A stretch of 64,000 bases of DNA from positions 155,467 through 219,466 of the forward strand of contig CAVOKJ010000001.1 of NCBI GenBank assembly GCA_963696495.1, in the 5' to 3' direction. A program made the position numbers and the translations under genes. Below the pieces are notes generated by a model. It was not told the DNA's origin and did not search any database. It was given only the letters and a program-made list of their open reading frames with translations. Origin of the DNA: an uncultured Acidimicrobiales bacterium. GTDB taxonomy: Bacteria; Actinomycetota; Acidimicrobiia; Acidimicrobiales; RAAP-2. Every line of letters begins with the position of its first letter. Position 1 is the stretch's first letter. This document shows, in pieces, positions 1 to 64,000 of the stretch.

Positions 1-779
1 GCCGCGGCCGGCGGGGCGGGACGAACGGGCCCCAACGCGGCAGCGACGTCGAGGCGGAGCTCCACCTCTCCTTCGAGGACGCCGTCAAAGGGGTGACGAC
101 CTCGGTCAACCTGACCACCGACGCCCGGTGCCACACCTGCGCGGGGAGCGGCTCGGCGCCGGGGACCCAACCGGCCACCTGCCCCCGCTGCCACGGGTCG
201 GGCACCCTCCAGGACGACCAGGGGCTGTTCTCGCTCAGCCAGATCTGCCCGCAGTGCGGCGGACGGGGCACGGTGGTGACGACGCCCTGCCCGACCTGCC
301 ACGGCACGGGGGTCGAGCACCGCAACCGCTCGGTCAAGGTCCGGATCCCCGCCGGGGTGGAGGACGGCCAGCGCATCCGGGTCAAGGGCCGCGGCGCGGC
401 CGGGCGCGGGAACGCCCCGAGTGGGGACCTCTATGTGGTCGTCCGGGTGGACCGCCACGGCCTGTTCGGCCGGCGCGGCCGCAATCTCACCCTGTCGGTC
501 CCCGTCTCCTACCCCGAGGCCGCCCTGGGCACGACCATCACCGTGCCCACACTCACCGAACCGGTGACGCTCAAGGTGCCGGCGGGAACGCCGTCGGGCC
601 GCACGTTCAGGGTGAAGGGCCGGGGAGTCCCGGCCGGACGGAAGAGCTCGACCGGCGACCTGCTGGTCACCGTCGAGGTGGACGTGCCCGGTTCGCTGAC
701 CGACGAGCAGCGCGCCGCCGTCGAGGCCCTGGCCGCCGTGGTCGAGCCGCCGGCGCGCGACGCCCTGGGAGTGGCATGA
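1..779 (+). CDS. dnaJ: Chaperone DnaJ, C-terminal part (5' end lies outside the window)
   Basis: Frame 3 is open from nt 3. The translation has four CxxCxGxG zinc-finger repeats ([32 protein letters not shown]) and DnaJ C-terminal substrate-binding sequence. hspR follows directly. Confidence 0.9.
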
Positions 780-1183
780 GCGACGATCCCCGCAGCCGGG
801 CCGTCTACGTCATCTCGGTGGCCGCCGAGCTCACCGGCGTCCACCCCCAGACCCTGCGGGTCTACGAGCGCAAGGGCCTACTCGAGCCGGGTCGAACCCG
901 GGGCGGCAGTCGCCGGTTCAGCGAGGAGGACCTCGAGCGCCTCCGTCACATCCAGTCCCTGACCAATGCCGGCCTCAACCTCGAGGGCGTCCGCCAGGTG
1001 ATGGAGCTCGAGGCCGAGGTGGCCCGCCTGCGGGACGAGCTCGCCACCACCCGGGCCGAGGCGCGCGAGGCCCTGGCCGTCACCCACCGTCAGTACCGGC
1101 GCGATCTCGTGCCGTTGTCCCAGAAGCTGGTGCCCACCCGGTCGCCGCGCCGTTCCCCCCAGGGCACAGGAGGTAACCGATGA
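776..1183 (+). CDS. hspR: MerR-family heat-shock repressor HspR
   Basis: ATG 776 overlaps the dnaJ stop (ATGA). MerR-type HTH: [46 protein letters not shown]. Its position after dnaJ is the classic actinobacterial arrangement. Confidence 0.85.
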
Positions 1184-3672
1184 CCATCAACCCCGAGCGC
1201 TGGACCGTCAAGACCCAGGAGGCCTTCGCCTCCGCCGTCGAGCGGGCCCGCTCCTCCCACAACGCCGAGGTCACGCCGGAGCACGTGCTGGCGGCCGTGC
1301 TCGACCAGCCCGACGGCATCGCCGGGCCGGTCCTCACGAGGCTGGGCATCGAACCGGCGGTGGTCCGTCAGCGGATCGACGGTGAGCTCGACCGGTTGCC
1401 CAAGGCCTTCGGCGGCCAGGAGCCGGGCATCAACCGCGCCCTCCGGGACGTCCTGACCACGGCCGACGGCCTGCGGACCGACATGGGCGACGAGTACCTG
1501 TCGGTCGAGCACCTCATGCTGGCCACGGCCGACCGCATCGGCGTCGACCGCGACCAGCTCCTCGACGCGCTGCGCGACATCCGCGGCAGTCACCGGGTGA
1601 CCTCGCAGAACCCCGAGGAGACGTTCCAGGCCCTCGAGCGCTATGGACGCGACCTGACCGCGCTGGCCCGCCAGGGAAAGATGGACCCGGTCATCGGGCG
1701 GGACGAGGAGGTGCGCCGGGTGATCCAGGTGCTGTCCCGTCGCACGAAGAACAATCCGGTGCTCATCGGAGAGCCCGGCGTGGGCAAGACGGCCATCGTC
1801 GAGGGCCTGGCCCAGCGCATCGTGGAGGGTGACGTGCCCGAGGGCCTGAAGGGCAAGCGGGTCATCGGCCTCGACATGGGCTCCATGGTCGCCGGGGCCA
1901 AGTACCGGGGCGAGTTCGAGGAGCGGCTGAAGGCCGTGCTGAAGGAGATCACCGACGCCGAGGGCGAGGTGATCACCTTCATCGACGAGCTGCACACCAT
2001 CGTGGGGGCCGGCGGCGGGGCCGAGGGCGCCATGGACGCCGGCAACATGATCAAGCCGATGCTGGCCCGGGGTGAGCTCCGGCTCATCGGGGCCACCACC
2101 CTCGACGAGTACCGCCAGTACATCGAGAAGGACGCGGCGCTCGAGCGCCGGTTCCAGCAGGTCTTCGTCCCGCCCCCGTCGGTGGAGGACACCATCGCCA
2201 TCCTGCGGGGCCTGAAGGAGCGCTACGAGGTGCACCACGGCGTCCGCATCCAGGACGCGGCGCTGGTGGCGGCGGCCGTCCTCTCCGACCGCTACGTGAC
2301 CGGCCGGTTCCTGCCGGACAAGGCCATCGACCTGATGGACGAGGCGGCCAGCCGCCTGCGGATCGAGATCGACTCCATGCCCACCGAGCTCGACGTGGTC
2401 ACCCGGCGCCTGCGCCAGCTGGAGATCGAGCGGATGGCCCTGGCCAAGGAGACCGACAGCGCGTCGGCCGAACGGTTGGCCCGCCTCGACGAGGAGATGG
2501 CCAACCTCCAGGAGGAGTCGTCGGCCATGACGGCGCACTGGCAGGCGGAGAAGGAGGCCATCGCCACCATCCAGCACCTGAAGGGCGAGCTCGAGCAGCT
2601 GCGCGGCGATGCCGAGCGGCTCAGCCGCGAGGGCAACCTGGCGCAGGCCTCGGAGATCACCTACGGGCGCATCCCCGAACTGGAGCACCAGGTGGAGGTG
2701 GCGACCCAGGCCCTCGACGAGCTGCAGAAGAGCCAGCGCTTCCTCAAAGAGGAGGTCGACGCCGAGGACGTGGCCGAGGTGGTCAGCCGCGCCACCGGGG
2801 TCCCGGTGAGCCGGTTGCTCGAGGGCGAGGTGGAGAAGCTCATCCGCATGGAGGACGCCCTCCACGCCCGGGTGGTGGGCCAGGACGACGCGGTCAGCGC
2901 GGTGTCCAACGCCATACGCCGCAGCCGGGCCGGGCTCTCCGACCCCCACCGCCCCATCGGCTCGTTCCTGTTCATGGGCCCGACCGGAGTCGGCAAGACC
3001 GAGCTGGCCCGGGCGCTCGCCGAGTTCCTGTTCGACGACGCCCGTGCCATGGTCCGCATCGACATGAGCGAGTACGGCGAGCGCCACTCGGTGGCCCGGC
3101 TGGTCGGTGCACCCCCCGGCTACGTCGGCTACGAGGAGGGCGGCCAGCTGACCGAGGCGGTGCGACGCCGGCCCTACGCCGTGGTGCTGCTCGACGAGCT
3201 GGAGAAGGCCCACCCCGACGTCTTCAACATCCTCCTCCAGGTGCTGGAGGACGGTCGCCTCACCGACGGCCAGGGAAGGACGGTCGACTTCACCAACACC
3301 GTGCTCATCATGACCTCGAACATCCCCGGTGAGCCCATCGAGTTCTTCAAGCCCGAGTTCGTCAACCGCATCGACGAGATCGTGCGGTTCCACCGGTTGA
3401 GCGAGGCCGACCTCGCCCGCATCGTGACCATCCAGCTGGGGTCCCTGCGGGGGCGGCTGGCCGAGCGTCGCCTGTCGCTGTCGGTGACCCCGGCGGCCGA
3501 GGAGGCCCTGTCCCGTGCCGGCTTCGACCCCGACTTCGGGGCCCGGCCCCTGCGCCGGGTCATCCAGCGCCAGGTGGAGGACCCCCTGGCCCTCGCCCTG
3601 CTCGAGGGGCGCTACCCCGAGGGCTCGACGGTGACGGTCGATGCCAAGGACGGCTCGATCACGCTGGTGTGA
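1180..3672 (+). CDS. clpB: ATP-dependent chaperone/disaggregase ClpB (830 aa)
   Basis: AGGAGG lies 6 nt upstream, and the ATG overlaps the hspR stop. Two AAA+ modules are present (GEPGVGKTA and GPTGVGKTE Walker A motifs) with a coiled-coil middle domain. Confidence 0.95.
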
Positions 3673-3699
3673 CCGGTCGCCCCGTGGCCCCGCGCCCGG

Positions 3700-5838
3700 G
3701 TGGACGGCCGGGGCGGGTGCGGCCATCATGTGGGCCGGAACGAGGCGTGGAGGTGCCCATCGGATGCGTCGTACGTGGACTGCTCCGAGATCGGCGCGTC
3801 CCCGCGCCGAGCGGACGGTGAGCCGACCGGTGCGGAGCGGCCGGTGACGACGCTGGCCCCGCTGGTGGCGACGGTCACCATCAGGCTCTCGTTCAAGAAC
3901 GTCTTCTCGTTCGTCCTGGCGATCGTCTTCGTCATCGTGCTGGGGCTGGTGAGCAGTCGCCTGGTCGGGATCACCGTCGGTCGCTGGCGGTCGATGCTCA
4001 CCGCCCTCGTCGGGACGCTCATCGGGGTGGCCGGCGCCCAGGCCGTGGTGCACGGCCGGTACGACGGCGACGTCGCCTACGCGCTCACCGCGCTGTTCGG
4101 TCTGCTCGCCACCATGGTGCTGCTGATCATCCCCGAGGCCGTCGGCCGCTCGCGCTCCGCTGACCGGGGCCGCCGGCCGCGCCGGCTCTGGCTCCACCCC
4201 GTCCGCTGGCTCCGCCGCACGTTCGCCCCGCTGTCCCGGTCACTGGAGGTGCTCGGGAGCGCCCGTCGCCACGGGCTGGCCCGTCCGCAGTACCTCTCGT
4301 CGTCGGGCATCGAGTCGGCCGAGTTCGGCCACCGGCTCCGCCTCACCCTCGAGGACGTCGGTGGGATGTTCGTGAAGTTCGGCCAGATCGCCTCGACCCG
4401 CAGCGACCTCCTGGCCGAGCCGGTGATCGAGGAGCTATCCCATCTGCGGTCGGCGGTCCGGCCGATACCGGCCGGGGAGATCCGACCGCTGGTCGAGGCC
4501 GAGCTGGGACGCCCGATCGAAGAGGTGTTCGCCACGTTCGACTTCGAACCGCTGGCCTCGGCGTCGATCGGACAGGTCCACCGGGCCACGCTCACAACGG
4601 GCGAGTCGGTCGTGGTCAAGATCCAGCGACCCGGCCTCGACGACCTGCTCCGCCGGGATGCCACGGTGCTGCGGCTGGCCGCCAGGATCGCCGAGCGGCG
4701 GGTGCCCCAGGCCCGGGCCTTCGGTGTGCGCTCCCTGGCCGAGGAGCTGATCACCAGCATGGACCACGAGCTCGACTACCTCCGTGAGGCCGCCATGTGC
4801 GACCGGCTGCGTGCGGTGGTGAGCCACGACGACCCGGCCGAGGACGTGATCCGGATACCGCTCGTCTTCCATCAGCTGTGCACCGACCGCCTCCTCGTGA
4901 TGGAGCAGGCCCCCGGCCGGGCCATCGACGCTCCGGGCGCCATCGCCGGCAGCGGGGCACCGCCCCACCTGCTGGCCGCCGCCCTGCTCAGCAGCTTCCT
5001 CCAGCAGGTGCTCCAGGGCATGGCCTTCCACGCCGACCCCCACCCCGGCAACCTCATGGTCGACGAGTGGGGCCGGCTGTGGCTGCTCGACTTCGGAGCG
5101 GTGGGCCTGCTCGACCCCACCACCCGGCGGGCGCTCCAGGACATCGCCATCGGCATGAGCGCCGGCGAGCCGATGGTGGTGGCCCGGGCCGTGCGCCACC
5201 TGGCCGGCGCCGAGGCCACCGCCGACCTGCAGGTCCTGGAGAACGACATCGGGATGCTGATGGTGGAGACGGCCGGCGGGTTCGACCCGTCGGTCGTGCC
5301 CGAGGTCCTCTCGGTGATGACGCGGCACGGCATGAAGGTCCCGCCCTCGATGACCTCGCTGTCGAAGGCGCTGATCACCCTGGAGGGCACCCTCCGGGTC
5401 ATCGACCCCTCCTTCGAGCTGGCCACCGAGGCGTCGTCGGTGGCCGACGAGCTGTCCGACCACGATCCCGAGGTGATGGGCGACCTGCTCCAACAGGAGC
5501 TGCGGCGCTCGCTCCCGGCGCTCCGCTCCCTGCCCGAGCACATCGACGAGCTGGCCACCCAGCTGCGCAGCGGCCGCATGAGCGTGCGGGTCGAGCGGTT
5601 CGCCGGGCGCGACGAGCTGGTGGTGAGCGGGTGGATCGACCGCGCCCTCATCGCCTTCTTCGGGTGTGTGGGACTGCTGGCCTCGGGGGTGCTCCTGGTG
5701 GCGGCCGAGCTGGCCCGGTCGTCGGACATCCGGCTGACCCTGCAGTCGATCGGCTTCATCGGCCTGGTGTTCTCCTCCGTCCTGTTCATGCGGTCGACGG
5801 CCCAGATCCTCCGGCGCGAGCGGACCTCCACCGGCTGA
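3700..5838 (+). CDS. ABC1/UbiB-family atypical kinase with N- and C-terminal TM segments (start uncertain)
   Basis: ABC1 signature [14 protein letters not shown]...[13 protein letters not shown]...VVKIQRPG...HADPHPGNL. Several in-frame GTGs (3700, 3727, 3844) are possible starts. Confidence 0.8.
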
Positions 5839-5929
5839 CGGCCCCCGGGCCCCGGCCGGCCCGGCCCGGGCCCCCGCGGTGCGGGCTACAATGGTGCGTA
5901 ATCCGCTTTTCGCAACGGAGGAGAGACGC

Positions 5930-7210
5930 GTGCCGGCAACCGTCGTCGTCGGGACCCAGTGGGGGGATGAGGGCAAGGGCAAGCTCACCGACCTCCTGGC
6001 CAAGGAGATGGAGCTGGTCGTCCGCTACCAGGGTGGCCACAACGCCGGCCACACCATCGTGGTGGACGGGGAGACCTTCGCCCTCCAGCTGGTGCCGAGC
6101 GGCGTCCTCTACGACCACATCACGCCGGTCATCGGCAACGGGGTGGTGGTCGATCCCACCGTCCTGCTGGCCGAGGTCGACACGCTGGGGGCCAAGGGCA
6201 TCGACACCTCGCGCCTGCTGGTGAGCGGCAACGCCCACCTGATCATGCCCTACCACCACGAGCTGGACCGGCTGACCGAGCGGTACCTGGGGAAGAACAG
6301 CCTCGGGACCACCAAGCGGGGGATCGGGCCGGCGTACGCCGACAAGTCGTCCCGCGTCGGCCTCCGGGTCCAGGACCTCCTCGACCCCAAGATCTTCCGA
6401 CAGAAGCTCGACGTGGTGCTGAAGGAGAAGAACGCCGTCCTGGCCAAGGTGTACAACCGCCTCCCGCTCTCGGCCGACGAGATCTGCGCGCACTACCTCG
6501 GCGAGCTGGCCCCCCGGGTGGGCCCGATGGTGGCCGACACGGTGGGGTTGCTCCACGAGTCCCTGGAACGGGGGGCCCACGTGCTGCTGGAGGGGGCCCA
6601 GGCCACCTTCCTCGACCTCGACCACGGCACCTACCCGTTCGTCACCTCCTCCAACCCGGTGGCCGGCGGAGCGTGCACGGGTGCGGGGATCGGCCCCCGG
6701 TTCATCGACGAGGTCATCGGGATCGCCAAGGCCTACGTGACGCGGGTGGGCAGCGGCCCCTTCCCCACCGAACTGCTCGACGAGATCGGGGACACCCTGG
6801 TCGACCGGGGCCACGAGTACGGCGTGAACACCAAGCGCCGGCGCCGGCCCGGATGGTTCGACGCCGTCATGATGCGCCAGGCGGTCAGGCTCAACTCGCT
6901 GTCGGAGGTGGCCCTGACCAAGCTCGACGTGCTCGACACCTTCGACACGGTCAAGGTGTGCGTGGCCTACGAGGCCAACGGCGAGCGGTTCACCCATCCG
7001 CCCTACCACCAGTCGATCTTCCACCAGGTGACCCCGGTCTACGAGGAGCTGCCCGGGTGGAAGACCGACATCTCGGGCGCCACCGAGATCGGCGACCTGC
7101 CCCAGGCGGCACGCGACTACGTCCATTTCCTGGCCGAGCAGATCGGCACCCCGGTGCGCCTGGTCGGGGTGGGCCCGGGTCGTGAGCAGTTCGTGCGCTT
7201 CGCCGCATGA
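5930..7210 (+). CDS. purA: Adenylosuccinate synthetase
   Basis: GTG 5930 is preceded by GGAGGAG. The N-terminus [18 protein letters not shown] matches the PurA P-loop, and the family is recognisable over the full length. Confidence 0.95.
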
Positions 7211-8613
7211 GCGGCGGGGGACCGGCGTCGGGGTCGGCGACCGCCGTCGGGTCGGTGTGCGTGGTCGGCTCGGGGGGCCGCGAGCATGCTCTGGCTCTGG
7301 CGTTGGGCCGCACCGCCGAGGTGATCGTGACCCCGGGGAACCCGGGCATCACCGGCACCACCCCCGAGGGGCACACCATCGTGAGCGTGGCGACGCCCGT
7401 CGAGGAGATCGAGGCCGACCTCTACGTCATCGGGCCCGAGGCACCGCTGGTCGACGGTCTGGCCGACCGGCTCCGGGCCTCGGGCCGGCTGGTGTTCGGG
7501 CCCGGCGCCGACGGCGCCCGGCTCGAGGGGTCGAAGGCGTTCATGAAGGAGGTGCTCGACGAGGCCGGGGTGCCCACCGCCCGGTTCGGGGTGTTCGACG
7601 ACCCGGGGGCGGCCCAGGCCTACCTGCGCACCCTCCCGGGCCCGTGGGTCATCAAGACGGACGGGCTGGCCGCCGGCAAGGGCGTCCTGGTCACCGACTC
7701 GCTGGCCGACGCCGACGCCGACATCGACACCAAGCTCTCGGGTGAGGCGTTCGGGTCCGCCGGGCGCAAGGTCGTGATCGAGGAGGGCCTGACCGGCCCG
7801 GAGTGCTCGTTGCTGGTGCTGTGCGACGGCGAACGCCTGGTGGCGCTGGCACCGGCCCAGGACTTCAAGCGGCGTGACGACCATGACGGCGGCCCCAACA
7901 CGGGGGGCATGGGGGCCTACTCGCCCGTCCCCTTCGTGGACGACGCGCTGGTGGCCACGCTGGTCGACGAGGCGGTGGCGCCGCTCGTCAAGGTCCTCCG
8001 CGCCCGGGGCATCGACTACCGGGGCGTCCTCTACGCCGGGCTCATGCTGACACCCGAGGGTCCGAAGGTGCTCGAGTTCAACGTCCGCTTCGGCGACCCC
8101 GAGACCCAGGTGGTGCTGCCCCGGCTCGACGGCGACCTGGCCGGCCTGCTGGCCGAGGTGGCGGCCGGGGCGCTGACCACGGTCCCCCGCTTCGCCGACA
8201 CGGCCGCCGTGTGCGTGGTGATGGCGTCCGAGGGCTACCCCGAGTCGCCGAGGACCGGCGACGTGGTCGTCGGCATCGCCGACGCCGCGGCCATCGACGG
8301 GGTCACGGTCTTCCAGGCCGGCACCGCTCGAGCCGACGCGGGGAACACCGCTCCGGCCGACGCTGCGGGCACCGCCGGTGGCGACGGTGCACGGGCCCCG
8401 GTGGTCACGGCGGGCGGCCGGGTGCTGGGGGTCACCGGCCTCGGCCACTCGCTCGGGGAGGCCCGCTCCCTGGCGTACCGCGGCGTGTCGGCCATCTCCT
8501 GGCCCGGTGCCCACTCGCGGTCCGACATCGCCCGGGCCGCCGTCGACGACCCGGTGGCCGCAGGAGGCTTCGTCCGTGCCGACGCCGGGACGGCCCGTGA
8601 GGTGACCGGATGA
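7207..8613 (+). CDS. purD: Phosphoribosylamine-glycine ligase
   Basis: [18 protein letters not shown]-terminus and an ATP-grasp core. The ATGA overlaps the purA stop. A Gly/Ala-rich insertion and a C-terminal extension are present. Confidence 0.9.
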
Positions 8614-9947
8614 TCCCGCGGTACGCGCCGGCGGAGATGGCCGCCCTCTTCTCCGACGAGGCCCGCTTCGCCATGTGGCTCCGGGTCGAGCTGTTGGCCA
8701 CCGAGGGGTGGGTCGAGGTGGGGGACGTGCCGGCCGAGGCGGCCGAGGCCTGCCGCCGTCGCGCCCCAAAGGTCGATGGCGCCTTCGTCGAGGCGGTGGC
8801 GGAGCGGGAGCGGGTGACCGACCATGACGTCGCCGCCTTCGTGGACGTGGTGCAGGACGCCATCGGCCAGCCCGAGGGATCGTGGATCCACTACGGGCTC
8901 ACCTCCTCCGACGTGGTCGACACCGCGCTGTGCGCCACCCTCACCCAAGCAGCCGACCTGCTCATCGACGCATGCACCGGGCTGGTAGGCGCACTGCGTT
9001 CGCGGGCCGTCGAGCACATCGACACCCCGGTGACGGGGCGCACGCACGGGATGCACGCCGAGCCCACCACCTTCGGCGCCAAGTTCTCGCTGTGGGCGTT
9101 GCAGGCCGACCGCGATGTCCAGCGCCTGCGGGCGGCCCGGGACCGGGTGTCGGTGGGCAAGCTCTCCGGGGCCGTCGGCACCTACTCGAACATCGACCCA
9201 CGGGTGGAGGCACACGTCTGCCGCTCCCTCGGCCTGACCCCCACCCCGGCCACCCAGGTGGTCGCCCGCGACCGCCACGCCGAGTACCTGTGGGCCTGCG
9301 CCGCGGTGGGCGCCACCATCGAGCTGATCGCCACCGAGGTCCGCCACATGGCCCGGAGCGAACTGGGTGAGGCCGAGGAGCCCTTCCGGGCCGGCCAGAA
9401 GGGGAGCTCGGCGATGCCGCACAAGCGCAACCCGATCCTCTCGGAGCGGTTGTGCGGCCTGGCCCGTGTGCTGCGCGGCTACCTGTCGGCCGGTCTGGAG
9501 GACGTGGCGCTGTGGCACGAGCGGGACATCTCCCACAGCTCGGTGGAACGCGTGGTGCTCCCCGACGCCAGCACGCTCACCCTCTACATGCTGCAGAAGG
9601 CCAAGGGGCTGGTCGAGGGACTGGTGATCCACCCCGAACGGGCACTGGCCACCCTGACCGAGGGCAGCCGCGGGCTGGTGTTCAGCCAGTCGGTGCTCCT
9701 CGCCCTCGTCAGTGGTGGGCTGAGCAGGGACGCCGCCTACCGCATCGTGCAGCGGGATGCCCGGACCGCCTGGGAGGAGGGCCGACCGTTCCGCGAGGTA
9801 CTCGAGGCGGACCCCGAGATGACCCTGTCGGGGGACGCGCTCGACGAAGCGTTCGACCTCACCCGCACGTTGCGCCACGTCCACCGGTTCACCGACGCCC
9901 TCGAGGACCTGGGTGGCTCCGGTGGCACGGGCGGCCCGGTCCCGTGA
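8610..9947 (+). CDS. purB: Adenylosuccinate lyase
   Basis: [10 protein letters not shown]...THGMHAEPTTFG...GSSAMPHKRNP (fumarate-lyase signature). Overlaps the purD stop. Confidence 0.95.
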   Translation: MIPRYAPAEMAALFSDEARFAMWLRVELLATEGWVEVGDVPAEAAEACRRRAPKVDGAFVEAVAERERVTDHDVAAFVDVVQDAIGQPEGSWIHYGLTSSDVVDTALCATLTQAADLLIDACTGLVGALRSRAVEHIDTPVTGRTHGMHAEPTTFGAKFSLWALQADRDVQRLRAARDRVSVGKLSGAVGTYSNIDPRVEAHVCRSLGLTPTPATQVVARDRHAEYLWACAAVGATIELIATEVRHMARSELGEAEEPFRAGQKGSSAMPHKRNPILSERLCGLARVLRGYLSAGLEDVALWHERDISHSSVERVVLPDASTLTLYMLQKAKGLVEGLVIHPERALATLTEGSRGLVFSQSVLLALVSGGLSRDAAYRIVQRDARTAWEEGRPFREVLEADPEMTLSGDALDEAFDLTRTLRHVHRFTDALEDLGGSGGTGGPVP

Positions 9948-10855
9948 CCGGCCCACCGGCGGGGGAGCCGCTGCGATTGATCCAGTCCGGCAAGGTCCGG
10001 GACCTCTACGACGCCGGCGAGGACCGTCTGTTGATGGTGGCCTCCGACAGGATCTCCGCGTTCGACGTGGTCATGGCCGAGCCCATCCCCCAGAAGGGCC
10101 GCGTCCTGACCGCCATGACCGCCCACTGGTTGGGTGAGCTGGCCGACCTGGCCCCCAACCACCTGATCAGCGCCGACGTCGCCGATCTCCCCGCCGGCGC
10201 CGCGGCACTGCCGGGTGGCCTCGAGCGGCTGGCCGGGCGCACGATGCTGGTCCGCCGGGCGGAGATGCTCGACATCGAGTGCATCGTCCGTGGCTACCTG
10301 GCCGGCTCGGCCTACAAGGAGTACCAGCGGTCCGGGACCGTGCACGGGATGCGCATGCCGGACGGCCTGCGCCACGCCGACCGCCTGCCGGAGCCTGTCT
10401 TCACGCCGTCGACGAAGGCGCCGGTGGGTGGCAAGGACCTCAACATCGGCCTGGACGAAGCCGCCGACCTGGTGGGCCGTGAGGCCGTCACGGCCGCCGC
10501 CGAGCTGTGCCTCACCGCCTACTCGAGAGCGGCGGTCCGCGCCGAGGAGCACGGGATCGTGATCTGCGACACCAAGTTCGAGCTCGGCTTCATCGACGGC
10601 GTGCTGTCCCTGTGCGACGAGGTGCTGACTCCGGACTCGTCGCGCTTCTGGCCGGCCGACGACTGCGCACCGGGGACCAACCCGCCGTCGTTCGACAAGC
10701 AACCCCTGCGCGACTGGCTCGAAGGGCAGCCGTGGGACAAGCAGCCGCCGCCGCCCCCCCTTCCACCGGAGATCGTCGGGGCCACCTCGACGAGGTACGT
10801 GAGTGCCTACGAGCGGGTCTGCGGGCGTTCTCTTCGCGACTGGTACGGTGCCTGA
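9944..10855 (+). CDS. purC: SAICAR synthetase
   Basis: GTG 9944 overlaps the purB stop (GTGA). The LIQSGKVRDLYD...ASDRISAFD motif is present. Confidence 0.9.
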   Translation: MTGPPAGEPLRLIQSGKVRDLYDAGEDRLLMVASDRISAFDVVMAEPIPQKGRVLTAMTAHWLGELADLAPNHLISADVADLPAGAAALPGGLERLAGRTMLVRRAEMLDIECIVRGYLAGSAYKEYQRSGTVHGMRMPDGLRHADRLPEPVFTPSTKAPVGGKDLNIGLDEAADLVGREAVTAAAELCLTAYSRAAVRAEEHGIVICDTKFELGFIDGVLSLCDEVLTPDSSRFWPADDCAPGTNPPSFDKQPLRDWLEGQPWDKQPPPPPLPPEIVGATSTRYVSAYERVCGRSLRDWYGA

Positions 10856-10857
10856 TC

Positions 10858-11133
10858 ATGGCCGGGACAACCAACTTCTCCGTGCTGGTCGAGGTCCGGT
10901 TGAGGGACGGGATCGCCGACCCGCAGGGCGCAACGATCGAGCGGGCGCTGCCTGCCCTCGGGCTGCACGGGGTCACCGGGATGAGGGCGGGCAAGTCGTT
11001 CCGGTTCGACATCGCCGCCGCCGATGACGCCGAAGCCCTGGCCCAGGCCACGGTGGTGGCCGACCGCCTGCTGGCCAACCCGGTGATCGAGGAGTCGTCC
11101 GTCACCGTGCAGCCGAACGGATCGGGTACCTGA
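10858..11133 (+). CDS. purS: FGAM synthase subunit PurS
   Basis: A 91-aa protein (VEVRLRDGIADPQGATIERAL) lying between purC and purQ. Confidence 0.85.
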   Translation: MAGTTNFSVLVEVRLRDGIADPQGATIERALPALGLHGVTGMRAGKSFRFDIAAADDAEALAQATVVADRLLANPVIEESSVTVQPNGSGT

Positions 11134-11825
11134 TGGCGCCCCGCATCGGCGTGGTCATCTTCCCCGGCACCAACTGCGAGCACGATGCCCTCCTGGCCGT
11201 GGAGCGCATGGGTGCCGCCGCCGCGCTGGTATGGCACGGTGACGCCTCGGTGGCCGGGTACGACGCGCTGATCCTTCCGGGGGGATTCGCCCACGGCGAC
11301 TACCTGCGCCCGGGGGCCATCGCCCGGTTCTCCCCGGTGATGGAGGCGGTCGGCCGGTTCGCCGCCGAGGGCGGCCCCGTCGTGGGGATCTGCAACGGCT
11401 TCCAGGTCCTGACCGAGGCCGGTCTCCTGCCCGGGGCCCTCCAGAAGAACAGCGGCCTGCGCTTCCTCTGCACCACGGTGGCCGTCCGGGTGGCGTCGGC
11501 CGACTCGCCGCTCACCGCCGGCGTGGCCGTCGGCACCGAGCTGCGGATCCCCATCAACCACTTCGAGGGCAACTACACCTGCGACGCGGAGACCCTGGCC
11601 CGGTTGCGCGACGAGGACCGGGTCGTCCTGCGCTACGTCGACAACCCGAACGGCTCCGTCGACCGGATCGCCGGGGTCTGCAACGAGGCCCGCAACGTGG
11701 TCGGGCTCATGCCCCATCCCGAGCGCGCCTCGGACCCGCTGCTCGGTTCGGCCGACGGCACGGTGCTGCTCGGTGCCCTGCTGGCGTCGGCGACGCTCCG
11801 TGGCTCGGACGAGTCCGCCGCCTGA
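11133..11825 (+). CDS. purQ: FGAM synthase glutaminase subunit PurQ
   Basis: TGATG overlap with purS. Class I glutamine amidotransferase: GICNGFQ nucleophile elbow and MPHPER. Confidence 0.9.
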
Positions 11826-11851
11826 CTACCGGAGCCGGGGGGTGAGGCCTC

Positions 11852-12283
11852 TCAGCTGCGGGAGCGGGGGATCTTCGCCTGCTGCAGCACCGAGGCGCTG
11901 ACTCCCACGGTGCGCCACGCCGAGTACGAGATCCCCTTGCGCTCGCCGTAGACACGGGCCACCTTGATGAAGCTCTTCTCCAAAGAGGCCATGTCCACCG
12001 TTTCCCCGGTGTGGGACAGCTCGGACTCGAGCCGCTGCTTCTCCTCCACCAGGTGCAGGCGGGACAACGGGTCGGCCTCGGCCAGGCTGGCATCGATGAC
12101 GGCCAGCCGCTTCTTGATCGACTCCGGTGTCCGCTTCCGTCCCCGACGGGGACGGGACGACTCGAGCGCCTCGAGGTAGCGACGGACCACCCGGCCCTCC
12201 TCGCGTCCCCGAGCCAACGCCGCCTTGTGATCGTCCGACATCGGGGTTTTTTTGCGTGATTTCGTGGAAGTGGTCGCGGCCAT
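11852..12283 (-). CDS. Basic hypothetical protein (143 aa) with a coiled-coil centre
   Basis: Only plausible ORF between purQ and purL. Lys/Arg-rich N-terminus and high third-position GC. I cannot name a family with confidence. Confidence 0.6.
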   Translation of the reverse strand: MAATTSTKSRKKTPMSDDHKAALARGREEGRVVRRYLEALESSRPRRGRKRTPESIKKRLAVIDASLAEADPLSRLHLVEEKQRLESELSHTGETVDMASLEKSFIKVARVYGERKGISYSAWRTVGVSASVLQQAKIPRSRS

Positions 12284-12952
12284 GTGGAGAGCATCCCAGA
12301 GATGCCCATTGTTGGCAACCCCGAGGGTTCGGGACGGCCCGCAAAGGGAATTTTCCCGACGGTTTCCTCACGGTGATTGGGGCCAGTCGGCGATCCTCCG
12401 ACGGTAATGGCCTTGCCGGGTATATCGGTCTTCGACGCGCGCGTGACCACCTATTGGCGGCACGGCCGGAGAAGTGGGTCGATCCATAGGGCCTCTTCCG
12501 TGCACGGTTCGGCTGTGCCCGGGGGCCTCCGGAGACCGGCCGGACGGCCCGATTCCGCAGGATTCCGCAGGAACCCGCCGGTCCTACCGCCCTGCCGGGT
12601 AGGGATGACCGACATTGATCCGGGATGGCCCGGCCGCCGGATCGGGTTCTATGGGATCTATGGATCCCCGCCCGACCGACCGGTCCAGTGCATGAGACCG
12701 GAGGCATTCCCGCCTAGTGGGCCCCGTTGGGTGTCCCCGGGTCCGCCACCAATCGGCGGTGTGCGGCGACCGTGGTGGACCACCACGGACCACCGGCACT
12801 CATCGGAGAATGAAGCGGGAATGGACCCGGAGGGCGACTATGCCGGTCGGGTCCCATTCCCGCCGGCAGACGCAATGGATTCCCGATAGACCGGCGCGAC
12901 CCCCGGCCATGGGCCGACGGCCATCCACCCCGGGACGGGTACGCTCGGACCG

Positions 12953-15266
<2,314 letters not shown>

Positions 15267-15314
15267 CCGGGTCCCGCTCCGCCGCCGCCGGGTCCACCGG
15301 GCGAGCGCCGGCCG

Positions 15315-15363
15315 ATCACAATTCCAAATAGCATTCGGTCGGTTTGGTGATTGGAATTGTGAT
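15315..15363. terminator. AT-rich perfect 13-bp inverted repeat (ATCACAATTCCAA / TTGGAATTGTGAT, 23-nt spacer) between convergent purL and the PHP gene
   Basis: Read directly from the sequence. It lies in the 159-bp convergent gap. No U-tract follows, so it is either a bidirectional I-shaped terminator or a protein-binding site. Confidence 0.45.
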
Positions 15364-15425
15364 TGCGGCCGGGAGCCCCCGACAGCTGTCCGGCATCGCC
15401 CCCGACCCACCCGCGCCGGTGCCCC

Positions 15426-16274
15426 TCAGGGCCCCGGCCGGCGTGCCTCCAGCCGGGCGAGGACCCCGTCGGGCACCTTGAGGTCGCCCCGCCCGGTGCC
15501 GACCGCCAGATCGGGCTTGGTCCTGCCGTGGTAGTCCGAACCCCCGGTCGCCACCAGGTCGAAGCGCCGGGCCAGGTTCCCCAGCTCCTGACGTTGGCGG
15601 GGCGAGTATCGCCCGTACACGGCTTCGATCCCACCGAAGCCGGCCCCGGCCAGCTCCCCGACGAGCCGGGCCAGAGCGGCACCCTCCAAACCCGTGCTGA
15701 AGGGGTGGGCGAGGACCGCCACCCCTCCCGACGCCAGCGCCAGCCGGGCCACGTCGGCGCCGGTCAGCCTGCCCTTGGGCACGTAGGCCGGACGACCGTT
15801 GGCCAGGTAGCGCTCGAATGCGTCGTCGACCGACTCGGCCGCACCGACCGCCACCAGGGCTTCGGCGAAGTGGGGACGCCCCACACCTTCCTCGGTGCCG
15901 GCGATGGCGACCACCTGGTCGTAGGTGACGGGGATCCCCAGCGCCACCAGCCGGTCGACCAGGGCGAGGTTGCGCTGGTGGCGGTCCTGTCGGAGCCGGC
16001 CGAGCTCGGTGCCGAGCGCACTCCCCTCGTCGTCCACGAAGTAGACGAGTACGTGCACGCCCCCCGAACCGACCGGGACGCACGACACTTCGCATCCCGG
16101 GACCAGCGTGACCCCCAGCTCGCCCGCCCGGCTGCGGGCCCGGTCGATCCCGGCCAGCGAGTCATGGTCGGTCAGGGCCACCGCGCTGCAGCCGGCCTCG
16201 GCGGCCAGCTCGGGGATGCGGGCGGGATCATCACTGCCGTCGGAGACGGTGGAGTGGGTGTGCAGATCGATCAC
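15426..16274 (-). CDS. PHP-domain metal-dependent phosphoesterase (TrpH/YciV-like)
   Basis: GTG 16274 gives VIDLHTHSTVSDGS...ALTDHDS...AHP...GGSDYHG, the canonical PHP His/Asp motifs. The longer ORF reaching 17645 is an antisense shadow of purF. Confidence 0.85.
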   Translation of the reverse strand: MIDLHTHSTVSDGSDDPARIPELAAEAGCSAVALTDHDSLAGIDRARSRAGELGVTLVPGCEVSCVPVGSGGVHVLVYFVDDEGSALGTELGRLRQDRHQRNLALVDRLVALGIPVTYDQVVAIAGTEEGVGRPHFAEALVAVGAAESVDDAFERYLANGRPAYVPKGRLTGADVARLALASGGVAVLAHPFSTGLEGAALARLVGELAGAGFGGIEAVYGRYSPRQRQELGNLARRFDLVATGGSDYHGRTKPDLAVGTGRGDLKVPDGVLARLEARRPGP

Positions 16275-16460
16275 TGCCGGTGAGGCTACCGGGCGTCCGT
16301 CCCGTGCCCGTGGCCCGGGGATCGGGACCGGGGATCGGGACCGGACCGGTGCACGGCGCACCGGTCCCACTAGGCTGGGTTGGCACGGTGAGGTGGATGT
16401 GTGGCCTAATCGTGGCGAAGGACATGTCCGACGACCCCCGGTGTGTGCGGTGACGAACCG

Positions 16461-17936
<1,476 letters not shown>

Positions 17937-17991
17937 GCGGACCGCCGCCACCGCCCACGACCACGCCACGCCCGACCCGAACGCCGCTGCT

Positions 17992-19188
17992 GTGACCGCC
18001 GACCCCGCCGGAGCGCCCGATCCCGCGGCAACCGACGGCGTCGCCGCCCCCACCGCCGCCCGTCCCGCCACCTATGCCGGTGCCGGGGTGGACATCGACG
18101 CCGGCGAGCGGGCCGTCGAGCTGATCAAACCCCTGGTTGCCGCCACGTCCCGTCCCGAGGTGCTCGGCGGCCTGGGCGACTTCGGCGGCCTCTTCGCCCT
18201 GGACACCGCCAGGTACCGGGAGCCGGTCCTGGTCGCCGGCACCGACGGCGTCGGCACCAAGGCGCTCGTGGCCCAGGCCAGCGGTCGGTTCGACTCCATC
18301 GGCATCGACCTGGTGGCGATGTGCGTCGACGACCTGGTGTGCCAGGGCGCCGAGCCGCTGTTCCTCCTCGACTACATCTCGACCGGGGCGGTCGATCCCG
18401 GCCAGATGGCCGATCTGGTGGCCGGTGTCGCCGAAGGATGCCGCCAGGTGGGTGCGACGCTGCTCGGCGGCGAGATGGCCGAGCATCCCGGGATCATGAA
18501 GCCGGGCGAGTTCGATCTGGTCGGCTTCGCCGTCGGCGTGGTGGAGCGATCGGAGATGCTCGGTCCGTGGCGGGTGGCCGAGGGGGACGTCCTCATCGGG
18601 CTGGGCTCGCCGGGCCTGCGGTGCAACGGGTACACGCTGGCCCGCCACGTCCTGTTGGAGCGGGCCGGGCGCACGCTCGACGGCCCGGCCTGGCCGGGAG
18701 CCGGCACCACGCTGGCTGACGAGCTGCTCCGACCCTCGGTCATCTACACCCCGGCGGTGCGGGCCGCGGTGGCGGCGACGGCGACGACGGCCGGTGCGGG
18801 AGGGTCGACAGGGCCCCGGGGGATCGGATCGGTGCACGCCGCCGCCCACATCACCGGCGGTGGGTTCGTCGGGAACGTGCCCCGTGCCCTCCCCGAGGGG
18901 ATGCGGGCGGTGATCGATCGGTCGTCCTGGGAGGTGCCGGCGGTCTTCGGCGAGATCCGCGCCCTCGGCGACGTCGACGACGACGAGATGTCCCGCGTGT
19001 TCAATCTCGGGCTCGGCATGGTCGTCATGGTCGGGGAGGAGGGGGCCGACGACGCCGTCGGTGCCCTGCGCGGCTGCGGCGTCGACGCCGGGCCGGTGGG
19101 CCGGGTGGTGGCCGGCGAGCGAGGAGTCGAGTTCACCGGCCGTCCCTTCTGGTCGGACGGCGACGGCGGCCGGGCTCCGACGACGTGA
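17992..19188 (+). CDS. purM: AIR synthetase (start uncertain; alternatives at 17908 and 17920)
   Basis: TYAGAGVDIDAGERAVELIK...GGLGDFGGLF...GTDGVGTK motifs. Confidence 0.9.
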   Translation: MTADPAGAPDPAATDGVAAPTAARPATYAGAGVDIDAGERAVELIKPLVAATSRPEVLGGLGDFGGLFALDTARYREPVLVAGTDGVGTKALVAQASGRFDSIGIDLVAMCVDDLVCQGAEPLFLLDYISTGAVDPGQMADLVAGVAEGCRQVGATLLGGEMAEHPGIMKPGEFDLVGFAVGVVERSEMLGPWRVAEGDVLIGLGSPGLRCNGYTLARHVLLERAGRTLDGPAWPGAGTTLADELLRPSVIYTPAVRAAVAATATTAGAGGSTGPRGIGSVHAAAHITGGGFVGNVPRALPEGMRAVIDRSSWEVPAVFGEIRALGDVDDDEMSRVFNLGLGMVVMVGEEGADDAVGALRGCGVDAGPVGRVVAGERGVEFTGRPFWSDGDGGRAPTT

Positions 19189-19754
19189 GCGACGAACTTC
19201 CGTCCACCCGGTTCGAGGCACTGCGGGACCACCTGTTGGCGCACTCGGTCCGGCGTGGGGACTTCACCCTCAAGTCGGGGCGCAGGAGCAGCTGGTTCAT
19301 CGACTCCAAGCAGACGGTCTGCCGACCCGAGGCGATGGAGCTGGTGGCCGACGGCGTGCTGTCGGTGATCCCCGACGATGCGACGGCCATCGGCGGCCTC
19401 ACCATGGGTGCCGATCCCGTGGCCTTCGTGACGGCCGGCGTCGGGGTGACGAGGGGCCGGATGCTCAAGGCGTTCAGCGTGCGCAAGCAGGTGAAGGACC
19501 ACGGCGGCGGCGGACGGATCGCCGGGGCCCTCGATCCGGGGGACCGGGTGGTGATCACCGAAGACACGGTGACGCGGGGGACGTCGCTATTGGAGGCGGC
19601 CCACGCGGTGATCGAGGCCGGTGCCGTGCCGGTGCTCCTGGTCGCCGTGGTGGACAGGGGCGGGACCGTCGAGGCCATGGCGGCCGCCGAGGGCCTGCCG
19701 TTCCGGGCGCTGCTGACCGCACCGGACCTGGGATTCGAATTCGAAGGTGCGTGA
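19185..19754 (+). CDS. pyrE: Orotate phosphoribosyltransferase
   Basis: GTG overlaps the purM stop (GTGA). FTLKSGRRSSWFID and the PRPP-binding loop VVITEDTVTRGTS are present. Confidence 0.85.
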   Translation: MSDELPSTRFEALRDHLLAHSVRRGDFTLKSGRRSSWFIDSKQTVCRPEAMELVADGVLSVIPDDATAIGGLTMGADPVAFVTAGVGVTRGRMLKAFSVRKQVKDHGGGGRIAGALDPGDRVVITEDTVTRGTSLLEAAHAVIEAGAVPVLLVAVVDRGGTVEAMAAAEGLPFRALLTAPDLGFEFEGA

Positions 19755-19864
19755 CCGGCATCGAGGGCACTGACCGGGACCGGTCCGACGCGCACCGCCG
19801 CCCACCCGGCTGACCGGATGGACGGCGGCGACACCCGACGCGCCGCCAAAGTGGCCGACGGGGA

Positions 19865-20665
19865 TCAGGCTCCCGGGGCGGACTGGGCGTCGCTCCGGTC
19901 CGCGGCGTCCGGCCCGTCGCCCTCCGAGGCCTCACCGTCCGTGTCACCGTCCGGCGTGTCACCCGCCGGCGTGTCACCCGATCCTTCGGCGAGTACCAGG
20001 TAGATGCGGCGCCTGGTGTCGGTCAGGATCGCACCCACCGCCCTGATCTGCTGCTCGCTCCCGGCCCGGCCCACCTGCATGATGGCCGCGCCCACCTCGC
20101 CCATGAGGCTCCGCAGATCCACGAGGGACCGGTCGGCGCTGCGGGCTGCGTCCTCCCAGGGGGCGGGCTCGTCACTCGCCTCCTCGGCCACCGCCCGCCC
20201 GGCCTCCGTCAGCCGGAAGACCCTACGGCCCTCCGACTTGTCGGCGGTCACCAACCCCTGGTCCTCCATGGCCTGGAGGGTCGGGTAGACCGAGCCCGGA
20301 CTCGGGCGCCAGGTGCCCCCGCTGCGCTCGGCGAGCTCGGTGATGATCTGGTAGCCGTGCATCGGCTCCTCGGTGAGGAGGGCCAGGATCGCCGCCCTGA
20401 CGTCACCGCGGCCCCGCTTGCGGCCCCGCCCGAACATGGGGGGACCGAAGGCCGGCCCGAACCCTCCGTGGCGCCCGAAGTCGGGACCGAACCCGTCGGG
20501 TCGTCCGCGTCCCCTCCCGCGGCCGCCGCCCCGGCTCCGCTGGGTCCCGCCGAAGCGGTCGAATCGGTCGCCCCGGCCGCCACGGTCGGGAAAGCCCGGG
20601 CCCCGCCGACCGGGATCGTCGCCGGTCGGGTCGGTGGTTGCGTTGAATCGCTTGTGTGTGTGCAT
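19865..20665 (-). CDS. PadR-family transcriptional regulator with an ~85-aa Arg/Gly/Phe-rich N-terminal extension and an acidic repeat tail
   Basis: ATG 20665 is preceded by AAGGAG at 8 nt. PadR winged-helix core: ILALLTEEPMHGYQIITELAERSGGTWRPSPGSVYPTLQAMEDQGLV. Confidence 0.85.
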   Translation of the reverse strand: MHTHKRFNATTDPTGDDPGRRGPGFPDRGGRGDRFDRFGGTQRSRGGGRGRGRGRPDGFGPDFGRHGGFGPAFGPPMFGRGRKRGRGDVRAAILALLTEEPMHGYQIITELAERSGGTWRPSPGSVYPTLQAMEDQGLVTADKSEGRRVFRLTEAGRAVAEEASDEPAPWEDAARSADRSLVDLRSLMGEVGAAIMQVGRAGSEQQIRAVGAILTDTRRRIYLVLAEGSGDTPAGDTPDGDTDGEASEGDGPDAADRSDAQSAPGA

Positions 20666-20714
20666 GAGTACATTCTCCTTGATTGTGGCGATCAGTCTTG
20701 ATCGCTCTCGTAGC

Positions 20715-20732
20715 ATAACGATATATCGTGAT
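20715..20732. promoter_or_regulatory. Candidate PadR operator: ATAACGATATATCGTGAT (perfect 12-bp core ACGATATATCGT at 20718-20729)
   Basis: AT-rich palindrome about 50-65 nt upstream of the PadR start, inside an otherwise GC-rich 121-bp gap. Confidence 0.4.
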
Positions 20733-20786
20733 AGTCCGGATGTCAAGTGCCTTCTCCGGTCGAGGTGGCCGGCGCTGTCGCCGGGC

Positions 20787-21872
20787 TCAGGTGTCGGCGC
20801 GGTAGGTGGCGACGATGGGAGCCAGCTCCACGGGGGTGGCACCGTGCATGATCACCCCGTCGCAGCCCATGGCCAGCTGGTCCCGGACGGCGGCGGCGCA
20901 CTGCCCGGGTGACCCGGTGGCGCTGGCCGCCAGCCACTCGGCCGGGAGGAGGGTGGCGATGTGCTCCAACTGGGGGGTGGTGGCGGTGGAGTCGATGCCC
21001 CCGAGGAACCCCGACACCACCGGGTCGTCACGGAACCGCTGCAGGACCGCGGGGTCCCAGCCGTTGGTGCGCACCAGGAGATCGCCGTAGCCCTGGAGAT
21101 AGGTGGCCAGGCGGCCCACCGACTTCATCAGCCGGCGCTCCTCGGGGATGTGGTCGCCGATGGTGGCGAAACAGGACCACACCTCGACCCGGTCGGGGTC
21201 CCGGCCCTCCCGTTCGGCCGCGTCCTTGACCGCGGCGACGCACCGCCTCGTCGTCTCCTCGGTGAAGAAGGTGTGCAGGATCACCTGGTCGAAGCACCGC
21301 CCTCCGAGGGCCAGGGACTCGGGACCGAACGCCACGAGGCCGAGGGGTAGCTCCTCGTCGATGGCGGCCAGATAGAGCACGGGATAGGAGCCGGCCGGGC
21401 CGTCGTGGCCGATGATCGCCTCGCCGTGGAAGAGGCGCCGCATGATGCCGGCGAAGTCCTCGAGCTGCGCGGTGGTGATCCGGGGGATCCCGTAGGTGTC
21501 CTGGATCACCGGGATGCCACGGCCCAGCCCGAGGACGAACCGCCCACCGGTCAGGCTCTGCATGGTCCGGGCCATGCCGGCGGTGATCATGGGGTGCCGG
21601 GTGTTGTGGTTGGTGGCGGCGGTGACGACGGTCATGTGCTCGCTCACCGCGCCGGCGGCGCCCGAGAGCACGCCGGCCTCCTTCTTGTCGAACCGCTCGG
21701 ACACGAAGACCGAACCGAGCCCCATGGCCTCCGCCTGCCGGACCTCGTCGACGAGCTGGCGGGAGGAGTCGGCGTGGCCGGCCAACGTGTAGAACCCGAG
21801 TTCGGGGAGGATCGGGCCGGCGGGGCCGGTCCCGGGCTCCGGGGTGCGGCCGTCGATCGGTGACTCGGGCAT
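20787..21872 (-). CDS. Luciferase-like monooxygenase (LLM) class, probably F420-dependent oxidoreductase
   Basis: LGSVFVSERF...ATNHNTRHPM...GRFVLGLGRG is typical of LLM/F420 families. Confidence 0.8.
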   Translation of the reverse strand: MPESPIDGRTPEPGTGPAGPILPELGFYTLAGHADSSRQLVDEVRQAEAMGLGSVFVSERFDKKEAGVLSGAAGAVSEHMTVVTAATNHNTRHPMITAGMARTMQSLTGGRFVLGLGRGIPVIQDTYGIPRITTAQLEDFAGIMRRLFHGEAIIGHDGPAGSYPVLYLAAIDEELPLGLVAFGPESLALGGRCFDQVILHTFFTEETTRRCVAAVKDAAEREGRDPDRVEVWSCFATIGDHIPEERRLMKSVGRLATYLQGYGDLLVRTNGWDPAVLQRFRDDPVVSGFLGGIDSTATTPQLEHIATLLPAEWLAASATGSPGQCAAAVRDQLAMGCDGVIMHGATPVELAPIVATYRADT

Positions 21873-21908
21873 CGGGGGAAGGGTAGCGGCCGGCCACCGG
21901 CCTCCGGC

Positions 21909-22151
21909 TCAGTTCTCGGCGTAGGGGACGGGATGGTCCCCGCCGAGCTCCGTGAAGCGCTCGTTGAGTGCGTGGGCCAGGACGTCGTGGTCGTGCGGGC
22001 TGGGCTCGAGGGCGCCGTAGACGAAGGCCTCCACCTGGAAGGCGCTGCTCATGCCGCCCATCTCGAAGTAGCGGAGCCAGAGCTCGCTGTGGGTGAGGCC
22101 GGCATTCACCCGGAAGGTGTCGAGGGTCACGACGGGGATGTCCTCAGCCAT
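21909..22151 (-). CDS. Small conserved-looking hypothetical protein (80 aa), translationally coupled to the upstream STAS-GAF-ANTAR gene
   Basis: ATG 22151 overlaps the upstream stop (ATGGCTGA). Translation MAEDIPVVTLDTFRVNAGLTHSELWLRYFEMGG...DVLAHALNERF. High GC3. Confidence 0.6.
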   Translation of the reverse strand: MAEDIPVVTLDTFRVNAGLTHSELWLRYFEMGGMSSAFQVEAFVYGALEPSPHDHDVLAHALNERFTELGGDHPVPYAEN

Positions 22152-23352
22152 GATCGCCGTCCTCCCCGGTCCTGCTCTCGTTCCGGGCCCCGTTGGTGCC
22201 GGCGGCGGTGCCGGTACCCGCCGTGGGTCCGCCATCGCCGGTCGGGGCGACAGGCTCCGTCCGGCCCTCCGGGCGCCGGGTGGAGTCGGTGATGTCCTGG
22301 GCCCACCGGTGGAGGGGAAGTCCGGTGCGCTGCGAGTGGAGGCGGAGCATCGTGAACGCCCTGTCCTCGGTGATGCCGGATCGCTCCATGAGGACCCCTT
22401 GGGCCTGGGCGATCACCTGACGGGTCAAGAGGGCATCCTGGAACCGCGCCGACCGCTCTTGATCGCTCAGGTTGAGGCCGGCGTCGGTCAGGATCGCCGA
22501 GGCCTCGACGGCCAGGACCGAGACCAGCGCCCGGTCCTGTGCATCGAAGGCGGCGACGGTGCGGGAGTAGATGTTGATCGATCCCACCGGCAGATCGTCG
22601 GCGGTGAGCGGCGTCGACAGGATGGCATTGATGCCGAGCGCCCTGGCCAGCGGGATGAAGCTCGGCCATCTCGTCTCGGAGCTCAAGGAGTCGACAAGGA
22701 ACCCCCGGCCTTCCACCGACGCGGCCACGCAGGGACCCTCGCCGGTGGCGTACTGGCTGGCGTCCATGTGGGAGATGGTCTGGTCGCTGGCGGCCACCGT
22801 CGCCAGCTGGCCGTGTCGCCGGAGCCCGATGCTCACGCCGTCGGCACCGTCGACCGTCGTCCGGGCCACCGCCAACACGAGGCGGAGGGCGTTGTCGATC
22901 ACGTCGTCGTTGGACGGAACGGCGGTCGCCCGTCGGAGGTCGTGAACCAGACCGTAGGCGGCGGCTCCGGCCGCCACCGGCATGGCACCGCTCCGCCCCT
23001 GGTGGGCAGCCGCCTCGCGTGTGGGCGAGCTGGCCAACTGTCCCAGCCCGTTGGCGTCGAGCAGGTGGCGCACGGCGGCCGACGGTGAGCGGACGGTCAG
23101 CCGTCCCCGGCGGTCGGACACCTGCCGGTCGGCCTCGGCGATGACCCTCATCCCCACCGACGTCATGTAGTCCAGTTCGGACAGGTCGAGGGTGACGGTG
23201 TCGTACCCGCCGGCGATGACCGCCCCGAGCAGGGCGCTGAGCCCGGGCAGGGCCAGCTCGTCGAGCACGCCACGGAGCCCGAGCACGGCGTGACTGGCGT
23301 AGAAGTCCACCGACACGGCGAAACCGCCGCTCTTGTCCGAGGCCTCGGTCAT
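22144..23352 (-). CDS. STAS (anti-sigma antagonist-like) + GAF + ANTAR three-domain RNA-binding regulator
   Basis: N-terminus: HAVLGLRGVLDELALPGLSALL...TLDLSELDYMTSVGMRVI (STAS). Middle: GAF. C-terminus: LLTRQVIAQAQGVLMERSGITEDRAFTMLRLHSQRTGLPLHRWAQDI (ANTAR). Confidence 0.8.
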   Translation of the reverse strand: MTEASDKSGGFAVSVDFYASHAVLGLRGVLDELALPGLSALLGAVIAGGYDTVTLDLSELDYMTSVGMRVIAEADRQVSDRRGRLTVRSPSAAVRHLLDANGLGQLASSPTREAAAHQGRSGAMPVAAGAAAYGLVHDLRRATAVPSNDDVIDNALRLVLAVARTTVDGADGVSIGLRRHGQLATVAASDQTISHMDASQYATGEGPCVAASVEGRGFLVDSLSSETRWPSFIPLARALGINAILSTPLTADDLPVGSINIYSRTVAAFDAQDRALVSVLAVEASAILTDAGLNLSDQERSARFQDALLTRQVIAQAQGVLMERSGITEDRAFTMLRLHSQRTGLPLHRWAQDITDSTRRPEGRTEPVAPTGDGGPTAGTGTAAGTNGARNESRTGEDGDHG

Positions 23353-23606
23353 GGCGACCGGCGATCGGCGGGGGGACGGGGCTGCCGGAGCCGCCCGTTC
23401 CCTCGAGAGGCTCGGTCGCCGGACCAGCCTCGGGGCAACGTACGGAGAGACAAGGAGAGCGTCACGGGCGTGTGTCTCCCGGAGAGCGATCCCTCACTGT
23501 CGAAGGCATTCCCATCATACCAGCCCGGTGACGGCTTCCTTCCGACAGGTTGAGCCGGTCCGTCCCCGGCGCGATGCTTTCTGGAGGACGACGAAGAGGC
23601 AATGGC

Positions 23607-24350
23607 ATGGCTGGCGAGGACACGGGTTCGATCGACTCGGATGCCGAAGCCGAGTTGGCCGCCAACATCTCGGGGACCATCAGCACCCTGTTCTCGGTGG
23701 GCGAGGTGGGTGAGACCCTGGCCCAGGTGGTCGCCCTGGCGGTGACCACCATCGAAGGCTGTGACTACGCCGGCGTCTACCTGGCCGGCACCGGGTCGGT
23801 CGCCGAGCCGGTGTGCAGCGATCCGGTGGTGTCCGGGATCGAGGCCCGCCAGCGCGACACGGGCGAGGGACCTTCGCCGGATGCCATCGCCGCCGGAGGG
23901 GCCATCTACATCAACGACCTGGGCGACGACGACCGGTGGCCCGAGTTCGGGTCGGCCTCGGCCGGGCAGGGCATCCGCAGCCTCCTCACCCTGCCCTTCG
24001 ACACGAGCGGGGGCCCCGGCGCCCTCGACCTGTTCGCCTGCTCCCCCCAGGCCTTCGGGGTGATCGACCGGGGCCGCGCCCTGCTCCTGGCCGCCATGGC
24101 GGGGGTGGCGGTGACCTCGGCCCGCACCCACGAGGACGAAAGGCGGCGGACGGCCAACCTCCATGCCGCACTGGCCACGCGTGAGGTGATCGGCCAGGCG
24201 CAGGGCATCCTGATGGAGCGGGAGCACATCACCCCCGAGCGGGCCTTCGACGTCCTGCGCCGCGCCTCGCAGCACCTCAACGTCAAGTTGCGTGACGTCG
24301 CCCGCAACCTCATCGAGACGGGCGAGAGGCCGGAGACCGGCATTACGTAG
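23607..24350 (+). CDS. GAF + ANTAR RNA-binding regulator (alternative start 23550)
   Basis: GAF core followed by LATREVIGQAQGILMEREHITPERAFDVLRRASQHLNVKLRDVARNLI (ANTAR). Divergent from the STAS-GAF-ANTAR gene. Confidence 0.8.
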   Translation: MAGEDTGSIDSDAEAELAANISGTISTLFSVGEVGETLAQVVALAVTTIEGCDYAGVYLAGTGSVAEPVCSDPVVSGIEARQRDTGEGPSPDAIAAGGAIYINDLGDDDRWPEFGSASAGQGIRSLLTLPFDTSGGPGALDLFACSPQAFGVIDRGRALLLAAMAGVAVTSARTHEDERRRTANLHAALATREVIGQAQGILMEREHITPERAFDVLRRASQHLNVKLRDVARNLIETGERPETGIT

Positions 24351-24375
24351 CCGGGGACCCTGGGCTGGGGCCCCA

Positions 24376-24451
24376 TGGTGGTCGGGACCGGCGTCGATCC
24401 GGTGACCTCACGCTTTTCAGGCGCGCGCTCTACCAACTGAGCTACCCGACC
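24376..24451 (-). tRNA. tRNA-Phe (anticodon GAA), CCA encoded
   Basis: Reverse complement GGTCGGGTAGCTCAGTTGGTAGAGCGCGCGCCTGAAAAGCGTGAGGTC...CCCGACCACCA folds as a cloverleaf with anticodon loop CUGAAAA. Confidence 0.95.
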
Positions 24452-24470
24452 TCGTCTCGGCGGACCGAGG

Positions 24471-24548
24471 TGGCGGACCTGACGGGATTTGAACCCGCGA
24501 CCTCCGGCTTGACAGGCCGGCGTGCACTCCAAACTGCACCACAGGTCC
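24471..24548 (-). tRNA. tRNA-Asp (anticodon GTC), CCA encoded
   Basis: Reverse complement GGACCTGTGGTGCAGT...CCGGCCTGTCAAGCCGG...GCGGGTTCAAATCCCGTCAGGTCCGCCA. Anticodon loop CUGUCAA. Confidence 0.95.
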
Positions 24549-24577
24549 CCAACCAGCACTGACGCTGGGGAATACGG

Positions 24578-24650
24578 CACCCCCAACGGGATTCGAACCC
24601 GTGTTACCGCCTTGAAAGGGCGGCGTCCTGGGCCGCTAGACGATGGGGGC
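24578..24650 (-). tRNA. tRNA-Glu (anticodon TTC), CCA not encoded
   Basis: Reverse complement GCCCCCATCGTCTAGCGG...CCGCCCTTTCAAGGCGG...ACGGGTTCGAATCCCGTTGGGGGTG. Anticodon loop CUUUCAA. Confidence 0.95.
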
Positions 24651-24688
24651 TCAAACCCGATCAGGGCTTTTGGAGATTAGCAGGTGGA

Positions 24689-25183
24689 TCACAGGATCCC
24701 TTCGGGTCGTCCCTCGGGTGGCAGCCCCGCCGCCAGCACCTCCACCATCAGGTACTGGAGTTGGCCGAGGAGCTCGTAGAGCGCATACTCCGGGGCGGCC
24801 GGGTCGTCGGGCTCGGGCTCGGCCATGTCCTCGCTCACGTCGAGGCGGGTCCCGATCACGAGCCGCATCGAGCCGATGGCGGAGAGCCAGGCGTTGAACT
24901 CGGCCTCGGTCAGGAGGTCCGAACGCGCCGTCTCGGTGAGCACGGCGAAGGCCTCGCGGTGATGGTTGGCCAGGGCGTTGTCGACGAGCTGGCGGTAGGC
25001 CCGCTCCTCGCCGGCCTGGTCCTCTCCCGTGTAGGCGGGAGGGAAGAGGCGACGGGTCATGGGATCGCGGGACTCGAGCGTCGGGACCAGCTGCTGGGCC
25101 AGCGTCACCAGCACCGCCCGGACGTTGGGATCGAGCTTCACGACGTAGCGCCCGTCGCGGCGCCGACGGAACGGGGCGCTCAC
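24689..25183 (-). CDS. DUF2017-like protein (the usual ClpS neighbour in Actinobacteria)
   Basis: GTG 25183 overlaps the clpS stop (GTGA). Acidic helical protein; the family call rests on gene context plus overall resemblance. Confidence 0.7.
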
Positions 25184-25527
25184 GTGGACTGTTCCATGGT
25201 GGCCCACAGCCCGTGCTCGTGGAGCCGGTACACGTCCAGCTCGGCCCGCTCCCGGGTGCCCGAGGAGACGACGGCCCGACCCTTGGTGTGGACGTCCAGC
25301 ATGAGCTTGGTGGCCTTCTCCTTCGAGTAGCCGAACAGCTTCTGGAGAACGAACGTGACGAACGACATGAGGTTGATGGGGTCGTTCCACACGATGACCA
25401 GCCATGGCCGGTCGGTGAGCTGGGACTCGTCGGCGATGGTGCGGACGTCCCCGGTGGGCTCGGCTTCGGCTGGCGCCTCCACCGGCGCCTCGACCGGGAT
25501 CGACCCCCGGGGCGAGACCTCCCTCAT
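25180..25527 (-). CDS. clpS: ATP-dependent Clp protease adaptor ClpS
   Basis: [46 protein letters not shown] is the ClpS core. Confidence 0.9.
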
Positions 25528-26516
25528 ACCGGCTCTGCGACCGCGTCCGCACCGGGTCCCGACGGCCGGTCGACCTCCGACGGGCCCGGACGGGCCTCTC
25601 CGGACGGCACGTCCGCCGGTGCGCTGGAGGGGACCACCTCGGGCCGGTGATCGCTCAGGCCGTGGTGGAACCAGAGTGCGGTCGCCCACACGAGCGAGGC
25701 CCCGAGGACGTGGAAGCCGACCAGCACGGCGGGCAGATGGGTGAAGAACTGGGTGTAGCCGATGATCCCCTGGACGACCATGGCCCCGAGCAGGATCCGC
25801 CCAGCGTCCTGGACGTGCGCGGGTGCGTCGGTCCGCCACAGCACCCACAGGATGGACAGTACCGTCAGCATGGTCAGGATGACCAGCTCGGCGTGGATCC
25901 GGGTCATGTCCTCCAACCCGATGGGCACCCGCTTGGCCCCTTTGCCCCCGGCGTGCGGGCCGGCCCCGGTCGTGGCGGTGCCGGCGGCCAACACCACCAC
26001 CAGCAGGCCGAGCATCACCCGGGTCAACCACAGGGCCGAGGTGCTCACGACCGGCGTGCCGCGCCCGGGGGCGTGCCCCGCCCGGAGGGTGAGGACGACC
26101 GCCACGGCGAGGAGGGCCATTCCCACCATGAAGTGGGTCATGACCACGTAGGCGTTCAGCTTGCTGTACACGACGAAGGCCCCGAGCACCGCCTCGCCGA
26201 GCACACCGAGGATGAGGCCGGTCGACAGCCATCGGAGATCGCGCCGGGCCGGCCGCCGGAGGAACCCGGCCACCATGGTGGCCGCGCAGAGCACCACCAG
26301 CACGAACACCACCACCCGGTTCCCGAACTCGACCAGCGCGTGCAGCCGGAGCGGGGGGGTCAGGTGGCTCTGGGCGCACGTCGGCCAGTCGGGGCACCCG
26401 AGTCCCGAGTCGGACAGGCGCACCGCGGCTCCGGTGGCCACGTTCAACACCGTGGTGGCCAGGGTGACCCGGCAGAGGAAGAGGAACGGGCGAGGGCCGA
26501 TACGCAGGAAGGACAC
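25524..26516 (-). CDS. ctaA: Heme A synthase (COX15/CtaA)
   Basis: GTG 26516. Polytopic protein with the GCPDWPTC motif and conserved His in TM helices. The stop overlaps the clpS ATG (ATGA). The rest of the 729-aa ORF is a shadow. Confidence 0.85.
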
Positions 26517-26672
26517 CGTCTCCGTATGGTATCGGCCTCGCCGCGCCCCCGGCTTCGGGCGCCGGCCCGACGGCACGGCCGGCCCTGGTCCGCGGCTCGA
26601 GCCGGCCGCCCGCCCCGGGATGGCGGGCCCACGCCACCGAGGGGGGCCCCCGGTGGCACTAATGTCTGGCCA

Positions 26673-27578
26673 ATGGCAATTTCCTCGGTGGCCCTCCCCC
26701 GCCGAACCACCGTGGCTGCACGCGTCGGGGCCTATGTGGCGCTGACCAAGCCCCGCATCATCGAACTCCTGCTCATCACCACGCTGCCCACCATGATCGT
26801 GGCCAAGCGGGGCCTGCCGCCGGTCTGGCTGATGATCGCCACGCTGCTCGGTGGTGCCCTCGCCGCCGGCGGCGCCAACGCCATCAACATGTTCGTCGAC
26901 CGGGACATCGACAAGCTGATGCACCGGACCTCCAAGCGCCCGCTGGTCACCGGGGCGGTCAGCCCCCGCAGCGCCCTCGTGTTCGCCATCAGCCTCGAAG
27001 TGCTCGCCTTCGTCGAGCTGTGGGCATGGGTCAACCTCCTGTCGGCGGCGTTGGCCATCTCGGCCACCCTCTTCTATGTGTTCGTGTACACGCTGTGGCT
27101 CAAGCGCACGAGCAGTCAGAACATCGTCATCGGGGGGGCGGCCGGTGCCGTGCCGGTGCTCGTCGGGTGGGCGGCGGTCACCGACAGCCTGTCGTGGACG
27201 CCCGTCGTCATGTTCGCCATCATCTTCCTCTGGACGCCCCCCCACTTCTGGGCGTTGGCCGTCAAGTACAAGGACGACTACCAGGCGGCGAACGTCCCCA
27301 TGCTGCCGGCGGTCGCCAGCTTCAAGCGGACGGCGGCGGAGATCCTGGTCTACAGCGTCGTCCTGGTGGCGGTGAGCCTGCTGCTGGCCGTGGTGGCGAA
27401 GCTCGGCGCGGTCTACGTGGTGTCGGCCTCGGTGCTCGGCGCCGTGTTCATCGCCGCCGCGGTGAGGCTGTGGCGCCGGGCCACGCCCAAGGCGGCCATG
27501 CAGCTGTTCAGCTACTCGATCACATACCTGACCCTGCTGTTCATCCTCATGGCGGTCGACATCTTCACCAAGCATTGA
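26673..27578 (+). CDS. ctaB: Protoheme IX farnesyltransferase (heme O synthase)
   Basis: ALTKPRII...NMFVDRDIDKLMHRTSKRPL...FLWTPPHFWALA (UbiA-family motifs). Divergent from ctaA. Confidence 0.9.
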   Translation: MAISSVALPRRTTVAARVGAYVALTKPRIIELLLITTLPTMIVAKRGLPPVWLMIATLLGGALAAGGANAINMFVDRDIDKLMHRTSKRPLVTGAVSPRSALVFAISLEVLAFVELWAWVNLLSAALAISATLFYVFVYTLWLKRTSSQNIVIGGAAGAVPVLVGWAAVTDSLSWTPVVMFAIIFLWTPPHFWALAVKYKDDYQAANVPMLPAVASFKRTAAEILVYSVVLVAVSLLLAVVAKLGAVYVVSASVLGAVFIAAAVRLWRRATPKAAMQLFSYSITYLTLLFILMAVDIFTKH

Positions 27579-28318
27579 GCGACACCTCCGACACCCCCAC
27601 CGCCGACGAGCCGACCACGACCGAGCAGTCCGTTTCCGGGGCGCGCCCTGCCGCCGGTGGGCGTGGTGGCCCGGACGACCCCCCGACAGACCCCCTGGAG
27701 GCGACGCGTCCACCGCATGCCGGGGGGCAGGACCGGCACCGGTCGACTCCGGGGCCGCGACGGCTGCGCTCCCTGATGATCGGGTCGGTCATCGCCGTGG
27801 CCCTCGCCGTGTTCCTGTTCGTCGGCCTGGGCCACCGGTCGGGATCCGGTGGCGGCTCCTCGGGTCCCGTGGTCGGCATCGGCGACCCGGCCCCGAGCTT
27901 TTCGCTGCCGTCCCTCACCGGCGGCTCACCGGTCGTGCTGGACGCCCTGGGCAAGGACCGGCACCATCCGGTGGTCCTCAACTTCTTCGCCTCGTGGTGC
28001 GTGCCGTGCCAAGAGGAGACCCCGCTGCTCGCCCGGACCGCCGACGCCGAGCAGGCCAAGGGCTCGAACGTGCAGTTCATCGGCGTCGACACCCTCGACC
28101 CCCGATCCAGTGCCCTCCCGTTCGTCCAGAGGTCGGGGATCACCTACCCGGTCGGCTCCGACGGCGGCCAGGTGAGCAGTGGCCTCTACGCCATCGACGG
28201 CGATCCCCAGACCTTCTTCCTCAACGCCGAGGGCACCGTGGTCGGGCACGTGCGGGGACCGCTCACCCAGACCGAGCTCCAGCAGTGGCTGCACCGCATC
28301 GGCGGGTCCGCCGCCTGA
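27575..28318 (+). CDS. TlpA/ResA-like membrane-anchored thiol-disulfide oxidoreductase (start uncertain: TTG 27575 or ATG 27776)
   Basis: One TM helix, then a thioredoxin fold with VLNFFASWCVPCQEE (CxxC). Confidence 0.8.
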   Translation: MSDTSDTPTADEPTTTEQSVSGARPAAGGRGGPDDPPTDPLEATRPPHAGGQDRHRSTPGPRRLRSLMIGSVIAVALAVFLFVGLGHRSGSGGGSSGPVVGIGDPAPSFSLPSLTGGSPVVLDALGKDRHHPVVLNFFASWCVPCQEETPLLARTADAEQAKGSNVQFIGVDTLDPRSSALPFVQRSGITYPVGSDGGQVSSGLYAIDGDPQTFFLNAEGTVVGHVRGPLTQTELQQWLHRIGGSAA

Positions 28319-28365
28319 GCCGCAGCAGCCTGCCGGAGGGGGTCACTCCCGACGGTTCGAGGCGG

Positions 28366-29100
28366 TCATTCCCAACGGAAGGTGAGGCCGGCCACGACCG
28401 GCGCGGCCACCGCCCAGACCACCAGCACGAACCAGTCCCTGGCGGTCACCGCCGTGCCGTGGCCCAGTGTCCCGTGCAACGCGTCGGCCAGCGCCGAGGC
28501 CGGCAGCACCTTGGCCACGTCGGCCAGCCAGGTGGGCAGCTTCCCGAGCGGGATGAGCATGCCGCCCAGGAGGAGGAGGACCACGAACAGCCCGTTGACG
28601 ACGGCCAGGTTCACCAGTGGCTTGAGCGTCCCGGCCAACAACAGGCCGACGCCGCCGAAGGCGACCGTGCCCAGCACCATGGCCACGATGGCCGAGCCGA
28701 CGAGGGCTCCCGCTCCGCCCCCGGGGTTCCACCCCAGCCCGTAGCCGACGGCGACCAGCACGGCCGCCTGGACGAGCTCGACGGCGATGATGGCGACGAT
28801 CTTGGCCGTCAGCAGGCGTGGCCGGCCGAGTGGCGTGGAGCCCAACCGCTTGAGCACCCCGTAGCCCCGCTCGAATCCGGTCCCGATGCCGAGCGCGGTC
28901 ATGGCCGTCGACATGATGGCGAGCGCCAGGATGCCCGGGACGAGGAAGTCGACCGGATGCTTGGTCCCGGTGGGGAGGACGTGCACCGCCGAGAAGAAGA
29001 GCAGGAACACGACCGGGATCCCCAGCGTGAGGAAGACCGACTCCCCGTTGGTGAACAGCATGACCAGCTCGGCCCGGATCTGGGCGCTGAGGGGCCTCAC
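28366..29100 (-). CDS. ABC-2 type transporter permease
   Basis: GTG 29100 overlaps the ATPase stop (GTGA). Six predicted TM segments with the ABC-2 pattern. Confidence 0.8.
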   Translation of the reverse strand: MRPLSAQIRAELVMLFTNGESVFLTLGIPVVFLLFFSAVHVLPTGTKHPVDFLVPGILALAIMSTAMTALGIGTGFERGYGVLKRLGSTPLGRPRLLTAKIVAIIAVELVQAAVLVAVGYGLGWNPGGGAGALVGSAIVAMVLGTVAFGGVGLLLAGTLKPLVNLAVVNGLFVVLLLLGGMLIPLGKLPTWLADVAKVLPASALADALHGTLGHGTAVTARDWFVLVVWAVAAPVVAGLTFRWE

Positions 29101-30218
29101 TGCCCGGTGTCCCGCCGGGACCTCGACGACCCCGACGACGGGCCCCGTCCGGGTCGGCGTTCCCTCCGACGCGCTCCCCTCCGCGAGGTCCCCGCTCCGA
29201 CCGGTGCACCGTCGGGGCCGAGGCCCTCGGGCTCCGACGCGCTCCCCCGGGCCCCGGTGATGGCCAGGTAGGCCTCCTCCAGGGACTGCCCGGTGCGGAG
29301 ATCGCCCAGCGCCAGGTCCCGTTCGGCCAACCAGCCGGCCAGCACGGCCACCACCGCCGGTGATGCCAGGCCCGACGGTGCCAGCAGGCGGTAGGTACCG
29401 GGCCGCTCCTCGACCAGCGAGGTGCCGGGCCCGACGGCTCCGGCCAGCGCCGCGGTGTCGATGGCCGGCTCGGTCGTGAAGCGGATGGAGCCGTCCGCCG
29501 TCCCCGAGGCGAGGGCGGTCGGGGACCCCTCGGCCAGCTTCCGGCCGTGGTCGATGATCACGACCTGGTCGGCCAGGCGCTCGGCCTCGGCGAGCTCGTG
29601 GGTGGTGAGGATGATGCAGATCCCGCGGTCCCGCCGGCCGGCGATGATGTCGCGCACGACGATCCGTCCCTCCGGGTCGACCCCGGCGGTGGGCTCGTCC
29701 AGGAACAGGACTCGTGGCCGGCCGACGAGGGCGAGGGCCAGCGACAGCCGCTGCTGCTCCCCCCCGGACAGCCGGCGCCACGGGGTGCGCCGGACCGAGG
29801 AGAGACCCACCAGCTCGAGCAGCTCGGTGGGGTCCTCGGGATCGTCGTAGTAGCGGGAGAAGAGGTCGAGGACCTGGGCCGGGCCGAGCATGGGGTAGAC
29901 GCCCCCCTTCTGCAGCATGACCCCGATGTCCGGCACCAGGGCCACATGGTCGCGCCGGGGGTCGAGCCCCAGCACCCGGACCGAGCCGCCGTCGACCGGC
30001 CGGTAGCCCTCGAGCGCCTCGACCGTGCTGGTCTTGCCGGCACCGTTCGGGCCGAGGAGGGCGACGACCTGTCCCGGTGCACCGACGAACGACAGGCGGT
30101 CGACGGCCACCGTCTCGCCGTAGCGGATCACCACCTCGTCACAGAGGACGGCGGGTCCGGGCGTGGAGGGCACGGCCGTCGTCTCGGTGTCCCCGAGCGG
30201 GCTGTCAGCGTCGTCCAC
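29097..30218 (-). CDS. ABC transporter ATP-binding protein (DrrA-like) with a C-terminal extension
   Basis: Walker A GPNGAGKTS, signature LSGGEQQRL, Walker B VLFLDEPT. Confidence 0.9.
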   Translation of the reverse strand: MDDADSPLGDTETTAVPSTPGPAVLCDEVVIRYGETVAVDRLSFVGAPGQVVALLGPNGAGKTSTVEALEGYRPVDGGSVRVLGLDPRRDHVALVPDIGVMLQKGGVYPMLGPAQVLDLFSRYYDDPEDPTELLELVGLSSVRRTPWRRLSGGEQQRLSLALALVGRPRVLFLDEPTAGVDPEGRIVVRDIIAGRRDRGICIILTTHELAEAERLADQVVIIDHGRKLAEGSPTALASGTADGSIRFTTEPAIDTAALAGAVGPGTSLVEERPGTYRLLAPSGLASPAVVAVLAGWLAERDLALGDLRTGQSLEEAYLAITGARGSASEPEGLGPDGAPVGAGTSRRGARRRERRPGRGPSSGSSRSRRDTGQ

Positions 30219-30246
30219 GGGTGGTCACGCTACCGTTGTCCCCGTC

Positions 30247-31536
30247 ATGATCGATATCCGACTGGTGAGAGACGACAGCGCGTCGGTGCAGCGGGCGCTC
30301 GGGCGTCGGGGTGTGGACCCGGCGGAGATCGACCGCCTGGTCGAGCTCGATGCCGCTGCCCGCGCCGCGGTGGGACGCAGGGACGAGCTCCGGTCCGAGG
30401 TGAAGTCGCTCTCCAAGCGGGTGGGGGAGGCGCGCCGGTCGGGCGACGTGGAGGCGGCCGACGAGCTGGCGGCGACCTCCCGTGCCCTCGGCGAAGAGGA
30501 GCGGGCACTCAACGCCGTGGCCGAGTCGGCACAGGACTCCGTCCGCCAGGCACTCCTGTTCATCCCCAACCTCCCCGCCCCCGACGCGCCGGACGGCGAC
30601 GGCCCCGAGGACAACGTGGTGGTGCGGGAGTGTCCAGCCGATGCCCCCGCCTACTCGGAGGCACAGCGGGTCCCCCACTGGGAGATCGGATCGGAGCTGG
30701 GCCTCCTGGACATGGAGCGCGGGGCGAAGCTGTCCGGCTCGATGTTCCCCCTCTACCGGGGGTTCGGGGCCCGGCTGCTCCGGGCGCTGACCTCGTTCGC
30801 CCTCGACCGACATTCGGACGAGTTCGAGGAGATCCGCCCACCGACCCTCGTCCTCACGGAGACCATGGTGTCGACGGGCCACCTCCCGAAGTTCGAGGAT
30901 GACGCGTACCACCTCGAGCGTGACGACCTGTGGGCCATCCCGACGGCCGAGGTGCCGCTCACCTCGATGGGGAGGGGCGACATCCTCGACGAGGCCGACC
31001 TGCCCCTCCGGCTGACGGCCGCCACCGCCTGCTTCCGCCGGGAGGCGGGCGCCGCCGGACGGGACACGCGCGGGCTCCTGCGGGTGCACGAGTTCGACAA
31101 GGTGGAGCTCTTCGCCTATGCCACCCCCGAGCAGGCACCGGCGATGCTGGACGCCATGGTGGCCCGCGCCGAGCGGCTGCTGGTCGACCTCGGGCTCCGC
31201 TACCGGGTCCTCGACCTGTGCACCGGCGACATGGGCCCTTCGGCGGCACGGACGTTCGACCTCGAGGTCTACGCACCGGGGGTCGACCAGTGGCTCGAGG
31301 TCTCCTCGGTCAGCTGGTGCACGGACTACCAGGCCCGGCGGGCCAACATCCGCTACCGGCCCACCGGGGGCGGTGGTCCGGTGCTGGTCCACACCCTCAA
31401 CGGCTCGGCGCTGGCGTGGGCCCGCATCTGGGCCGCGCTGGTGGAGAACGGCCGGCAGGCCGACGGGTCGGTGGTGCTTCCCGAGGTGCTCGCTCCCTAC
31501 CTGCGGGGTGAGACGGTCATCCCCGCCGCCGTCTGA
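30247..31536 (+). CDS. serS: Seryl-tRNA synthetase
   Basis: MIDIRLVRDD... N-terminal coiled coil and class II core (FRREAG, GSALA). Only 28 bp separate it from the divergent ABC ATPase start. Confidence 0.95.
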   Translation: MIDIRLVRDDSASVQRALGRRGVDPAEIDRLVELDAAARAAVGRRDELRSEVKSLSKRVGEARRSGDVEAADELAATSRALGEEERALNAVAESAQDSVRQALLFIPNLPAPDAPDGDGPEDNVVVRECPADAPAYSEAQRVPHWEIGSELGLLDMERGAKLSGSMFPLYRGFGARLLRALTSFALDRHSDEFEEIRPPTLVLTETMVSTGHLPKFEDDAYHLERDDLWAIPTAEVPLTSMGRGDILDEADLPLRLTAATACFRREAGAAGRDTRGLLRVHEFDKVELFAYATPEQAPAMLDAMVARAERLLVDLGLRYRVLDLCTGDMGPSAARTFDLEVYAPGVDQWLEVSSVSWCTDYQARRANIRYRPTGGGGPVLVHTLNGSALAWARIWAALVENGRQADGSVVLPEVLAPYLRGETVIPAAV

Positions 31537-31648
31537 TCGGTCGCTGACGACCCATCGGCGGCCGGGCGGCGCTCGTGCGCATGCGGTGCGTCGCTGTGGG
31601 GGTCAGGCAGAGCAGTGCGGGTCAGGCGCAGTGCCACTCAGGTGTGGG

Positions 31649-32509
31649 TCAGGCACGGGGTGCGTCGAACCGGTAGCCGACACCGCGGATCGTCGTGATC
31701 AGCTTCGGCGAGGACGGGTCCTCCTCCACGTGGCTGCGCAGCCGCTTGATGTGCACGTCGAGGGTCTTGGTGTCGCCGAAGTAGTCCGATCCCCAGATGC
31801 GGTCGATCAGCACGTCGCGGGTGAGCAGCCGGCCGGCGTTCTCCATCAGGAGGGAGAGCAGCTCGAACTCCTTGCGACGCAGGTGGACGTCCTCACCCCG
31901 GACGAACACCAGGTGCCGGTCGGGATCGATCTGGATCCCCCCGGCCTCGAGCACGTTGCCGTGGTGTTCGACGGCGACGCCACCCCCGTCGGCCGCCCGA
32001 CCGGAGCCGCTCCGCCGATCGACGCCGTCGGGGGCACCTTTGACCGCCTTGGACCCGGCCGCCTCGGTTTCGGCACCGACCGGTGTCCTGCGGAGCACGG
32101 CCCGCATGCGGGCGACGAGCTCGCGGAGCCGGTAGGGCTTGGACACGTAGTCGTCGGCACCCACCTCGAGACCCACCACCGTGTCGATCTCGGTCCCCTT
32201 GGCGGTGACCATGATGATGGGAACCGACGACCGCGCCCGGATCGAGCGGCACACGTCGATGCCGGACAGCCGGGGGAGCATCAGGTCGAGGAGGATGAGG
32301 TCGGGATCGACCTCATCGAAGAGCTTGAGGGCCTGGTTGCCGTCGCGGGCCACGGTGATGTCGAAACCCTCGCGTGACAGGCCGATGACCAGTGCGTCGA
32401 TGAAGGACTCGTCGTCCTCGGCCAGGAGGACCTTGGTGTGCGACACGTCTTCGGGGGGTGACTTCTTGCCCGATCCGTGCTTGGTCCCCGACGCGTGCTT
32501 GGCGCTCAT
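31649..32509 (-). CDS. OmpR-family response regulator (RegX3-like) with an N-terminal extension and an unusually long linker
   Basis: Receiver domain (VLLAEDDES...LLDLMLP...KP) and winged helix (RKEFELLSLL...TLDVHIKRLR...IRGVGYRF). 286 aa. Confidence 0.85.
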   Translation of the reverse strand: MSAKHASGTKHGSGKKSPPEDVSHTKVLLAEDDESFIDALVIGLSREGFDITVARDGNQALKLFDEVDPDLILLDLMLPRLSGIDVCRSIRARSSVPIIMVTAKGTEIDTVVGLEVGADDYVSKPYRLRELVARMRAVLRRTPVGAETEAAGSKAVKGAPDGVDRRSGSGRAADGGGVAVEHHGNVLEAGGIQIDPDRHLVFVRGEDVHLRRKEFELLSLLMENAGRLLTRDVLIDRIWGSDYFGDTKTLDVHIKRLRSHVEEDPSSPKLITTIRGVGYRFDAPRA

Positions 32510-33744
32510 GCCGAATAGACCGGGGGACTGGGGAGGACCAGCGTGAAGGTCGAGCCCTCGCCCTCGCGCGAATCGACCTCGACCCGGCCGTGGTGGTTGC
32601 TGGCCACATGGCGGACGATCGACAGCCCGAGCCCGGTCCCTCCGGTGTCGCGGCTCCGCCCGTGGTCGACGCGGTAGAAGCGCTCGAAGATCCGCTCGAG
32701 GTCGCGGGCGGGGATCCCCACGCCGTTGTCGATCACCGACAGCTGGACCTCGCCGTTCGACTGGCTGCCGGCCACCCGCACGAGGCCGTCCTCGTAGGAG
32801 AAGGTCACGGCGTTCTCGAGGAGGCTGTGGATGGCCGAGACCAGCTGGCGCCGGTCGCCGAGGACGTGGATCGATGGAACGGGCTCATCGAGCTCGATGG
32901 TAATGCGTCGCTGCTCGGCCGCCGACCTGACCCGCTCCACCGCCTCGGCCATCAACAGGTTGATCGAGATCGGCTCCCGGGGTGGCGCCTCCTCCGACTC
33001 GATCCGGCTCAGGTCGAGCAGGTCGTCGATGATCCGGCTGACCCGGAAGGCCTCGGTGTGGATGCGGGAGGCCAGGCGTTGGGCGACGATCTGGTCGGAC
33101 TCGGCGGTCAGGGTCTCGGCCAGCAGGCCGAGGGCGCCGATGGGGGTCTTGAGCTCGTGGCTGACGTTGGCCACGAAATCCCGTCGGATCTCCTCGAGCC
33201 TCCGCCGGTCGGACACGTCCTCGATGATGGCGATCACCCCGAGAGGCCGCCGCCCGTCGTCGATCAGCCTCGTCCGCACGATGAGCGTCTGGCGTGGTGG
33301 GCCGTAGAGGTCGAGCGTCCGCTCGGCGGTCCCGTCCCGCCACGCTCCCTCGAGGAGCTCGGTCACCGCCTGGGCGGCCAGGGCGTCGCCGTGCCGGTTG
33401 TTCATGAGGTCGACGGCCCGGGCGTTCCGGAAGGCCACGTCACCGTTCTCGTCGCACACGATGACGCCCTGGGGCAGGGTGTCGAGGGCCCGGCGGAGCC
33501 GGATGGCATCGGAGCTGGCCTCGGTCACCGCCTCGGCGGCCTCGCCGGTCACCCGCTCGAGGTGGCTGAGGACGGGCTCCACGCCCCCCTCGTCGGGTGG
33601 CTGGACGCCCAGGCGGTTGGACAGGGCGGTCAGCCGTTGCTGCAGGCTCCTGCGCCCGGCCCGACGCCCCAGCCGTGCGGCGATGAACACGGCCAGGACG
33701 GCGACCACGCCCAGCACGATGTACCCGATCACGTACGGCTTCAC
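32506..33744 (-). CDS. Sensor histidine kinase (SenX3-like)
   Basis: N-terminal TM helix, PAS-like segment, H-box FVANVSHELKTP and the G-boxes GTGLGLSIV. 4-nt overlap with the response regulator. Confidence 0.85.
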   Translation of the reverse strand: MKPYVIGYIVLGVVAVLAVFIAARLGRRAGRRSLQQRLTALSNRLGVQPPDEGGVEPVLSHLERVTGEAAEAVTEASSDAIRLRRALDTLPQGVIVCDENGDVAFRNARAVDLMNNRHGDALAAQAVTELLEGAWRDGTAERTLDLYGPPRQTLIVRTRLIDDGRRPLGVIAIIEDVSDRRRLEEIRRDFVANVSHELKTPIGALGLLAETLTAESDQIVAQRLASRIHTEAFRVSRIIDDLLDLSRIESEEAPPREPISINLLMAEAVERVRSAAEQRRITIELDEPVPSIHVLGDRRQLVSAIHSLLENAVTFSYEDGLVRVAGSQSNGEVQLSVIDNGVGIPARDLERIFERFYRVDHGRSRDTGGTGLGLSIVRHVASNHHGRVEVDSREGEGSTFTLVLPSPPVYSA

Positions 33745-33827
33745 CGCCTAAGCATGACAGGCCGCCGGTCGGGTCGGGGCTATCCCCGACCGTGGGGAAG
33801 GAAGAACATCAAATAACATAAAAAGTA

Positions 33828-33856
33828 TTGAAAGTGATCGTCGGACTCCCTACGCT
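33828..33856 (+). promoter_or_regulatory. Sigma-70-like promoter: TTGAAA, 17-nt spacer, TACGCT; predicts a leaderless transcript starting at about ATG 33863
   Basis: Hexamers read directly from the sequence, inside a conspicuous AT-rich patch (AACATCAAATAACATAAAAAGTATTGAAAG). The -10 ends 6 nt before the ATG, and no SD is present. Confidence 0.45.
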
Positions 33857-33862
33857 CGGGGG

Positions 33863-34204
33863 ATGGCCACCCTCCCCGTCCCCCCGTTGCCCGCCACCCT
33901 CCCCGCCCACGTCGTCACCGGGCGCACCGCCGACGTGCAACTCACCCCGGACACCAATTCACTCCCCGGCGGGCAGGTGCTGCAGCACCTCATGAACGGC
34001 CTCGGGGGGTGGGCACTGGCCTTCGCCCTGATCGGGTTGGTCGTCGGCGCGGCCGCCTGGGCGCTGGGCTCCCACGGCCAGAACTACCAGCAGAGCTACG
34101 TCGGCCGGCGGGCGGTGCTGATCTCCGGACTGGCCGCCCTGCTGATCGGGGCCGGCCCGGCCATCATCAACTTCTTCTTCCATGCGGGCCAAGGGGTGAA
34201 CTGA
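33863..34204 (+). CDS. Small two-TM membrane protein, VirB2/TrbC pilin-like (T4SS-like module gene 1)
   Basis: 113 aa with two hydrophobic helices (GWALAFALIGLVVGAAAWAL and AVLISGLAALLIGAGPAIINFFF) forming a hairpin. First gene of the cluster. Confidence 0.5.
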   Translation: MATLPVPPLPATLPAHVVTGRTADVQLTPDTNSLPGGQVLQHLMNGLGGWALAFALIGLVVGAAAWALGSHGQNYQQSYVGRRAVLISGLAALLIGAGPAIINFFFHAGQGVN

Positions 34205-34205
34205 C

Positions 34206-35858
34206 GTGCCCGTGGTGGGACTGCCGGCCATCCCGAGCGTCTCGTGCCCCTCGACCGCCTCCGCGCTGGCCTCGGCCGGCCTCGGTCCCGTGTGCCAGGT
34301 GGCCTCCGGTGCGACGGCGGCGGCCGGATCGGCGGTCTCCCAGGTTGCCGGCCTCGGCATCGACAGCGTGCTCGATGCGCTGGGCGGCTGGGTGTCCGAC
34401 GGGGCCACCTGGCTGCTGACCCAGATCGGCGGCGTGGTCGGCACCACCACCTCGGTCGATCTGTCGGCACCGTGGTTCTCCGCCCACTACGGGACGATGG
34501 CTGCCCTGGCGGCCGTGGTGGTCCTCCCGCTGATGCTCCTCGGCGTCATGCAGGCGGTCTACCGCCAGGACGCCTCGGCGCTCGTCCGGTCCGTGGCCGT
34601 GAACGTCCCGCTGGCCGTGCTCCTCACGGCGGTGGCGGTCAAGCTGGTCGAGCTGGGCCTGGCGCTCACCGACGCCATGAGCGCGGCCGTGGCTGAGGGG
34701 GCCGGCCTCGACGCCGGTCACTTCATGGCCTCGGTCACGCTCGGGCTGTCGGGTGCCGCCACCACCGGTCAATCCGGCGCGCCGGCCTTCATCCTGCTCC
34801 TGGGGGCGTTGGCGGTGGTGCTCGGCGCGGTCATGGTGTGGGTGGAGCTCCTGATCCGTTCGGCGGCCGTCTATGTGGCCGTCCTCTTCCTGCCCCTGGC
34901 GCTGGCCAGCCTGGCCTGGCCGGCCATCTCGCACTGGTGCCGCCGTCTGGTGGACACCCTGGTCGCCCTCATCCTCGGGAAGTTCGTGATCGTCTCGGTG
35001 CTCAGCCTGGCCGCCGGGGCACTGGCCGGCTCGGGGGGTGCCGGCGGGGGAGGGTTCACCGCGGTGCTCGGCGGAGCGGCGCTCCTCATGCTGTCGGCGT
35101 TCGCCCCCTGGGCCCTGTTCCGGCTGATCCCCTTCCTCGAGGCGGGCGCCGTCGGCCATCTGGAAGGGGTGAGCCAGCGCACGAGGCACACCGTCTCCGC
35201 TCCCGTGCGGGGACTGGCCCAGGTGGCGATGCGGGCCGCCGCCGGCTCGATGGCCGGTTCCCTCGCCGGCCTGGCCGGTGGGTCGGGCGGGCCGGGTGGG
35301 GTCGGGTCGGGCCCGGAGCCCCCCGGCCCTTCGGGAGACCCGGGAGACCCGCGAGACCCCGGACAACCCCCGGACAGGGGACCGTCCTCGGCGGAGTCCA
35401 CCGGGGTGGGGACGACCGAACCTCCCGGGCACGGCATCCCCATGCACCCGGCGCATCCCGCCGCCACCGCCACCGCCCACCGGCTGATGGCCGAGTTGGA
35501 GGAGGCGGGCATGATCGAGCCGGGCTCCCGCCTCGGCCCGGGCCCGGGAGCCGTCGGCGGGACCGGGTCCGGCGGAGGCGAGACCGCCGGCGGAGGCGCG
35601 GCCACCGGCGGAGGGGCAGTGTCCGGAGGGAGGGCGGCACCCGGCGCGTCACGCTCACCGGTCGGCGCCGTGGGCACCCCGCCGCTCCGGCCACTCCCCG
35701 TCCAGACCGGCACGGTCAACCCCGACTCGATCGGGCGGGACCATCTCGGCGTCAGGCTGGTGGCCGCACCCCAACCGCCGGCGCACCGGCCGCCCACCGG
35801 GGGTCCGGACGGAGACGGACGGGGTGGCGCTCACCCGGGCGGGACGCCCGGTGGCTGA
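34206..35858 (+). CDS. Polytopic membrane protein, TrbL/VirB6-like, with a ~195-aa Gly/Pro-rich tail (gene 2)
   Basis: Five to six TM helices at about aa 95-310, then a low-complexity tail. GTG start 2 nt after the gene 1 stop. Confidence 0.6.
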   Translation: MPVVGLPAIPSVSCPSTASALASAGLGPVCQVASGATAAAGSAVSQVAGLGIDSVLDALGGWVSDGATWLLTQIGGVVGTTTSVDLSAPWFSAHYGTMAALAAVVVLPLMLLGVMQAVYRQDASALVRSVAVNVPLAVLLTAVAVKLVELGLALTDAMSAAVAEGAGLDAGHFMASVTLGLSGAATTGQSGAPAFILLLGALAVVLGAVMVWVELLIRSAAVYVAVLFLPLALASLAWPAISHWCRRLVDTLVALILGKFVIVSVLSLAAGALAGSGGAGGGGFTAVLGGAALLMLSAFAPWALFRLIPFLEAGAVGHLEGVSQRTRHTVSAPVRGLAQVAMRAAAGSMAGSLAGLAGGSGGPGGVGSGPEPPGPSGDPGDPRDPGQPPDRGPSSAESTGVGTTEPPGHGIPMHPAHPAATATAHRLMAELEEAGMIEPGSRLGPGPGAVGGTGSGGGETAGGGAATGGGAVSGGRAAPGASRSPVGAVGTPPLRPLPVQTGTVNPDSIGRDHLGVRLVAAPQPPAHRPPTGGPDGDGRGGAHPGGTPGG

Positions 35859-37428
35859 TGGCGACGGCCACGAGCGCGTGCACTACCGGTTCTCCCCGCT
35901 GGAGCGCCGGGGGGTCATCGCCGGATGGCGCGGCGGACAGATCGCCTCGGTGGCGGCCGGACTGGTCATCGGGGTGCTCGCCCTCCGCTCCCGTCCGAGC
36001 GTGGGAGGCGTGCTGGTGGCCGTGGCCTGCGTGGCCGGGGGCGTGGCCCTGGCCTTCTGGCCGATCCGGGGACGCACCGGCGAGCAGTGGCTCCCACTCG
36101 TGGTGCGCCGGGTCGTGGCGCTGGGGACCGGCGGTCGCCGGCAGCTGGCTCCGGGGCCCGGCTCCGGCCATGTGGCCAGCCTGGGTGCCGACGGCGGGGA
36201 GGCCGAGGTGTCGGTCACCGGACCCGCTGCGGCGGGTGGTCGTGGCATCGGCCGGCGGACCACCTTCGACGGGGTGGAGATCGTCGGGGTCCCGTCCGTG
36301 CCCGACCGGTGGGCGGCCGACATGGGGATGGTCGTGGACCGGTCGGCCCGCACCGCCGCCGCCGTCCTGGCCGTCCGGGGTCACAGCTTCGCGTTGCTCG
36401 GTCACCGCCAGCAGGACTCGACCATCGCCGGGTGGGCCAGGGTGCTCTCGTCCATGGCCCGGGAAGGCTCCGACGTGCACCGCCTCCAGTGGATCGAGTC
36501 GTGCCTCCCCGACGATGGCGGTGCCGTGCGCCGCCACCGCGCCGCCCATGCGGTCCTCGATGAGGAGTCCGCGGCCGGCCGGTCCTACCTGACGCTCCTG
36601 GACGAGTCCGCGCCGGCCACCCGCCGGCATCGCGTGCTGCTCGTCGTCTCCATCCACACCGGACGTTCCTCCCGGGCCATCCGCGTCGCCGGTGGGGGGA
36701 CCGTGGGGACGGGGGTCGTCCTCGGTCGCGAGATCCTGTCGCTGCAGCGTTCCCTCGGGGCCACCGACGTCACGATGGACGGTGTCCTCGGGCCCGGCGC
36801 CCTGGTCCGGGTGATCAGAGAGGCGTCCTCTCCGACGGTCGACACCGAACGGGATGGCGACCCGCTCGGTGCGGGGCCGTCGGGCGAGCCGGACACGGAG
36901 CCCGACCCCGCGCCGGGGTGGCCGTGGCCGATGGCCGTCGAGCCCCAGTGGGACGCCATCCGGACCGATGCCACCTGGCACGCCACCTACTGGATCGCCG
37001 AGTGGCCGAGGGTCGAGGTCACCCCCGACTTCCTCGGGCCGCTGCTCTTCCTGCCCCTGCGACGGACCATCACGATGACCATGGAACCGGTCAGCCCCAG
37101 CCGCGCCGCCCGCCAGGTGGCCCAGGCCCGGACGGCCGACATCGCCGACGGCGAGCTGCGCCGCCGGAACGGCTTCCTCACCACCGCCCGCCACACCCGT
37201 GAGAAGGAGAGCGTCGAGGAGCGCGACGTCGAGCTGTCCGACGGGCACGCCCAGTACCGGTTCTCCGGGTACGTGACGGTGACCGCCGAATCGAGGGGCG
37301 AGCTCGCCGCCGCCTGTGTGGCCGTCGAACAGGCGGCCGGCCAGTCCCGCGTGGAGCTCAGGCTCCTCTACGGCGAGCAGGACGTGGGCTTCACCTGCTC
37401 GCTCCCGCTCGGTCGGGGCCTCTCGTGA
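35824..37428 (+). CDS. VirB3-like TM hairpin fused to a VirB4 N-terminal-like domain (resembles what I recall as the SCO6880 family); start 35824 or 35851 (gene 3)
   Basis: HYRFSPLERRGVIAGWRGGQ followed by two TM helices. Later WHATYWIAEWPRVEVTPDFLGPLL is typical of the non-ATPase half of VirB4/TraC. No P-loop. Confidence 0.6.
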   Translation: MALTRAGRPVADGDGHERVHYRFSPLERRGVIAGWRGGQIASVAAGLVIGVLALRSRPSVGGVLVAVACVAGGVALAFWPIRGRTGEQWLPLVVRRVVALGTGGRRQLAPGPGSGHVASLGADGGEAEVSVTGPAAAGGRGIGRRTTFDGVEIVGVPSVPDRWAADMGMVVDRSARTAAAVLAVRGHSFALLGHRQQDSTIAGWARVLSSMAREGSDVHRLQWIESCLPDDGGAVRRHRAAHAVLDEESAAGRSYLTLLDESAPATRRHRVLLVVSIHTGRSSRAIRVAGGGTVGTGVVLGREILSLQRSLGATDVTMDGVLGPGALVRVIREASSPTVDTERDGDPLGAGPSGEPDTEPDPAPGWPWPMAVEPQWDAIRTDATWHATYWIAEWPRVEVTPDFLGPLLFLPLRRTITMTMEPVSPSRAARQVAQARTADIADGELRRRNGFLTTARHTREKESVEERDVELSDGHAQYRFSGYVTVTAESRGELAAACVAVEQAAGQSRVELRLLYGEQDVGFTCSLPLGRGLS

Positions 37429-38828
37429 CGGCGACCGGACCGCGGGTCCCGGCCCATGTGGCCACCACCCGGCACTTGTGTGCCGCCTATCCGCTGGTGA
37501 CCGAGGCCGGACTCGGGCACGAGGGGGTACTCGTCGGCCGGGACGTGCTCGGCGGGTCCTTCGTCTACGACCCGTTCGTGCTCTACCGGCAGGGGGTGGT
37601 CACCAATCCCAACATGGTGGTGATCGGTCAGATCGGCCGCGGGAAGAGCTCTTTCGTCAAGTCCTACCTGTGGCGCCAGGCGGTGTTCGGACGCCGAGCC
37701 TGGGTGGTCGACCCGAAAGGGGAGTACGGGCCCTTGGCCCGGGCGTGGGGCGTCACGCCGGTGGCCCTGCGACCGGGGGGTTCCGTCCGGCTCAACCCGC
37801 TCGACACCGACGGCGGAGCCGGCGGCGGGGTCGATCCGGGCACGGACCCCAGCGGGGGCGACGGCACCGATGGGGCTGGGAACGGCACCGACGGCATCCG
37901 GGCCGACGGCGGCCGGGGCGACGCGGTCCGCCGGAGCCGTATCTCGCTCACCTCGTCACTGGCCATCGCCTGCCTCGGCCGGGACCTGCTCCCCCGCGAG
38001 CGGGCGGCCGTCGACGCCGCCGTCACCGAGGCCACGGCACGGTCACGGGTGGCGCGGTTGGACGCCCCCACGCTGCCCCAGGTCGTCGACGCCCTCCTCG
38101 ATCCGGGCATGGATGCGGCCCTGGCCATCCGGACCTCGAGGTCGGTGCTGGTCGAGGACGGTCGTGACGTGGCGCTCGAGCTCCGGCGGTTGGTCCACGG
38201 GGACCTGTGCGGCATGTTCGACGGGCCGACCACACCCGGCCTGCGCCTCGACGGGCCGCTGGTCGTCCTGGACCTCTCGGCCGTCTACCACTCATCCGCC
38301 CTCGGCGTGCTCATGGCCTGCGCGGCGGCCTGGCTCCAGAGCGCCGTCCGGGCCCGGCACCGGAACCGGATCATCGTGGTCGTGGACGAGGCGTGGGCGA
38401 TCCTCTCCAACCTCGGGGTGGCCCGGTGGTTGCAGACCTCGTGGAAGCTCTCCCGTGCCCTCGGCGTGTCCAACATCGCCGTACTGCACCGGCTCTCGGA
38501 TCTGCGGTCGGTGGCCGGCGAGGGCTCCGAGCAGGTCAACCTGGCCGAGGGCCTGCTGGCCGACTCGGAGACCCGGGTGGTCTACGCCCAGTCGCCCGGC
38601 GAGGTCGAGCGCACCGGTGAGCTCCTCGGCCTGACCGGGACGGAGGCCGAGCTGGTCACCCAACTGCGCCGTGGGATGGCCCTGTGGAAGGTGGGTCGAC
38701 GCTCGTTCCTCGTCGAGCACCGACTGGCCTCCGAGGAGCAGTGGCTGACCGACACCGACCAGGCCATGACCGGACGGAACCCGGACGGGGGACGTGACGC
38801 CGGCCCGGGCCCCGTCCCCGGGCGTTGA
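37425..38828 (+). CDS. VirB4-like P-loop ATPase domain protein (gene 4)
   Basis: GTGA overlap with gene 3. Walker A GQIGRGKS (37626-37649), Walker B IIVVVDEAWAIL and a downstream RHR/LSD region as in VirB4/TrbE-type ATPases. Confidence 0.75.
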   Translation: MTATGPRVPAHVATTRHLCAAYPLVTEAGLGHEGVLVGRDVLGGSFVYDPFVLYRQGVVTNPNMVVIGQIGRGKSSFVKSYLWRQAVFGRRAWVVDPKGEYGPLARAWGVTPVALRPGGSVRLNPLDTDGGAGGGVDPGTDPSGGDGTDGAGNGTDGIRADGGRGDAVRRSRISLTSSLAIACLGRDLLPRERAAVDAAVTEATARSRVARLDAPTLPQVVDALLDPGMDAALAIRTSRSVLVEDGRDVALELRRLVHGDLCGMFDGPTTPGLRLDGPLVVLDLSAVYHSSALGVLMACAAAWLQSAVRARHRNRIIVVVDEAWAILSNLGVARWLQTSWKLSRALGVSNIAVLHRLSDLRSVAGEGSEQVNLAEGLLADSETRVVYAQSPGEVERTGELLGLTGTEAELVTQLRRGMALWKVGRRSFLVEHRLASEEQWLTDTDQAMTGRNPDGGRDAGPGPVPGR

Positions 38829-38832
38829 GGAC

Positions 38833-40410
38833 ATGACGGTCGCCACGCTGTCCGCCACGGTCGTCGGGCTGTCCGCATTCGCCGGGGCGGCACTGACCGG
38901 GACCGGACGCCGGCGATGGGGCCGCCCCGGTCGGTCCCGGGGTGACGGGCCGACCCACCCCCGACGGCGACCATCCCGTCCGGACCGCCGCCGTCGGCCG
39001 GGTGCCGGTGGGCCGGGGGACCGTCGACGGACGGCGCAGTGGGCCAGCCCCGGCCAGCTCCGGCACCTCCTGGTGGGACCGAGGTGGGCCCTCCGGTCCG
39101 GGAGTCCCCCGGCCCCGAGCGGGCGACTGGTGCTCGGGTGGGCGGGCCGCCAGCTCGTCGTCGCCGAGCGTGCGCAGTCGGTGATCGTCTTCGGGCCCAC
39201 CCAGTCGTTCAAGACCTCCGGATTCGCCATCCCGGCCATTCTCGAGTGGGAGGGTCCGCTCCTGGCGTCGAGCGTCAAGACCGATCTCGTCGACCACACC
39301 ATCGACCACCGGCGGGCCTGCGGCTCGGTGACGTGCTTCGACCCCTCGGGCTCCACGGACCTCGACGGGTCGACGTGGTCGCCGTTGCGGGCCTCTTGCA
39401 CCTGGCCCGGGGCCCGGAGGGCCGCAGCCGGACTCACCGAGGTGGCCAAGTCCTCGGTCGGCACGATGAGCGACGGGGACTTCTGGTACGCCACGGCCGC
39501 CAGGATGCTCGCCCCGCTGTTCTTCGCCGCCGCCTTCGGGCAGCGGACCATGGACGACGTCGTCCGCTGGGTCGACACCGGCGAGGAGCGGGAGGTCCTC
39601 GACCTGCTGGATGCGGCCGGCATACCCGAGGCGAGCAACGCCGCCCTGTCCACCTTCGGCAAGGAGGAGCGCCAGCGAAGCTCGATCTACACCACGGTCG
39701 AGACCATCCTCGAACCGTTCGCCGGCAGCACCGGCTCCCGGGACCCGGATACCGGTGCGGGGACGGTGGACCCGGCGAGGCTGCTGGCCGGATCCAACAC
39801 GCTGTACCTGTGCGCCCCCGCCCACGGCCAACGGCGGTTGGCCCCGTTGTTCGTCTCGGTGGTCCGAGAGGTGGTCGAGCACGTCTACGAGCAGGTGGCG
39901 AGCTCCGGGAAGCCCCTCGACCCTCCGTTGCTGCTGGTGCTGGACGAGGCGGCCAACATCGCTCCGCTCACCGATCTCGACGCGCTGGCGGCGACGGCGG
40001 CCGGTCATGGCGTGCAGCTGGTCACGGTCTGGCACGACCTCTCCCAGATCAACGCCCGCTACGGGCCGCGGGCCACGACGGTGGTGAACAACCATCGGTC
40101 CAAGCTCTTCCTGTCGGGGATCTCCGACCCGGCGACGCTCGACTACGCCAGCCACCTCATCGGCGACGAGGAACTCCACGTTCCGGTGACGACCCGCGGC
40201 GGCCACGGCGGGCTGAGCACCACCTTCTCGCCGTCCACCCGGAGGCTCGCTCCCCCTGACGAGATCCGTCGCATCCCACCGGGCGAGGGCGTGCTCGTCT
40301 ACGGGGACCTGCCGCCCGCACGTCTGCGGCTGCGGCCGTGGTTCGACGATCCCCGTTTGTCCGCCATGACTGCGGCCCATGCACCGCCCGACGTGGTGAG
40401 CCCGGAGTGA
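38833..40410 (+). CDS. VirD4/TraG-type coupling protein (gene 5)
   Basis: N-terminal TM helix and an Arg/Pro-rich linker. Then VFGPTQSFKTSG, FDPSG, LLLVLDEAANI and GVQLVTVWHDLSQI...NHRSKLFLSGI, the TraG/VirD4 NTPase pattern. Confidence 0.8.
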   Translation: MTVATLSATVVGLSAFAGAALTGTGRRRWGRPGRSRGDGPTHPRRRPSRPDRRRRPGAGGPGDRRRTAQWASPGQLRHLLVGPRWALRSGSPPAPSGRLVLGWAGRQLVVAERAQSVIVFGPTQSFKTSGFAIPAILEWEGPLLASSVKTDLVDHTIDHRRACGSVTCFDPSGSTDLDGSTWSPLRASCTWPGARRAAAGLTEVAKSSVGTMSDGDFWYATAARMLAPLFFAAAFGQRTMDDVVRWVDTGEEREVLDLLDAAGIPEASNAALSTFGKEERQRSSIYTTVETILEPFAGSTGSRDPDTGAGTVDPARLLAGSNTLYLCAPAHGQRRLAPLFVSVVREVVEHVYEQVASSGKPLDPPLLLVLDEAANIAPLTDLDALAATAAGHGVQLVTVWHDLSQINARYGPRATTVVNNHRSKLFLSGISDPATLDYASHLIGDEELHVPVTTRGGHGGLSTTFSPSTRRLAPPDEIRRIPPGEGVLVYGDLPPARLRLRPWFDDPRLSAMTAAHAPPDVVSPE

Positions 40411-40474
40411 CGAGAGTGTCCGGACGATCGGCCCCACCCGGGAGCGCACGTCGGTGAGGAGCGCTCGTGGGAGG

Positions 40475-40807
40475 TCAGCCGCCGGTGGTGCCCTTCCTCA
40501 GCTGGTTCTCCGCGGCCTTCAGCTCGGACTCGGCGGCGCTCAGGTTCTTCTTGGCCTGCTCGATCGAGGCGAGCAGCTGCGACGACAGCGTCGTACAGGG
40601 CGAGGCCGAGTCACCGTTGGGTGGGCACGCACTGGCGGTGGCGCTGACCTGGGCCAGCTGGGTCTGGTCGATCCGGACCCGAGCCTGCGCGTTGTCCACG
40701 GCGACCTGCTCGTCGGCCTTGGTCACCTTGGGCGTCGAGCTGCCCGACGAACAGCCACCGGCCAGGAGCACCACGGACATCGCCACGGCCGCCAGGACCC
40801 TCCGCAT
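40475..40807 (-). CDS. Small coiled-coil lipoprotein
   Basis: MRRVLAAVAMSVVLLAGGCSSG (lipobox LAGGC). Convergent on the VirD4-like gene. Confidence 0.65.
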   Translation of the reverse strand: MRRVLAAVAMSVVLLAGGCSSGSSTPKVTKADEQVAVDNAQARVRIDQTQLAQVSATASACPPNGDSASPCTTLSSQLLASIEQAKKNLSAAESELKAAENQLRKGTTGG

Positions 40808-40934
40808 GGCGCGGAGCGTAGGCGCCTGCCCCGATGCCTTCAAGGATTCCCGGTGGCCACCAGCCGGCGCCGCCGCCACCCGTCCGGCCGGCTCCGACAA
40901 TTCCCCGGGCCTGACGAGTCGGTACCATCCTCTG

Positions 40935-42203
40935 GTGACCCCACCCGTCCCAGCTCCGCAGTCGGACCTCAGCCCGGACCGCCCGGTCTTCGATCCGTTC
41001 GACCCCTCGTGGGCCAGTGACCCCTTCCCGCTCTATGCGGACCTTCGTGAGCGGGCGCCGATCCACCGCAACCATCTGGGCTTCTGGGTGATCGCCCGGC
41101 ACGAGGACTGCCTGGCGGTGCTGCGGGACCGACGGGCCAGCTCGGACAGCCTGAACGTCGCCGTCGAGCGCATGCCCGAGGGCTTCCGGACCCCGGTCGC
41201 CGAGGACGATCCCGTCGCCGTGGCCATGGTCGAGCTGCGGCCGTTCCTCTTCCGGGACCCCCCGGACCACACCCGTCTGCGGGGCCTCGTCTCGAAGGCG
41301 TTCACCCCCAAGGTCGTCGAGTCACTGCGCGAACGGACCCAGCAGACCGTGGACGAGCTCCTCGACGCCGCCCTGGAGGCCGACCGGGTCGATCTGCTCG
41401 AGGGTTTCGCCTATCCCCTGCCGGTCCGGGTCATCTGCGACCTCCTCGGTGTGCCCGTCGAGGACCAGGACCGGTTCAAGGAGTGGTCCAACGCCCTGGC
41501 CCGCGGGCTCGATCCGGACTTCCTGCTCACCCAGGAGACCATCGACGCCCGCGGTGAGGCGGTGGTCCAGTTCGCCCAGTACTTCTTCGAGCTGCTGGCC
41601 GAGCGCCGCCGGGCCCCGGGTGAGGATCTCTTGAGCCGGCTGGTCCAGGCCGAGGACGGGGGGACGGTGCTGAGCGAGCCGGAGCTGCTCTCGACCTGCA
41701 TCCTGTTGTTGGTGGCCGGCCATGAGACCACGGTCAACCTGATCAGCGGGGGCACGCACGCCCTCCTGCGCCACCCCGACCAGTTCGAGCGGTTCCGCAC
41801 GGACCCGACGGTGACCCGGAGCGGCGTCGAGGAGATGCTGCGCTACGTGTCGCCGGTGCAGCTGACCGGCCGGGCGCTCGTCGAGGACTGCGAGTTCGGC
41901 GGTGTCCGGTTCGAGGCCGGCGACTTCGCCATGCTGCTGCTCGCCTCGGGCAACCGGGACGCCGCGCAGTTCGAGGACCCGGACCGCTTCGACATCACCC
42001 GGACGCCCAACAACCACCTCGGCTTCGGGTTCGGGATCCACCACTGCCTCGGGGCGCCCTTGGCGCGGATGGAGGCGCAGGTGGCGCTGAGCACACTGGT
42101 GCGCCGCGCCCCCCGGCTGGCACTGACCGTCGACGACGTGGTGTACAAGCACAACGTCGTGCTGCGGGGCATGGAGTCGCTGCCGGTGGCCATGCGGGGC
42201 TGA
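40935..42203 (+). CDS. Cytochrome P450
   Basis: I-helix LLLVAGHETT, EXXR (EEMLRY) and the heme loop FGFGIHHCLGAPLA. GTG 40935 is the proposed start. Confidence 0.9.
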   Translation: MTPPVPAPQSDLSPDRPVFDPFDPSWASDPFPLYADLRERAPIHRNHLGFWVIARHEDCLAVLRDRRASSDSLNVAVERMPEGFRTPVAEDDPVAVAMVELRPFLFRDPPDHTRLRGLVSKAFTPKVVESLRERTQQTVDELLDAALEADRVDLLEGFAYPLPVRVICDLLGVPVEDQDRFKEWSNALARGLDPDFLLTQETIDARGEAVVQFAQYFFELLAERRRAPGEDLLSRLVQAEDGGTVLSEPELLSTCILLLVAGHETTVNLISGGTHALLRHPDQFERFRTDPTVTRSGVEEMLRYVSPVQLTGRALVEDCEFGGVRFEAGDFAMLLLASGNRDAAQFEDPDRFDITRTPNNHLGFGFGIHHCLGAPLARMEAQVALSTLVRRAPRLALTVDDVVYKHNVVLRGMESLPVAMRG

Positions 42204-42285
42204 GCCGGCCCGTGCCCCGGCCCGCCGGGCTCCCGGCGCCGTCAGCCGGGCGACGGGCCGCCGCCACCCCGCCCGGTGACCGGCG

Positions 42286-43161
42286 TCAGAGGGTGGCGGC
42301 CCGCTCCAGCACCGGCTGCAGGGCATCGAGCGAGGTGCGCACCTCGTCGGCGCCGAACGGCAGGAGCAGCGCGGCGACCGCATCGGCACCGGCCTCGGCG
42401 TACTCCTCGGCGATGTCCGCATCGAGCGGCTGGAAGTACGGGCACACGGTGATCCTCACGTCCTGGCGTGTCCGCCCCTGGTCGGCGAGCAACCGGTCGA
42501 GCGTCCCGAGCGGCTCGGCCAGCTCCGACGGCTTCCGGTTGAAGGTGTGCCACCCCTGGGCGGCCCGGGCCGTCCGGCGGAGGGCGGCGTCGCTCTCGCC
42601 GCCGATGTGGATGGGGGGATGCGGGTGCTGGACGGGCTTCGGGAACATCGAACAGGGATTGAGCGAGTAGAACTCCCCCTCGTAGGCGGAGGTCTCGTCG
42701 CACCACAGCGTGGTCAGGACCTCGAGGTACTCGTCGGTCCGCCGCCCGCGTCGGGGCCACGGCACGTTGAGCGCCTCGAACTCCTCCTCCAGCCATCCGA
42801 CGCCGATGCCCAGGTCGACCCGTCCGTTGGACAGCCAGTCGAGGGTGGAGACCTCCTTGGCGGTGTACACCGGGTTGCGCTGGGGGAGGAGCACCATCGC
42901 CGTGCCCAGCCGGACGTCCGTGGTGTGGGCGGCCAGGAACGACAGGGTGGACAGGGGTTCCAGCAGGCCCGTGCCGGGGGGCGTGGGGATGCGGCCGTCC
43001 TCGGCGTACGGATAGGACGAGTCGTACTGCTCGAACAGGACCACGTGCTCGCCGACCCAGATGGTCCCGATGCCGCGCTCCTCGGCCTCGCGGCCGATGA
43101 GGGCGAGCAGTTCCGGGGTGCTGAACGGGTTGGCGGTGGGTACCCACAGGTCGACGCGCAA
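42286..43161 (-). CDS. LLM-class, probably F420-dependent oxidoreductase
   Basis: IGTIWVGEHV...LGTAMVLLPQRNP...VDLGIGVGW is the LLM pattern. Confidence 0.8.
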   Translation of the reverse strand: MRVDLWVPTANPFSTPELLALIGREAEERGIGTIWVGEHVVLFEQYDSSYPYAEDGRIPTPPGTGLLEPLSTLSFLAAHTTDVRLGTAMVLLPQRNPVYTAKEVSTLDWLSNGRVDLGIGVGWLEEEFEALNVPWPRRGRRTDEYLEVLTTLWCDETSAYEGEFYSLNPCSMFPKPVQHPHPPIHIGGESDAALRRTARAAQGWHTFNRKPSELAEPLGTLDRLLADQGRTRQDVRITVCPYFQPLDADIAEEYAEAGADAVAALLLPFGADEVRTSLDALQPVLERAATL

Positions 43162-43191
43162 CGGTGGCTCCTTCGGCGGGTGTCGGGCCCG

Positions 43192-44625
43192 TCAGACGGG
43201 CGAGCCGGGGGCGGTGAGCGGCCAGGGGCGCTCCCGCTCGGCGAGGCGGGCGAGGTCCAACAGCAGCTGCTCCTCGTGGTGGCGGCCGATCACCTGCAGG
43301 CCGACGGGGAGCCCGTCGACCGTGCCGGCCGGGATGGCCACCGCCGGGTTGCCGGTGAGGTTGGCCGGGATGGTGAGGGCGGCGTTGTTGCCCACCGCCC
43401 GGTTGAAGCCGTACTCGGCGATGAGGTCGACGTGCCCGACGGTGGTGGGCATGGGGCCGCCGGCGCCGAAGGCCACGTCGGGGTTGGCGGCGGCGAACAC
43501 GAAGTCGGTCCGGTCGAAGACGTCGGCCATGGTCTCGTTGACCTCGATCCGGAACATCTCGGTCTTCCCGGCGGACTGCACGTCGAGGTGGTGGGTGGCC
43601 AGGTTCATGCCCAACTGGATCTCGGGGGTGAGGTCGTCGTTGCAGCCGGGATACCGGTCGCCGAGCGCACCGGCCAGCCCGATGAGGTTGGACATGGCCC
43701 ACTCCAGGCCTCCCTGGGGCAGTTGGACGGCGACGTCGACCCGGACCAGTCCGGCGCCGGCGATCAGCACCTCGGCCAGCTCGACCACCAGCGCGGCCGC
43801 CCTCGGCTCGACGATGGCCGACCCGAGGTCGACGGCGATCACCGCCCGCTTCCCGCTGAGGTCGAAGCTGTCGAGGCCGGCCTCCCAGCCGGCCACCCGG
43901 GGCAGGCTCAGAGTGTCGCGTGCATCCCAGCCGTTGCACACGTCGAACCACCGGGCCGTGTCCCGAACCGAGCGGGAGACGCACCCGACCACGACGGTCA
44001 GCGGTGGCTGGAGGACGGCCGGGCCCCTCGGGATGCGCCCGTAGGTCGACTTGAGGCCGAACAGGCCGGTGAACCCGGCGGGGATGCGGATCGAGCCGCC
44101 TCCGTCCCCCCCGCTGGCGATGGGCAGCAGGCCGCCGGCGACGGCGGCGGCCGAGCCACCCGAGGAGCCCCCCGGTGTGCGCTCGGGATCCCACGGGTTG
44201 AGCGTCGTCCCGTGCAGCCGGGTGCTGGTGAAGTTGATGCCACCGAACTCCGAGGCCGTGGTCTGGCCGGCCAGCACGGCGCCGGCGGCCCGGAGCCGGG
44301 CCACCTGGGTGGAGTCGTGGTCCGCCACGCGGTCGGCGAAGACCAGGGACGCTTCCGTGTACGGCCAGCCGGCGACCGTCTCGAGCTCCTTGATCCCCAG
44401 GGGCACCCCGCCGAAGGGCAGCGAGACGTCGGCGGCGGCGGCGGTGGCCCGGGCGGCGTCGGCGTCCAGATGACTGAAGGCATTGAGCCCCGAGGCGTCG
44501 ATGGCGGCCAGTGAGTTCTCGAGGGCCTCGAGTGGCGAGATCGTCCCGGCACGGAAGGCGTCGACGAGGGAGCAGGCGTCCCGGTCCCAGGGCTCGTCGG
44601 TCATGGTCCACGACGCTACCGGCAA
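43192..44625 (-). CDS. Amidase (amidase-signature family)
   Basis: GGSSGGSAAAVAGGLLPIASGGDGGGSIRIPA is the AS signature. Confidence 0.9.
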   Translation of the reverse strand: MPVASWTMTDEPWDRDACSLVDAFRAGTISPLEALENSLAAIDASGLNAFSHLDADAARATAAAADVSLPFGGVPLGIKELETVAGWPYTEASLVFADRVADHDSTQVARLRAAGAVLAGQTTASEFGGINFTSTRLHGTTLNPWDPERTPGGSSGGSAAAVAGGLLPIASGGDGGGSIRIPAGFTGLFGLKSTYGRIPRGPAVLQPPLTVVVGCVSRSVRDTARWFDVCNGWDARDTLSLPRVAGWEAGLDSFDLSGKRAVIAVDLGSAIVEPRAAALVVELAEVLIAGAGLVRVDVAVQLPQGGLEWAMSNLIGLAGALGDRYPGCNDDLTPEIQLGMNLATHHLDVQSAGKTEMFRIEVNETMADVFDRTDFVFAAANPDVAFGAGGPMPTTVGHVDLIAEYGFNRAVGNNAALTIPANLTGNPAVAIPAGTVDGLPVGLQVIGRHHEEQLLLDLARLAERERPWPLTAPGSPV

Positions 44626-44689
44626 TGGATCGGTCGGTGCCGGTGCGACCCCGCCCCCAGGGGGCGACCGTCGGGCCTAGCGTGGGGGC

Positions 44690-45520
44690 ATGAGCCACGA
44701 CGAGCAGACCGAGGATCCGGAGAGCCGGGCGGACGGCGAGGGAGGGGTCCCCCGTCATCCGTACACGCTGTCCATCGACATCGGTGGCACCGGGCTGAAG
44801 GCGTCGGTGCTCGACGCCGACGGGGCGATGGTGGCCGACCGGGTGAAGGTTCCGACGACCTACCCCCTGCCGCCCGAGAAGTTGGTGTCGACCCTGACCA
44901 AGCTGGCGGCACCCCTGCCCGCGGCCGAGCGGCTGGCGGTGGGCTTTCCGGGGATGGTTCGCGACGGCCACGTGCTCTCCGCACCGCACTTCTCGACCAA
45001 GAGCGGGCCCGGGAGCTCGGTGGACGAGGACCTGAAGCAGCTGTGGTGGCGATTCGACCTGGCGACGGCACTCACCGAGTCGTTCGGGCTGCCCACCAAG
45101 GTGGCCAACGACGCCGACATCCAGGGTGCGGCCGTGGTCACCGGGACCGGCCTGGAGCTGGCCATCACCCTCGGGACCGGCTTCGGGACCGGCCTGTTCT
45201 ACGAGGGGAAGCTCATGCCCCACCTCGAGGTCGCCCACCAGCCCTTCCGCAAGGGCGAGACCTACAACGAACAGCTGGGTGAGGCCGCCCGCAAGGACAT
45301 CGGTGAGGAGCGGTGGAACAAGCGGGTGCACAAGGCCATCACCAACCTCCGGGGGCTCCTGTTCTTCGACCACCTCTACATCGGGGGCGGCAACTCACGG
45401 CGGGTCAAGCGCGACGACCTCGACGACGACGTGACGATCGTCGACAACACCGCGGGGATCCTCGGCGGCATCAAGCTGTGGGAGTCGGACCACGTGGGGG
45501 TCAACCAACCGGCCGGCTGA
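44690..45520 (+). CDS. ppgK: ROK-family polyphosphate/ATP glucokinase-like protein
   Basis: LSIDIGGTGLKASV...GFPGMV...VANDADIQG...TLGTGFGTG resembles actinobacterial PpgK. Confidence 0.7.
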   Translation: MSHDEQTEDPESRADGEGGVPRHPYTLSIDIGGTGLKASVLDADGAMVADRVKVPTTYPLPPEKLVSTLTKLAAPLPAAERLAVGFPGMVRDGHVLSAPHFSTKSGPGSSVDEDLKQLWWRFDLATALTESFGLPTKVANDADIQGAAVVTGTGLELAITLGTGFGTGLFYEGKLMPHLEVAHQPFRKGETYNEQLGEAARKDIGEERWNKRVHKAITNLRGLLFFDHLYIGGGNSRRVKRDDLDDDVTIVDNTAGILGGIKLWESDHVGVNQPAG

Positions 45521-45530
45521 GGCACCACGG

Positions 45531-45571
45531 CCGGTGCGGCCGGTGCGGCCGGTGCGGCCGGTGCGGCCGGT
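45531..45571. repeat. Tandem 9-bp repeat (CCGGTGCGG) x4.5
   Basis: Read directly from the sequence. It lies in the 60-bp convergent gap between the ppgK-like and CHAD genes. Confidence 0.9.
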
Positions 45572-45580
45572 TCTGACCGG

Positions 45581-46663
45581 CTACGGGTGCCAGCTGCGCC
45601 AGCGCTGTTCGACCTCTTTGAGGTCGCGCTTCCATCCCTTGCGGGCCTCGGAGGCCGCCTCCCGCTGCACGGCGACCACCGCCTCGACCGGCTCCGCCAG
45701 CTCGGGTCGCTCCCGGGCCAGGGCCCGCAGCCACTCCATGGCGAACTTGGCGTCGTGGAGTTCGCCGAGCTTGGTCTGCAGGCGCTCGGCGGCCTTGGCC
45801 GTCTTGCGGGCCGGACCCCCCTCGACCAGCGCCACCGTCTCGCAGCCGTAGCGGAGGTCCTTGATCCTGACCCGCAACGTGTGGAGGTTGACGTCCGTCG
45901 GCTGCTTGCGGGCGGTGCGGGCCGCTCCCCGCATGTCGTGCCAGGCCCGCTGCACCATGGCCGGGAGCGCCTCGTTGGCCGACTGGCCCGCCCGGGCGGT
46001 GAAGTGCGGTCCGTCCCACAGCACCATCATCTGCTCGGTCAGCTGGAACCGGCGGGCCCCGCCCCGTTCGGCCCCGAGCCCGACGAGCACGTCGCCCTGG
46101 ATGGCGTCCACCACCGACTCGAGCCGGCTGAAGTTGGCCGGGCTCAGCACCTGGGGGCCGGTGTCGTGCAGGATCCCCTCGATGATGTGGAGGTCCCGTG
46201 ACTCGCCCAGCCGTCCGGCGTACCAGGCGAGCTCGGCCCGGAGGGCGGTGCCCCACTGCGGGTCGACGGCCAATCGGAACGTGCGCAGGGTCGAGCGGAT
46301 GCGCCGAAGGGCCACCCGGCTCTGGTGGATGCGCTCGATCTCCGAGGAGCGCCTCGCCGCCTTGTCCGCCCGGTCGTTGGCCGTCTGGGCCCACAGCGGC
46401 CGGTCGACCACCATGAGGCCGGGGGCGCTCACCGAGTGGTAGCGCCGGGTGCGGTCGACGAGCTCCTCGCTCATGTCGTTGAGGAGGAACGCCCGCGCCG
46501 AACGGGCGAGGACCCGGTGGAGCACCAGGCCGGCACTGGGGCCGGGCGTCCCGTTGGCCACGTAGAGGCCGACGTCGTGGCGGGTGGGCCCGTGGAAGAA
46601 GGGCCCCTCCACGGCGGCGGTCGAACCGCCCACACTCGTCACTGCTTCGCTCGTCATGCCCAT
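45581..46663 (-). CDS. CHAD-domain protein
   Basis: Helical, His/Arg-rich protein with VALRRIRSTLRTFR...YAGRLGESRDLH...LHTLRVRIKDLRY, the repeated CHAD helices. Confidence 0.7.
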   Translation of the reverse strand: MGMTSEAVTSVGGSTAAVEGPFFHGPTRHDVGLYVANGTPGPSAGLVLHRVLARSARAFLLNDMSEELVDRTRRYHSVSAPGLMVVDRPLWAQTANDRADKAARRSSEIERIHQSRVALRRIRSTLRTFRLAVDPQWGTALRAELAWYAGRLGESRDLHIIEGILHDTGPQVLSPANFSRLESVVDAIQGDVLVGLGAERGGARRFQLTEQMMVLWDGPHFTARAGQSANEALPAMVQRAWHDMRGAARTARKQPTDVNLHTLRVRIKDLRYGCETVALVEGGPARKTAKAAERLQTKLGELHDAKFAMEWLRALARERPELAEPVEAVVAVQREAASEARKGWKRDLKEVEQRWRSWHP

Positions 46664-46753
46664 GGCCTCCTGCCGACAGCCTACGAGCGCCGTGTGCCCC
46701 TGTCAGCGATCGGCACCCCGGAGCCGGCCGAGCCCGGCGTCTACTGTGGGGCG

Positions 46754-47698
46754 ATGTTCGCCGTGACCATCGTCGACGGGGCGCTGGAATGGCGTGAGCA
46801 CCCCGACCCCGTGGCCGGCCCCGGCGACATCCTGGTGTCGGTGGCGGCGGCCGGCCTCAACGCCGCCGACCTCATGCAGCGAAAGGGCCTCTACCCCGCA
46901 CCTCCCGGGGCGCCGCCCGACATCCCGGGCCTCGAGTTCGCCGGCGAGGTGGTGGCGCTCGGCCCCGGCACCGGCCGGTTCTCCGTCGGGGACCGCGTCA
47001 TGGCCATCACTGGGGGTGGCGGCCAGGGGGAGCTGGTGGTCGTTCCCGGGTCGACGGCCCTGGCGGTGCCCGACGGGATCCCCTGGGAGCAGGCCGGTGG
47101 GTTTCCCGAGGCGTTCTCGACCGCCTACGACGCACTGTTCACCCAGGCCGGCCTGGCCGTCGGCGAGCGGGTGCTCATCTCGGGAGCCGCCGGCGGCGTC
47201 GGCACGGCGGCGGTCCAGCTGGCCCGGGCGGCCGGGGCCCACGTGGTCGCCTCGGTCCGCTCGCCGGAGCGCCGCCACGAGGTAGCGGCCCTCGGGGCCG
47301 ACGAGGTCATCGAGCCCGACCGGGTGGCCGACCACGGACCCTACGACGTCTCCCTCGAGCTGGTCGGCGCGTCCGGGGTCACCGCCGTGCTCCCGTCGAT
47401 GGCCGTCGGGGGGAGAGTGGTGGTCATCGGCGTCGGGTCCGGCGCCAAGGTCGAGCTGAACCTCCTGGCCCTGATGGCCCGCCGGGCCACGCTCGGCGGG
47501 TCGATGCTCCGGTCGCGCACGGTGGAGGAGAAGTCGGCGGTGGCCCGGGCCGTCGAGGAGCACGCGGTGGCCCTGCTGGCCGACGGCAAGGTGACCGTGC
47601 CGGTGGCCGAGCGGTTCCCCATGGACGAGGCCGCCCCCGCCTACGAGCGGTTCACCGCCGGCGGCAAGCTCGGCAAGATCGTGCTGACCAACCGCTAG
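46754..47698 (+). CDS. NADPH:quinone oxidoreductase / zeta-crystallin-type MDR
   Basis: PGLEFAGEVV and the Rossmann motif ISGAAGGVGTAAVQLA. Confidence 0.85.
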   Translation: MFAVTIVDGALEWREHPDPVAGPGDILVSVAAAGLNAADLMQRKGLYPAPPGAPPDIPGLEFAGEVVALGPGTGRFSVGDRVMAITGGGGQGELVVVPGSTALAVPDGIPWEQAGGFPEAFSTAYDALFTQAGLAVGERVLISGAAGGVGTAAVQLARAAGAHVVASVRSPERRHEVAALGADEVIEPDRVADHGPYDVSLELVGASGVTAVLPSMAVGGRVVVIGVGSGAKVELNLLALMARRATLGGSMLRSRTVEEKSAVARAVEEHAVALLADGKVTVPVAERFPMDEAAPAYERFTAGGKLGKIVLTNR

Positions 47699-47741
47699 GG
47701 CCCCGACGCAGGCGCGGTGGCGGCGTCGGCGCGGGCCGCCG

Positions 47742-48941
47742 CTACCTCGAGACGATGACCGACGACCCGTGGCCGAAGAGGCCCTGGTTGGCGGTGATGC
47801 CCACCGTCGCCCCCTCCACCTGCCGGCCCGTGGCCCGGCCGCGGAGCTGCCACGCCAGCTCGCACACCTGGGCGATGGCCTGGGCGGGGATGGCCTCCCC
47901 GAAGCACGAGAGGCCACCGCTCGGGTTGACCGGTACCCGGCCGCCGATGGTGGTGTCGCCGTCGCGCAGCAGCCGCTCCGCCTCCCCCTCCTTGCACAGT
48001 CCGATGTCCTCGTACCAGTCGAGCTCGAGGGCGGAGGAGAGGTCGTACACCTCGGCCAGGTCGACGTCGTCGGGGGAGATGCCCGCCTCCTCGTAGGCGG
48101 CCAGGGCCACCGACTGCTTGAAGGTGGGTCCGACCGACGCGGCGGTGGCGGCCGAGTCGGTCGAGAAGTTGGGCATCTCGATCACCGTCTGGGGGAACCG
48201 GGGGGTGACAGTCGACACCGCGTCGATGGTGACCAGGTCGTCGGAGCCGGCGTGCCGCCGGGCGAAGTCCAGGCTGGAGAGCACCAGGGCGGCCCCGCCG
48301 TCGGAGGTGGCACAGATCTCGAGCAGGCGCAGCGGGTCGGCCACCATGGGGGAGCCCAGCACCTCCCCGGCGGTGACCTCCTTGCGGTAGCGGGCGTTCA
48401 CGTTGCCGAGACCGTGCCGGGCGTTCTTCACCTTGACGGCGGCGAAGTCGGCCTCGGTGGCTCCGAACAGCTCCATGCGCCGCCGGGCGTAGAGGGCGAA
48501 GTACGTCGGGTTGGTCGCCCCCATCAGGTGGAAGCGCAGCCAGTCCGGGTCGTCCCTCCGGTCCCCGCCGACCGGGGTGAAGAAGCCCTTCGGGGTGGTG
48601 TCGGCCCCCACCACCAGGGCCACGTCGCACAGCCCGGCGAGGATCTGGGCCCGGGCGTTGCTGATGGCCTGCGCCCCGGAGGCACACGCCGCATAGGCCG
48701 ACGAGACCCGGGCGCCGGTCCAGCCGAGGGCCTGGGCGAAGGTGGCGCCGGCCACGAAGCCCGGGTAGCCGTTGCGGATGGTGTCCGCCCCCGCCACGTA
48801 CTGGACGTCACGCCATTCCACGCCGGCCTCGGCCAGGGCATCGCCGGCCGCGGCCAGCCCGTACTCCACGAAGTTCCGGCCCCACTTGCCCCAGGGGTGC
48901 ATGCCGGCCCCGAGGACGGCGATGCGCTTGTCGTCAGGCAT
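47742..48941 (-). CDS. Thiolase-like lipid-transfer (SCP-x type) protein
   Basis: ATG 48941. AYAACASGAQAI (active-site Cys region) and C-terminal GLSCFGEAIPA. Confidence 0.85.
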   Translation of the reverse strand: MPDDKRIAVLGAGMHPWGKWGRNFVEYGLAAAGDALAEAGVEWRDVQYVAGADTIRNGYPGFVAGATFAQALGWTGARVSSAYAACASGAQAISNARAQILAGLCDVALVVGADTTPKGFFTPVGGDRRDDPDWLRFHLMGATNPTYFALYARRRMELFGATEADFAAVKVKNARHGLGNVNARYRKEVTAGEVLGSPMVADPLRLLEICATSDGGAALVLSSLDFARRHAGSDDLVTIDAVSTVTPRFPQTVIEMPNFSTDSAATAASVGPTFKQSVALAAYEEAGISPDDVDLAEVYDLSSALELDWYEDIGLCKEGEAERLLRDGDTTIGGRVPVNPSGGLSCFGEAIPAQAIAQVCELAWQLRGRATGRQVEGATVGITANQGLFGHGSSVIVSR

Positions 48942-49419
48942 TGGTCCGGGCCCTCCCCTCGGAACGGGTCCCGGCGGCGACGGCCGACCTTGGTCGCCAC
49001 TTCCACACCAGGTACTCGTTCTCGTCGTCCTCGTAGAGGGTGTCGAGCACCAGTTCGACCTCGTCACCGACCGAGAGGTCGTCCACCCCTACCCCGGGGA
49101 CGACCTGGCCCATGACCACCATCCGTTCGGCGGCGAGCTCGACGGCGGCGATGGCGAAGGGCACGTAGGGGTCGGCGGCCTCGTAGGGCTTGGGCGGCTG
49201 GTAGCAGGCGTCGGTGTACGACCAGACCGTGCCGGTCCGGCTCAGCGCTGTCTCGGTGAACCGGCGACCCTGGCACTCGGGGTTGCGGCAGAAGTAGGTC
49301 TCCTTGGGGAAGGCGAAGTTGCCGCAGGCGTCGCACCGGCTGCCGAGCAGGGCGGGGGAGTCCTCGTCGAGCGTGAACCATCCTTCGATTGCGGGCAGAC
49401 GGTTCTTGGGGGGTGGCAT
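48934..49419 (-). CDS. DUF35 Zn-ribbon/OB-fold protein (thiolase partner)
   Basis: Zn ribbon CDACGNFAFPKETYCRNPEC followed by an OB fold. 8-nt overlap with the thiolase gene. Confidence 0.85.
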   Translation of the reverse strand: MPPPKNRLPAIEGWFTLDEDSPALLGSRCDACGNFAFPKETYFCRNPECQGRRFTETALSRTGTVWSYTDACYQPPKPYEAADPYVPFAIAAVELAAERMVVMGQVVPGVGVDDLSVGDEVELVLDTLYEDDENEYLVWKWRPRSAVAAGTRSEGRARTNA

Positions 49420-49470
49420 CCCCGGATCCTAACGGGGCGCCCCGAACGGCGGGAACGGTGCCTGCAACAC

Positions 49471-50484
49471 CTAGGCGCGCGCCAGGCCGCCGATCCGGCC
49501 CAGCGGAGGGCCGGGACGGTCGGAGCCGTCGATGATGGCCTGGGCCATCTCCTCGATGAGGTCGAGGGAGTGGCGCCTCGGACACCACCCGAGCTCGTCG
49601 CGGGCGCGATCCGTCCGCAGGAGGGGCGATCGGCGGGCCAGGTCGAACCAGCCGGGCTCGGTCGGCTGCAGGTGGAGCCGCCAGCCGATGGCGAGCGCCG
49701 ATCTGGCCAACTTGGCATCGATGGGCATCCGATGGAGCCCGAAGTGCTCGGCGGCGGTGCCGGCATCGATGATCGAGTCGGCGGCGATGTTGTAGGCCCC
49801 GGTCACCGAGCCGAGGAGTGCCAGCCGGTAGGCCTCGGCCACGTCGTCGCTGTGGACGGCCTGGATCGACAGCCCCGGGACGTCCGGGACGGTCCTGAGC
49901 CGGGACACCGGTCCGAGCAGCACGGGGACCAGGCGCCCGAGGAAGAGCCGCCGGATCTCCGTGGCGGCAGTCGCCTTGAACGTCAACGAGGGTCGTAGCC
50001 GCACCACCCGGACGAAGGGGTGCCGCTCCTCGAAGTCGTCGAGCATCCGCTCCACCCGGACCTTCTGTCGCGAGTAGGTCGAGGTGGGAACGCCGCCGGT
50101 CGCCCAGGACTCGTCGACCGGAACCCCATCGGGGGCGGGCGAGTAGGCGCCCGCCGAAGAGGCGTACAGCAGCGCTCCGACCCCGGCCTTCGCCGCCGCC
50201 TCGAACACCCGGCCGGACCCGAGGACGTTGACCTCGTGGAGGAGGCGCCGGTTGCGGGTCGGCTGCAGCAGCCAGGCCAGGTGGACGACGGCGTCCGCTC
50301 CCCGGAAGTGCCGGGTGAGGTCGTCGACGGCGATGTCGGCACGGCGCCACTCGATGCCGTCGTCGCCGGCGTCGGGGAGCCGCCGGGCCAGGCCGATCAC
50401 GTGGTCGACGGACCGGTCGTCGCGCACGGCCGTGGCCACGCTGGTGCCGACGTTGCCGGTGGCGCCGACGATCACCACCCGCAC
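49471..50484 (-). CDS. NAD-dependent epimerase/dehydratase family (extended SDR)
   Basis: MRVVIVGATGNVG Rossmann motif and YSRQK (YxxxK). Confidence 0.85.
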   Translation of the reverse strand: MRVVIVGATGNVGTSVATAVRDDRSVDHVIGLARRLPDAGDDGIEWRRADIAVDDLTRHFRGADAVVHLAWLLQPTRNRRLLHEVNVLGSGRVFEAAAKAGVGALLYASSAGAYSPAPDGVPVDESWATGGVPTSTYSRQKVRVERMLDDFEERHPFVRVVRLRPSLTFKATAATEIRRLFLGRLVPVLLGPVSRLRTVPDVPGLSIQAVHSDDVAEAYRLALLGSVTGAYNIAADSIIDAGTAAEHFGLHRMPIDAKLARSALAIGWRLHLQPTEPGWFDLARRSPLLRTDRARDELGWCPRRHSLDLIEEMAQAIIDGSDRPGPPLGRIGGLARA

Positions 50485-50554
50485 CGGGCCACCCCCTGAT
50501 GCACCGACCCGTCCGTGGCCGCCGGCACCCGGACCACGTGAACCCCGGGGCCGC

Positions 50555-50833
50555 TCATCGCCCGTGGGGACCGATGGGGGGAGGCGGCCGGTCCTCCAGG
50601 CGGTCCCAGAGCCGGACGCGCCGACTGGCCCGGCTCAGCGCGTCGAGGGCCGGGCGGCGCTCCCCGCCCTTGCCGATCAGCCGCCGGCGGAAGAGATCGA
50701 ACCCCGCCAGACCCTGGAGGCCGCGCACGATGTCCGCCCTGGCCGCCTCGCGGACGGCAACGAGGAGGTCGATGGCGTCACCTTCGACTGCGGCCGGCAC
50801 GACGGGCACATACCCCCGTCCCCGTCGTTCCAA
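50555..50833 (-). CDS. Hypothetical small protein (start may be an internal GTG)
   Basis: Called only from strongly G/C-biased third codon positions in this frame. No family recognised. Confidence 0.35.
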   Translation of the reverse strand: MERRGRGYVPVVPAAVEGDAIDLLVAVREAARADIVRGLQGLAGFDLFRRRLIGKGGERRPALDALSRASRRVRLWDRLEDRPPPPIGPHGR

Positions 50834-50848
50834 CCGGGCGGTGCCCGG

Positions 50849-51070
50849 TCAGGACCGGCCCGACACCTCGTCGGCGTATTGGGCGATCCGCTCCGCCCGG
50901 AGGGAGAAACCGGCGTCGATGAGCACCTTGCGCAGGCTGTCCCGCTCCCGGCGCAGATGGTCGATCTCGGCCCTGAGGTGCTCGACGACCGGGGCGCTGC
51001 GCTCCGGCTCACGAGCGGACGGGTACCGGTGCTCGGGGCCTTGTTGCGCCACCGGATGCATGAGGACCAT
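50849..51070 (-). CDS. Hypothetical small coiled-coil protein (73 aa)
   Basis: High GC3 and heptad-like HLRAEIDHLRRERDSLRKVL. Sits between the acyl-CoA synthetase and downstream genes on the same strand. Confidence 0.4.
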   Translation of the reverse strand: MVLMHPVAQQGPEHRYPSAREPERSAPVVEHLRAEIDHLRRERDSLRKVLIDAGFSLRAERIAQYADEVSGRS

Positions 51071-51134
51071 GTCGTAACCATCGTGACGATCGGACCAGAG
51101 CTTGAGGTGTGCAGGGCCTCGGTGCGGCGGGGGG

Positions 51135-52790
51135 TCAGTGCTCGATGAGGTTCTCCCGCCCGGTTTCGGTGAACTCGGCCCGGAGGGCGGCCACATCGGC
51201 CCCGGTCATCAACGTGTAGGTCCGGTCGCGGCGCGACCGGTGCCAGACGGGGTCGGACGTCACCCACTTCTCCGCCCGCAGGGGCAATTTGTTCGGCTTG
51301 TCGGTGGCGGTCACCGGCAGTGCCTCCACGATCCTGACGTAGCGGGGCAACCACTTGGTGCCGAGGTCGGGCTGGGAGGTGAGGAATTCCGAGAAGGCCG
51401 TGGGGTCGAAGGCGGTGTCCGGCTCGAGCTCCAGGGCGGCCATCACCTGGTCGCCGGTGCGGCTGTCGGGGACGGGGAACACCGCCACCCCGCTGACGCC
51501 GGGATACCGACCGAGGATCCGCTCCACCGGGGCGGCGGCGAAGTTCTCGCTGTCCACGCGGAGCCAGTCGCCGGCGCGGCCGGCGAAGTAGAAGACGCCG
51601 TCCTCGTCGCGGTAGGCGAGGTCGCCCGACCAGTACCACCCGTTCCGGGTGCGTTCGGCCTCGGCCTCGGGGTTGTTGTAGTAGCCCTCGAAGTTCCCGA
51701 CGGACTGCCGGCCCACCAGCTCGCCGATGGCGTCGGACGCATTGGTGAGGCGACCGCCCCCGTCGAAGAGGGCGACGGCCTTCTCCTGGCCGGTCACCGG
51801 GTCGAGCACGGCGACGTCGTCGTCCGGCCGTGAGCGGCCGAGGGCGCCGGGCCGTGCGTCCGGGACCGGCTGCAGCACGATGGCGTTCTCACTCGACCCG
51901 TACCCCTCGAAGAGGGGGACGCCGAACCGGCGGGTGAAGTCGGCCTTGTCCGGTGCCGACGTCTCCGGGCCCAGCACGAAACGCAGGCGGTGGTCCCGGT
52001 CGTGCTGGCTGGGTGCGGTGGCGTTGATGTGGGCGATGGCCCGACCGACCGTGTTGAAGTAGGTGGCCCCCACCTCCCGGACGTCGGGCAGGAAGCTCGA
52101 CGCCGAGAACTTGCGGCGCAGGGCCAGGGTCGCCCCGGTGGCGAACGCCGGCAGCACGGCCGCCGAGAGGGCGTTGCCGTGGAACAGGGGCATGGCCGAG
52201 TAGAGGACGTCGTCGCTCGAGAAGGGCATGGTGGAGGCGGCCCGGGCCGCCCGGCCCTGGGTCATCCGGACGGCCTTCGGGCCCCCGGTCGAGCCGGAGG
52301 TGAAGAGCAGGAGGAAGAGGTCCTCCGGCGACGGCTCGTGCGGTGGACGGACCACCGATGCGGCACGGCCCAGTTGGCGTCGGTAGTCGTCACTGTCCAC
52401 CACCAGCACCCGGCCGGGGCCCGTCCCGAGGTCGAGTCCGTCGAGCAGCGGCAGCTGGGCCGAGTCGGTCACCACCAGCTGGCAGTCGGTCCGCCGGATG
52501 TCGGTGGCGAGCTCGTCGCCCCGCCGGGTCGGGTTGATGCCGACGACGATGGCGCCGGACAGGGCGGCCCCTCCCAGCAGGAACAGGTACTCGTCGGTGT
52601 TCTCCAGCAGCACGCCGACGTGGAAGGGGCCGTCGGTCCGCAATCCGCAAAGCAGGGAGGCGCGGACCTCCGACTCCGACACGACCTCCTGCCACGTCCA
52701 CCGCCGCCCCTCGAAGAGGAGCCCCGGGTGGGGATCGTCGGCCCGCAACCGGACCAGCTCGGCCGCCGTCTTCGGGCGAGAACCGCTCAT
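51135..52790 (-). CDS. Acyl-CoA synthetase / AMP-dependent ligase
   Basis: AMP-binding motif LLFTSGSTGGPKAV, plus later GWYWSGDLAY and a KLP C-terminal region. Confidence 0.9.
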   Translation of the reverse strand: MSGSRPKTAAELVRLRADDPHPGLLFEGRRWTWQEVVSESEVRASLLCGLRTDGPFHVGVLLENTDEYLFLLGGAALSGAIVVGINPTRRGDELATDIRRTDCQLVVTDSAQLPLLDGLDLGTGPGRVLVVDSDDYRRQLGRAASVVRPPHEPSPEDLFLLLFTSGSTGGPKAVRMTQGRAARAASTMPFSSDDVLYSAMPLFHGNALSAAVLPAFATGATLALRRKFSASSFLPDVREVGATYFNTVGRAIAHINATAPSQHDRDHRLRFVLGPETSAPDKADFTRRFGVPLFEGYGSSENAIVLQPVPDARPGALGRSRPDDDVAVLDPVTGQEKAVALFDGGGRLTNASDAIGELVGRQSVGNFEGYYNNPEAEAERTRNGWYWSGDLAYRDEDGVFYFAGRAGDWLRVDSENFAAAPVERILGRYPGVSGVAVFPVPDSRTGDQVMAALELEPDTAFDPTAFSEFLTSQPDLGTKWLPRYVRIVEALPVTATDKPNKLPLRAEKWVTSDPVWHRSRRDRTYTLMTGADVAALRAEFTETGRENLIEH

Positions 52791-52868
52791 GCCGGCCGCC
52801 CCGGTCTCTGCCGCCCCGGTTTCGGTGACCTCGGTCTTGGTGGCACCGGCTTCGGTTTCTCCCCCCGC

Positions 52869-54113
52869 CTACGAGTCCGGGCCACCGAGGCCGCCTCGGG
52901 CCCGCGCCTCGGCGATGCGCTCCTCGTCCCATCCGAGCAGGTCGGCCACCACCTCGTCGGTGTGCTGGCCGACGGTGGGCGCGTGGGACGGCGTGGGGAG
53001 CTCCTCGCCGACGAACTTGAGCGGGCTCGGGAGCTGCTCGGCACCCAGCTGCTCGGTGCTGTACCACTGGAACCGGTCGTTGAACTGCGGGTCGTCGGCG
53101 ATGGTCTTCGGGGAGTTGACCGGTCCGACGGGGAAGTTGGCCGTGACCCCGAAGTCGATCCACTCCTCGGCCGTGCGGGTGCGGAAGATGTCGCGCAGTT
53201 CGGCCCGCAGCTCGAGGTTGTTGCGGGCGTGGTCGGCGAACTTCGAGCCCGGCCACCGCTCGAACAGGTCCATGCGCTCCACCGCCTCGCAGAAGTTGCG
53301 CCAGAAGGCCTGTTCCGAAGCCATGAACAGGACGGTGCGCCCGTCCTTGGCCTCGTAGACCTGGTAGCGGACGCCTTCGACCATGCCGGCGGTGCCCGGC
53401 TCGCGCCGCTCGTAGTCGTCGGCCTTGTTGCCGGTCACCTCGGACTCGGGACGTTCGTAGGCCCGCCACGTCTCGCTCCGGTACCAGTCCATGGCCGCCG
53501 CCGCGTCGGACTGGGCGACCTCGAGGAAGGAGCCCTCACCGGTCGCCCGGGCCCGCACCACGGCGGCCAGGATCCCGAGGGCACCGAAGAGCGGGCCGGC
53601 GTGGATGCCCATCGAGGCGTGCTCGGGGAGGTAGCTGAAGCCGTCCTCGTTGACCTGGGGCGTGACGATCCCGGCCCAGGTGTCGAAGGCCACCCCGTGG
53701 GCCGGGAGGTTCTGGTAGGGACCGGTCATCCCGTAGCCCGAGATGGTGCAGAAGACGAGTTTCGGGTTCAGTGCGCGCAGGTCGTCGTAGCCGACACCGC
53801 GCCGGGCGAGGCCGCCGGGGCGCATGGCCTCGACCACCACGTCCGCCGTAGTCGCCAACTGCTTGAAGATGGAGACGTCCTCGTCGTTGCGGAGGTCCAT
53901 CACGATGCTGCGCTTGCCCCGGTTGATGTGCAGGTGCATGAGGGAGACGCCCTCGATGATCGGCCAGGTCATCTCGCGGATGTAGTCGCCGGCCGGGGGC
54001 TCGACCTTGATCACCTCGGCACCCAGGTCGACCAGGGGCATGGTGATGGCCGCCGGCCCGAGGGCCGAGCACTCGATGATCCGGATGCCGTGCAGGGGAG
54101 CGTCTCGTGCCAT
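52869..54113 (-). CDS. Family III CoA-transferase (CaiB/BaiF)
   Basis: LHGIRIIECSALGPAAITMPLVDLGAEVIKVE...NRGKRS N-terminal signature. Confidence 0.9.
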   Translation of the reverse strand: MARDAPLHGIRIIECSALGPAAITMPLVDLGAEVIKVEPPAGDYIREMTWPIIEGVSLMHLHINRGKRSIVMDLRNDEDVSIFKQLATTADVVVEAMRPGGLARRGVGYDDLRALNPKLVFCTISGYGMTGPYQNLPAHGVAFDTWAGIVTPQVNEDGFSYLPEHASMGIHAGPLFGALGILAAVVRARATGEGSFLEVAQSDAAAAMDWYRSETWRAYERPESEVTGNKADDYERREPGTAGMVEGVRYQVYEAKDGRTVLFMASEQAFWRNFCEAVERMDLFERWPGSKFADHARNNLELRAELRDIFRTRTAEEWIDFGVTANFPVGPVNSPKTIADDPQFNDRFQWYSTEQLGAEQLPSPLKFVGEELPTPSHAPTVGQHTDEVVADLLGWDEERIAEARARGGLGGPDS

Positions 54114-54170
54114 GCGGGGATCCTAATTGGCGCACGACCGGGACCTCAGTGGGCGCTGATCTCGCACCCC

Positions 54171-54278
54171 GCCGGAACGCCCCGCCGGAACGCCCGGCCG
54201 GGATCGCACTGCCGGGATCGCACGGCCGGAACGCCCGGCCGGGATCGCACTGCCGGGATCGCACGGCCCGGGTACAAT
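54171..54278. promoter_or_regulatory. Divergent promoter region with a tandem repeat array (two perfect 41-bp units at 54184-54224 and 54225-54265, plus a partial unit at 54171-54183) abutting a TACAAT -10 box (54273-54278)
   Basis: Read directly from the sequence. Each unit is built from 13-14-bp sub-repeats (GCCGGAACGCCC / GCCGGGATCGCAC), seven in total. It lies between the CoA-transferase operon and the SARP regulator. Confidence 0.75.
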
Positions 54279-54312
54279 CCGTGCGCACCGGAGTGGGGAG
54301 GGGCAGCATCCC

Positions 54313-57300
54313 GTGTCGCTGCGATTCAGGATATTGGGGCCCGTGGAGATCGAAGGGGACGCGGGCCCGATCGAGGTGCGCGGCGCCAGGCGTCGTGCCC
54401 TGCTGATCCGGCTGCTCATCGCCGGCAACCAACCGGTGTCCGCCGATCTCCTGGCCCACGACATCTGGGAGGGGAGTCCCCCGGTCGGGGCCTCGTCGAC
54501 GCTGACCAGCCACGTCTCGCTGCTGCGCGGCCTGCTCGGTCCCGACCGCATCGTCAACCGCGCCGGCGCCTACTGCCTGAGGGTGGAGGCCGGTGAGCTG
54601 GACGCCGCCGCCTTCGAGCACGAGCTGACCGGTGGACGGGAAGCGCTGCGTGACGACCGGCCCCACCAGGCGGCCGAACTGTTCGAGGGCGCGCTGGGAC
54701 GGTGGCGCGGCCGGGCCCTGGCCGACGTCGAGGGGGCGCCGTGGGCGGCGGGGGAGGTGGCGCGCCTCGAGGAGCTCCGCCTCGGGGCGGAGGAATCGCT
54801 GCTCGACGCCCGGATGGCCCTGGGCCTCCACCGCGAGGTGGTGCCGGCCGCCGAGGCCGCGGCGCGGGCCGAGCCCCTGCGTGAACAGCGATGGGCCGTC
54901 TGGATGCTGGCCCTCTACCGGTCGGGGCGCCAGGCCGACGCCCTGCGCGCCTACCAGAAGCTGCACGACCTGCTGGGCGACGAGCTCGGGCTCGAGCCCT
55001 CGTCGGCCCTCACCGGCCTCGAGCGGGCCATCGTCCTCCACAGCCCGGAGCTCGAGTGGACCAGGCCGCCGGAGGTGCCGGCCGCCGGCACGGGGGCGAC
55101 CCCGTCTGCGGTGTCCGGGATGGTGACCCTGTTGGTCGCCGAGCTCGTCGGTGAGGTCGGGGAGCCGTTCCGCACCCAGCTGGCCCTCCTCCGTGACGCC
55201 CTCGTGCAGCACGACGGCCTGGAGATCGAGAGCCGGACCGACGGGCTGTCGGCGGTGTTCACCAGCCCGTCGGCGGCACTGGCCTCGGCGGCGGCGATGC
55301 AGCAGGCCGTCGAGCGCCAGCAGCGCCGTCCGGGGCCGTCGACCGGACTCCGCATCGGGCTCGCCGCCGGCGAGCTGGCCGTGGGCGACGGCGAGTACGT
55401 GGGCGAGGTGGTGACCGAGGCATCGCTCCTATGTTCGTCGGCCGAGCGTGGTCAGGTCCTGGTGGCGCGGGTGGTCCGGGCCATGGCCGGGCGCCGGTGC
55501 CGGCTCGGGTTCTCGGACGCCAGCGGGGCGAGGGGGGGCGAGGACAATGAGCCCGGCTCCACGCTCTCCCTCGAGTGGAAGCCGCTGGTGGACGAGGACG
55601 ACGCCGTCCCCGTTCCCGCCGTCCTGCTGCTCGAGGGCCCGGGCTTCGTCGGCCGGGCGACCGAGCAGGCGACGTTGGCGAGGGCGCTCGAGCGGGTCGC
55701 CGCCGGGGAACGTCAGGTCGTCCTGCTCGGGGGAGAGCCCGGCATCGGCAAGACCGCCCTCGCCGCGGTGACCGCCCGGTCGGTGGCCAAGGACGGCGGG
55801 GTGGTCCTCTACGGTCGCTGCCCCGAGGTCGGGGCCCCGTACCAGCCGTTCGTCGACTCGCTCGCCCACTACGTGCGGTACGCACCCCGCTTCGAGCTCG
55901 AGGGCCACGTGACCCGGTTCGGCGGTGAGCTGATCCGCCTCGTGCCGTCGCTGGCCCACCGCGTGCCGGAGGCGTCGCCGCCGCTGTCCTCCGACCCGGA
56001 CACCGAGCGGTACCTGGCCTTCACCGCCGCGGTGGGCCTGCTGGCCGATGCATCCAGCCGGCGGCCGGTCCTGCTGATCCTCGACGACCTGCACTGGGCG
56101 GACGAGGCGACCATCGCCCTGCTGCGGCACCTGGTCACCGCCACCGTCGACCTCCCCCTGCTCGTCATCGGGACCTTCCGTTCCAACGAGATCACCCCCG
56201 ACCACCCCCTGGCCGACACCCTCGCCGCCCTGTGGCGCGAGAGCGGAGTGGGCCGCCTGGAGTTGGTGGGGCTCTCCCCCGACGAGGTGCTCGACCTCTG
56301 TGCCTCGATGGCCGGGCACCCGGTCGACGACCGGGAGTCGGTCGGCTTCGTGGCGGAGCTCCAACGCGACACCGGCGGCAACCCGTTCTTCGTCTGGCAG
56401 CTGCTGCGCCACCTGGTCGAGTCGGGTGGCCTGGTCCGGGACGACGCCGAGCACTGGTCGCCGGACCGACGGCTGCTGCGGGCCGGACTCCCCGCCAGCC
56501 TGCGTGAGGTGATCGTCCAGCGGGTCGAGCATCTGGGACCGGACGCCTCGAAGCTGCTGTCGTTGGCCTCGGTGATCGGCGTGGAGTTCGATCTGGCGGC
56601 GTTGGCCCGGGTCAGCGGCACGGACAGCGACCGGGTGCTCGACGTCCTCGAGCTGGCCGAGCGATCGGCACTGCTGGAGGAGGCCGGCGACGGCGGGACC
56701 TTCGCCTTCGCCCATGCCCTCACCCGCCACGCGCTGTACGACGCGCTCGGGCCCACGCGTCGGCGACTGCTGCACGCCCGGGTGGCGGCGGCGCTGGAGG
56801 AGGATCCGGCCGGACCACCGCCCCCGGCCGTCCTGGCCCACCACTTCTACGAGGGCGGTGAGCCGGGCCCCGCCCTCCACTACGCCGAGCTCGCCGGGTA
56901 CGAGGCGTTCGCCACGGTGGCCCCCGATGATGCCGCCCTCTGGTTCGGGCGGGCCCGGACGTTGCACGAGACGGTCCAGCCCGGCGATGACCTGCGCCGG
57001 TTCGACCTCACCGTCCGGCAGGGAGTCGGCCAGCTGCTGAGCGGAGATCCGCAGTTCCGCCGGACCCTGCTCGACGCGGTCTCCCTGGCCGCCGCCGCCG
57101 GCGACGCCCGGCGGATGGCCGTGGCCAGTCTGGCCAACACCCGTGGGTACTACAGCGCGGCGGGCGAGATCGACCGTGAGCGGCTGGGCGCGCTCCGCGA
57201 CTCGCTGGAGCGCCTGGGGGACGACGATCCTCAGCTGCGGGTGCGTCTCCTCGGCGCCGTCTGCAGGGAAACGGCGTTCGAGTCGTCGCTGGCCGAGCGC

Positions 57301-58347
57301 CGCGTCCTGGTCACCCAGGCCAAGCAGGAGGCGGGGGCGCTCGACGACCCCGTGGCGCTGTTGACCGTTCTCAACCAGGTCTTCGAGGCGCTCCGGCACC
57401 CGGACGCGCTCGCTGAGCGGATGGAGGACACCGCGGTGGCCCTCCACCTCGCCGAGGACGTCGGGGACCCGGCCGCGCTCTTCTGGGCGGTCGGCAACCG
57501 GATGCAGACCCTGCTCGAGTCGGGTGCCATGCCCGAGGCCGGTCAGCTGTTCGAGAGGATGGTGGCGGTCGCCGCCGAGGTGGGGCAGCCGGTCATGCGG
57601 TGGATGGGCGTCTTCGCCGGAGCCCAGTGGGCCTTCCTGCGGGGCGAGTCGGCCCGGGGCGAGCTGTTGGCCGACGAGGCGTTCGCCATGGGCCAGGCCA
57701 TCGGCCAGCCGGACGCCCTCAACTACTACGCATCCCAGATCTCACACGCCCGCTGGCAACAGGGCCGACTGCACGAGATCGTCGAGCTCATCGAGATCGG
57801 TAGCCGGGACAACCCGGGCATTCCGGGCTACGGCGCCGCGCTGGCGCGTGCCCTCTGCCAAGCCGGCCGGCACGAGGAGGCGAGGGCGCTGCTCGACGAG
57901 GCGACCGACCGTGGCTTCAACCAGTTGCCCGAGGATCTCCTCTGGGCCTACGGGATGGCGGCCTTCGCCGAGGTCGCCATCCAACTCGACCATGCCGGGG
58001 CCGCCGAGGTGCTCTACCGCCGGCTGGCCCCGTTCGCCGACGCCTTCGTCTTCGTCGGCACCGCCTGCGAGGGTCCCATCGCCCATTATCTCGGAGGCCT
58101 GGCCGGTGTGCTCGGGCACTACGACGAGGCGGATCGCCACCTCGGCGACGCCGCCCTTCTGGCCGATCGCTCCGGTTCGCCGTTCTTCGCCGTCCGGACG
58201 GCGATCGAGCGGGGTCGCCTGGCGGAGCGGCGAGGGGACCGGGCGCTGGCCCGCCGGTTGCTCGCTGACGCCAAGCAGTCGGCCGAGCATGGGGGATTCG
58301 CCGGCGAGTGCCGACGCGCCGAGGAGGCGCTGGCCCAGCTCGAGTGA
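54313..58347 (+). CDS. Large SARP-family regulator: OmpR-type wHTH + BTAD + degenerate class III cyclase-like domain + AAA (STAND) ATPase + TPR
   Basis: FRILGPVEIE...RALLIRLL...BTAD (WAVWMLALYRSGRQADALRAYQKL). Cyclase-like VTLLVAELVGEV...RTDGLSAVF...GLRIGLAAGEL. Walker A GGEPGIGKTAL and Walker B LLILDDLHWAD. Long helical repeat C-terminus. Confidence 0.85.
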   Translation: MSLRFRILGPVEIEGDAGPIEVRGARRRALLIRLLIAGNQPVSADLLAHDIWEGSPPVGASSTLTSHVSLLRGLLGPDRIVNRAGAYCLRVEAGELDAAAFEHELTGGREALRDDRPHQAAELFEGALGRWRGRALADVEGAPWAAGEVARLEELRLGAEESLLDARMALGLHREVVPAAEAAARAEPLREQRWAVWMLALYRSGRQADALRAYQKLHDLLGDELGLEPSSALTGLERAIVLHSPELEWTRPPEVPAAGTGATPSAVSGMVTLLVAELVGEVGEPFRTQLALLRDALVQHDGLEIESRTDGLSAVFTSPSAALASAAAMQQAVERQQRRPGPSTGLRIGLAAGELAVGDGEYVGEVVTEASLLCSSAERGQVLVARVVRAMAGRRCRLGFSDASGARGGEDNEPGSTLSLEWKPLVDEDDAVPVPAVLLLEGPGFVGRATEQATLARALERVAAGERQVVLLGGEPGIGKTALAAVTARSVAKDGGVVLYGRCPEVGAPYQPFVDSLAHYVRYAPRFELEGHVTRFGGELIRLVPSLAHRVPEASPPLSSDPDTERYLAFTAAVGLLADASSRRPVLLILDDLHWADEATIALLRHLVTATVDLPLLVIGTFRSNEITPDHPLADTLAALWRESGVGRLELVGLSPDEVLDLCASMAGHPVDDRESVGFVAELQRDTGGNPFFVWQLLRHLVESGGLVRDDAEHWSPDRRLLRAGLPASLREVIVQRVEHLGPDASKLLSLASVIGVEFDLAALARVSGTDSDRVLDVLELAERSALLEEAGDGGTFAFAHALTRHALYDALGPTRRRLLHARVAAALEEDPAGPPPPAVLAHHFYEGGEPGPALHYAELAGYEAFATVAPDDAALWFGRARTLHETVQPGDDLRRFDLTVRQGVGQLLSGDPQFRRTLLDAVSLAAAAGDARRMAVASLANTRGYYSAAGEIDRERLGALRDSLERLGDDDPQLRVRLLGAVCRETAFESSLAERRVLVTQAKQEAGALDDPVALLTVLNQVFEALRHPDALAERMEDTAVALHLAEDVGDPAALFWAVGNRMQTLLESGAMPEAGQLFERMVAVAAEVGQPVMRWMGVFAGAQWAFLRGESARGELLADEAFAMGQAIGQPDALNYYASQISHARWQQGRLHEIVELIEIGSRDNPGIPGYGAALARALCQAGRHEEARALLDEATDRGFNQLPEDLLWAYGMAAFAEVAIQLDHAGAAEVLYRRLAPFADAFVFVGTACEGPIAHYLGGLAGVLGHYDEADRHLGDAALLADRSGSPFFAVRTAIERGRLAERRGDRALARRLLADAKQSAEHGGFAGECRRAEEALAQLE

Positions 58348-58509
58348 GCCGTGGAGGGTCGGGACTGCCGGTGGCGGCCGCTGTCTCGGGGGCCTCGATC
58401 CGTGGCGGCCATCTACCGGCTGCGATCCGGTGGTGACGGCCCCCGTTGCGGTTGGGCCCCTTCGCGGACACGGTTGCGCCCGGGACGACGGCCCGTCACC
58501 CGGACATCA

Positions 58510-58540
58510 CAGCAGCCGGCCCGTTGAAGGCCGGCTGCTG
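58510..58540 (+). terminator. Perfect 12-bp stem hairpin CAGCAGCCGGCC-cgttgaa-GGCCGGCTGCTG
   Basis: Read directly from the sequence, about 160 nt after the regulator stop. No U-tract, which is the I-shaped terminator style common in high-GC Actinobacteria. Confidence 0.5.
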
Positions 58541-58887
58541 CCCGGTTCCCGCCATAGAGCCAGTCCGTCGATTGCTCGACGGAGAGGTGGACCCGGTAAT
58601 CGGGTCACCGACGCCGGGGGAGGCGTCGTGTGGTCACGATGACGGGTGACGATCCAATTCCGGTCCAACGTGGTGGCATCTGGAGGCGTTGCGCCACGCT
58701 CGTGGAGCGCGATCCCCGGGCATCGTGCCCCGTACGCTGCGGCTATGCATTGGGCGGACCACTCTGCGGGCCCGGAGTCGGAGCGTCCCGGGTCGGTTAC
58801 AGTGGGTGGCTGCTCGGCGCTCCCTGGCCGACCACCCCTCTTTACCAGTCGGGTGATCGACCGCCGGAGGGCCGGGAGTGGCAGCCA

Positions 58888-58964
58888 GCGCTCGTAGCTC
58901 AACGGACTAGAGCATCTGACTACGGATCAGAAGGTTGGGGGTTCGAATCCCTCCGAGCGCACCA
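58888..58964 (+). tRNA. tRNA-Arg (anticodon ACG), CCA encoded
   Basis: GCGCTCGTAGCTCAACGGACTAGAGCATCTGACTACGGATCAGAAGGTTGGGGGTTCGAATCCCTCCGAGCGCACCA. Cloverleaf with anticodon loop CUACGGA. Confidence 0.95.
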
Positions 58965-59817
58965 AAAGTCCAGGTCCCTGAGCCCGAATGCGAGGCCGCT
59001 AGGCCGGTTGTCAACGGTTGCACTCTCCTGTTGGGCACTTGCATGTCTTGGGGTAACCATCGCGCTGGCTGAACCCACCCCTGAGGCACCTACGAGAGCG
59101 ACTAATCCGACGGACCCACTACTGAGAGTCTCTTCACCTTTGACTTGATCGACACGACCGCCCTCCCCCTGGTCAATGGATGGGAATCGACGCGCATTCA
59201 TCCGCCGGAACCAATCTGCTCTTCGGCCTTCCCGGTCGTGGCGTAAATGCGCTTACCAGGGAAACGTTCGGCGGTGGCTGGGCCGCCAACAGAGGCATGT
59301 TCACGAGTCCTCGGCCGCCGATCTGACCAAAGCGACTTGCCAGGGGCAGGAAAGTCGGGATAGCACCCGGCACCCGGCACGTGGCTGCTATTCCCGCCTC
59401 ACGGGCTCGATCCCGCATGGTGAGGCCACCATGACGGTCGCCCAGTCGCCTCACCTCCTCCGCTCATCTCCGATCAGTTTCGGGGAGCGGAAGTGTTCGA
59501 TATATGGCGTCACAGTTCTGGCCTATCTTGCTCTTCGTGTTGGGTCGCCCCGATGGAAAGACAGCGCGGGGAGTGGAGCCGATCCTTCGGGCTTGCCAAG
59601 GCAGGCCGTCCACAGCTGAACCCAGGTCCAGTACCGCCGAACGCCTAGAAGCAAACGAGGCTCGAGCTGGTTGGGGGCCTTAGCTACGCCAGCTGAGAAC
59701 GGTCACCATCTAGTTGAGGGGGGCGATACTCATCACGCAGGACTGATGCCGTGCTGGACGTGTTGGTGTCCTCCGCACGTTTCCTACCTCGACAGCTCTG
59801 CATTCGAAGACCTCGGC

Positions 59818-60795
59818 ATGATCATGTGGGTGGTGGGGGTAACGTGGGGCGCAGTGCCGGGGCCAGTTAACGATGCGGTGCCATCCGTCAACGGACCCCA
59901 CAACGTCGCCGTCATCGCCCACCGGAAGAAATCGCTCGGGGAAGGGCTCCCTGAGCTTCGCCGGGCGCTCGCCGTCCACGGCGTTCCCGATCCCACCTGG
60001 TACGAGATCTCGAAGAGCAAGGAGGCCACGACACTCGCCGAGAAGGCGGTCGCCGGTGGGGTGAGCCTGCTGATCATCTGGGGAGGGGATGGCACAATTC
60101 AGCGCTGTCTCGACGCGGTCACCGGCCGGGACATCGCTGTCGCCGTCGTACCGGCCGGCACAGCGAACCTTTTCGCTGCCAATCTGGGTATCCCGGATGA
60201 TGTGGGTACTGCAGTACGGATCGCAATCTACGGAGACCGGCGCCCGCTCGACGTCGGGGTGCTAAACGGCAAGCGCTTCGCGGTGATGGCCGGCGTCGGT
60301 TTCGACGCGCACATGATGCTGATCGCCGATGGCGGGCTGAAGGAGCGGTGGGGTCAGCTCGCCTATGTCTGGGCGGCTATCCGGGCGACTCGCATTGCAT
60401 CCCAGAGGGTGACCATTGCTGTCGACGGCTCTACTTGGTTCGCTGGCCAGGCCGCCGGAATACTGCTCGGGCAGATGGGCACCCTGACCAGTGGACTTGT
60501 GGCGTTCCCCAATGCGGTGCCTGACGACGGTCAGCTCGAGGTGGCAGTGATCACGGCTGACACCTGGACTCACTGGCTCAGGGTTCTCTACCGGCTGATC
60601 TCAGGGCATCCTGAGCGCTCACCGCTGGCCAGGACTACCCGGGGCAGCACCGTTGACATCGCCCTCGACCAGGCGACCCCCTACGAACTCGACGGTAGCC
60701 CGAGGAAGGCGAAGAAGAGGCTGAGAGCGTCCATCGAGCCGGCCGCCATCACAGTGTGCGTGGCCAATTCGGCTGTCGCCAGTTGGCGTCCCTGA
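59818..60795 (+). CDS. Diacylglycerol/lipid kinase catalytic-domain protein (YegS/LCB5 family)
   Basis: VAVIAHRKK...LIIWGGDGTIQRCLDAV...VVPAGTANLFAANLGIP (DAGK_cat GGDG motif). ATG 59818 is preferred over the ORF start at 59671. Confidence 0.8.
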   Translation: MIMWVVGVTWGAVPGPVNDAVPSVNGPHNVAVIAHRKKSLGEGLPELRRALAVHGVPDPTWYEISKSKEATTLAEKAVAGGVSLLIIWGGDGTIQRCLDAVTGRDIAVAVVPAGTANLFAANLGIPDDVGTAVRIAIYGDRRPLDVGVLNGKRFAVMAGVGFDAHMMLIADGGLKERWGQLAYVWAAIRATRIASQRVTIAVDGSTWFAGQAAGILLGQMGTLTSGLVAFPNAVPDDGQLEVAVITADTWTHWLRVLYRLISGHPERSPLARTTRGSTVDIALDQATPYELDGSPRKAKKRLRASIEPAAITVCVANSAVASWRP

Positions 60796-60830
60796 CGATC
60801 GGGCGGACCGGGACCACTCCATCGGTTGAG

Positions 60831-60857
60831 GTGCCTCAGCCTCACAGGCTGAGGCAC
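60831..60857 (+). terminator. Hairpin GTGCCTCAGCC-tcaca-GGCTGAGGCAC after the lipid kinase gene
   Basis: Perfect 11-bp stem 36 nt after the stop, followed by TTG. Confidence 0.5.
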
Positions 60858-61074
60858 TTGCGCCTACCGGCGTCGAGTCACCTCAAAGTGCCGGTCGGTC
60901 GCAGTTCCCGTCGGCAAGTAAGCGTCAACAGATGACGCGTTCTAGCCGGCGATCGGGGGCGCAACGCTTGGCCAAACGTGACGAAGGGTCGAGGCGCGCG
61001 AGTGCGATACCCTCACGAGGAAAACGGCTCCGCCAAACAGGTGGATGCGCAACCGGTCAGGCTTGGAGGCATCC

Positions 61075-61281
61075 ATGGGACAGAAGACGATTCTTACTCG
61101 ACTTGGCTCGATGAGCACGACTGAGAAGCGAGAGCTTTATCTCAAGTTCGCCGAGAGCGAACTCCAGGCGTCGATGCGGCGGTCATGGGCAGGTGGCCAG
61201 ACGGCGCATGCTGCTCGGGCGAATGCTGCTGCGACGTTGGCCCTGGCATTCACTCAGGAGGTACGAGCGCCAGCCCGCTGA
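61075..61281 (+). CDS. Hypothetical small protein (68 aa)
   Basis: GGAGG lies 6 nt upstream of ATG 61075. No family recognised. Confidence 0.35.
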   Translation: MGQKTILTRLGSMSTTEKRELYLKFAESELQASMRRSWAGGQTAHAARANAAATLALAFTQEVRAPAR

Positions 61282-61527
61282 GCCGCCATCGGCCGGCCGA
61301 TAACCGACCCGCTCCCGGTTGGTATGGGGCTGTCGTGGCGGCCAACCGGAGGGGCAAGGGAGAGATGGACCGGCGTGTTACCGTTCCGATGAACGAATTC
61401 AATCGATAGGAGGTGAGCCCTGTGAATGCAGCATCGAAAGTGGGCGCTCTCGCCCGTCGGGGATCGAGCGACTGAGATAGTCGGCCCCAGGGAGCGTCCA
61501 TCATGCATCTCGTGAAAGGCGACTTCC

Positions 61528-62529
61528 TTGAATACATCACCTCTTCCGGCTTCGTTTTCTCCTTCCACTAGGACCTTCCGCTGGCCACGGTCTGAGCAGG
61601 ATCAATCCCAGATCGACGGCACGGAGCAGAACCGCGCTGAACACAGGCGCGCCTTGGTCCTTCACGGTGGTGGGTCCGCGGGGAATGCGTGGGAGATCGG
61701 CGTCATCGCCGGCCTGTCCAACGCAGGTGTGGACGTAACCGAAGCTGATCTGATCATCGGGACGTCGGCTGGAGCGACGGCGACCGCCCAGGTCACAAGC
61801 GCTTCTCCGACCGAACTGCTTACTGCCATCCTCGATGCTGCATCCCCGCACCAGGGCCTTCCGGACGGTCCGAGTGGCGGGCAGCCTCCCGTTGGACCCG
61901 TCATCGACCACATGGAGAGAACGAACCGAATCATCGCCGCCGCTAAGGACGCCGCAGACATGCGTCGAAGGATGGGTGCGGCTGCGCTCGAAATGGATGC
62001 AGCCTCAGATGGATCCGGACAAGCGCGGTGGCGTGCCACCGTCGCTGCCAGGCTTCCCAGTAACCGATGGCCTGAACGAGCGATCCTCATCACGGCGGTC
62101 GACGCGCGCACGGGTGAGCCGGTTGTCTTCGATCGCCACAGCGGGGTCGATCTAGTTGATGCCGTCGCCTCCAGTACTGCCAACGGCTTTGGTGTCCCTC
62201 CTTTCGGCATTGGCAACGACCGATTCATCGACGGCGGATACCGGCGCAACGAGAATGCCGATCTGGCCGTCGGATGTGAGCGGGTACTCGTCCTGTCGCC
62301 GTTCGGCGGCAGGACGCGGCATCCGGAAGAGTGGCACATGCAGCTTGCCGCTCAAGTCGATGAGCTCCGCTCCAGCGGCAGCACCGTTGAGACGGTCTTT
62401 CCCGATAGCAAATCTCGCCAGGCGTTCGGTTCCAACATGATGGACCCCTCGAGGCGCCGACCCTCCGCCTTGACCGGTTACGAGCAGGGGATGGCTCACG
62501 GCGAGCGGCTCACCGAGTTCTGGCGCTGA
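61528..62529 (+). CDS. Patatin-like phospholipase (start problematic)
   Basis: LVLHGGGSAGNAWEIG (oxyanion GGGxxG), IIGTSAGA (GxSxG) and IDGGY (catalytic Asp). The only in-frame starts are TTG 61528 and TTG 61654. Confidence 0.75.
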   Translation: MNTSPLPASFSPSTRTFRWPRSEQDQSQIDGTEQNRAEHRRALVLHGGGSAGNAWEIGVIAGLSNAGVDVTEADLIIGTSAGATATAQVTSASPTELLTAILDAASPHQGLPDGPSGGQPPVGPVIDHMERTNRIIAAAKDAADMRRRMGAAALEMDAASDGSGQARWRATVAARLPSNRWPERAILITAVDARTGEPVVFDRHSGVDLVDAVASSTANGFGVPPFGIGNDRFIDGGYRRNENADLAVGCERVLVLSPFGGRTRHPEEWHMQLAAQVDELRSSGSTVETVFPDSKSRQAFGSNMMDPSRRRPSALTGYEQGMAHGERLTEFWR

Positions 62530-62858
62530 CGGAGGCAACATTGCCCAAAAGTGCTGTTGAGAGCACAGCCGATTAGGGATACCCACGTGCGGCACTCTGT
62601 TCTCGTCCGGATCTCGGCACGACGGCCTCGAAGTGGTCAATCGGGAGCGCGAGACATAGCTCAACTTCGGGAGAGTGAGCTCCTCGCCCTGGATCACGAC
62701 CTCAGCGGCTGAGGACCTGCAGGGCTCGGAGCAATCAGCCTCATTGGCCGATGTCCATCGCGGGGGCAAGGCAGCAAAACGAAGCTGCTCCTTATCGTCG
62801 AAATGTTTGAATGTAGCGCCGGTTGGACGAGTGCTCTAGCAGCCGACCCGGTGGTGCC

Positions 62859-63362
62859 TCAGGCCGGTGGGCGCTGCGTTGCTCCTCGAGCAGCGGTCTC
62901 GATTGCCAGGATGTCTATCTTCGTCATCGTCATCATCGCGTCCATGGCCTGCTTCGCAGCGGCCTCGTCCGAACTGTTCATCGCCTCCAGCAATGCGCGC
63001 GGTGTGATCTGCCAGGAGAAGCCCCACCGGTCTCTACACCAACCGCACGCGCTCTCCTCCCCACCGTTGTCGACGATCGCGTTCCAATATCGGTCCGTCT
63101 CGGCCTGGTCGTCGGTCAGCACCATGAGGCTGACGGCCTCGTTTGGGACAAAGTTCGGTCCACCGTTGAGACCCACGAAGGATCGGCCGAGCACTGTGAA
63201 TTCGACCGTAAGCTCGTTCCGAGCCGATCCGCCGGGGTAGTCCGATGGAGCTATATGGATTGCGTCAACGTGGCTGTCCGGAAAAGTCATCGCATAGAAG
63301 TCTGCTGCCTTGCGGGCCTCACCGTGATCGAACCACAAGCATGTTGTCAGTTTGTCGGACAT
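62859..63362 (-). CDS. VOC/glyoxalase-fold protein of the PhnB / 3-demethylubiquinone-9 3-methyltransferase-domain type
   Basis: ATG 63362 is preceded by GGAGGA. TTCLWFDHGEARKAADFYAMTFPDS...GGPNFVPNEAVSLMV...CGWCRDRWGFSWQI is characteristic. Confidence 0.8.
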   Translation of the reverse strand: MSDKLTTCLWFDHGEARKAADFYAMTFPDSHVDAIHIAPSDYPGGSARNELTVEFTVLGRSFVGLNGGPNFVPNEAVSLMVLTDDQAETDRYWNAIVDNGGEESACGWCRDRWGFSWQITPRALLEAMNSSDEAAAKQAMDAMMTMTKIDILAIETAARGATQRPPA

Positions 63363-63507
63363 CCACATCCTCCACCCTCTTGACGACGACGACGGCACTA
63401 CACCTATCGACAGGGCTAGCGTAGGGTCAGAATTGAAGTGTCCCGGGGTGTGGGGTGTCGAATGACGCCGCACCACGTGATCTCGACGTAGGCGATGGGG
63501 AGCGATT

Positions 63508-64000
63508 GTGAATGACGCCGGACGAAAAAGTGCGCTGATCCGGCGGCCAAGAGTGGCCGTATTGGTCGTGGCGATGACCGTAATCGTGGCCGCTTTCGGG
63601 GTCTTCCTGACGAGACAGGCAGCCCAGGCTGCGGCGCCCGAGCGGATCGATGGCCAGCCGGTCACGACCCTCAACCTGACCATGCCCCACGCCTACAAGC
63701 CGGTGTTCACCAACGGCAGCACCGACGACTACCACTGCATCCTGTTGAACCCCCACGTGACCAAGAACTCCTACGTCGTGGCATCGGAGTTCCACCCCGG
63801 TTCGGGGCCGTCCAGCGTCGAGGTGCACCACGCCATCCTTTTCCTCGTCCCGCCGGACGAGGTGGCGACGGCGGAGGCAAACAATCCGGGTGACAAGGGC
63901 TGGAGCTGCTTCGGCGAGTCCCCCATCGATGGGAACAGTTTGGCCGGACTGGGGAGCTTCCCGTGGCTCAGCGCCTGGGCTCCCGGCGCCGGGGTCGACA
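63508..64000 (+). CDS. Membrane-anchored/secreted copper type II monooxygenase-like protein (PHM/DBH N-domain-like), 3' end outside the window
   Basis: My own translation, since this open frame is not in the supplied track: VNDAGRKSALIRRPRVAVLVVAMTVIVAAFGVFL (signal anchor), then DDYHCILLNPHV...VEVHHAILFLV, which resembles the CuH-site region (Y-x-C...HH-x-L-F) of peptidylglycine monooxygenase. Confidence 0.55.
   Translation, partial: MNDAGRKSALIRRPRVAVLVVAMTVIVAAFGVFLTRQAAQAAAPERIDGQPVTTLNLTMPHAYKPVFTNGSTDDYHCILLNPHVTKNSYVVASEFHPGSGPSSVEVHHAILFLVPPDEVATAEANNPGDKGWSCFGESPIDGNSLAGLGSFPWLSAWAPGAGVD

Follow-up and report, generated by a model that had tools for sequence, protein, structure and literature searches.

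Chromosomal gene clusters related to conjugative type IV secretion systems (T4SSs) have been described in Streptomyces, where deletion of the cmdABCDEF cluster (SCO4126-4131) has phenotypes in aerial hyphae, sporulation, and actinorhodin, with chromosome-segregation defects in the mutants, and leaves plasmid transfer unchanged; S. coelicolor has a paralogous cluster around SCO6878-SCO6881 (PMC2782261). Homologs on SLP2 are required for conjugal transfer (PMC2782261). The minimal Gram-positive T4SSs (pCF10 Prg, ICEBs1 Con, and S. suis 89K) comprise VirB1, VirB3, VirB4, VirB6, VirB8, and VirD4. Actinobacterial chromosomal modules of this type are not covered in a 2025 review of T4SSs, and the non-DNA functions of Gram-positive T4SSs are a long-standing open question (PMC12857230). 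NCBIfam already holds SCO6880 and SCO6881 family models, and the Acidimicrobiales module discussed here is a reduced form of this known actinobacterial T4SS-like system. The statement in the initial annotation that such modules are not functionally characterized was thus overstated, given the cmd deletion phenotypes and the need for the SLP2 homologs in conjugation.

The module consists of five co-directional, translationally coupled open reading frames (ORFs) at 33863-40410 on the plus strand of the window, that is, of the whole 64,000-nucleotide stretch analyzed.

g1, 33863-34204, plus strand: small membrane protein of 113 aa with two transmembrane (TM) helices; DUF6112, distantly VirB2/TrbC-like
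g2, 34206-35858, plus strand: polytopic membrane protein of 550 aa, TrbL/VirB6-like and SCO6881-like
g3, 35824-37428 (longest ORF), plus strand: SCO6880-family protein
g4, 37425-38828, plus strand: stand-alone VirB4 C-terminal ATPase domain
g5, 38830-40410, plus strand: VirD4/TraG-type coupling protein

The tight coupling noted initially is evident at the junctions: 1-nt gaps separate g1 from g2 and g4 from g5, and g3 and g4 overlap in GTGA. The start of g3 is uncertain (GTG at 35824 or GTG at 35878), and g2 and g3 overlap only with the former. The module was initially delimited as 33828-40807. Its left boundary is in fact the -35 hexamer of a putative promoter; the right one lies about 400 nt past the g5 stop codon (40410), and the segment in between holds an unrelated ORF on the minus strand that shows no conservation at other loci. 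As first proposed, composition is native in both GC content (0.739 for the module versus 0.714 for the window) and codon usage.

Profile searches support the family assignments made at the outset, with a strength that differs among the five proteins. The g3 product has an N-terminal TM hairpin resembling VirB3, PrgI, and EccE, a variable linker, and a VirB4 N-terminal domain; it scores as a member of the NCBIfam family SCO6880_fam (261.9 bits, cut-off 60). When its AlphaFold model (pLDDT 84, pTM 0.85) was compared with the PDB by Foldseek, each of the top 14 matches (E 9e-10 to 1e-7) was to TrwK/VirB4 of R388, and the predicted fold makes the VirB4 N-domain a strong assignment. In one protein, P0216, g3-like and g4-like parts are naturally fused. 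For g4, the assignment as the VirB4 ATPase is likewise strong, judging from a profile match to the VirB4 C-terminal domain (PDB 4ag5; E 7e-21) that covers the whole domain and from Walker A (GQIGRGKSS) and Walker B (VVVDEAW) motifs that are invariant among 63 orthologs. The g5 protein combines one N-terminal TM anchor, kept in 51 of 54 orthologs, with an Arg/Pro-rich linker and a nucleotide-binding domain. Its matches to Pfam T4SS-DNA_transf (114 bits) and TraG-D_C (74 bits), and at the profile level to TrwB and Cag5, argue strongly for a VirD4 protein. Its Walker A motif (GPTQSFKT) is atypical in that the second glycine is replaced in most orthologs (R in 20, H in 16, G in 9, F in 2, and Y in 1; n=49), and so the ATPase activity may be altered; in g4 as in g5, neither the catalytic Walker A lysine nor the Walker B motif varies.

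The two membrane proteins are less sharply defined. The core of g2 (approximately residues 60-330, by hydropathy and conservation) is polytopic and is followed, from about 35256, by a Pro/Gly-rich, unconserved C-terminal tail that is probably disordered. The protein matches SCO6881_fam with 52.6 bits (E 3.5e-14), below the cut-off of 325, and the window copy has no Pfam match; PF19590 (TrbL_3) is found on about 24 of 120 close orthologs and on that of L089. Because of its low quality (pLDDT 55), the AlphaFold model of g2 was left out of the analysis. TrbL/VirB6-like is a moderate assignment on this sequence evidence. The pilin-like character of g1 is a weak one: the protein matches Pfam DUF6112 (E 7.5e-9) and has a highly conserved TM core, and sub-threshold TrbC/VirB2 matches (best E 9.7e-5) appear in 12 of the 24 aligned family members (19 chromosomal orthologs and 5 plasmid or other-type relatives).

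No near-identical copy of the module was found on a plasmid; relatives occur on 52 plasmids, all less than 40% identical. The modules accompanied by MOBF relaxases (Iamia sp. SCSIO 61187 plasmid unnamed2, Streptomyces pSP01, an Arthrobacter alpinus plasmid, and also SLP2.19-23) share the order DUF6112, a hypothetical protein in some, TrbL-like protein, SCO6880, ATPase, and coupling protein, with VirB4 split in the same way, although the annotation table of the Arthrobacter plasmid has no annotated ATPase. The plasmid modules add a MOBF relaxase, a peptidoglycan hydrolase (VanY, NlpC/P60 plus lytic transglycosylase, or CHAP), and a protein of approximately 250-320 aa, all three of which are missing from the chromosomal loci. 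The Iamia plasmid coupling protein has a canonical GK[ST] Walker A motif, unlike g5 of the window. A neighbor-joining tree without support values groups the syntenic copies in a single clade, separate from the plasmid types.

Compared with the minimal Gram-positive T4SSs, the module likewise belongs to a monoderm host and has equivalents of VirB3, VirB4, VirB6, and VirD4, but no VirB1-like hydrolase or VirB8-like protein was found for it, its VirB4 is split into two genes, and it does not sit on a mobile element. The module also resembles cmd, compared by description rather than by sequence: both clusters are chromosomal, co-directional, co-transcribed (predicted for the window), and conserved within their lineage, and they share a VirB4-like ATPase that is associated with the membrane and about 430-470 aa long (CmdB), an SCO6880-family protein (CmdC, which resembles SCO6880), and an SCO6881-like polytopic protein (CmdD). 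The two differ in genomic context and in gene number, with six genes in cmd and five here, where the extra gene for a protein of approximately 250 aa found in six-gene-type clusters is missing and g2 falls far below the SCO6881_fam cut-off. Sporulation is not known in Acidimicrobiales, and for this reason the cmd phenotypes are not directly transferable to them.

The module belongs to the core loci of its clade: across Acidimicrobiales, it occupies a fixed chromosomal position next to a PhoR/SenX3-like two-component system. Among the best 80 genome loci, from 80 GTDB species representatives of the order, there is a single gene order wherever the contig reaches: ctaB, ABC, serS, response regulator, and kinase, followed divergently by g1-g5. 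The same arrangement persists down to 42% and 37% g3 identity and is present in two fully annotated contigs. The hosts of the locus are soil bacteria. All five genes are under purifying selection, with dN/dS values of 0.09-0.29 (0.09-0.21 for g1 and 0.12-0.17 for g4), in line with those of the neighboring housekeeping genes (serS, 0.14-0.20; ABC ATPase, 0.17-0.20).

The regulatory features upstream of g1 are as follows.

Two-component system, 31649-33747, minus strand: kinase and response regulator, divergent from the module
PhoR/SenX3-like kinase, 32506-33747, minus strand: one TM segment, PAS, HisKA, and HATPase
OmpR/PhoB-family response regulator, 31649-32509, minus strand: Pfam and NCBIfam matches
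Three direct repeats with 10-nt spacing, 33807-33833, plus strand: CATCAAA, CATAAAA, and ATTGAAA, separated by taa and agt, the last overlapping the -35 hexamer
Putative module promoter, 33828-33862, plus strand: -35 TTGAAA (33828-33833), 17-nt spacer, -10 TACGCT (33851-33856), 6 nt to the ATG

The two-component system is co-inherited with the module: it adjoins it at all genome loci that extend far enough, and in a search from the kinase side the module adjoined the kinase at 11/11 loci with a kinase identity of at least 60%. With this linkage and its place in the core of the clade, the module is not the orphan that it had been called. The neighbors were described initially as senX3-regX3-like; the PhoR/SenX3-like adjacency is borne out, but not the SenX3-RegX3 identity, since no NCBIfam equivalog cut-off was reached.

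Although a strict sigma-70 scan found no promoter at 33828-33862, 49 of 74 orthologous loci share the architecture TTGNNA-N17-TAnnnT-N6-8-ATG (0 expected from shuffles), and under a stricter pattern that allowed spacers of 15-19 nt, all 23 matching loci had exactly 17 nt. With the -10 element only 6 nt from the ATG, the g1 mRNA is predicted to be leaderless. The three-repeat pattern has its sole match in the window here (0 expected by chance), and scanning the 80 genome loci and the window with a position weight matrix derived from 49 loci showed 3-5 phased copies per locus, confined to the module's intergenic region. The repeats are a candidate binding site of an OmpR/PhoB-family regulator, or else an UP element of phased A-tracts; alternatively, they may form a curved-DNA UP element or serve the kinase operon for its own autoregulation. 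Adjacency and motif conservation make the two-component system a candidate regulator of the module. In Mycobacterium tuberculosis, RegX3 activates secretion by ESX-5 and binds three imperfect direct repeats spaced at about 10 bp (10.1101/400960). There too a PhoR/SenX3-type system is linked to a specialized secretion machine, but ESX-5 is a T7SS rather than T4SS-like, and the repeats (GGTGA/GGTGC, versus the CATGAAA family here) have only the TGA core in common.

Pfam scans of 40 ORFs, which cover most of the window's coding sequence outside approximately 9.9-13.7, 15.3-16.4, and 19.2-20.8 kb and the small ORFs, revealed no relaxase, integrase, or wall hydrolase; the genes identified around the module all have housekeeping or metabolic roles. 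No direct repeats (att) bracketing the module were found, and the closest tRNAs lie at distances of 9 kb and 18 kb. A tblastn search with the plasmid relaxase, hydrolase, and approximately 250-320 aa proteins gave no hits in the window and 81 loci (±10 kb), while the four shared components matched 54-78 loci. These absences agree with what was first reported. The module is clearly not a mobile element and not an integrative and conjugative element but a domesticated locus, as had been proposed, because its synteny is fixed in 80 species and its genes are under purifying selection.

A decaying, functionless remnant of an integrated element is close to refuted: several parts of the plasmid archetype are indeed missing and internal stops occur in single genes at a few loci (g4 of L040, g5 of L034 and L054), which could be MAG assembly errors, but the five genes are intact and constrained, their location is identical in 80 species, the ATPase motifs and the promoter are conserved, and native composition comes with neither att repeats nor an integrase. 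A working mating-pair-formation and coupling module, acting in trans on chromosomal or IME DNA with relaxase, oriT, and housekeeping wall hydrolases encoded elsewhere, would explain why a coupling protein whose TraG-D_C domain and Walker B are conserved has been retained, and it fits the MOBF relaxases that accompany plasmid homologs of the family and the role of the SLP2 homologs in transfer (PMC2782261). We nonetheless regard it as rather unlikely: the plasmid accessory genes are missing within ±10 kb at 81 loci and from the scanned parts of the window, plasmid transfer was unaffected by deletion of cmd (PMC2782261), and genes for transfer are not usually held at one position and co-inherited with a sensor kinase throughout a deep clade.

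Export or import of extracellular DNA under nutrient (phosphate) limitation, with an outcome like that of the Neisseria GGI or Helicobacter ComB, seems quite improbable. The module adjoins, and is possibly controlled by, a PhoR/SenX3-like system, and FtsK-type DNA translocases are relatives of VirD4; ComB-type uptake systems, however, lack VirD4, the conserved neighborhood has no DNA-processing, ComEC-like, or nuclease genes, and phosphate control is itself something that we infer. The chromosome-segregation defects of cmd mutants (PMC2782261) count in favor of this reading, but DNA secretion by the GGI needs a relaxase (see also PMC12857230).

We consider it fairly probable that the module descends, in reduced form, from an actinobacterial conjugative T4SS and has been inherited vertically at a fixed position. 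It would have retained the cytoplasmic-membrane core, namely, a VirB2-like/DUF6112 protein, a VirB6/TrbL-like channel, a VirB3 hairpin with a split VirB4 (g3 and g4), and VirD4, and lost the relaxase, peptidoglycan hydrolase, and approximately 250-320 aa protein of its plasmid relatives; the missing parts suggest that it is non-conjugative, although a relaxase, oriT, hydrolase, or VirB8-like protein may be encoded elsewhere in the genome. The five proteins may form an ATP-driven translocase in the cytoplasmic membrane that exports a host-encoded macromolecule chosen by the coupling protein. The substrate would more likely be a protein than relaxase-bound DNA, although the conserved coupling protein counts against this, since such proteins are classically tied to relaxase-DNA substrates. 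Transcription would probably be controlled by the adjacent response regulator through the phased repeats, and by analogy with Streptomyces cmd, the translocase may serve the cell's own physiology rather than self-transfer.

Gene calling relied on third-position GC, since the window has a G+C content of 71%. Five successive genes on the + strand, separated or overlapped by a few bases, make up the T4SS-like module and are designated g1 to g5:

g1, 33863-34204, + strand: 113 aa with two hydrophobic helices; Pfam DUF6112, E 7.5e-9
g2, 34206-35858, + strand: polytopic core kept across orthologues; variable Pro/Gly-rich tail
g3, longest ORF 35824-37428, + strand: NCBIfam SCO6880_fam, 261.9 bits against a cut-off of 60
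g4, 37425-38828, + strand: VirB4 C-terminal ATPase; profile against PDB 4ag5 (VirB4 CTD), E 7e-21
g5, 38830-40410, + strand: VirD4/TraG coupling protein (T4CP); T4SS-DNA_transf 114 bits, TraG-D_C 74 bits and TrwB_AAD_bind 41 bits, all exceeding their cut-offs

In an alignment made for the small protein g1, comprising 19 orthologues from chromosomes and 5 relatives from plasmids or of other types, half of the sequences, 12 of 24, have sub-threshold matches to TrbC/VirB2 pilins, the best with E 9.7e-5. The window copy of g2 gave no match in a Pfam scan, and its score against NCBIfam SCO6881_fam, 52.6 bits, is far under the cut-off of 325; PF19590 (TrbL_3) is present on about 24 of 120 g2 orthologues and also on the orthologue at the related locus L089. 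The AlphaFold model of the g2 membrane core is of low confidence (pLDDT 55, pTM 0.37), and searches of PDB sequences with the g3 and g2 profiles yielded nothing useful. The profile searches upheld the VirB4 and VirD4 assignments of the initial annotation and placed g3 in SCO6880_fam, with g2 as a candidate TrbL/VirB6-like channel protein.

In the AlphaFold model of g3 (pLDDT 84, pTM 0.85), a soluble domain comes after a membrane hairpin. TrwK/VirB4 of plasmid R388 accounts for all 14 of the best PDB matches to this model (E 9e-10 to 1e-7, spanning about 400 columns), with E 9e-10 for the TrwK/VirB4 N-domain. The VirB3 profile itself gave no direct match to g3, whose N-terminus is a two-helix transmembrane hairpin; Pfam EccE matches some g3 orthologues, and some of the plasmid homologues bear a PrgI family annotation. 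A 928-aa metagenomic protein, P0216, aligns with g3 over residues 8-506 and with g4 over residues 515-922 (51% identity). This natural fusion indicates that g3 and g4 together correspond to one VirB3-VirB4-type protein. The VirB4-family ATPase expected of a Gram-positive (MPF-FATA-like) T4SS core is present, split over two genes.

The VirD4 component is likewise present as g5, whose profile also matches TrwB and Cag5. A single N-terminal membrane anchor is kept in 51 of 54 orthologues, which also back the start at 38830, 1 nt past the g4 stop. The public gene call for g5 (426 aa) begins about 300 nt downstream and drops the conserved anchor ATxVGLSAFAGAAL. The Walker A motif of g5 is GPTQSFKT (39193-39216, residues 122-129), in which the second P-loop glycine, preceding the catalytic lysine, is F. 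Among 49 orthologues this position is R in 20, H in 16, G in 9, F in 2 and Y in 1; the glycine is retained in the basal orthologues L057, L060 and L076 and in the T4CP of an Iamia plasmid. The lysine, threonine and Walker B motif of g5 are invariant, as are Walker A and B of g4.

At the g2/g3 junction (35856-35880) there is a 1-nt difference from the near-identical public contig ERZ25039528:contig_15380 (locus L092, 2000-2025), which may be either an assembly indel or a real polymorphism. In L092 the g2 stop overlaps an ATG (TGATG) from which g3 can be read in frame, for a product of 523 aa; the corresponding ATG of the window, at 35858, is out of the g3 frame, and g3 can start only at GTG 35824 or GTG 35878. 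The public call for g3 starts elsewhere than the longest ORF, and the g2 tail differs by 3 codons between the window and L092. Single module genes carry an internal stop in three MAG loci (g4 of L040, g5 of L034 and of L054), probably through assembly errors. In a distant relative, L087 (8847-11672), the VirB4-like gene (941 aa) contains a LAGLIDADG intein-like insertion.

A Pfam scan of 40 ORFs covered most of the coding sequence of the window, with about 9.9-13.7, 15.3-16.4 and 19.2-20.8 kb and small ORFs lying outside it. Upstream are a Clp-family ATPase, genes for purine biosynthesis, ctaA/ctaB, an ABC transporter, serS, and the gene pair for a PhoR/SenX3-like kinase and an OmpR/PhoB-family regulator; downstream are a P450, a luciferase-like oxidoreductase, an amidase, a ROK protein and genes of lipid metabolism. 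Among the 40 scanned ORFs there was no domain of a relaxase, an integrase, a replication or partition protein or a wall hydrolase, nor a VirB1-like peptidoglycan hydrolase or a VirB8-like protein. The search for bracketing direct repeats (att sites) around the module returned just chance-level imperfect matches, the nearest tRNAs are 9 kb and 18 kb off, and the GC content of the module is 0.739, against 0.714 for the window. The initial observation of a module without DNA-processing or integration genes is therefore confirmed for the scanned parts of the window.

The 3' limit first proposed, 40807, lies about 400 nt beyond the g5 stop and needs correction, since it falls within an unrelated ORF on the - strand. 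This lipoprotein-like ORF (40475-40900, MRRVLAAVAMSVVLLAGGC..., third-position GC 0.88), between g5 and the P450 gene, has no Pfam or NCBIfam match and was rejected as a sixth component for want of a counterpart in 80 related genome loci; it is either strain-specific or spurious. Farther downstream, a perfect 9-nt tandem repeat, CGGCCGGTG x5 (45528-45572), is intergenic between a ROK-family gene and a CHAD-domain gene. Beyond a tRNA-Arg(ACG) at 58888-58964, the GC content drops to 63% for about 5 kb, compared to 71-72% elsewhere. This stretch (58888-64000) codes for a DAGK/YegS-like kinase, a patatin-like phospholipase and a PhnB-like protein. It is a possible genomic island, in which no integrase was detected up to the window end.

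An SCO6880-family alignment was searched against GTDB genomes, a single one for each species, giving at least 582 matching stretches. The best 80 of these all come from MAGs of Acidimicrobiales or Acidimicrobiaceae and are 46-91% identical to g3. Synteny in these 80 loci was assessed by tblastn with the proteins of the window, as far as each contig extends. They share the order ctaB, ABC permease, ABC ATPase, serS, response regulator and kinase, then the divergent g1-g2-g3-g4-g5; 3' of g5 there is a variable stretch and then P450, oxidoreductase, amidase and ROK genes. Annotated contigs show the same order from ctaB to g5, which is still present at g3 identities of 42% and 37%. Closed chromosomes with the syntenic module include OY969919, OY969604 and OY969923. 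A search of metagenome contigs from the kinase side, counting those loci that have upstream sequence and a kinase at least 60% identical, found g1 divergent in 11 of 11, with further module genes as far as the contig goes; kinases of lower similarity in that search were without the module. With no integrase or relaxase in the scanned ORFs, no bracketing repeats and the same position in 80 species, the module is a fixed chromosomal locus and not an ICE.

Selection was estimated as Nei-Gojobori dN/dS between the window and four orthologous loci. Values were 0.09-0.29 for g1 to g5, 0.14-0.20 for serS and 0.17-0.20 for the ABC ATPase. The kinase gene (32506-33747, - strand), with dN/dS 0.03-0.09, is the most conserved gene of the region, at 93-98% identity where serS has 86-94% (loci L006-L085).

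The region between the kinase gene and g1 is AT-rich within this 71% GC genome, and it has direct repeats with 10-nt spacing, whose number across loci is three or, in some cases, four or five. In the window the repeat motif is found once:

repeats, 33807-33833, + strand: CATCAAA-taa-CATAAAA-agt-ATTGAAA

The last repeat supplies a -35-like TTGAAA, followed by a 17-nt spacer, a -10 element TAnnnT (TACGCT, 33851-33856) and, 6-8 nt on, the ATG; this predicted promoter would imply a leaderless mRNA. The exact architecture occurs in 49 of 74 loci, compared to 0 expected, and by weight matrix this region is the sole place of the motif among the 80 genome loci and the window. The predicted promoter became visible only through comparison of orthologous intergenic regions; a generic sigma-70 and terminator scan of 33600-41100 returned no site. 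A conserved 16-nt block, CTAAGCATGACAGGCC (33748-33763), lies directly upstream of the kinase start.

The sites bound by OmpR/PhoB-family regulators are phased direct repeats overlapping the -35 element. RegX3 of Mycobacterium tuberculosis, which has a site of three imperfect repeats (GGTGCcaactGGTGA), activates ESX-5 secretion when phosphate is starved (10.1101/400960). The likeness of the module repeats to that site is restricted to a TGA core, and neither the kinase nor the regulator reached an NCBIfam equivalog cut-off, so it is a hypothesis that the adjacent regulator controls the module, and likewise that phosphate is the signal. Alternatively, the repeats could be a curved-DNA UP element or an autoregulation site of the kinase operon.

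Relatives of the module occur on mobile elements. SCO6880-family proteins are encoded on 52 PLSDB plasmids (39 from Streptomyces, 4 from Arthrobacter, 2 from Iamia, and others), all <40% identical to that of the window. The Iamia plasmid unnamed2 encodes a DD-carboxypeptidase, AAA ATPase, DUF6112 protein, hypothetical protein, "T4SS protein," SCO6880, ATPase, HTH protein and T4CP, with a MobF relaxase further along. Streptomyces pSP01 (MOBF, typed conjugative) has the same core order plus NlpC/P60 and a lytic transglycosylase, and an Arthrobacter alpinus plasmid (MOBF) has a corresponding order plus a CHAP hydrolase, its table listing no annotated ATPase. When the plasmid relaxase, five kinds of hydrolase, the proteins of about 250-320 aa and ParA/AAA were searched by tblastn against the window and 81 chromosomal loci, there were 0 matches; the four shared components matched 54-78 of the loci. 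Two other chromosomal or metagenomic types in Acidimicrobiia carry a VanY or M23 hydrolase and the extra gene of about 250 aa. In a neighbor-joining tree of g3 homologues, drawn without support values, the syntenic copies form one clade apart from the other types. Given the absent accessory proteins and this single syntenic clade, the module is thus a reduced derivative of a conjugative archetype, and its distribution is most simply explained by a single origin.

The initial annotation held such modules to be uncharacterized, which is inaccurate. Streptomyces coelicolor has a co-transcribed chromosomal cluster, cmdABCDEF (SCO4126-4131), in which CmdB is a membrane-associated VirB4-like ATPase and CmdC and CmdD resemble SCO6880 and SCO6881 (Xie, Zeng and Qin 2009; PMC2782261). 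Its deletion delayed aerial growth, disturbed sporulation and chromosome segregation and raised actinorhodin production, with plasmid transfer unaffected; the homologues on plasmid SLP2 are required for conjugal transfer (PMC2782261). The module is a possible cmd-type cluster: its g3 belongs to SCO6880_fam, and g4, an ATPase with the CTD alone, falls in the CmdB size class, the family links being drawn through the description in PMC2782261; it differs in that g2 falls under the SCO6881_fam cut-off and in having five genes rather than six, cmd probably including an extra gene of about 250 aa. A conserved chromosomal VirB4-like gene has also been noted in Frankia (PMC2266912; context in 10.64898/2026.07.10.737749). 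A 2025 T4SS review (PMC12857230) does not include cmd-type systems and describes a dedicated non-conjugative or non-DNA function of Gram-positive T4SSs as a long-standing question. We found no mechanistic work on cmd-type systems in the literature after 2009.

The locus encodes an inner-membrane core of T4SS origin, inherited vertically and along with a sensor kinase, and under selection; it is very probably domesticated rather than mobile. We lean towards reading it as a domesticated, regulator-linked export translocase. The module proteins would then form an ATP-driven machine exporting a host substrate picked by the T4CP, working without a relaxase or a dedicated wall-crossing apparatus and regulated by the neighboring two-component system. 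That the export itself is non-conjugative is a tentative proposal, to which we give somewhat less than an even chance. A fuller scenario is more doubtful: an ancient, order-wide domestication of a conjugative T4SS in Acidimicrobiales would have produced a relaxase-independent translocase with a drifted T4CP P-loop, under a dedicated PhoR/SenX3-like system, for signal-triggered export (e.g., on phosphate limitation) of a protein or other macromolecule.

Conjugation in trans by the module, which retains the VirD4 coupling protein of its plasmid relatives, appears unlikely beside the lack of a relaxase in the scanned ORFs and in 81 loci and the unimpaired plasmid transfer of the cmd mutant. DNA release or uptake by the same T4SS core is less likely still. 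ComB-type uptake systems consist of VirB2-4 and VirB6-10 without VirD4 and act with ComEC; the module does not match them, in that its VirD4 is present and conserved, and annotated contigs show no ComEC-like gene in its neighborhood. A dead remnant is scarcely credible beside the dN/dS values and the invariant ATPase motifs.

What is new here is a reduced variant, linked to a regulator, of a system that is known but has no explained mechanism; for its Streptomyces relative cmd, phenotypes have been on record since 2009 and a mechanism has not followed. The known functions of Gram-positive T4SSs are nearly all in DNA transfer. At this locus, throughout a clade, a T4SS core has clearly ceased to be mobile yet is under strong selection, which makes it a clean case. 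Its part list is minimal and defined, at five genes, and the conserved promoter with a candidate regulator site and the co-inherited kinase provide concrete experimental handles. As a caution for annotators, a "conjugal transfer" label on genes of this kind in MAGs of Acidimicrobiales is no sign of a mobile element. If the export reading is true, the module would represent a host-serving, non-conjugative T4SS in free-living Gram-positive bacteria.
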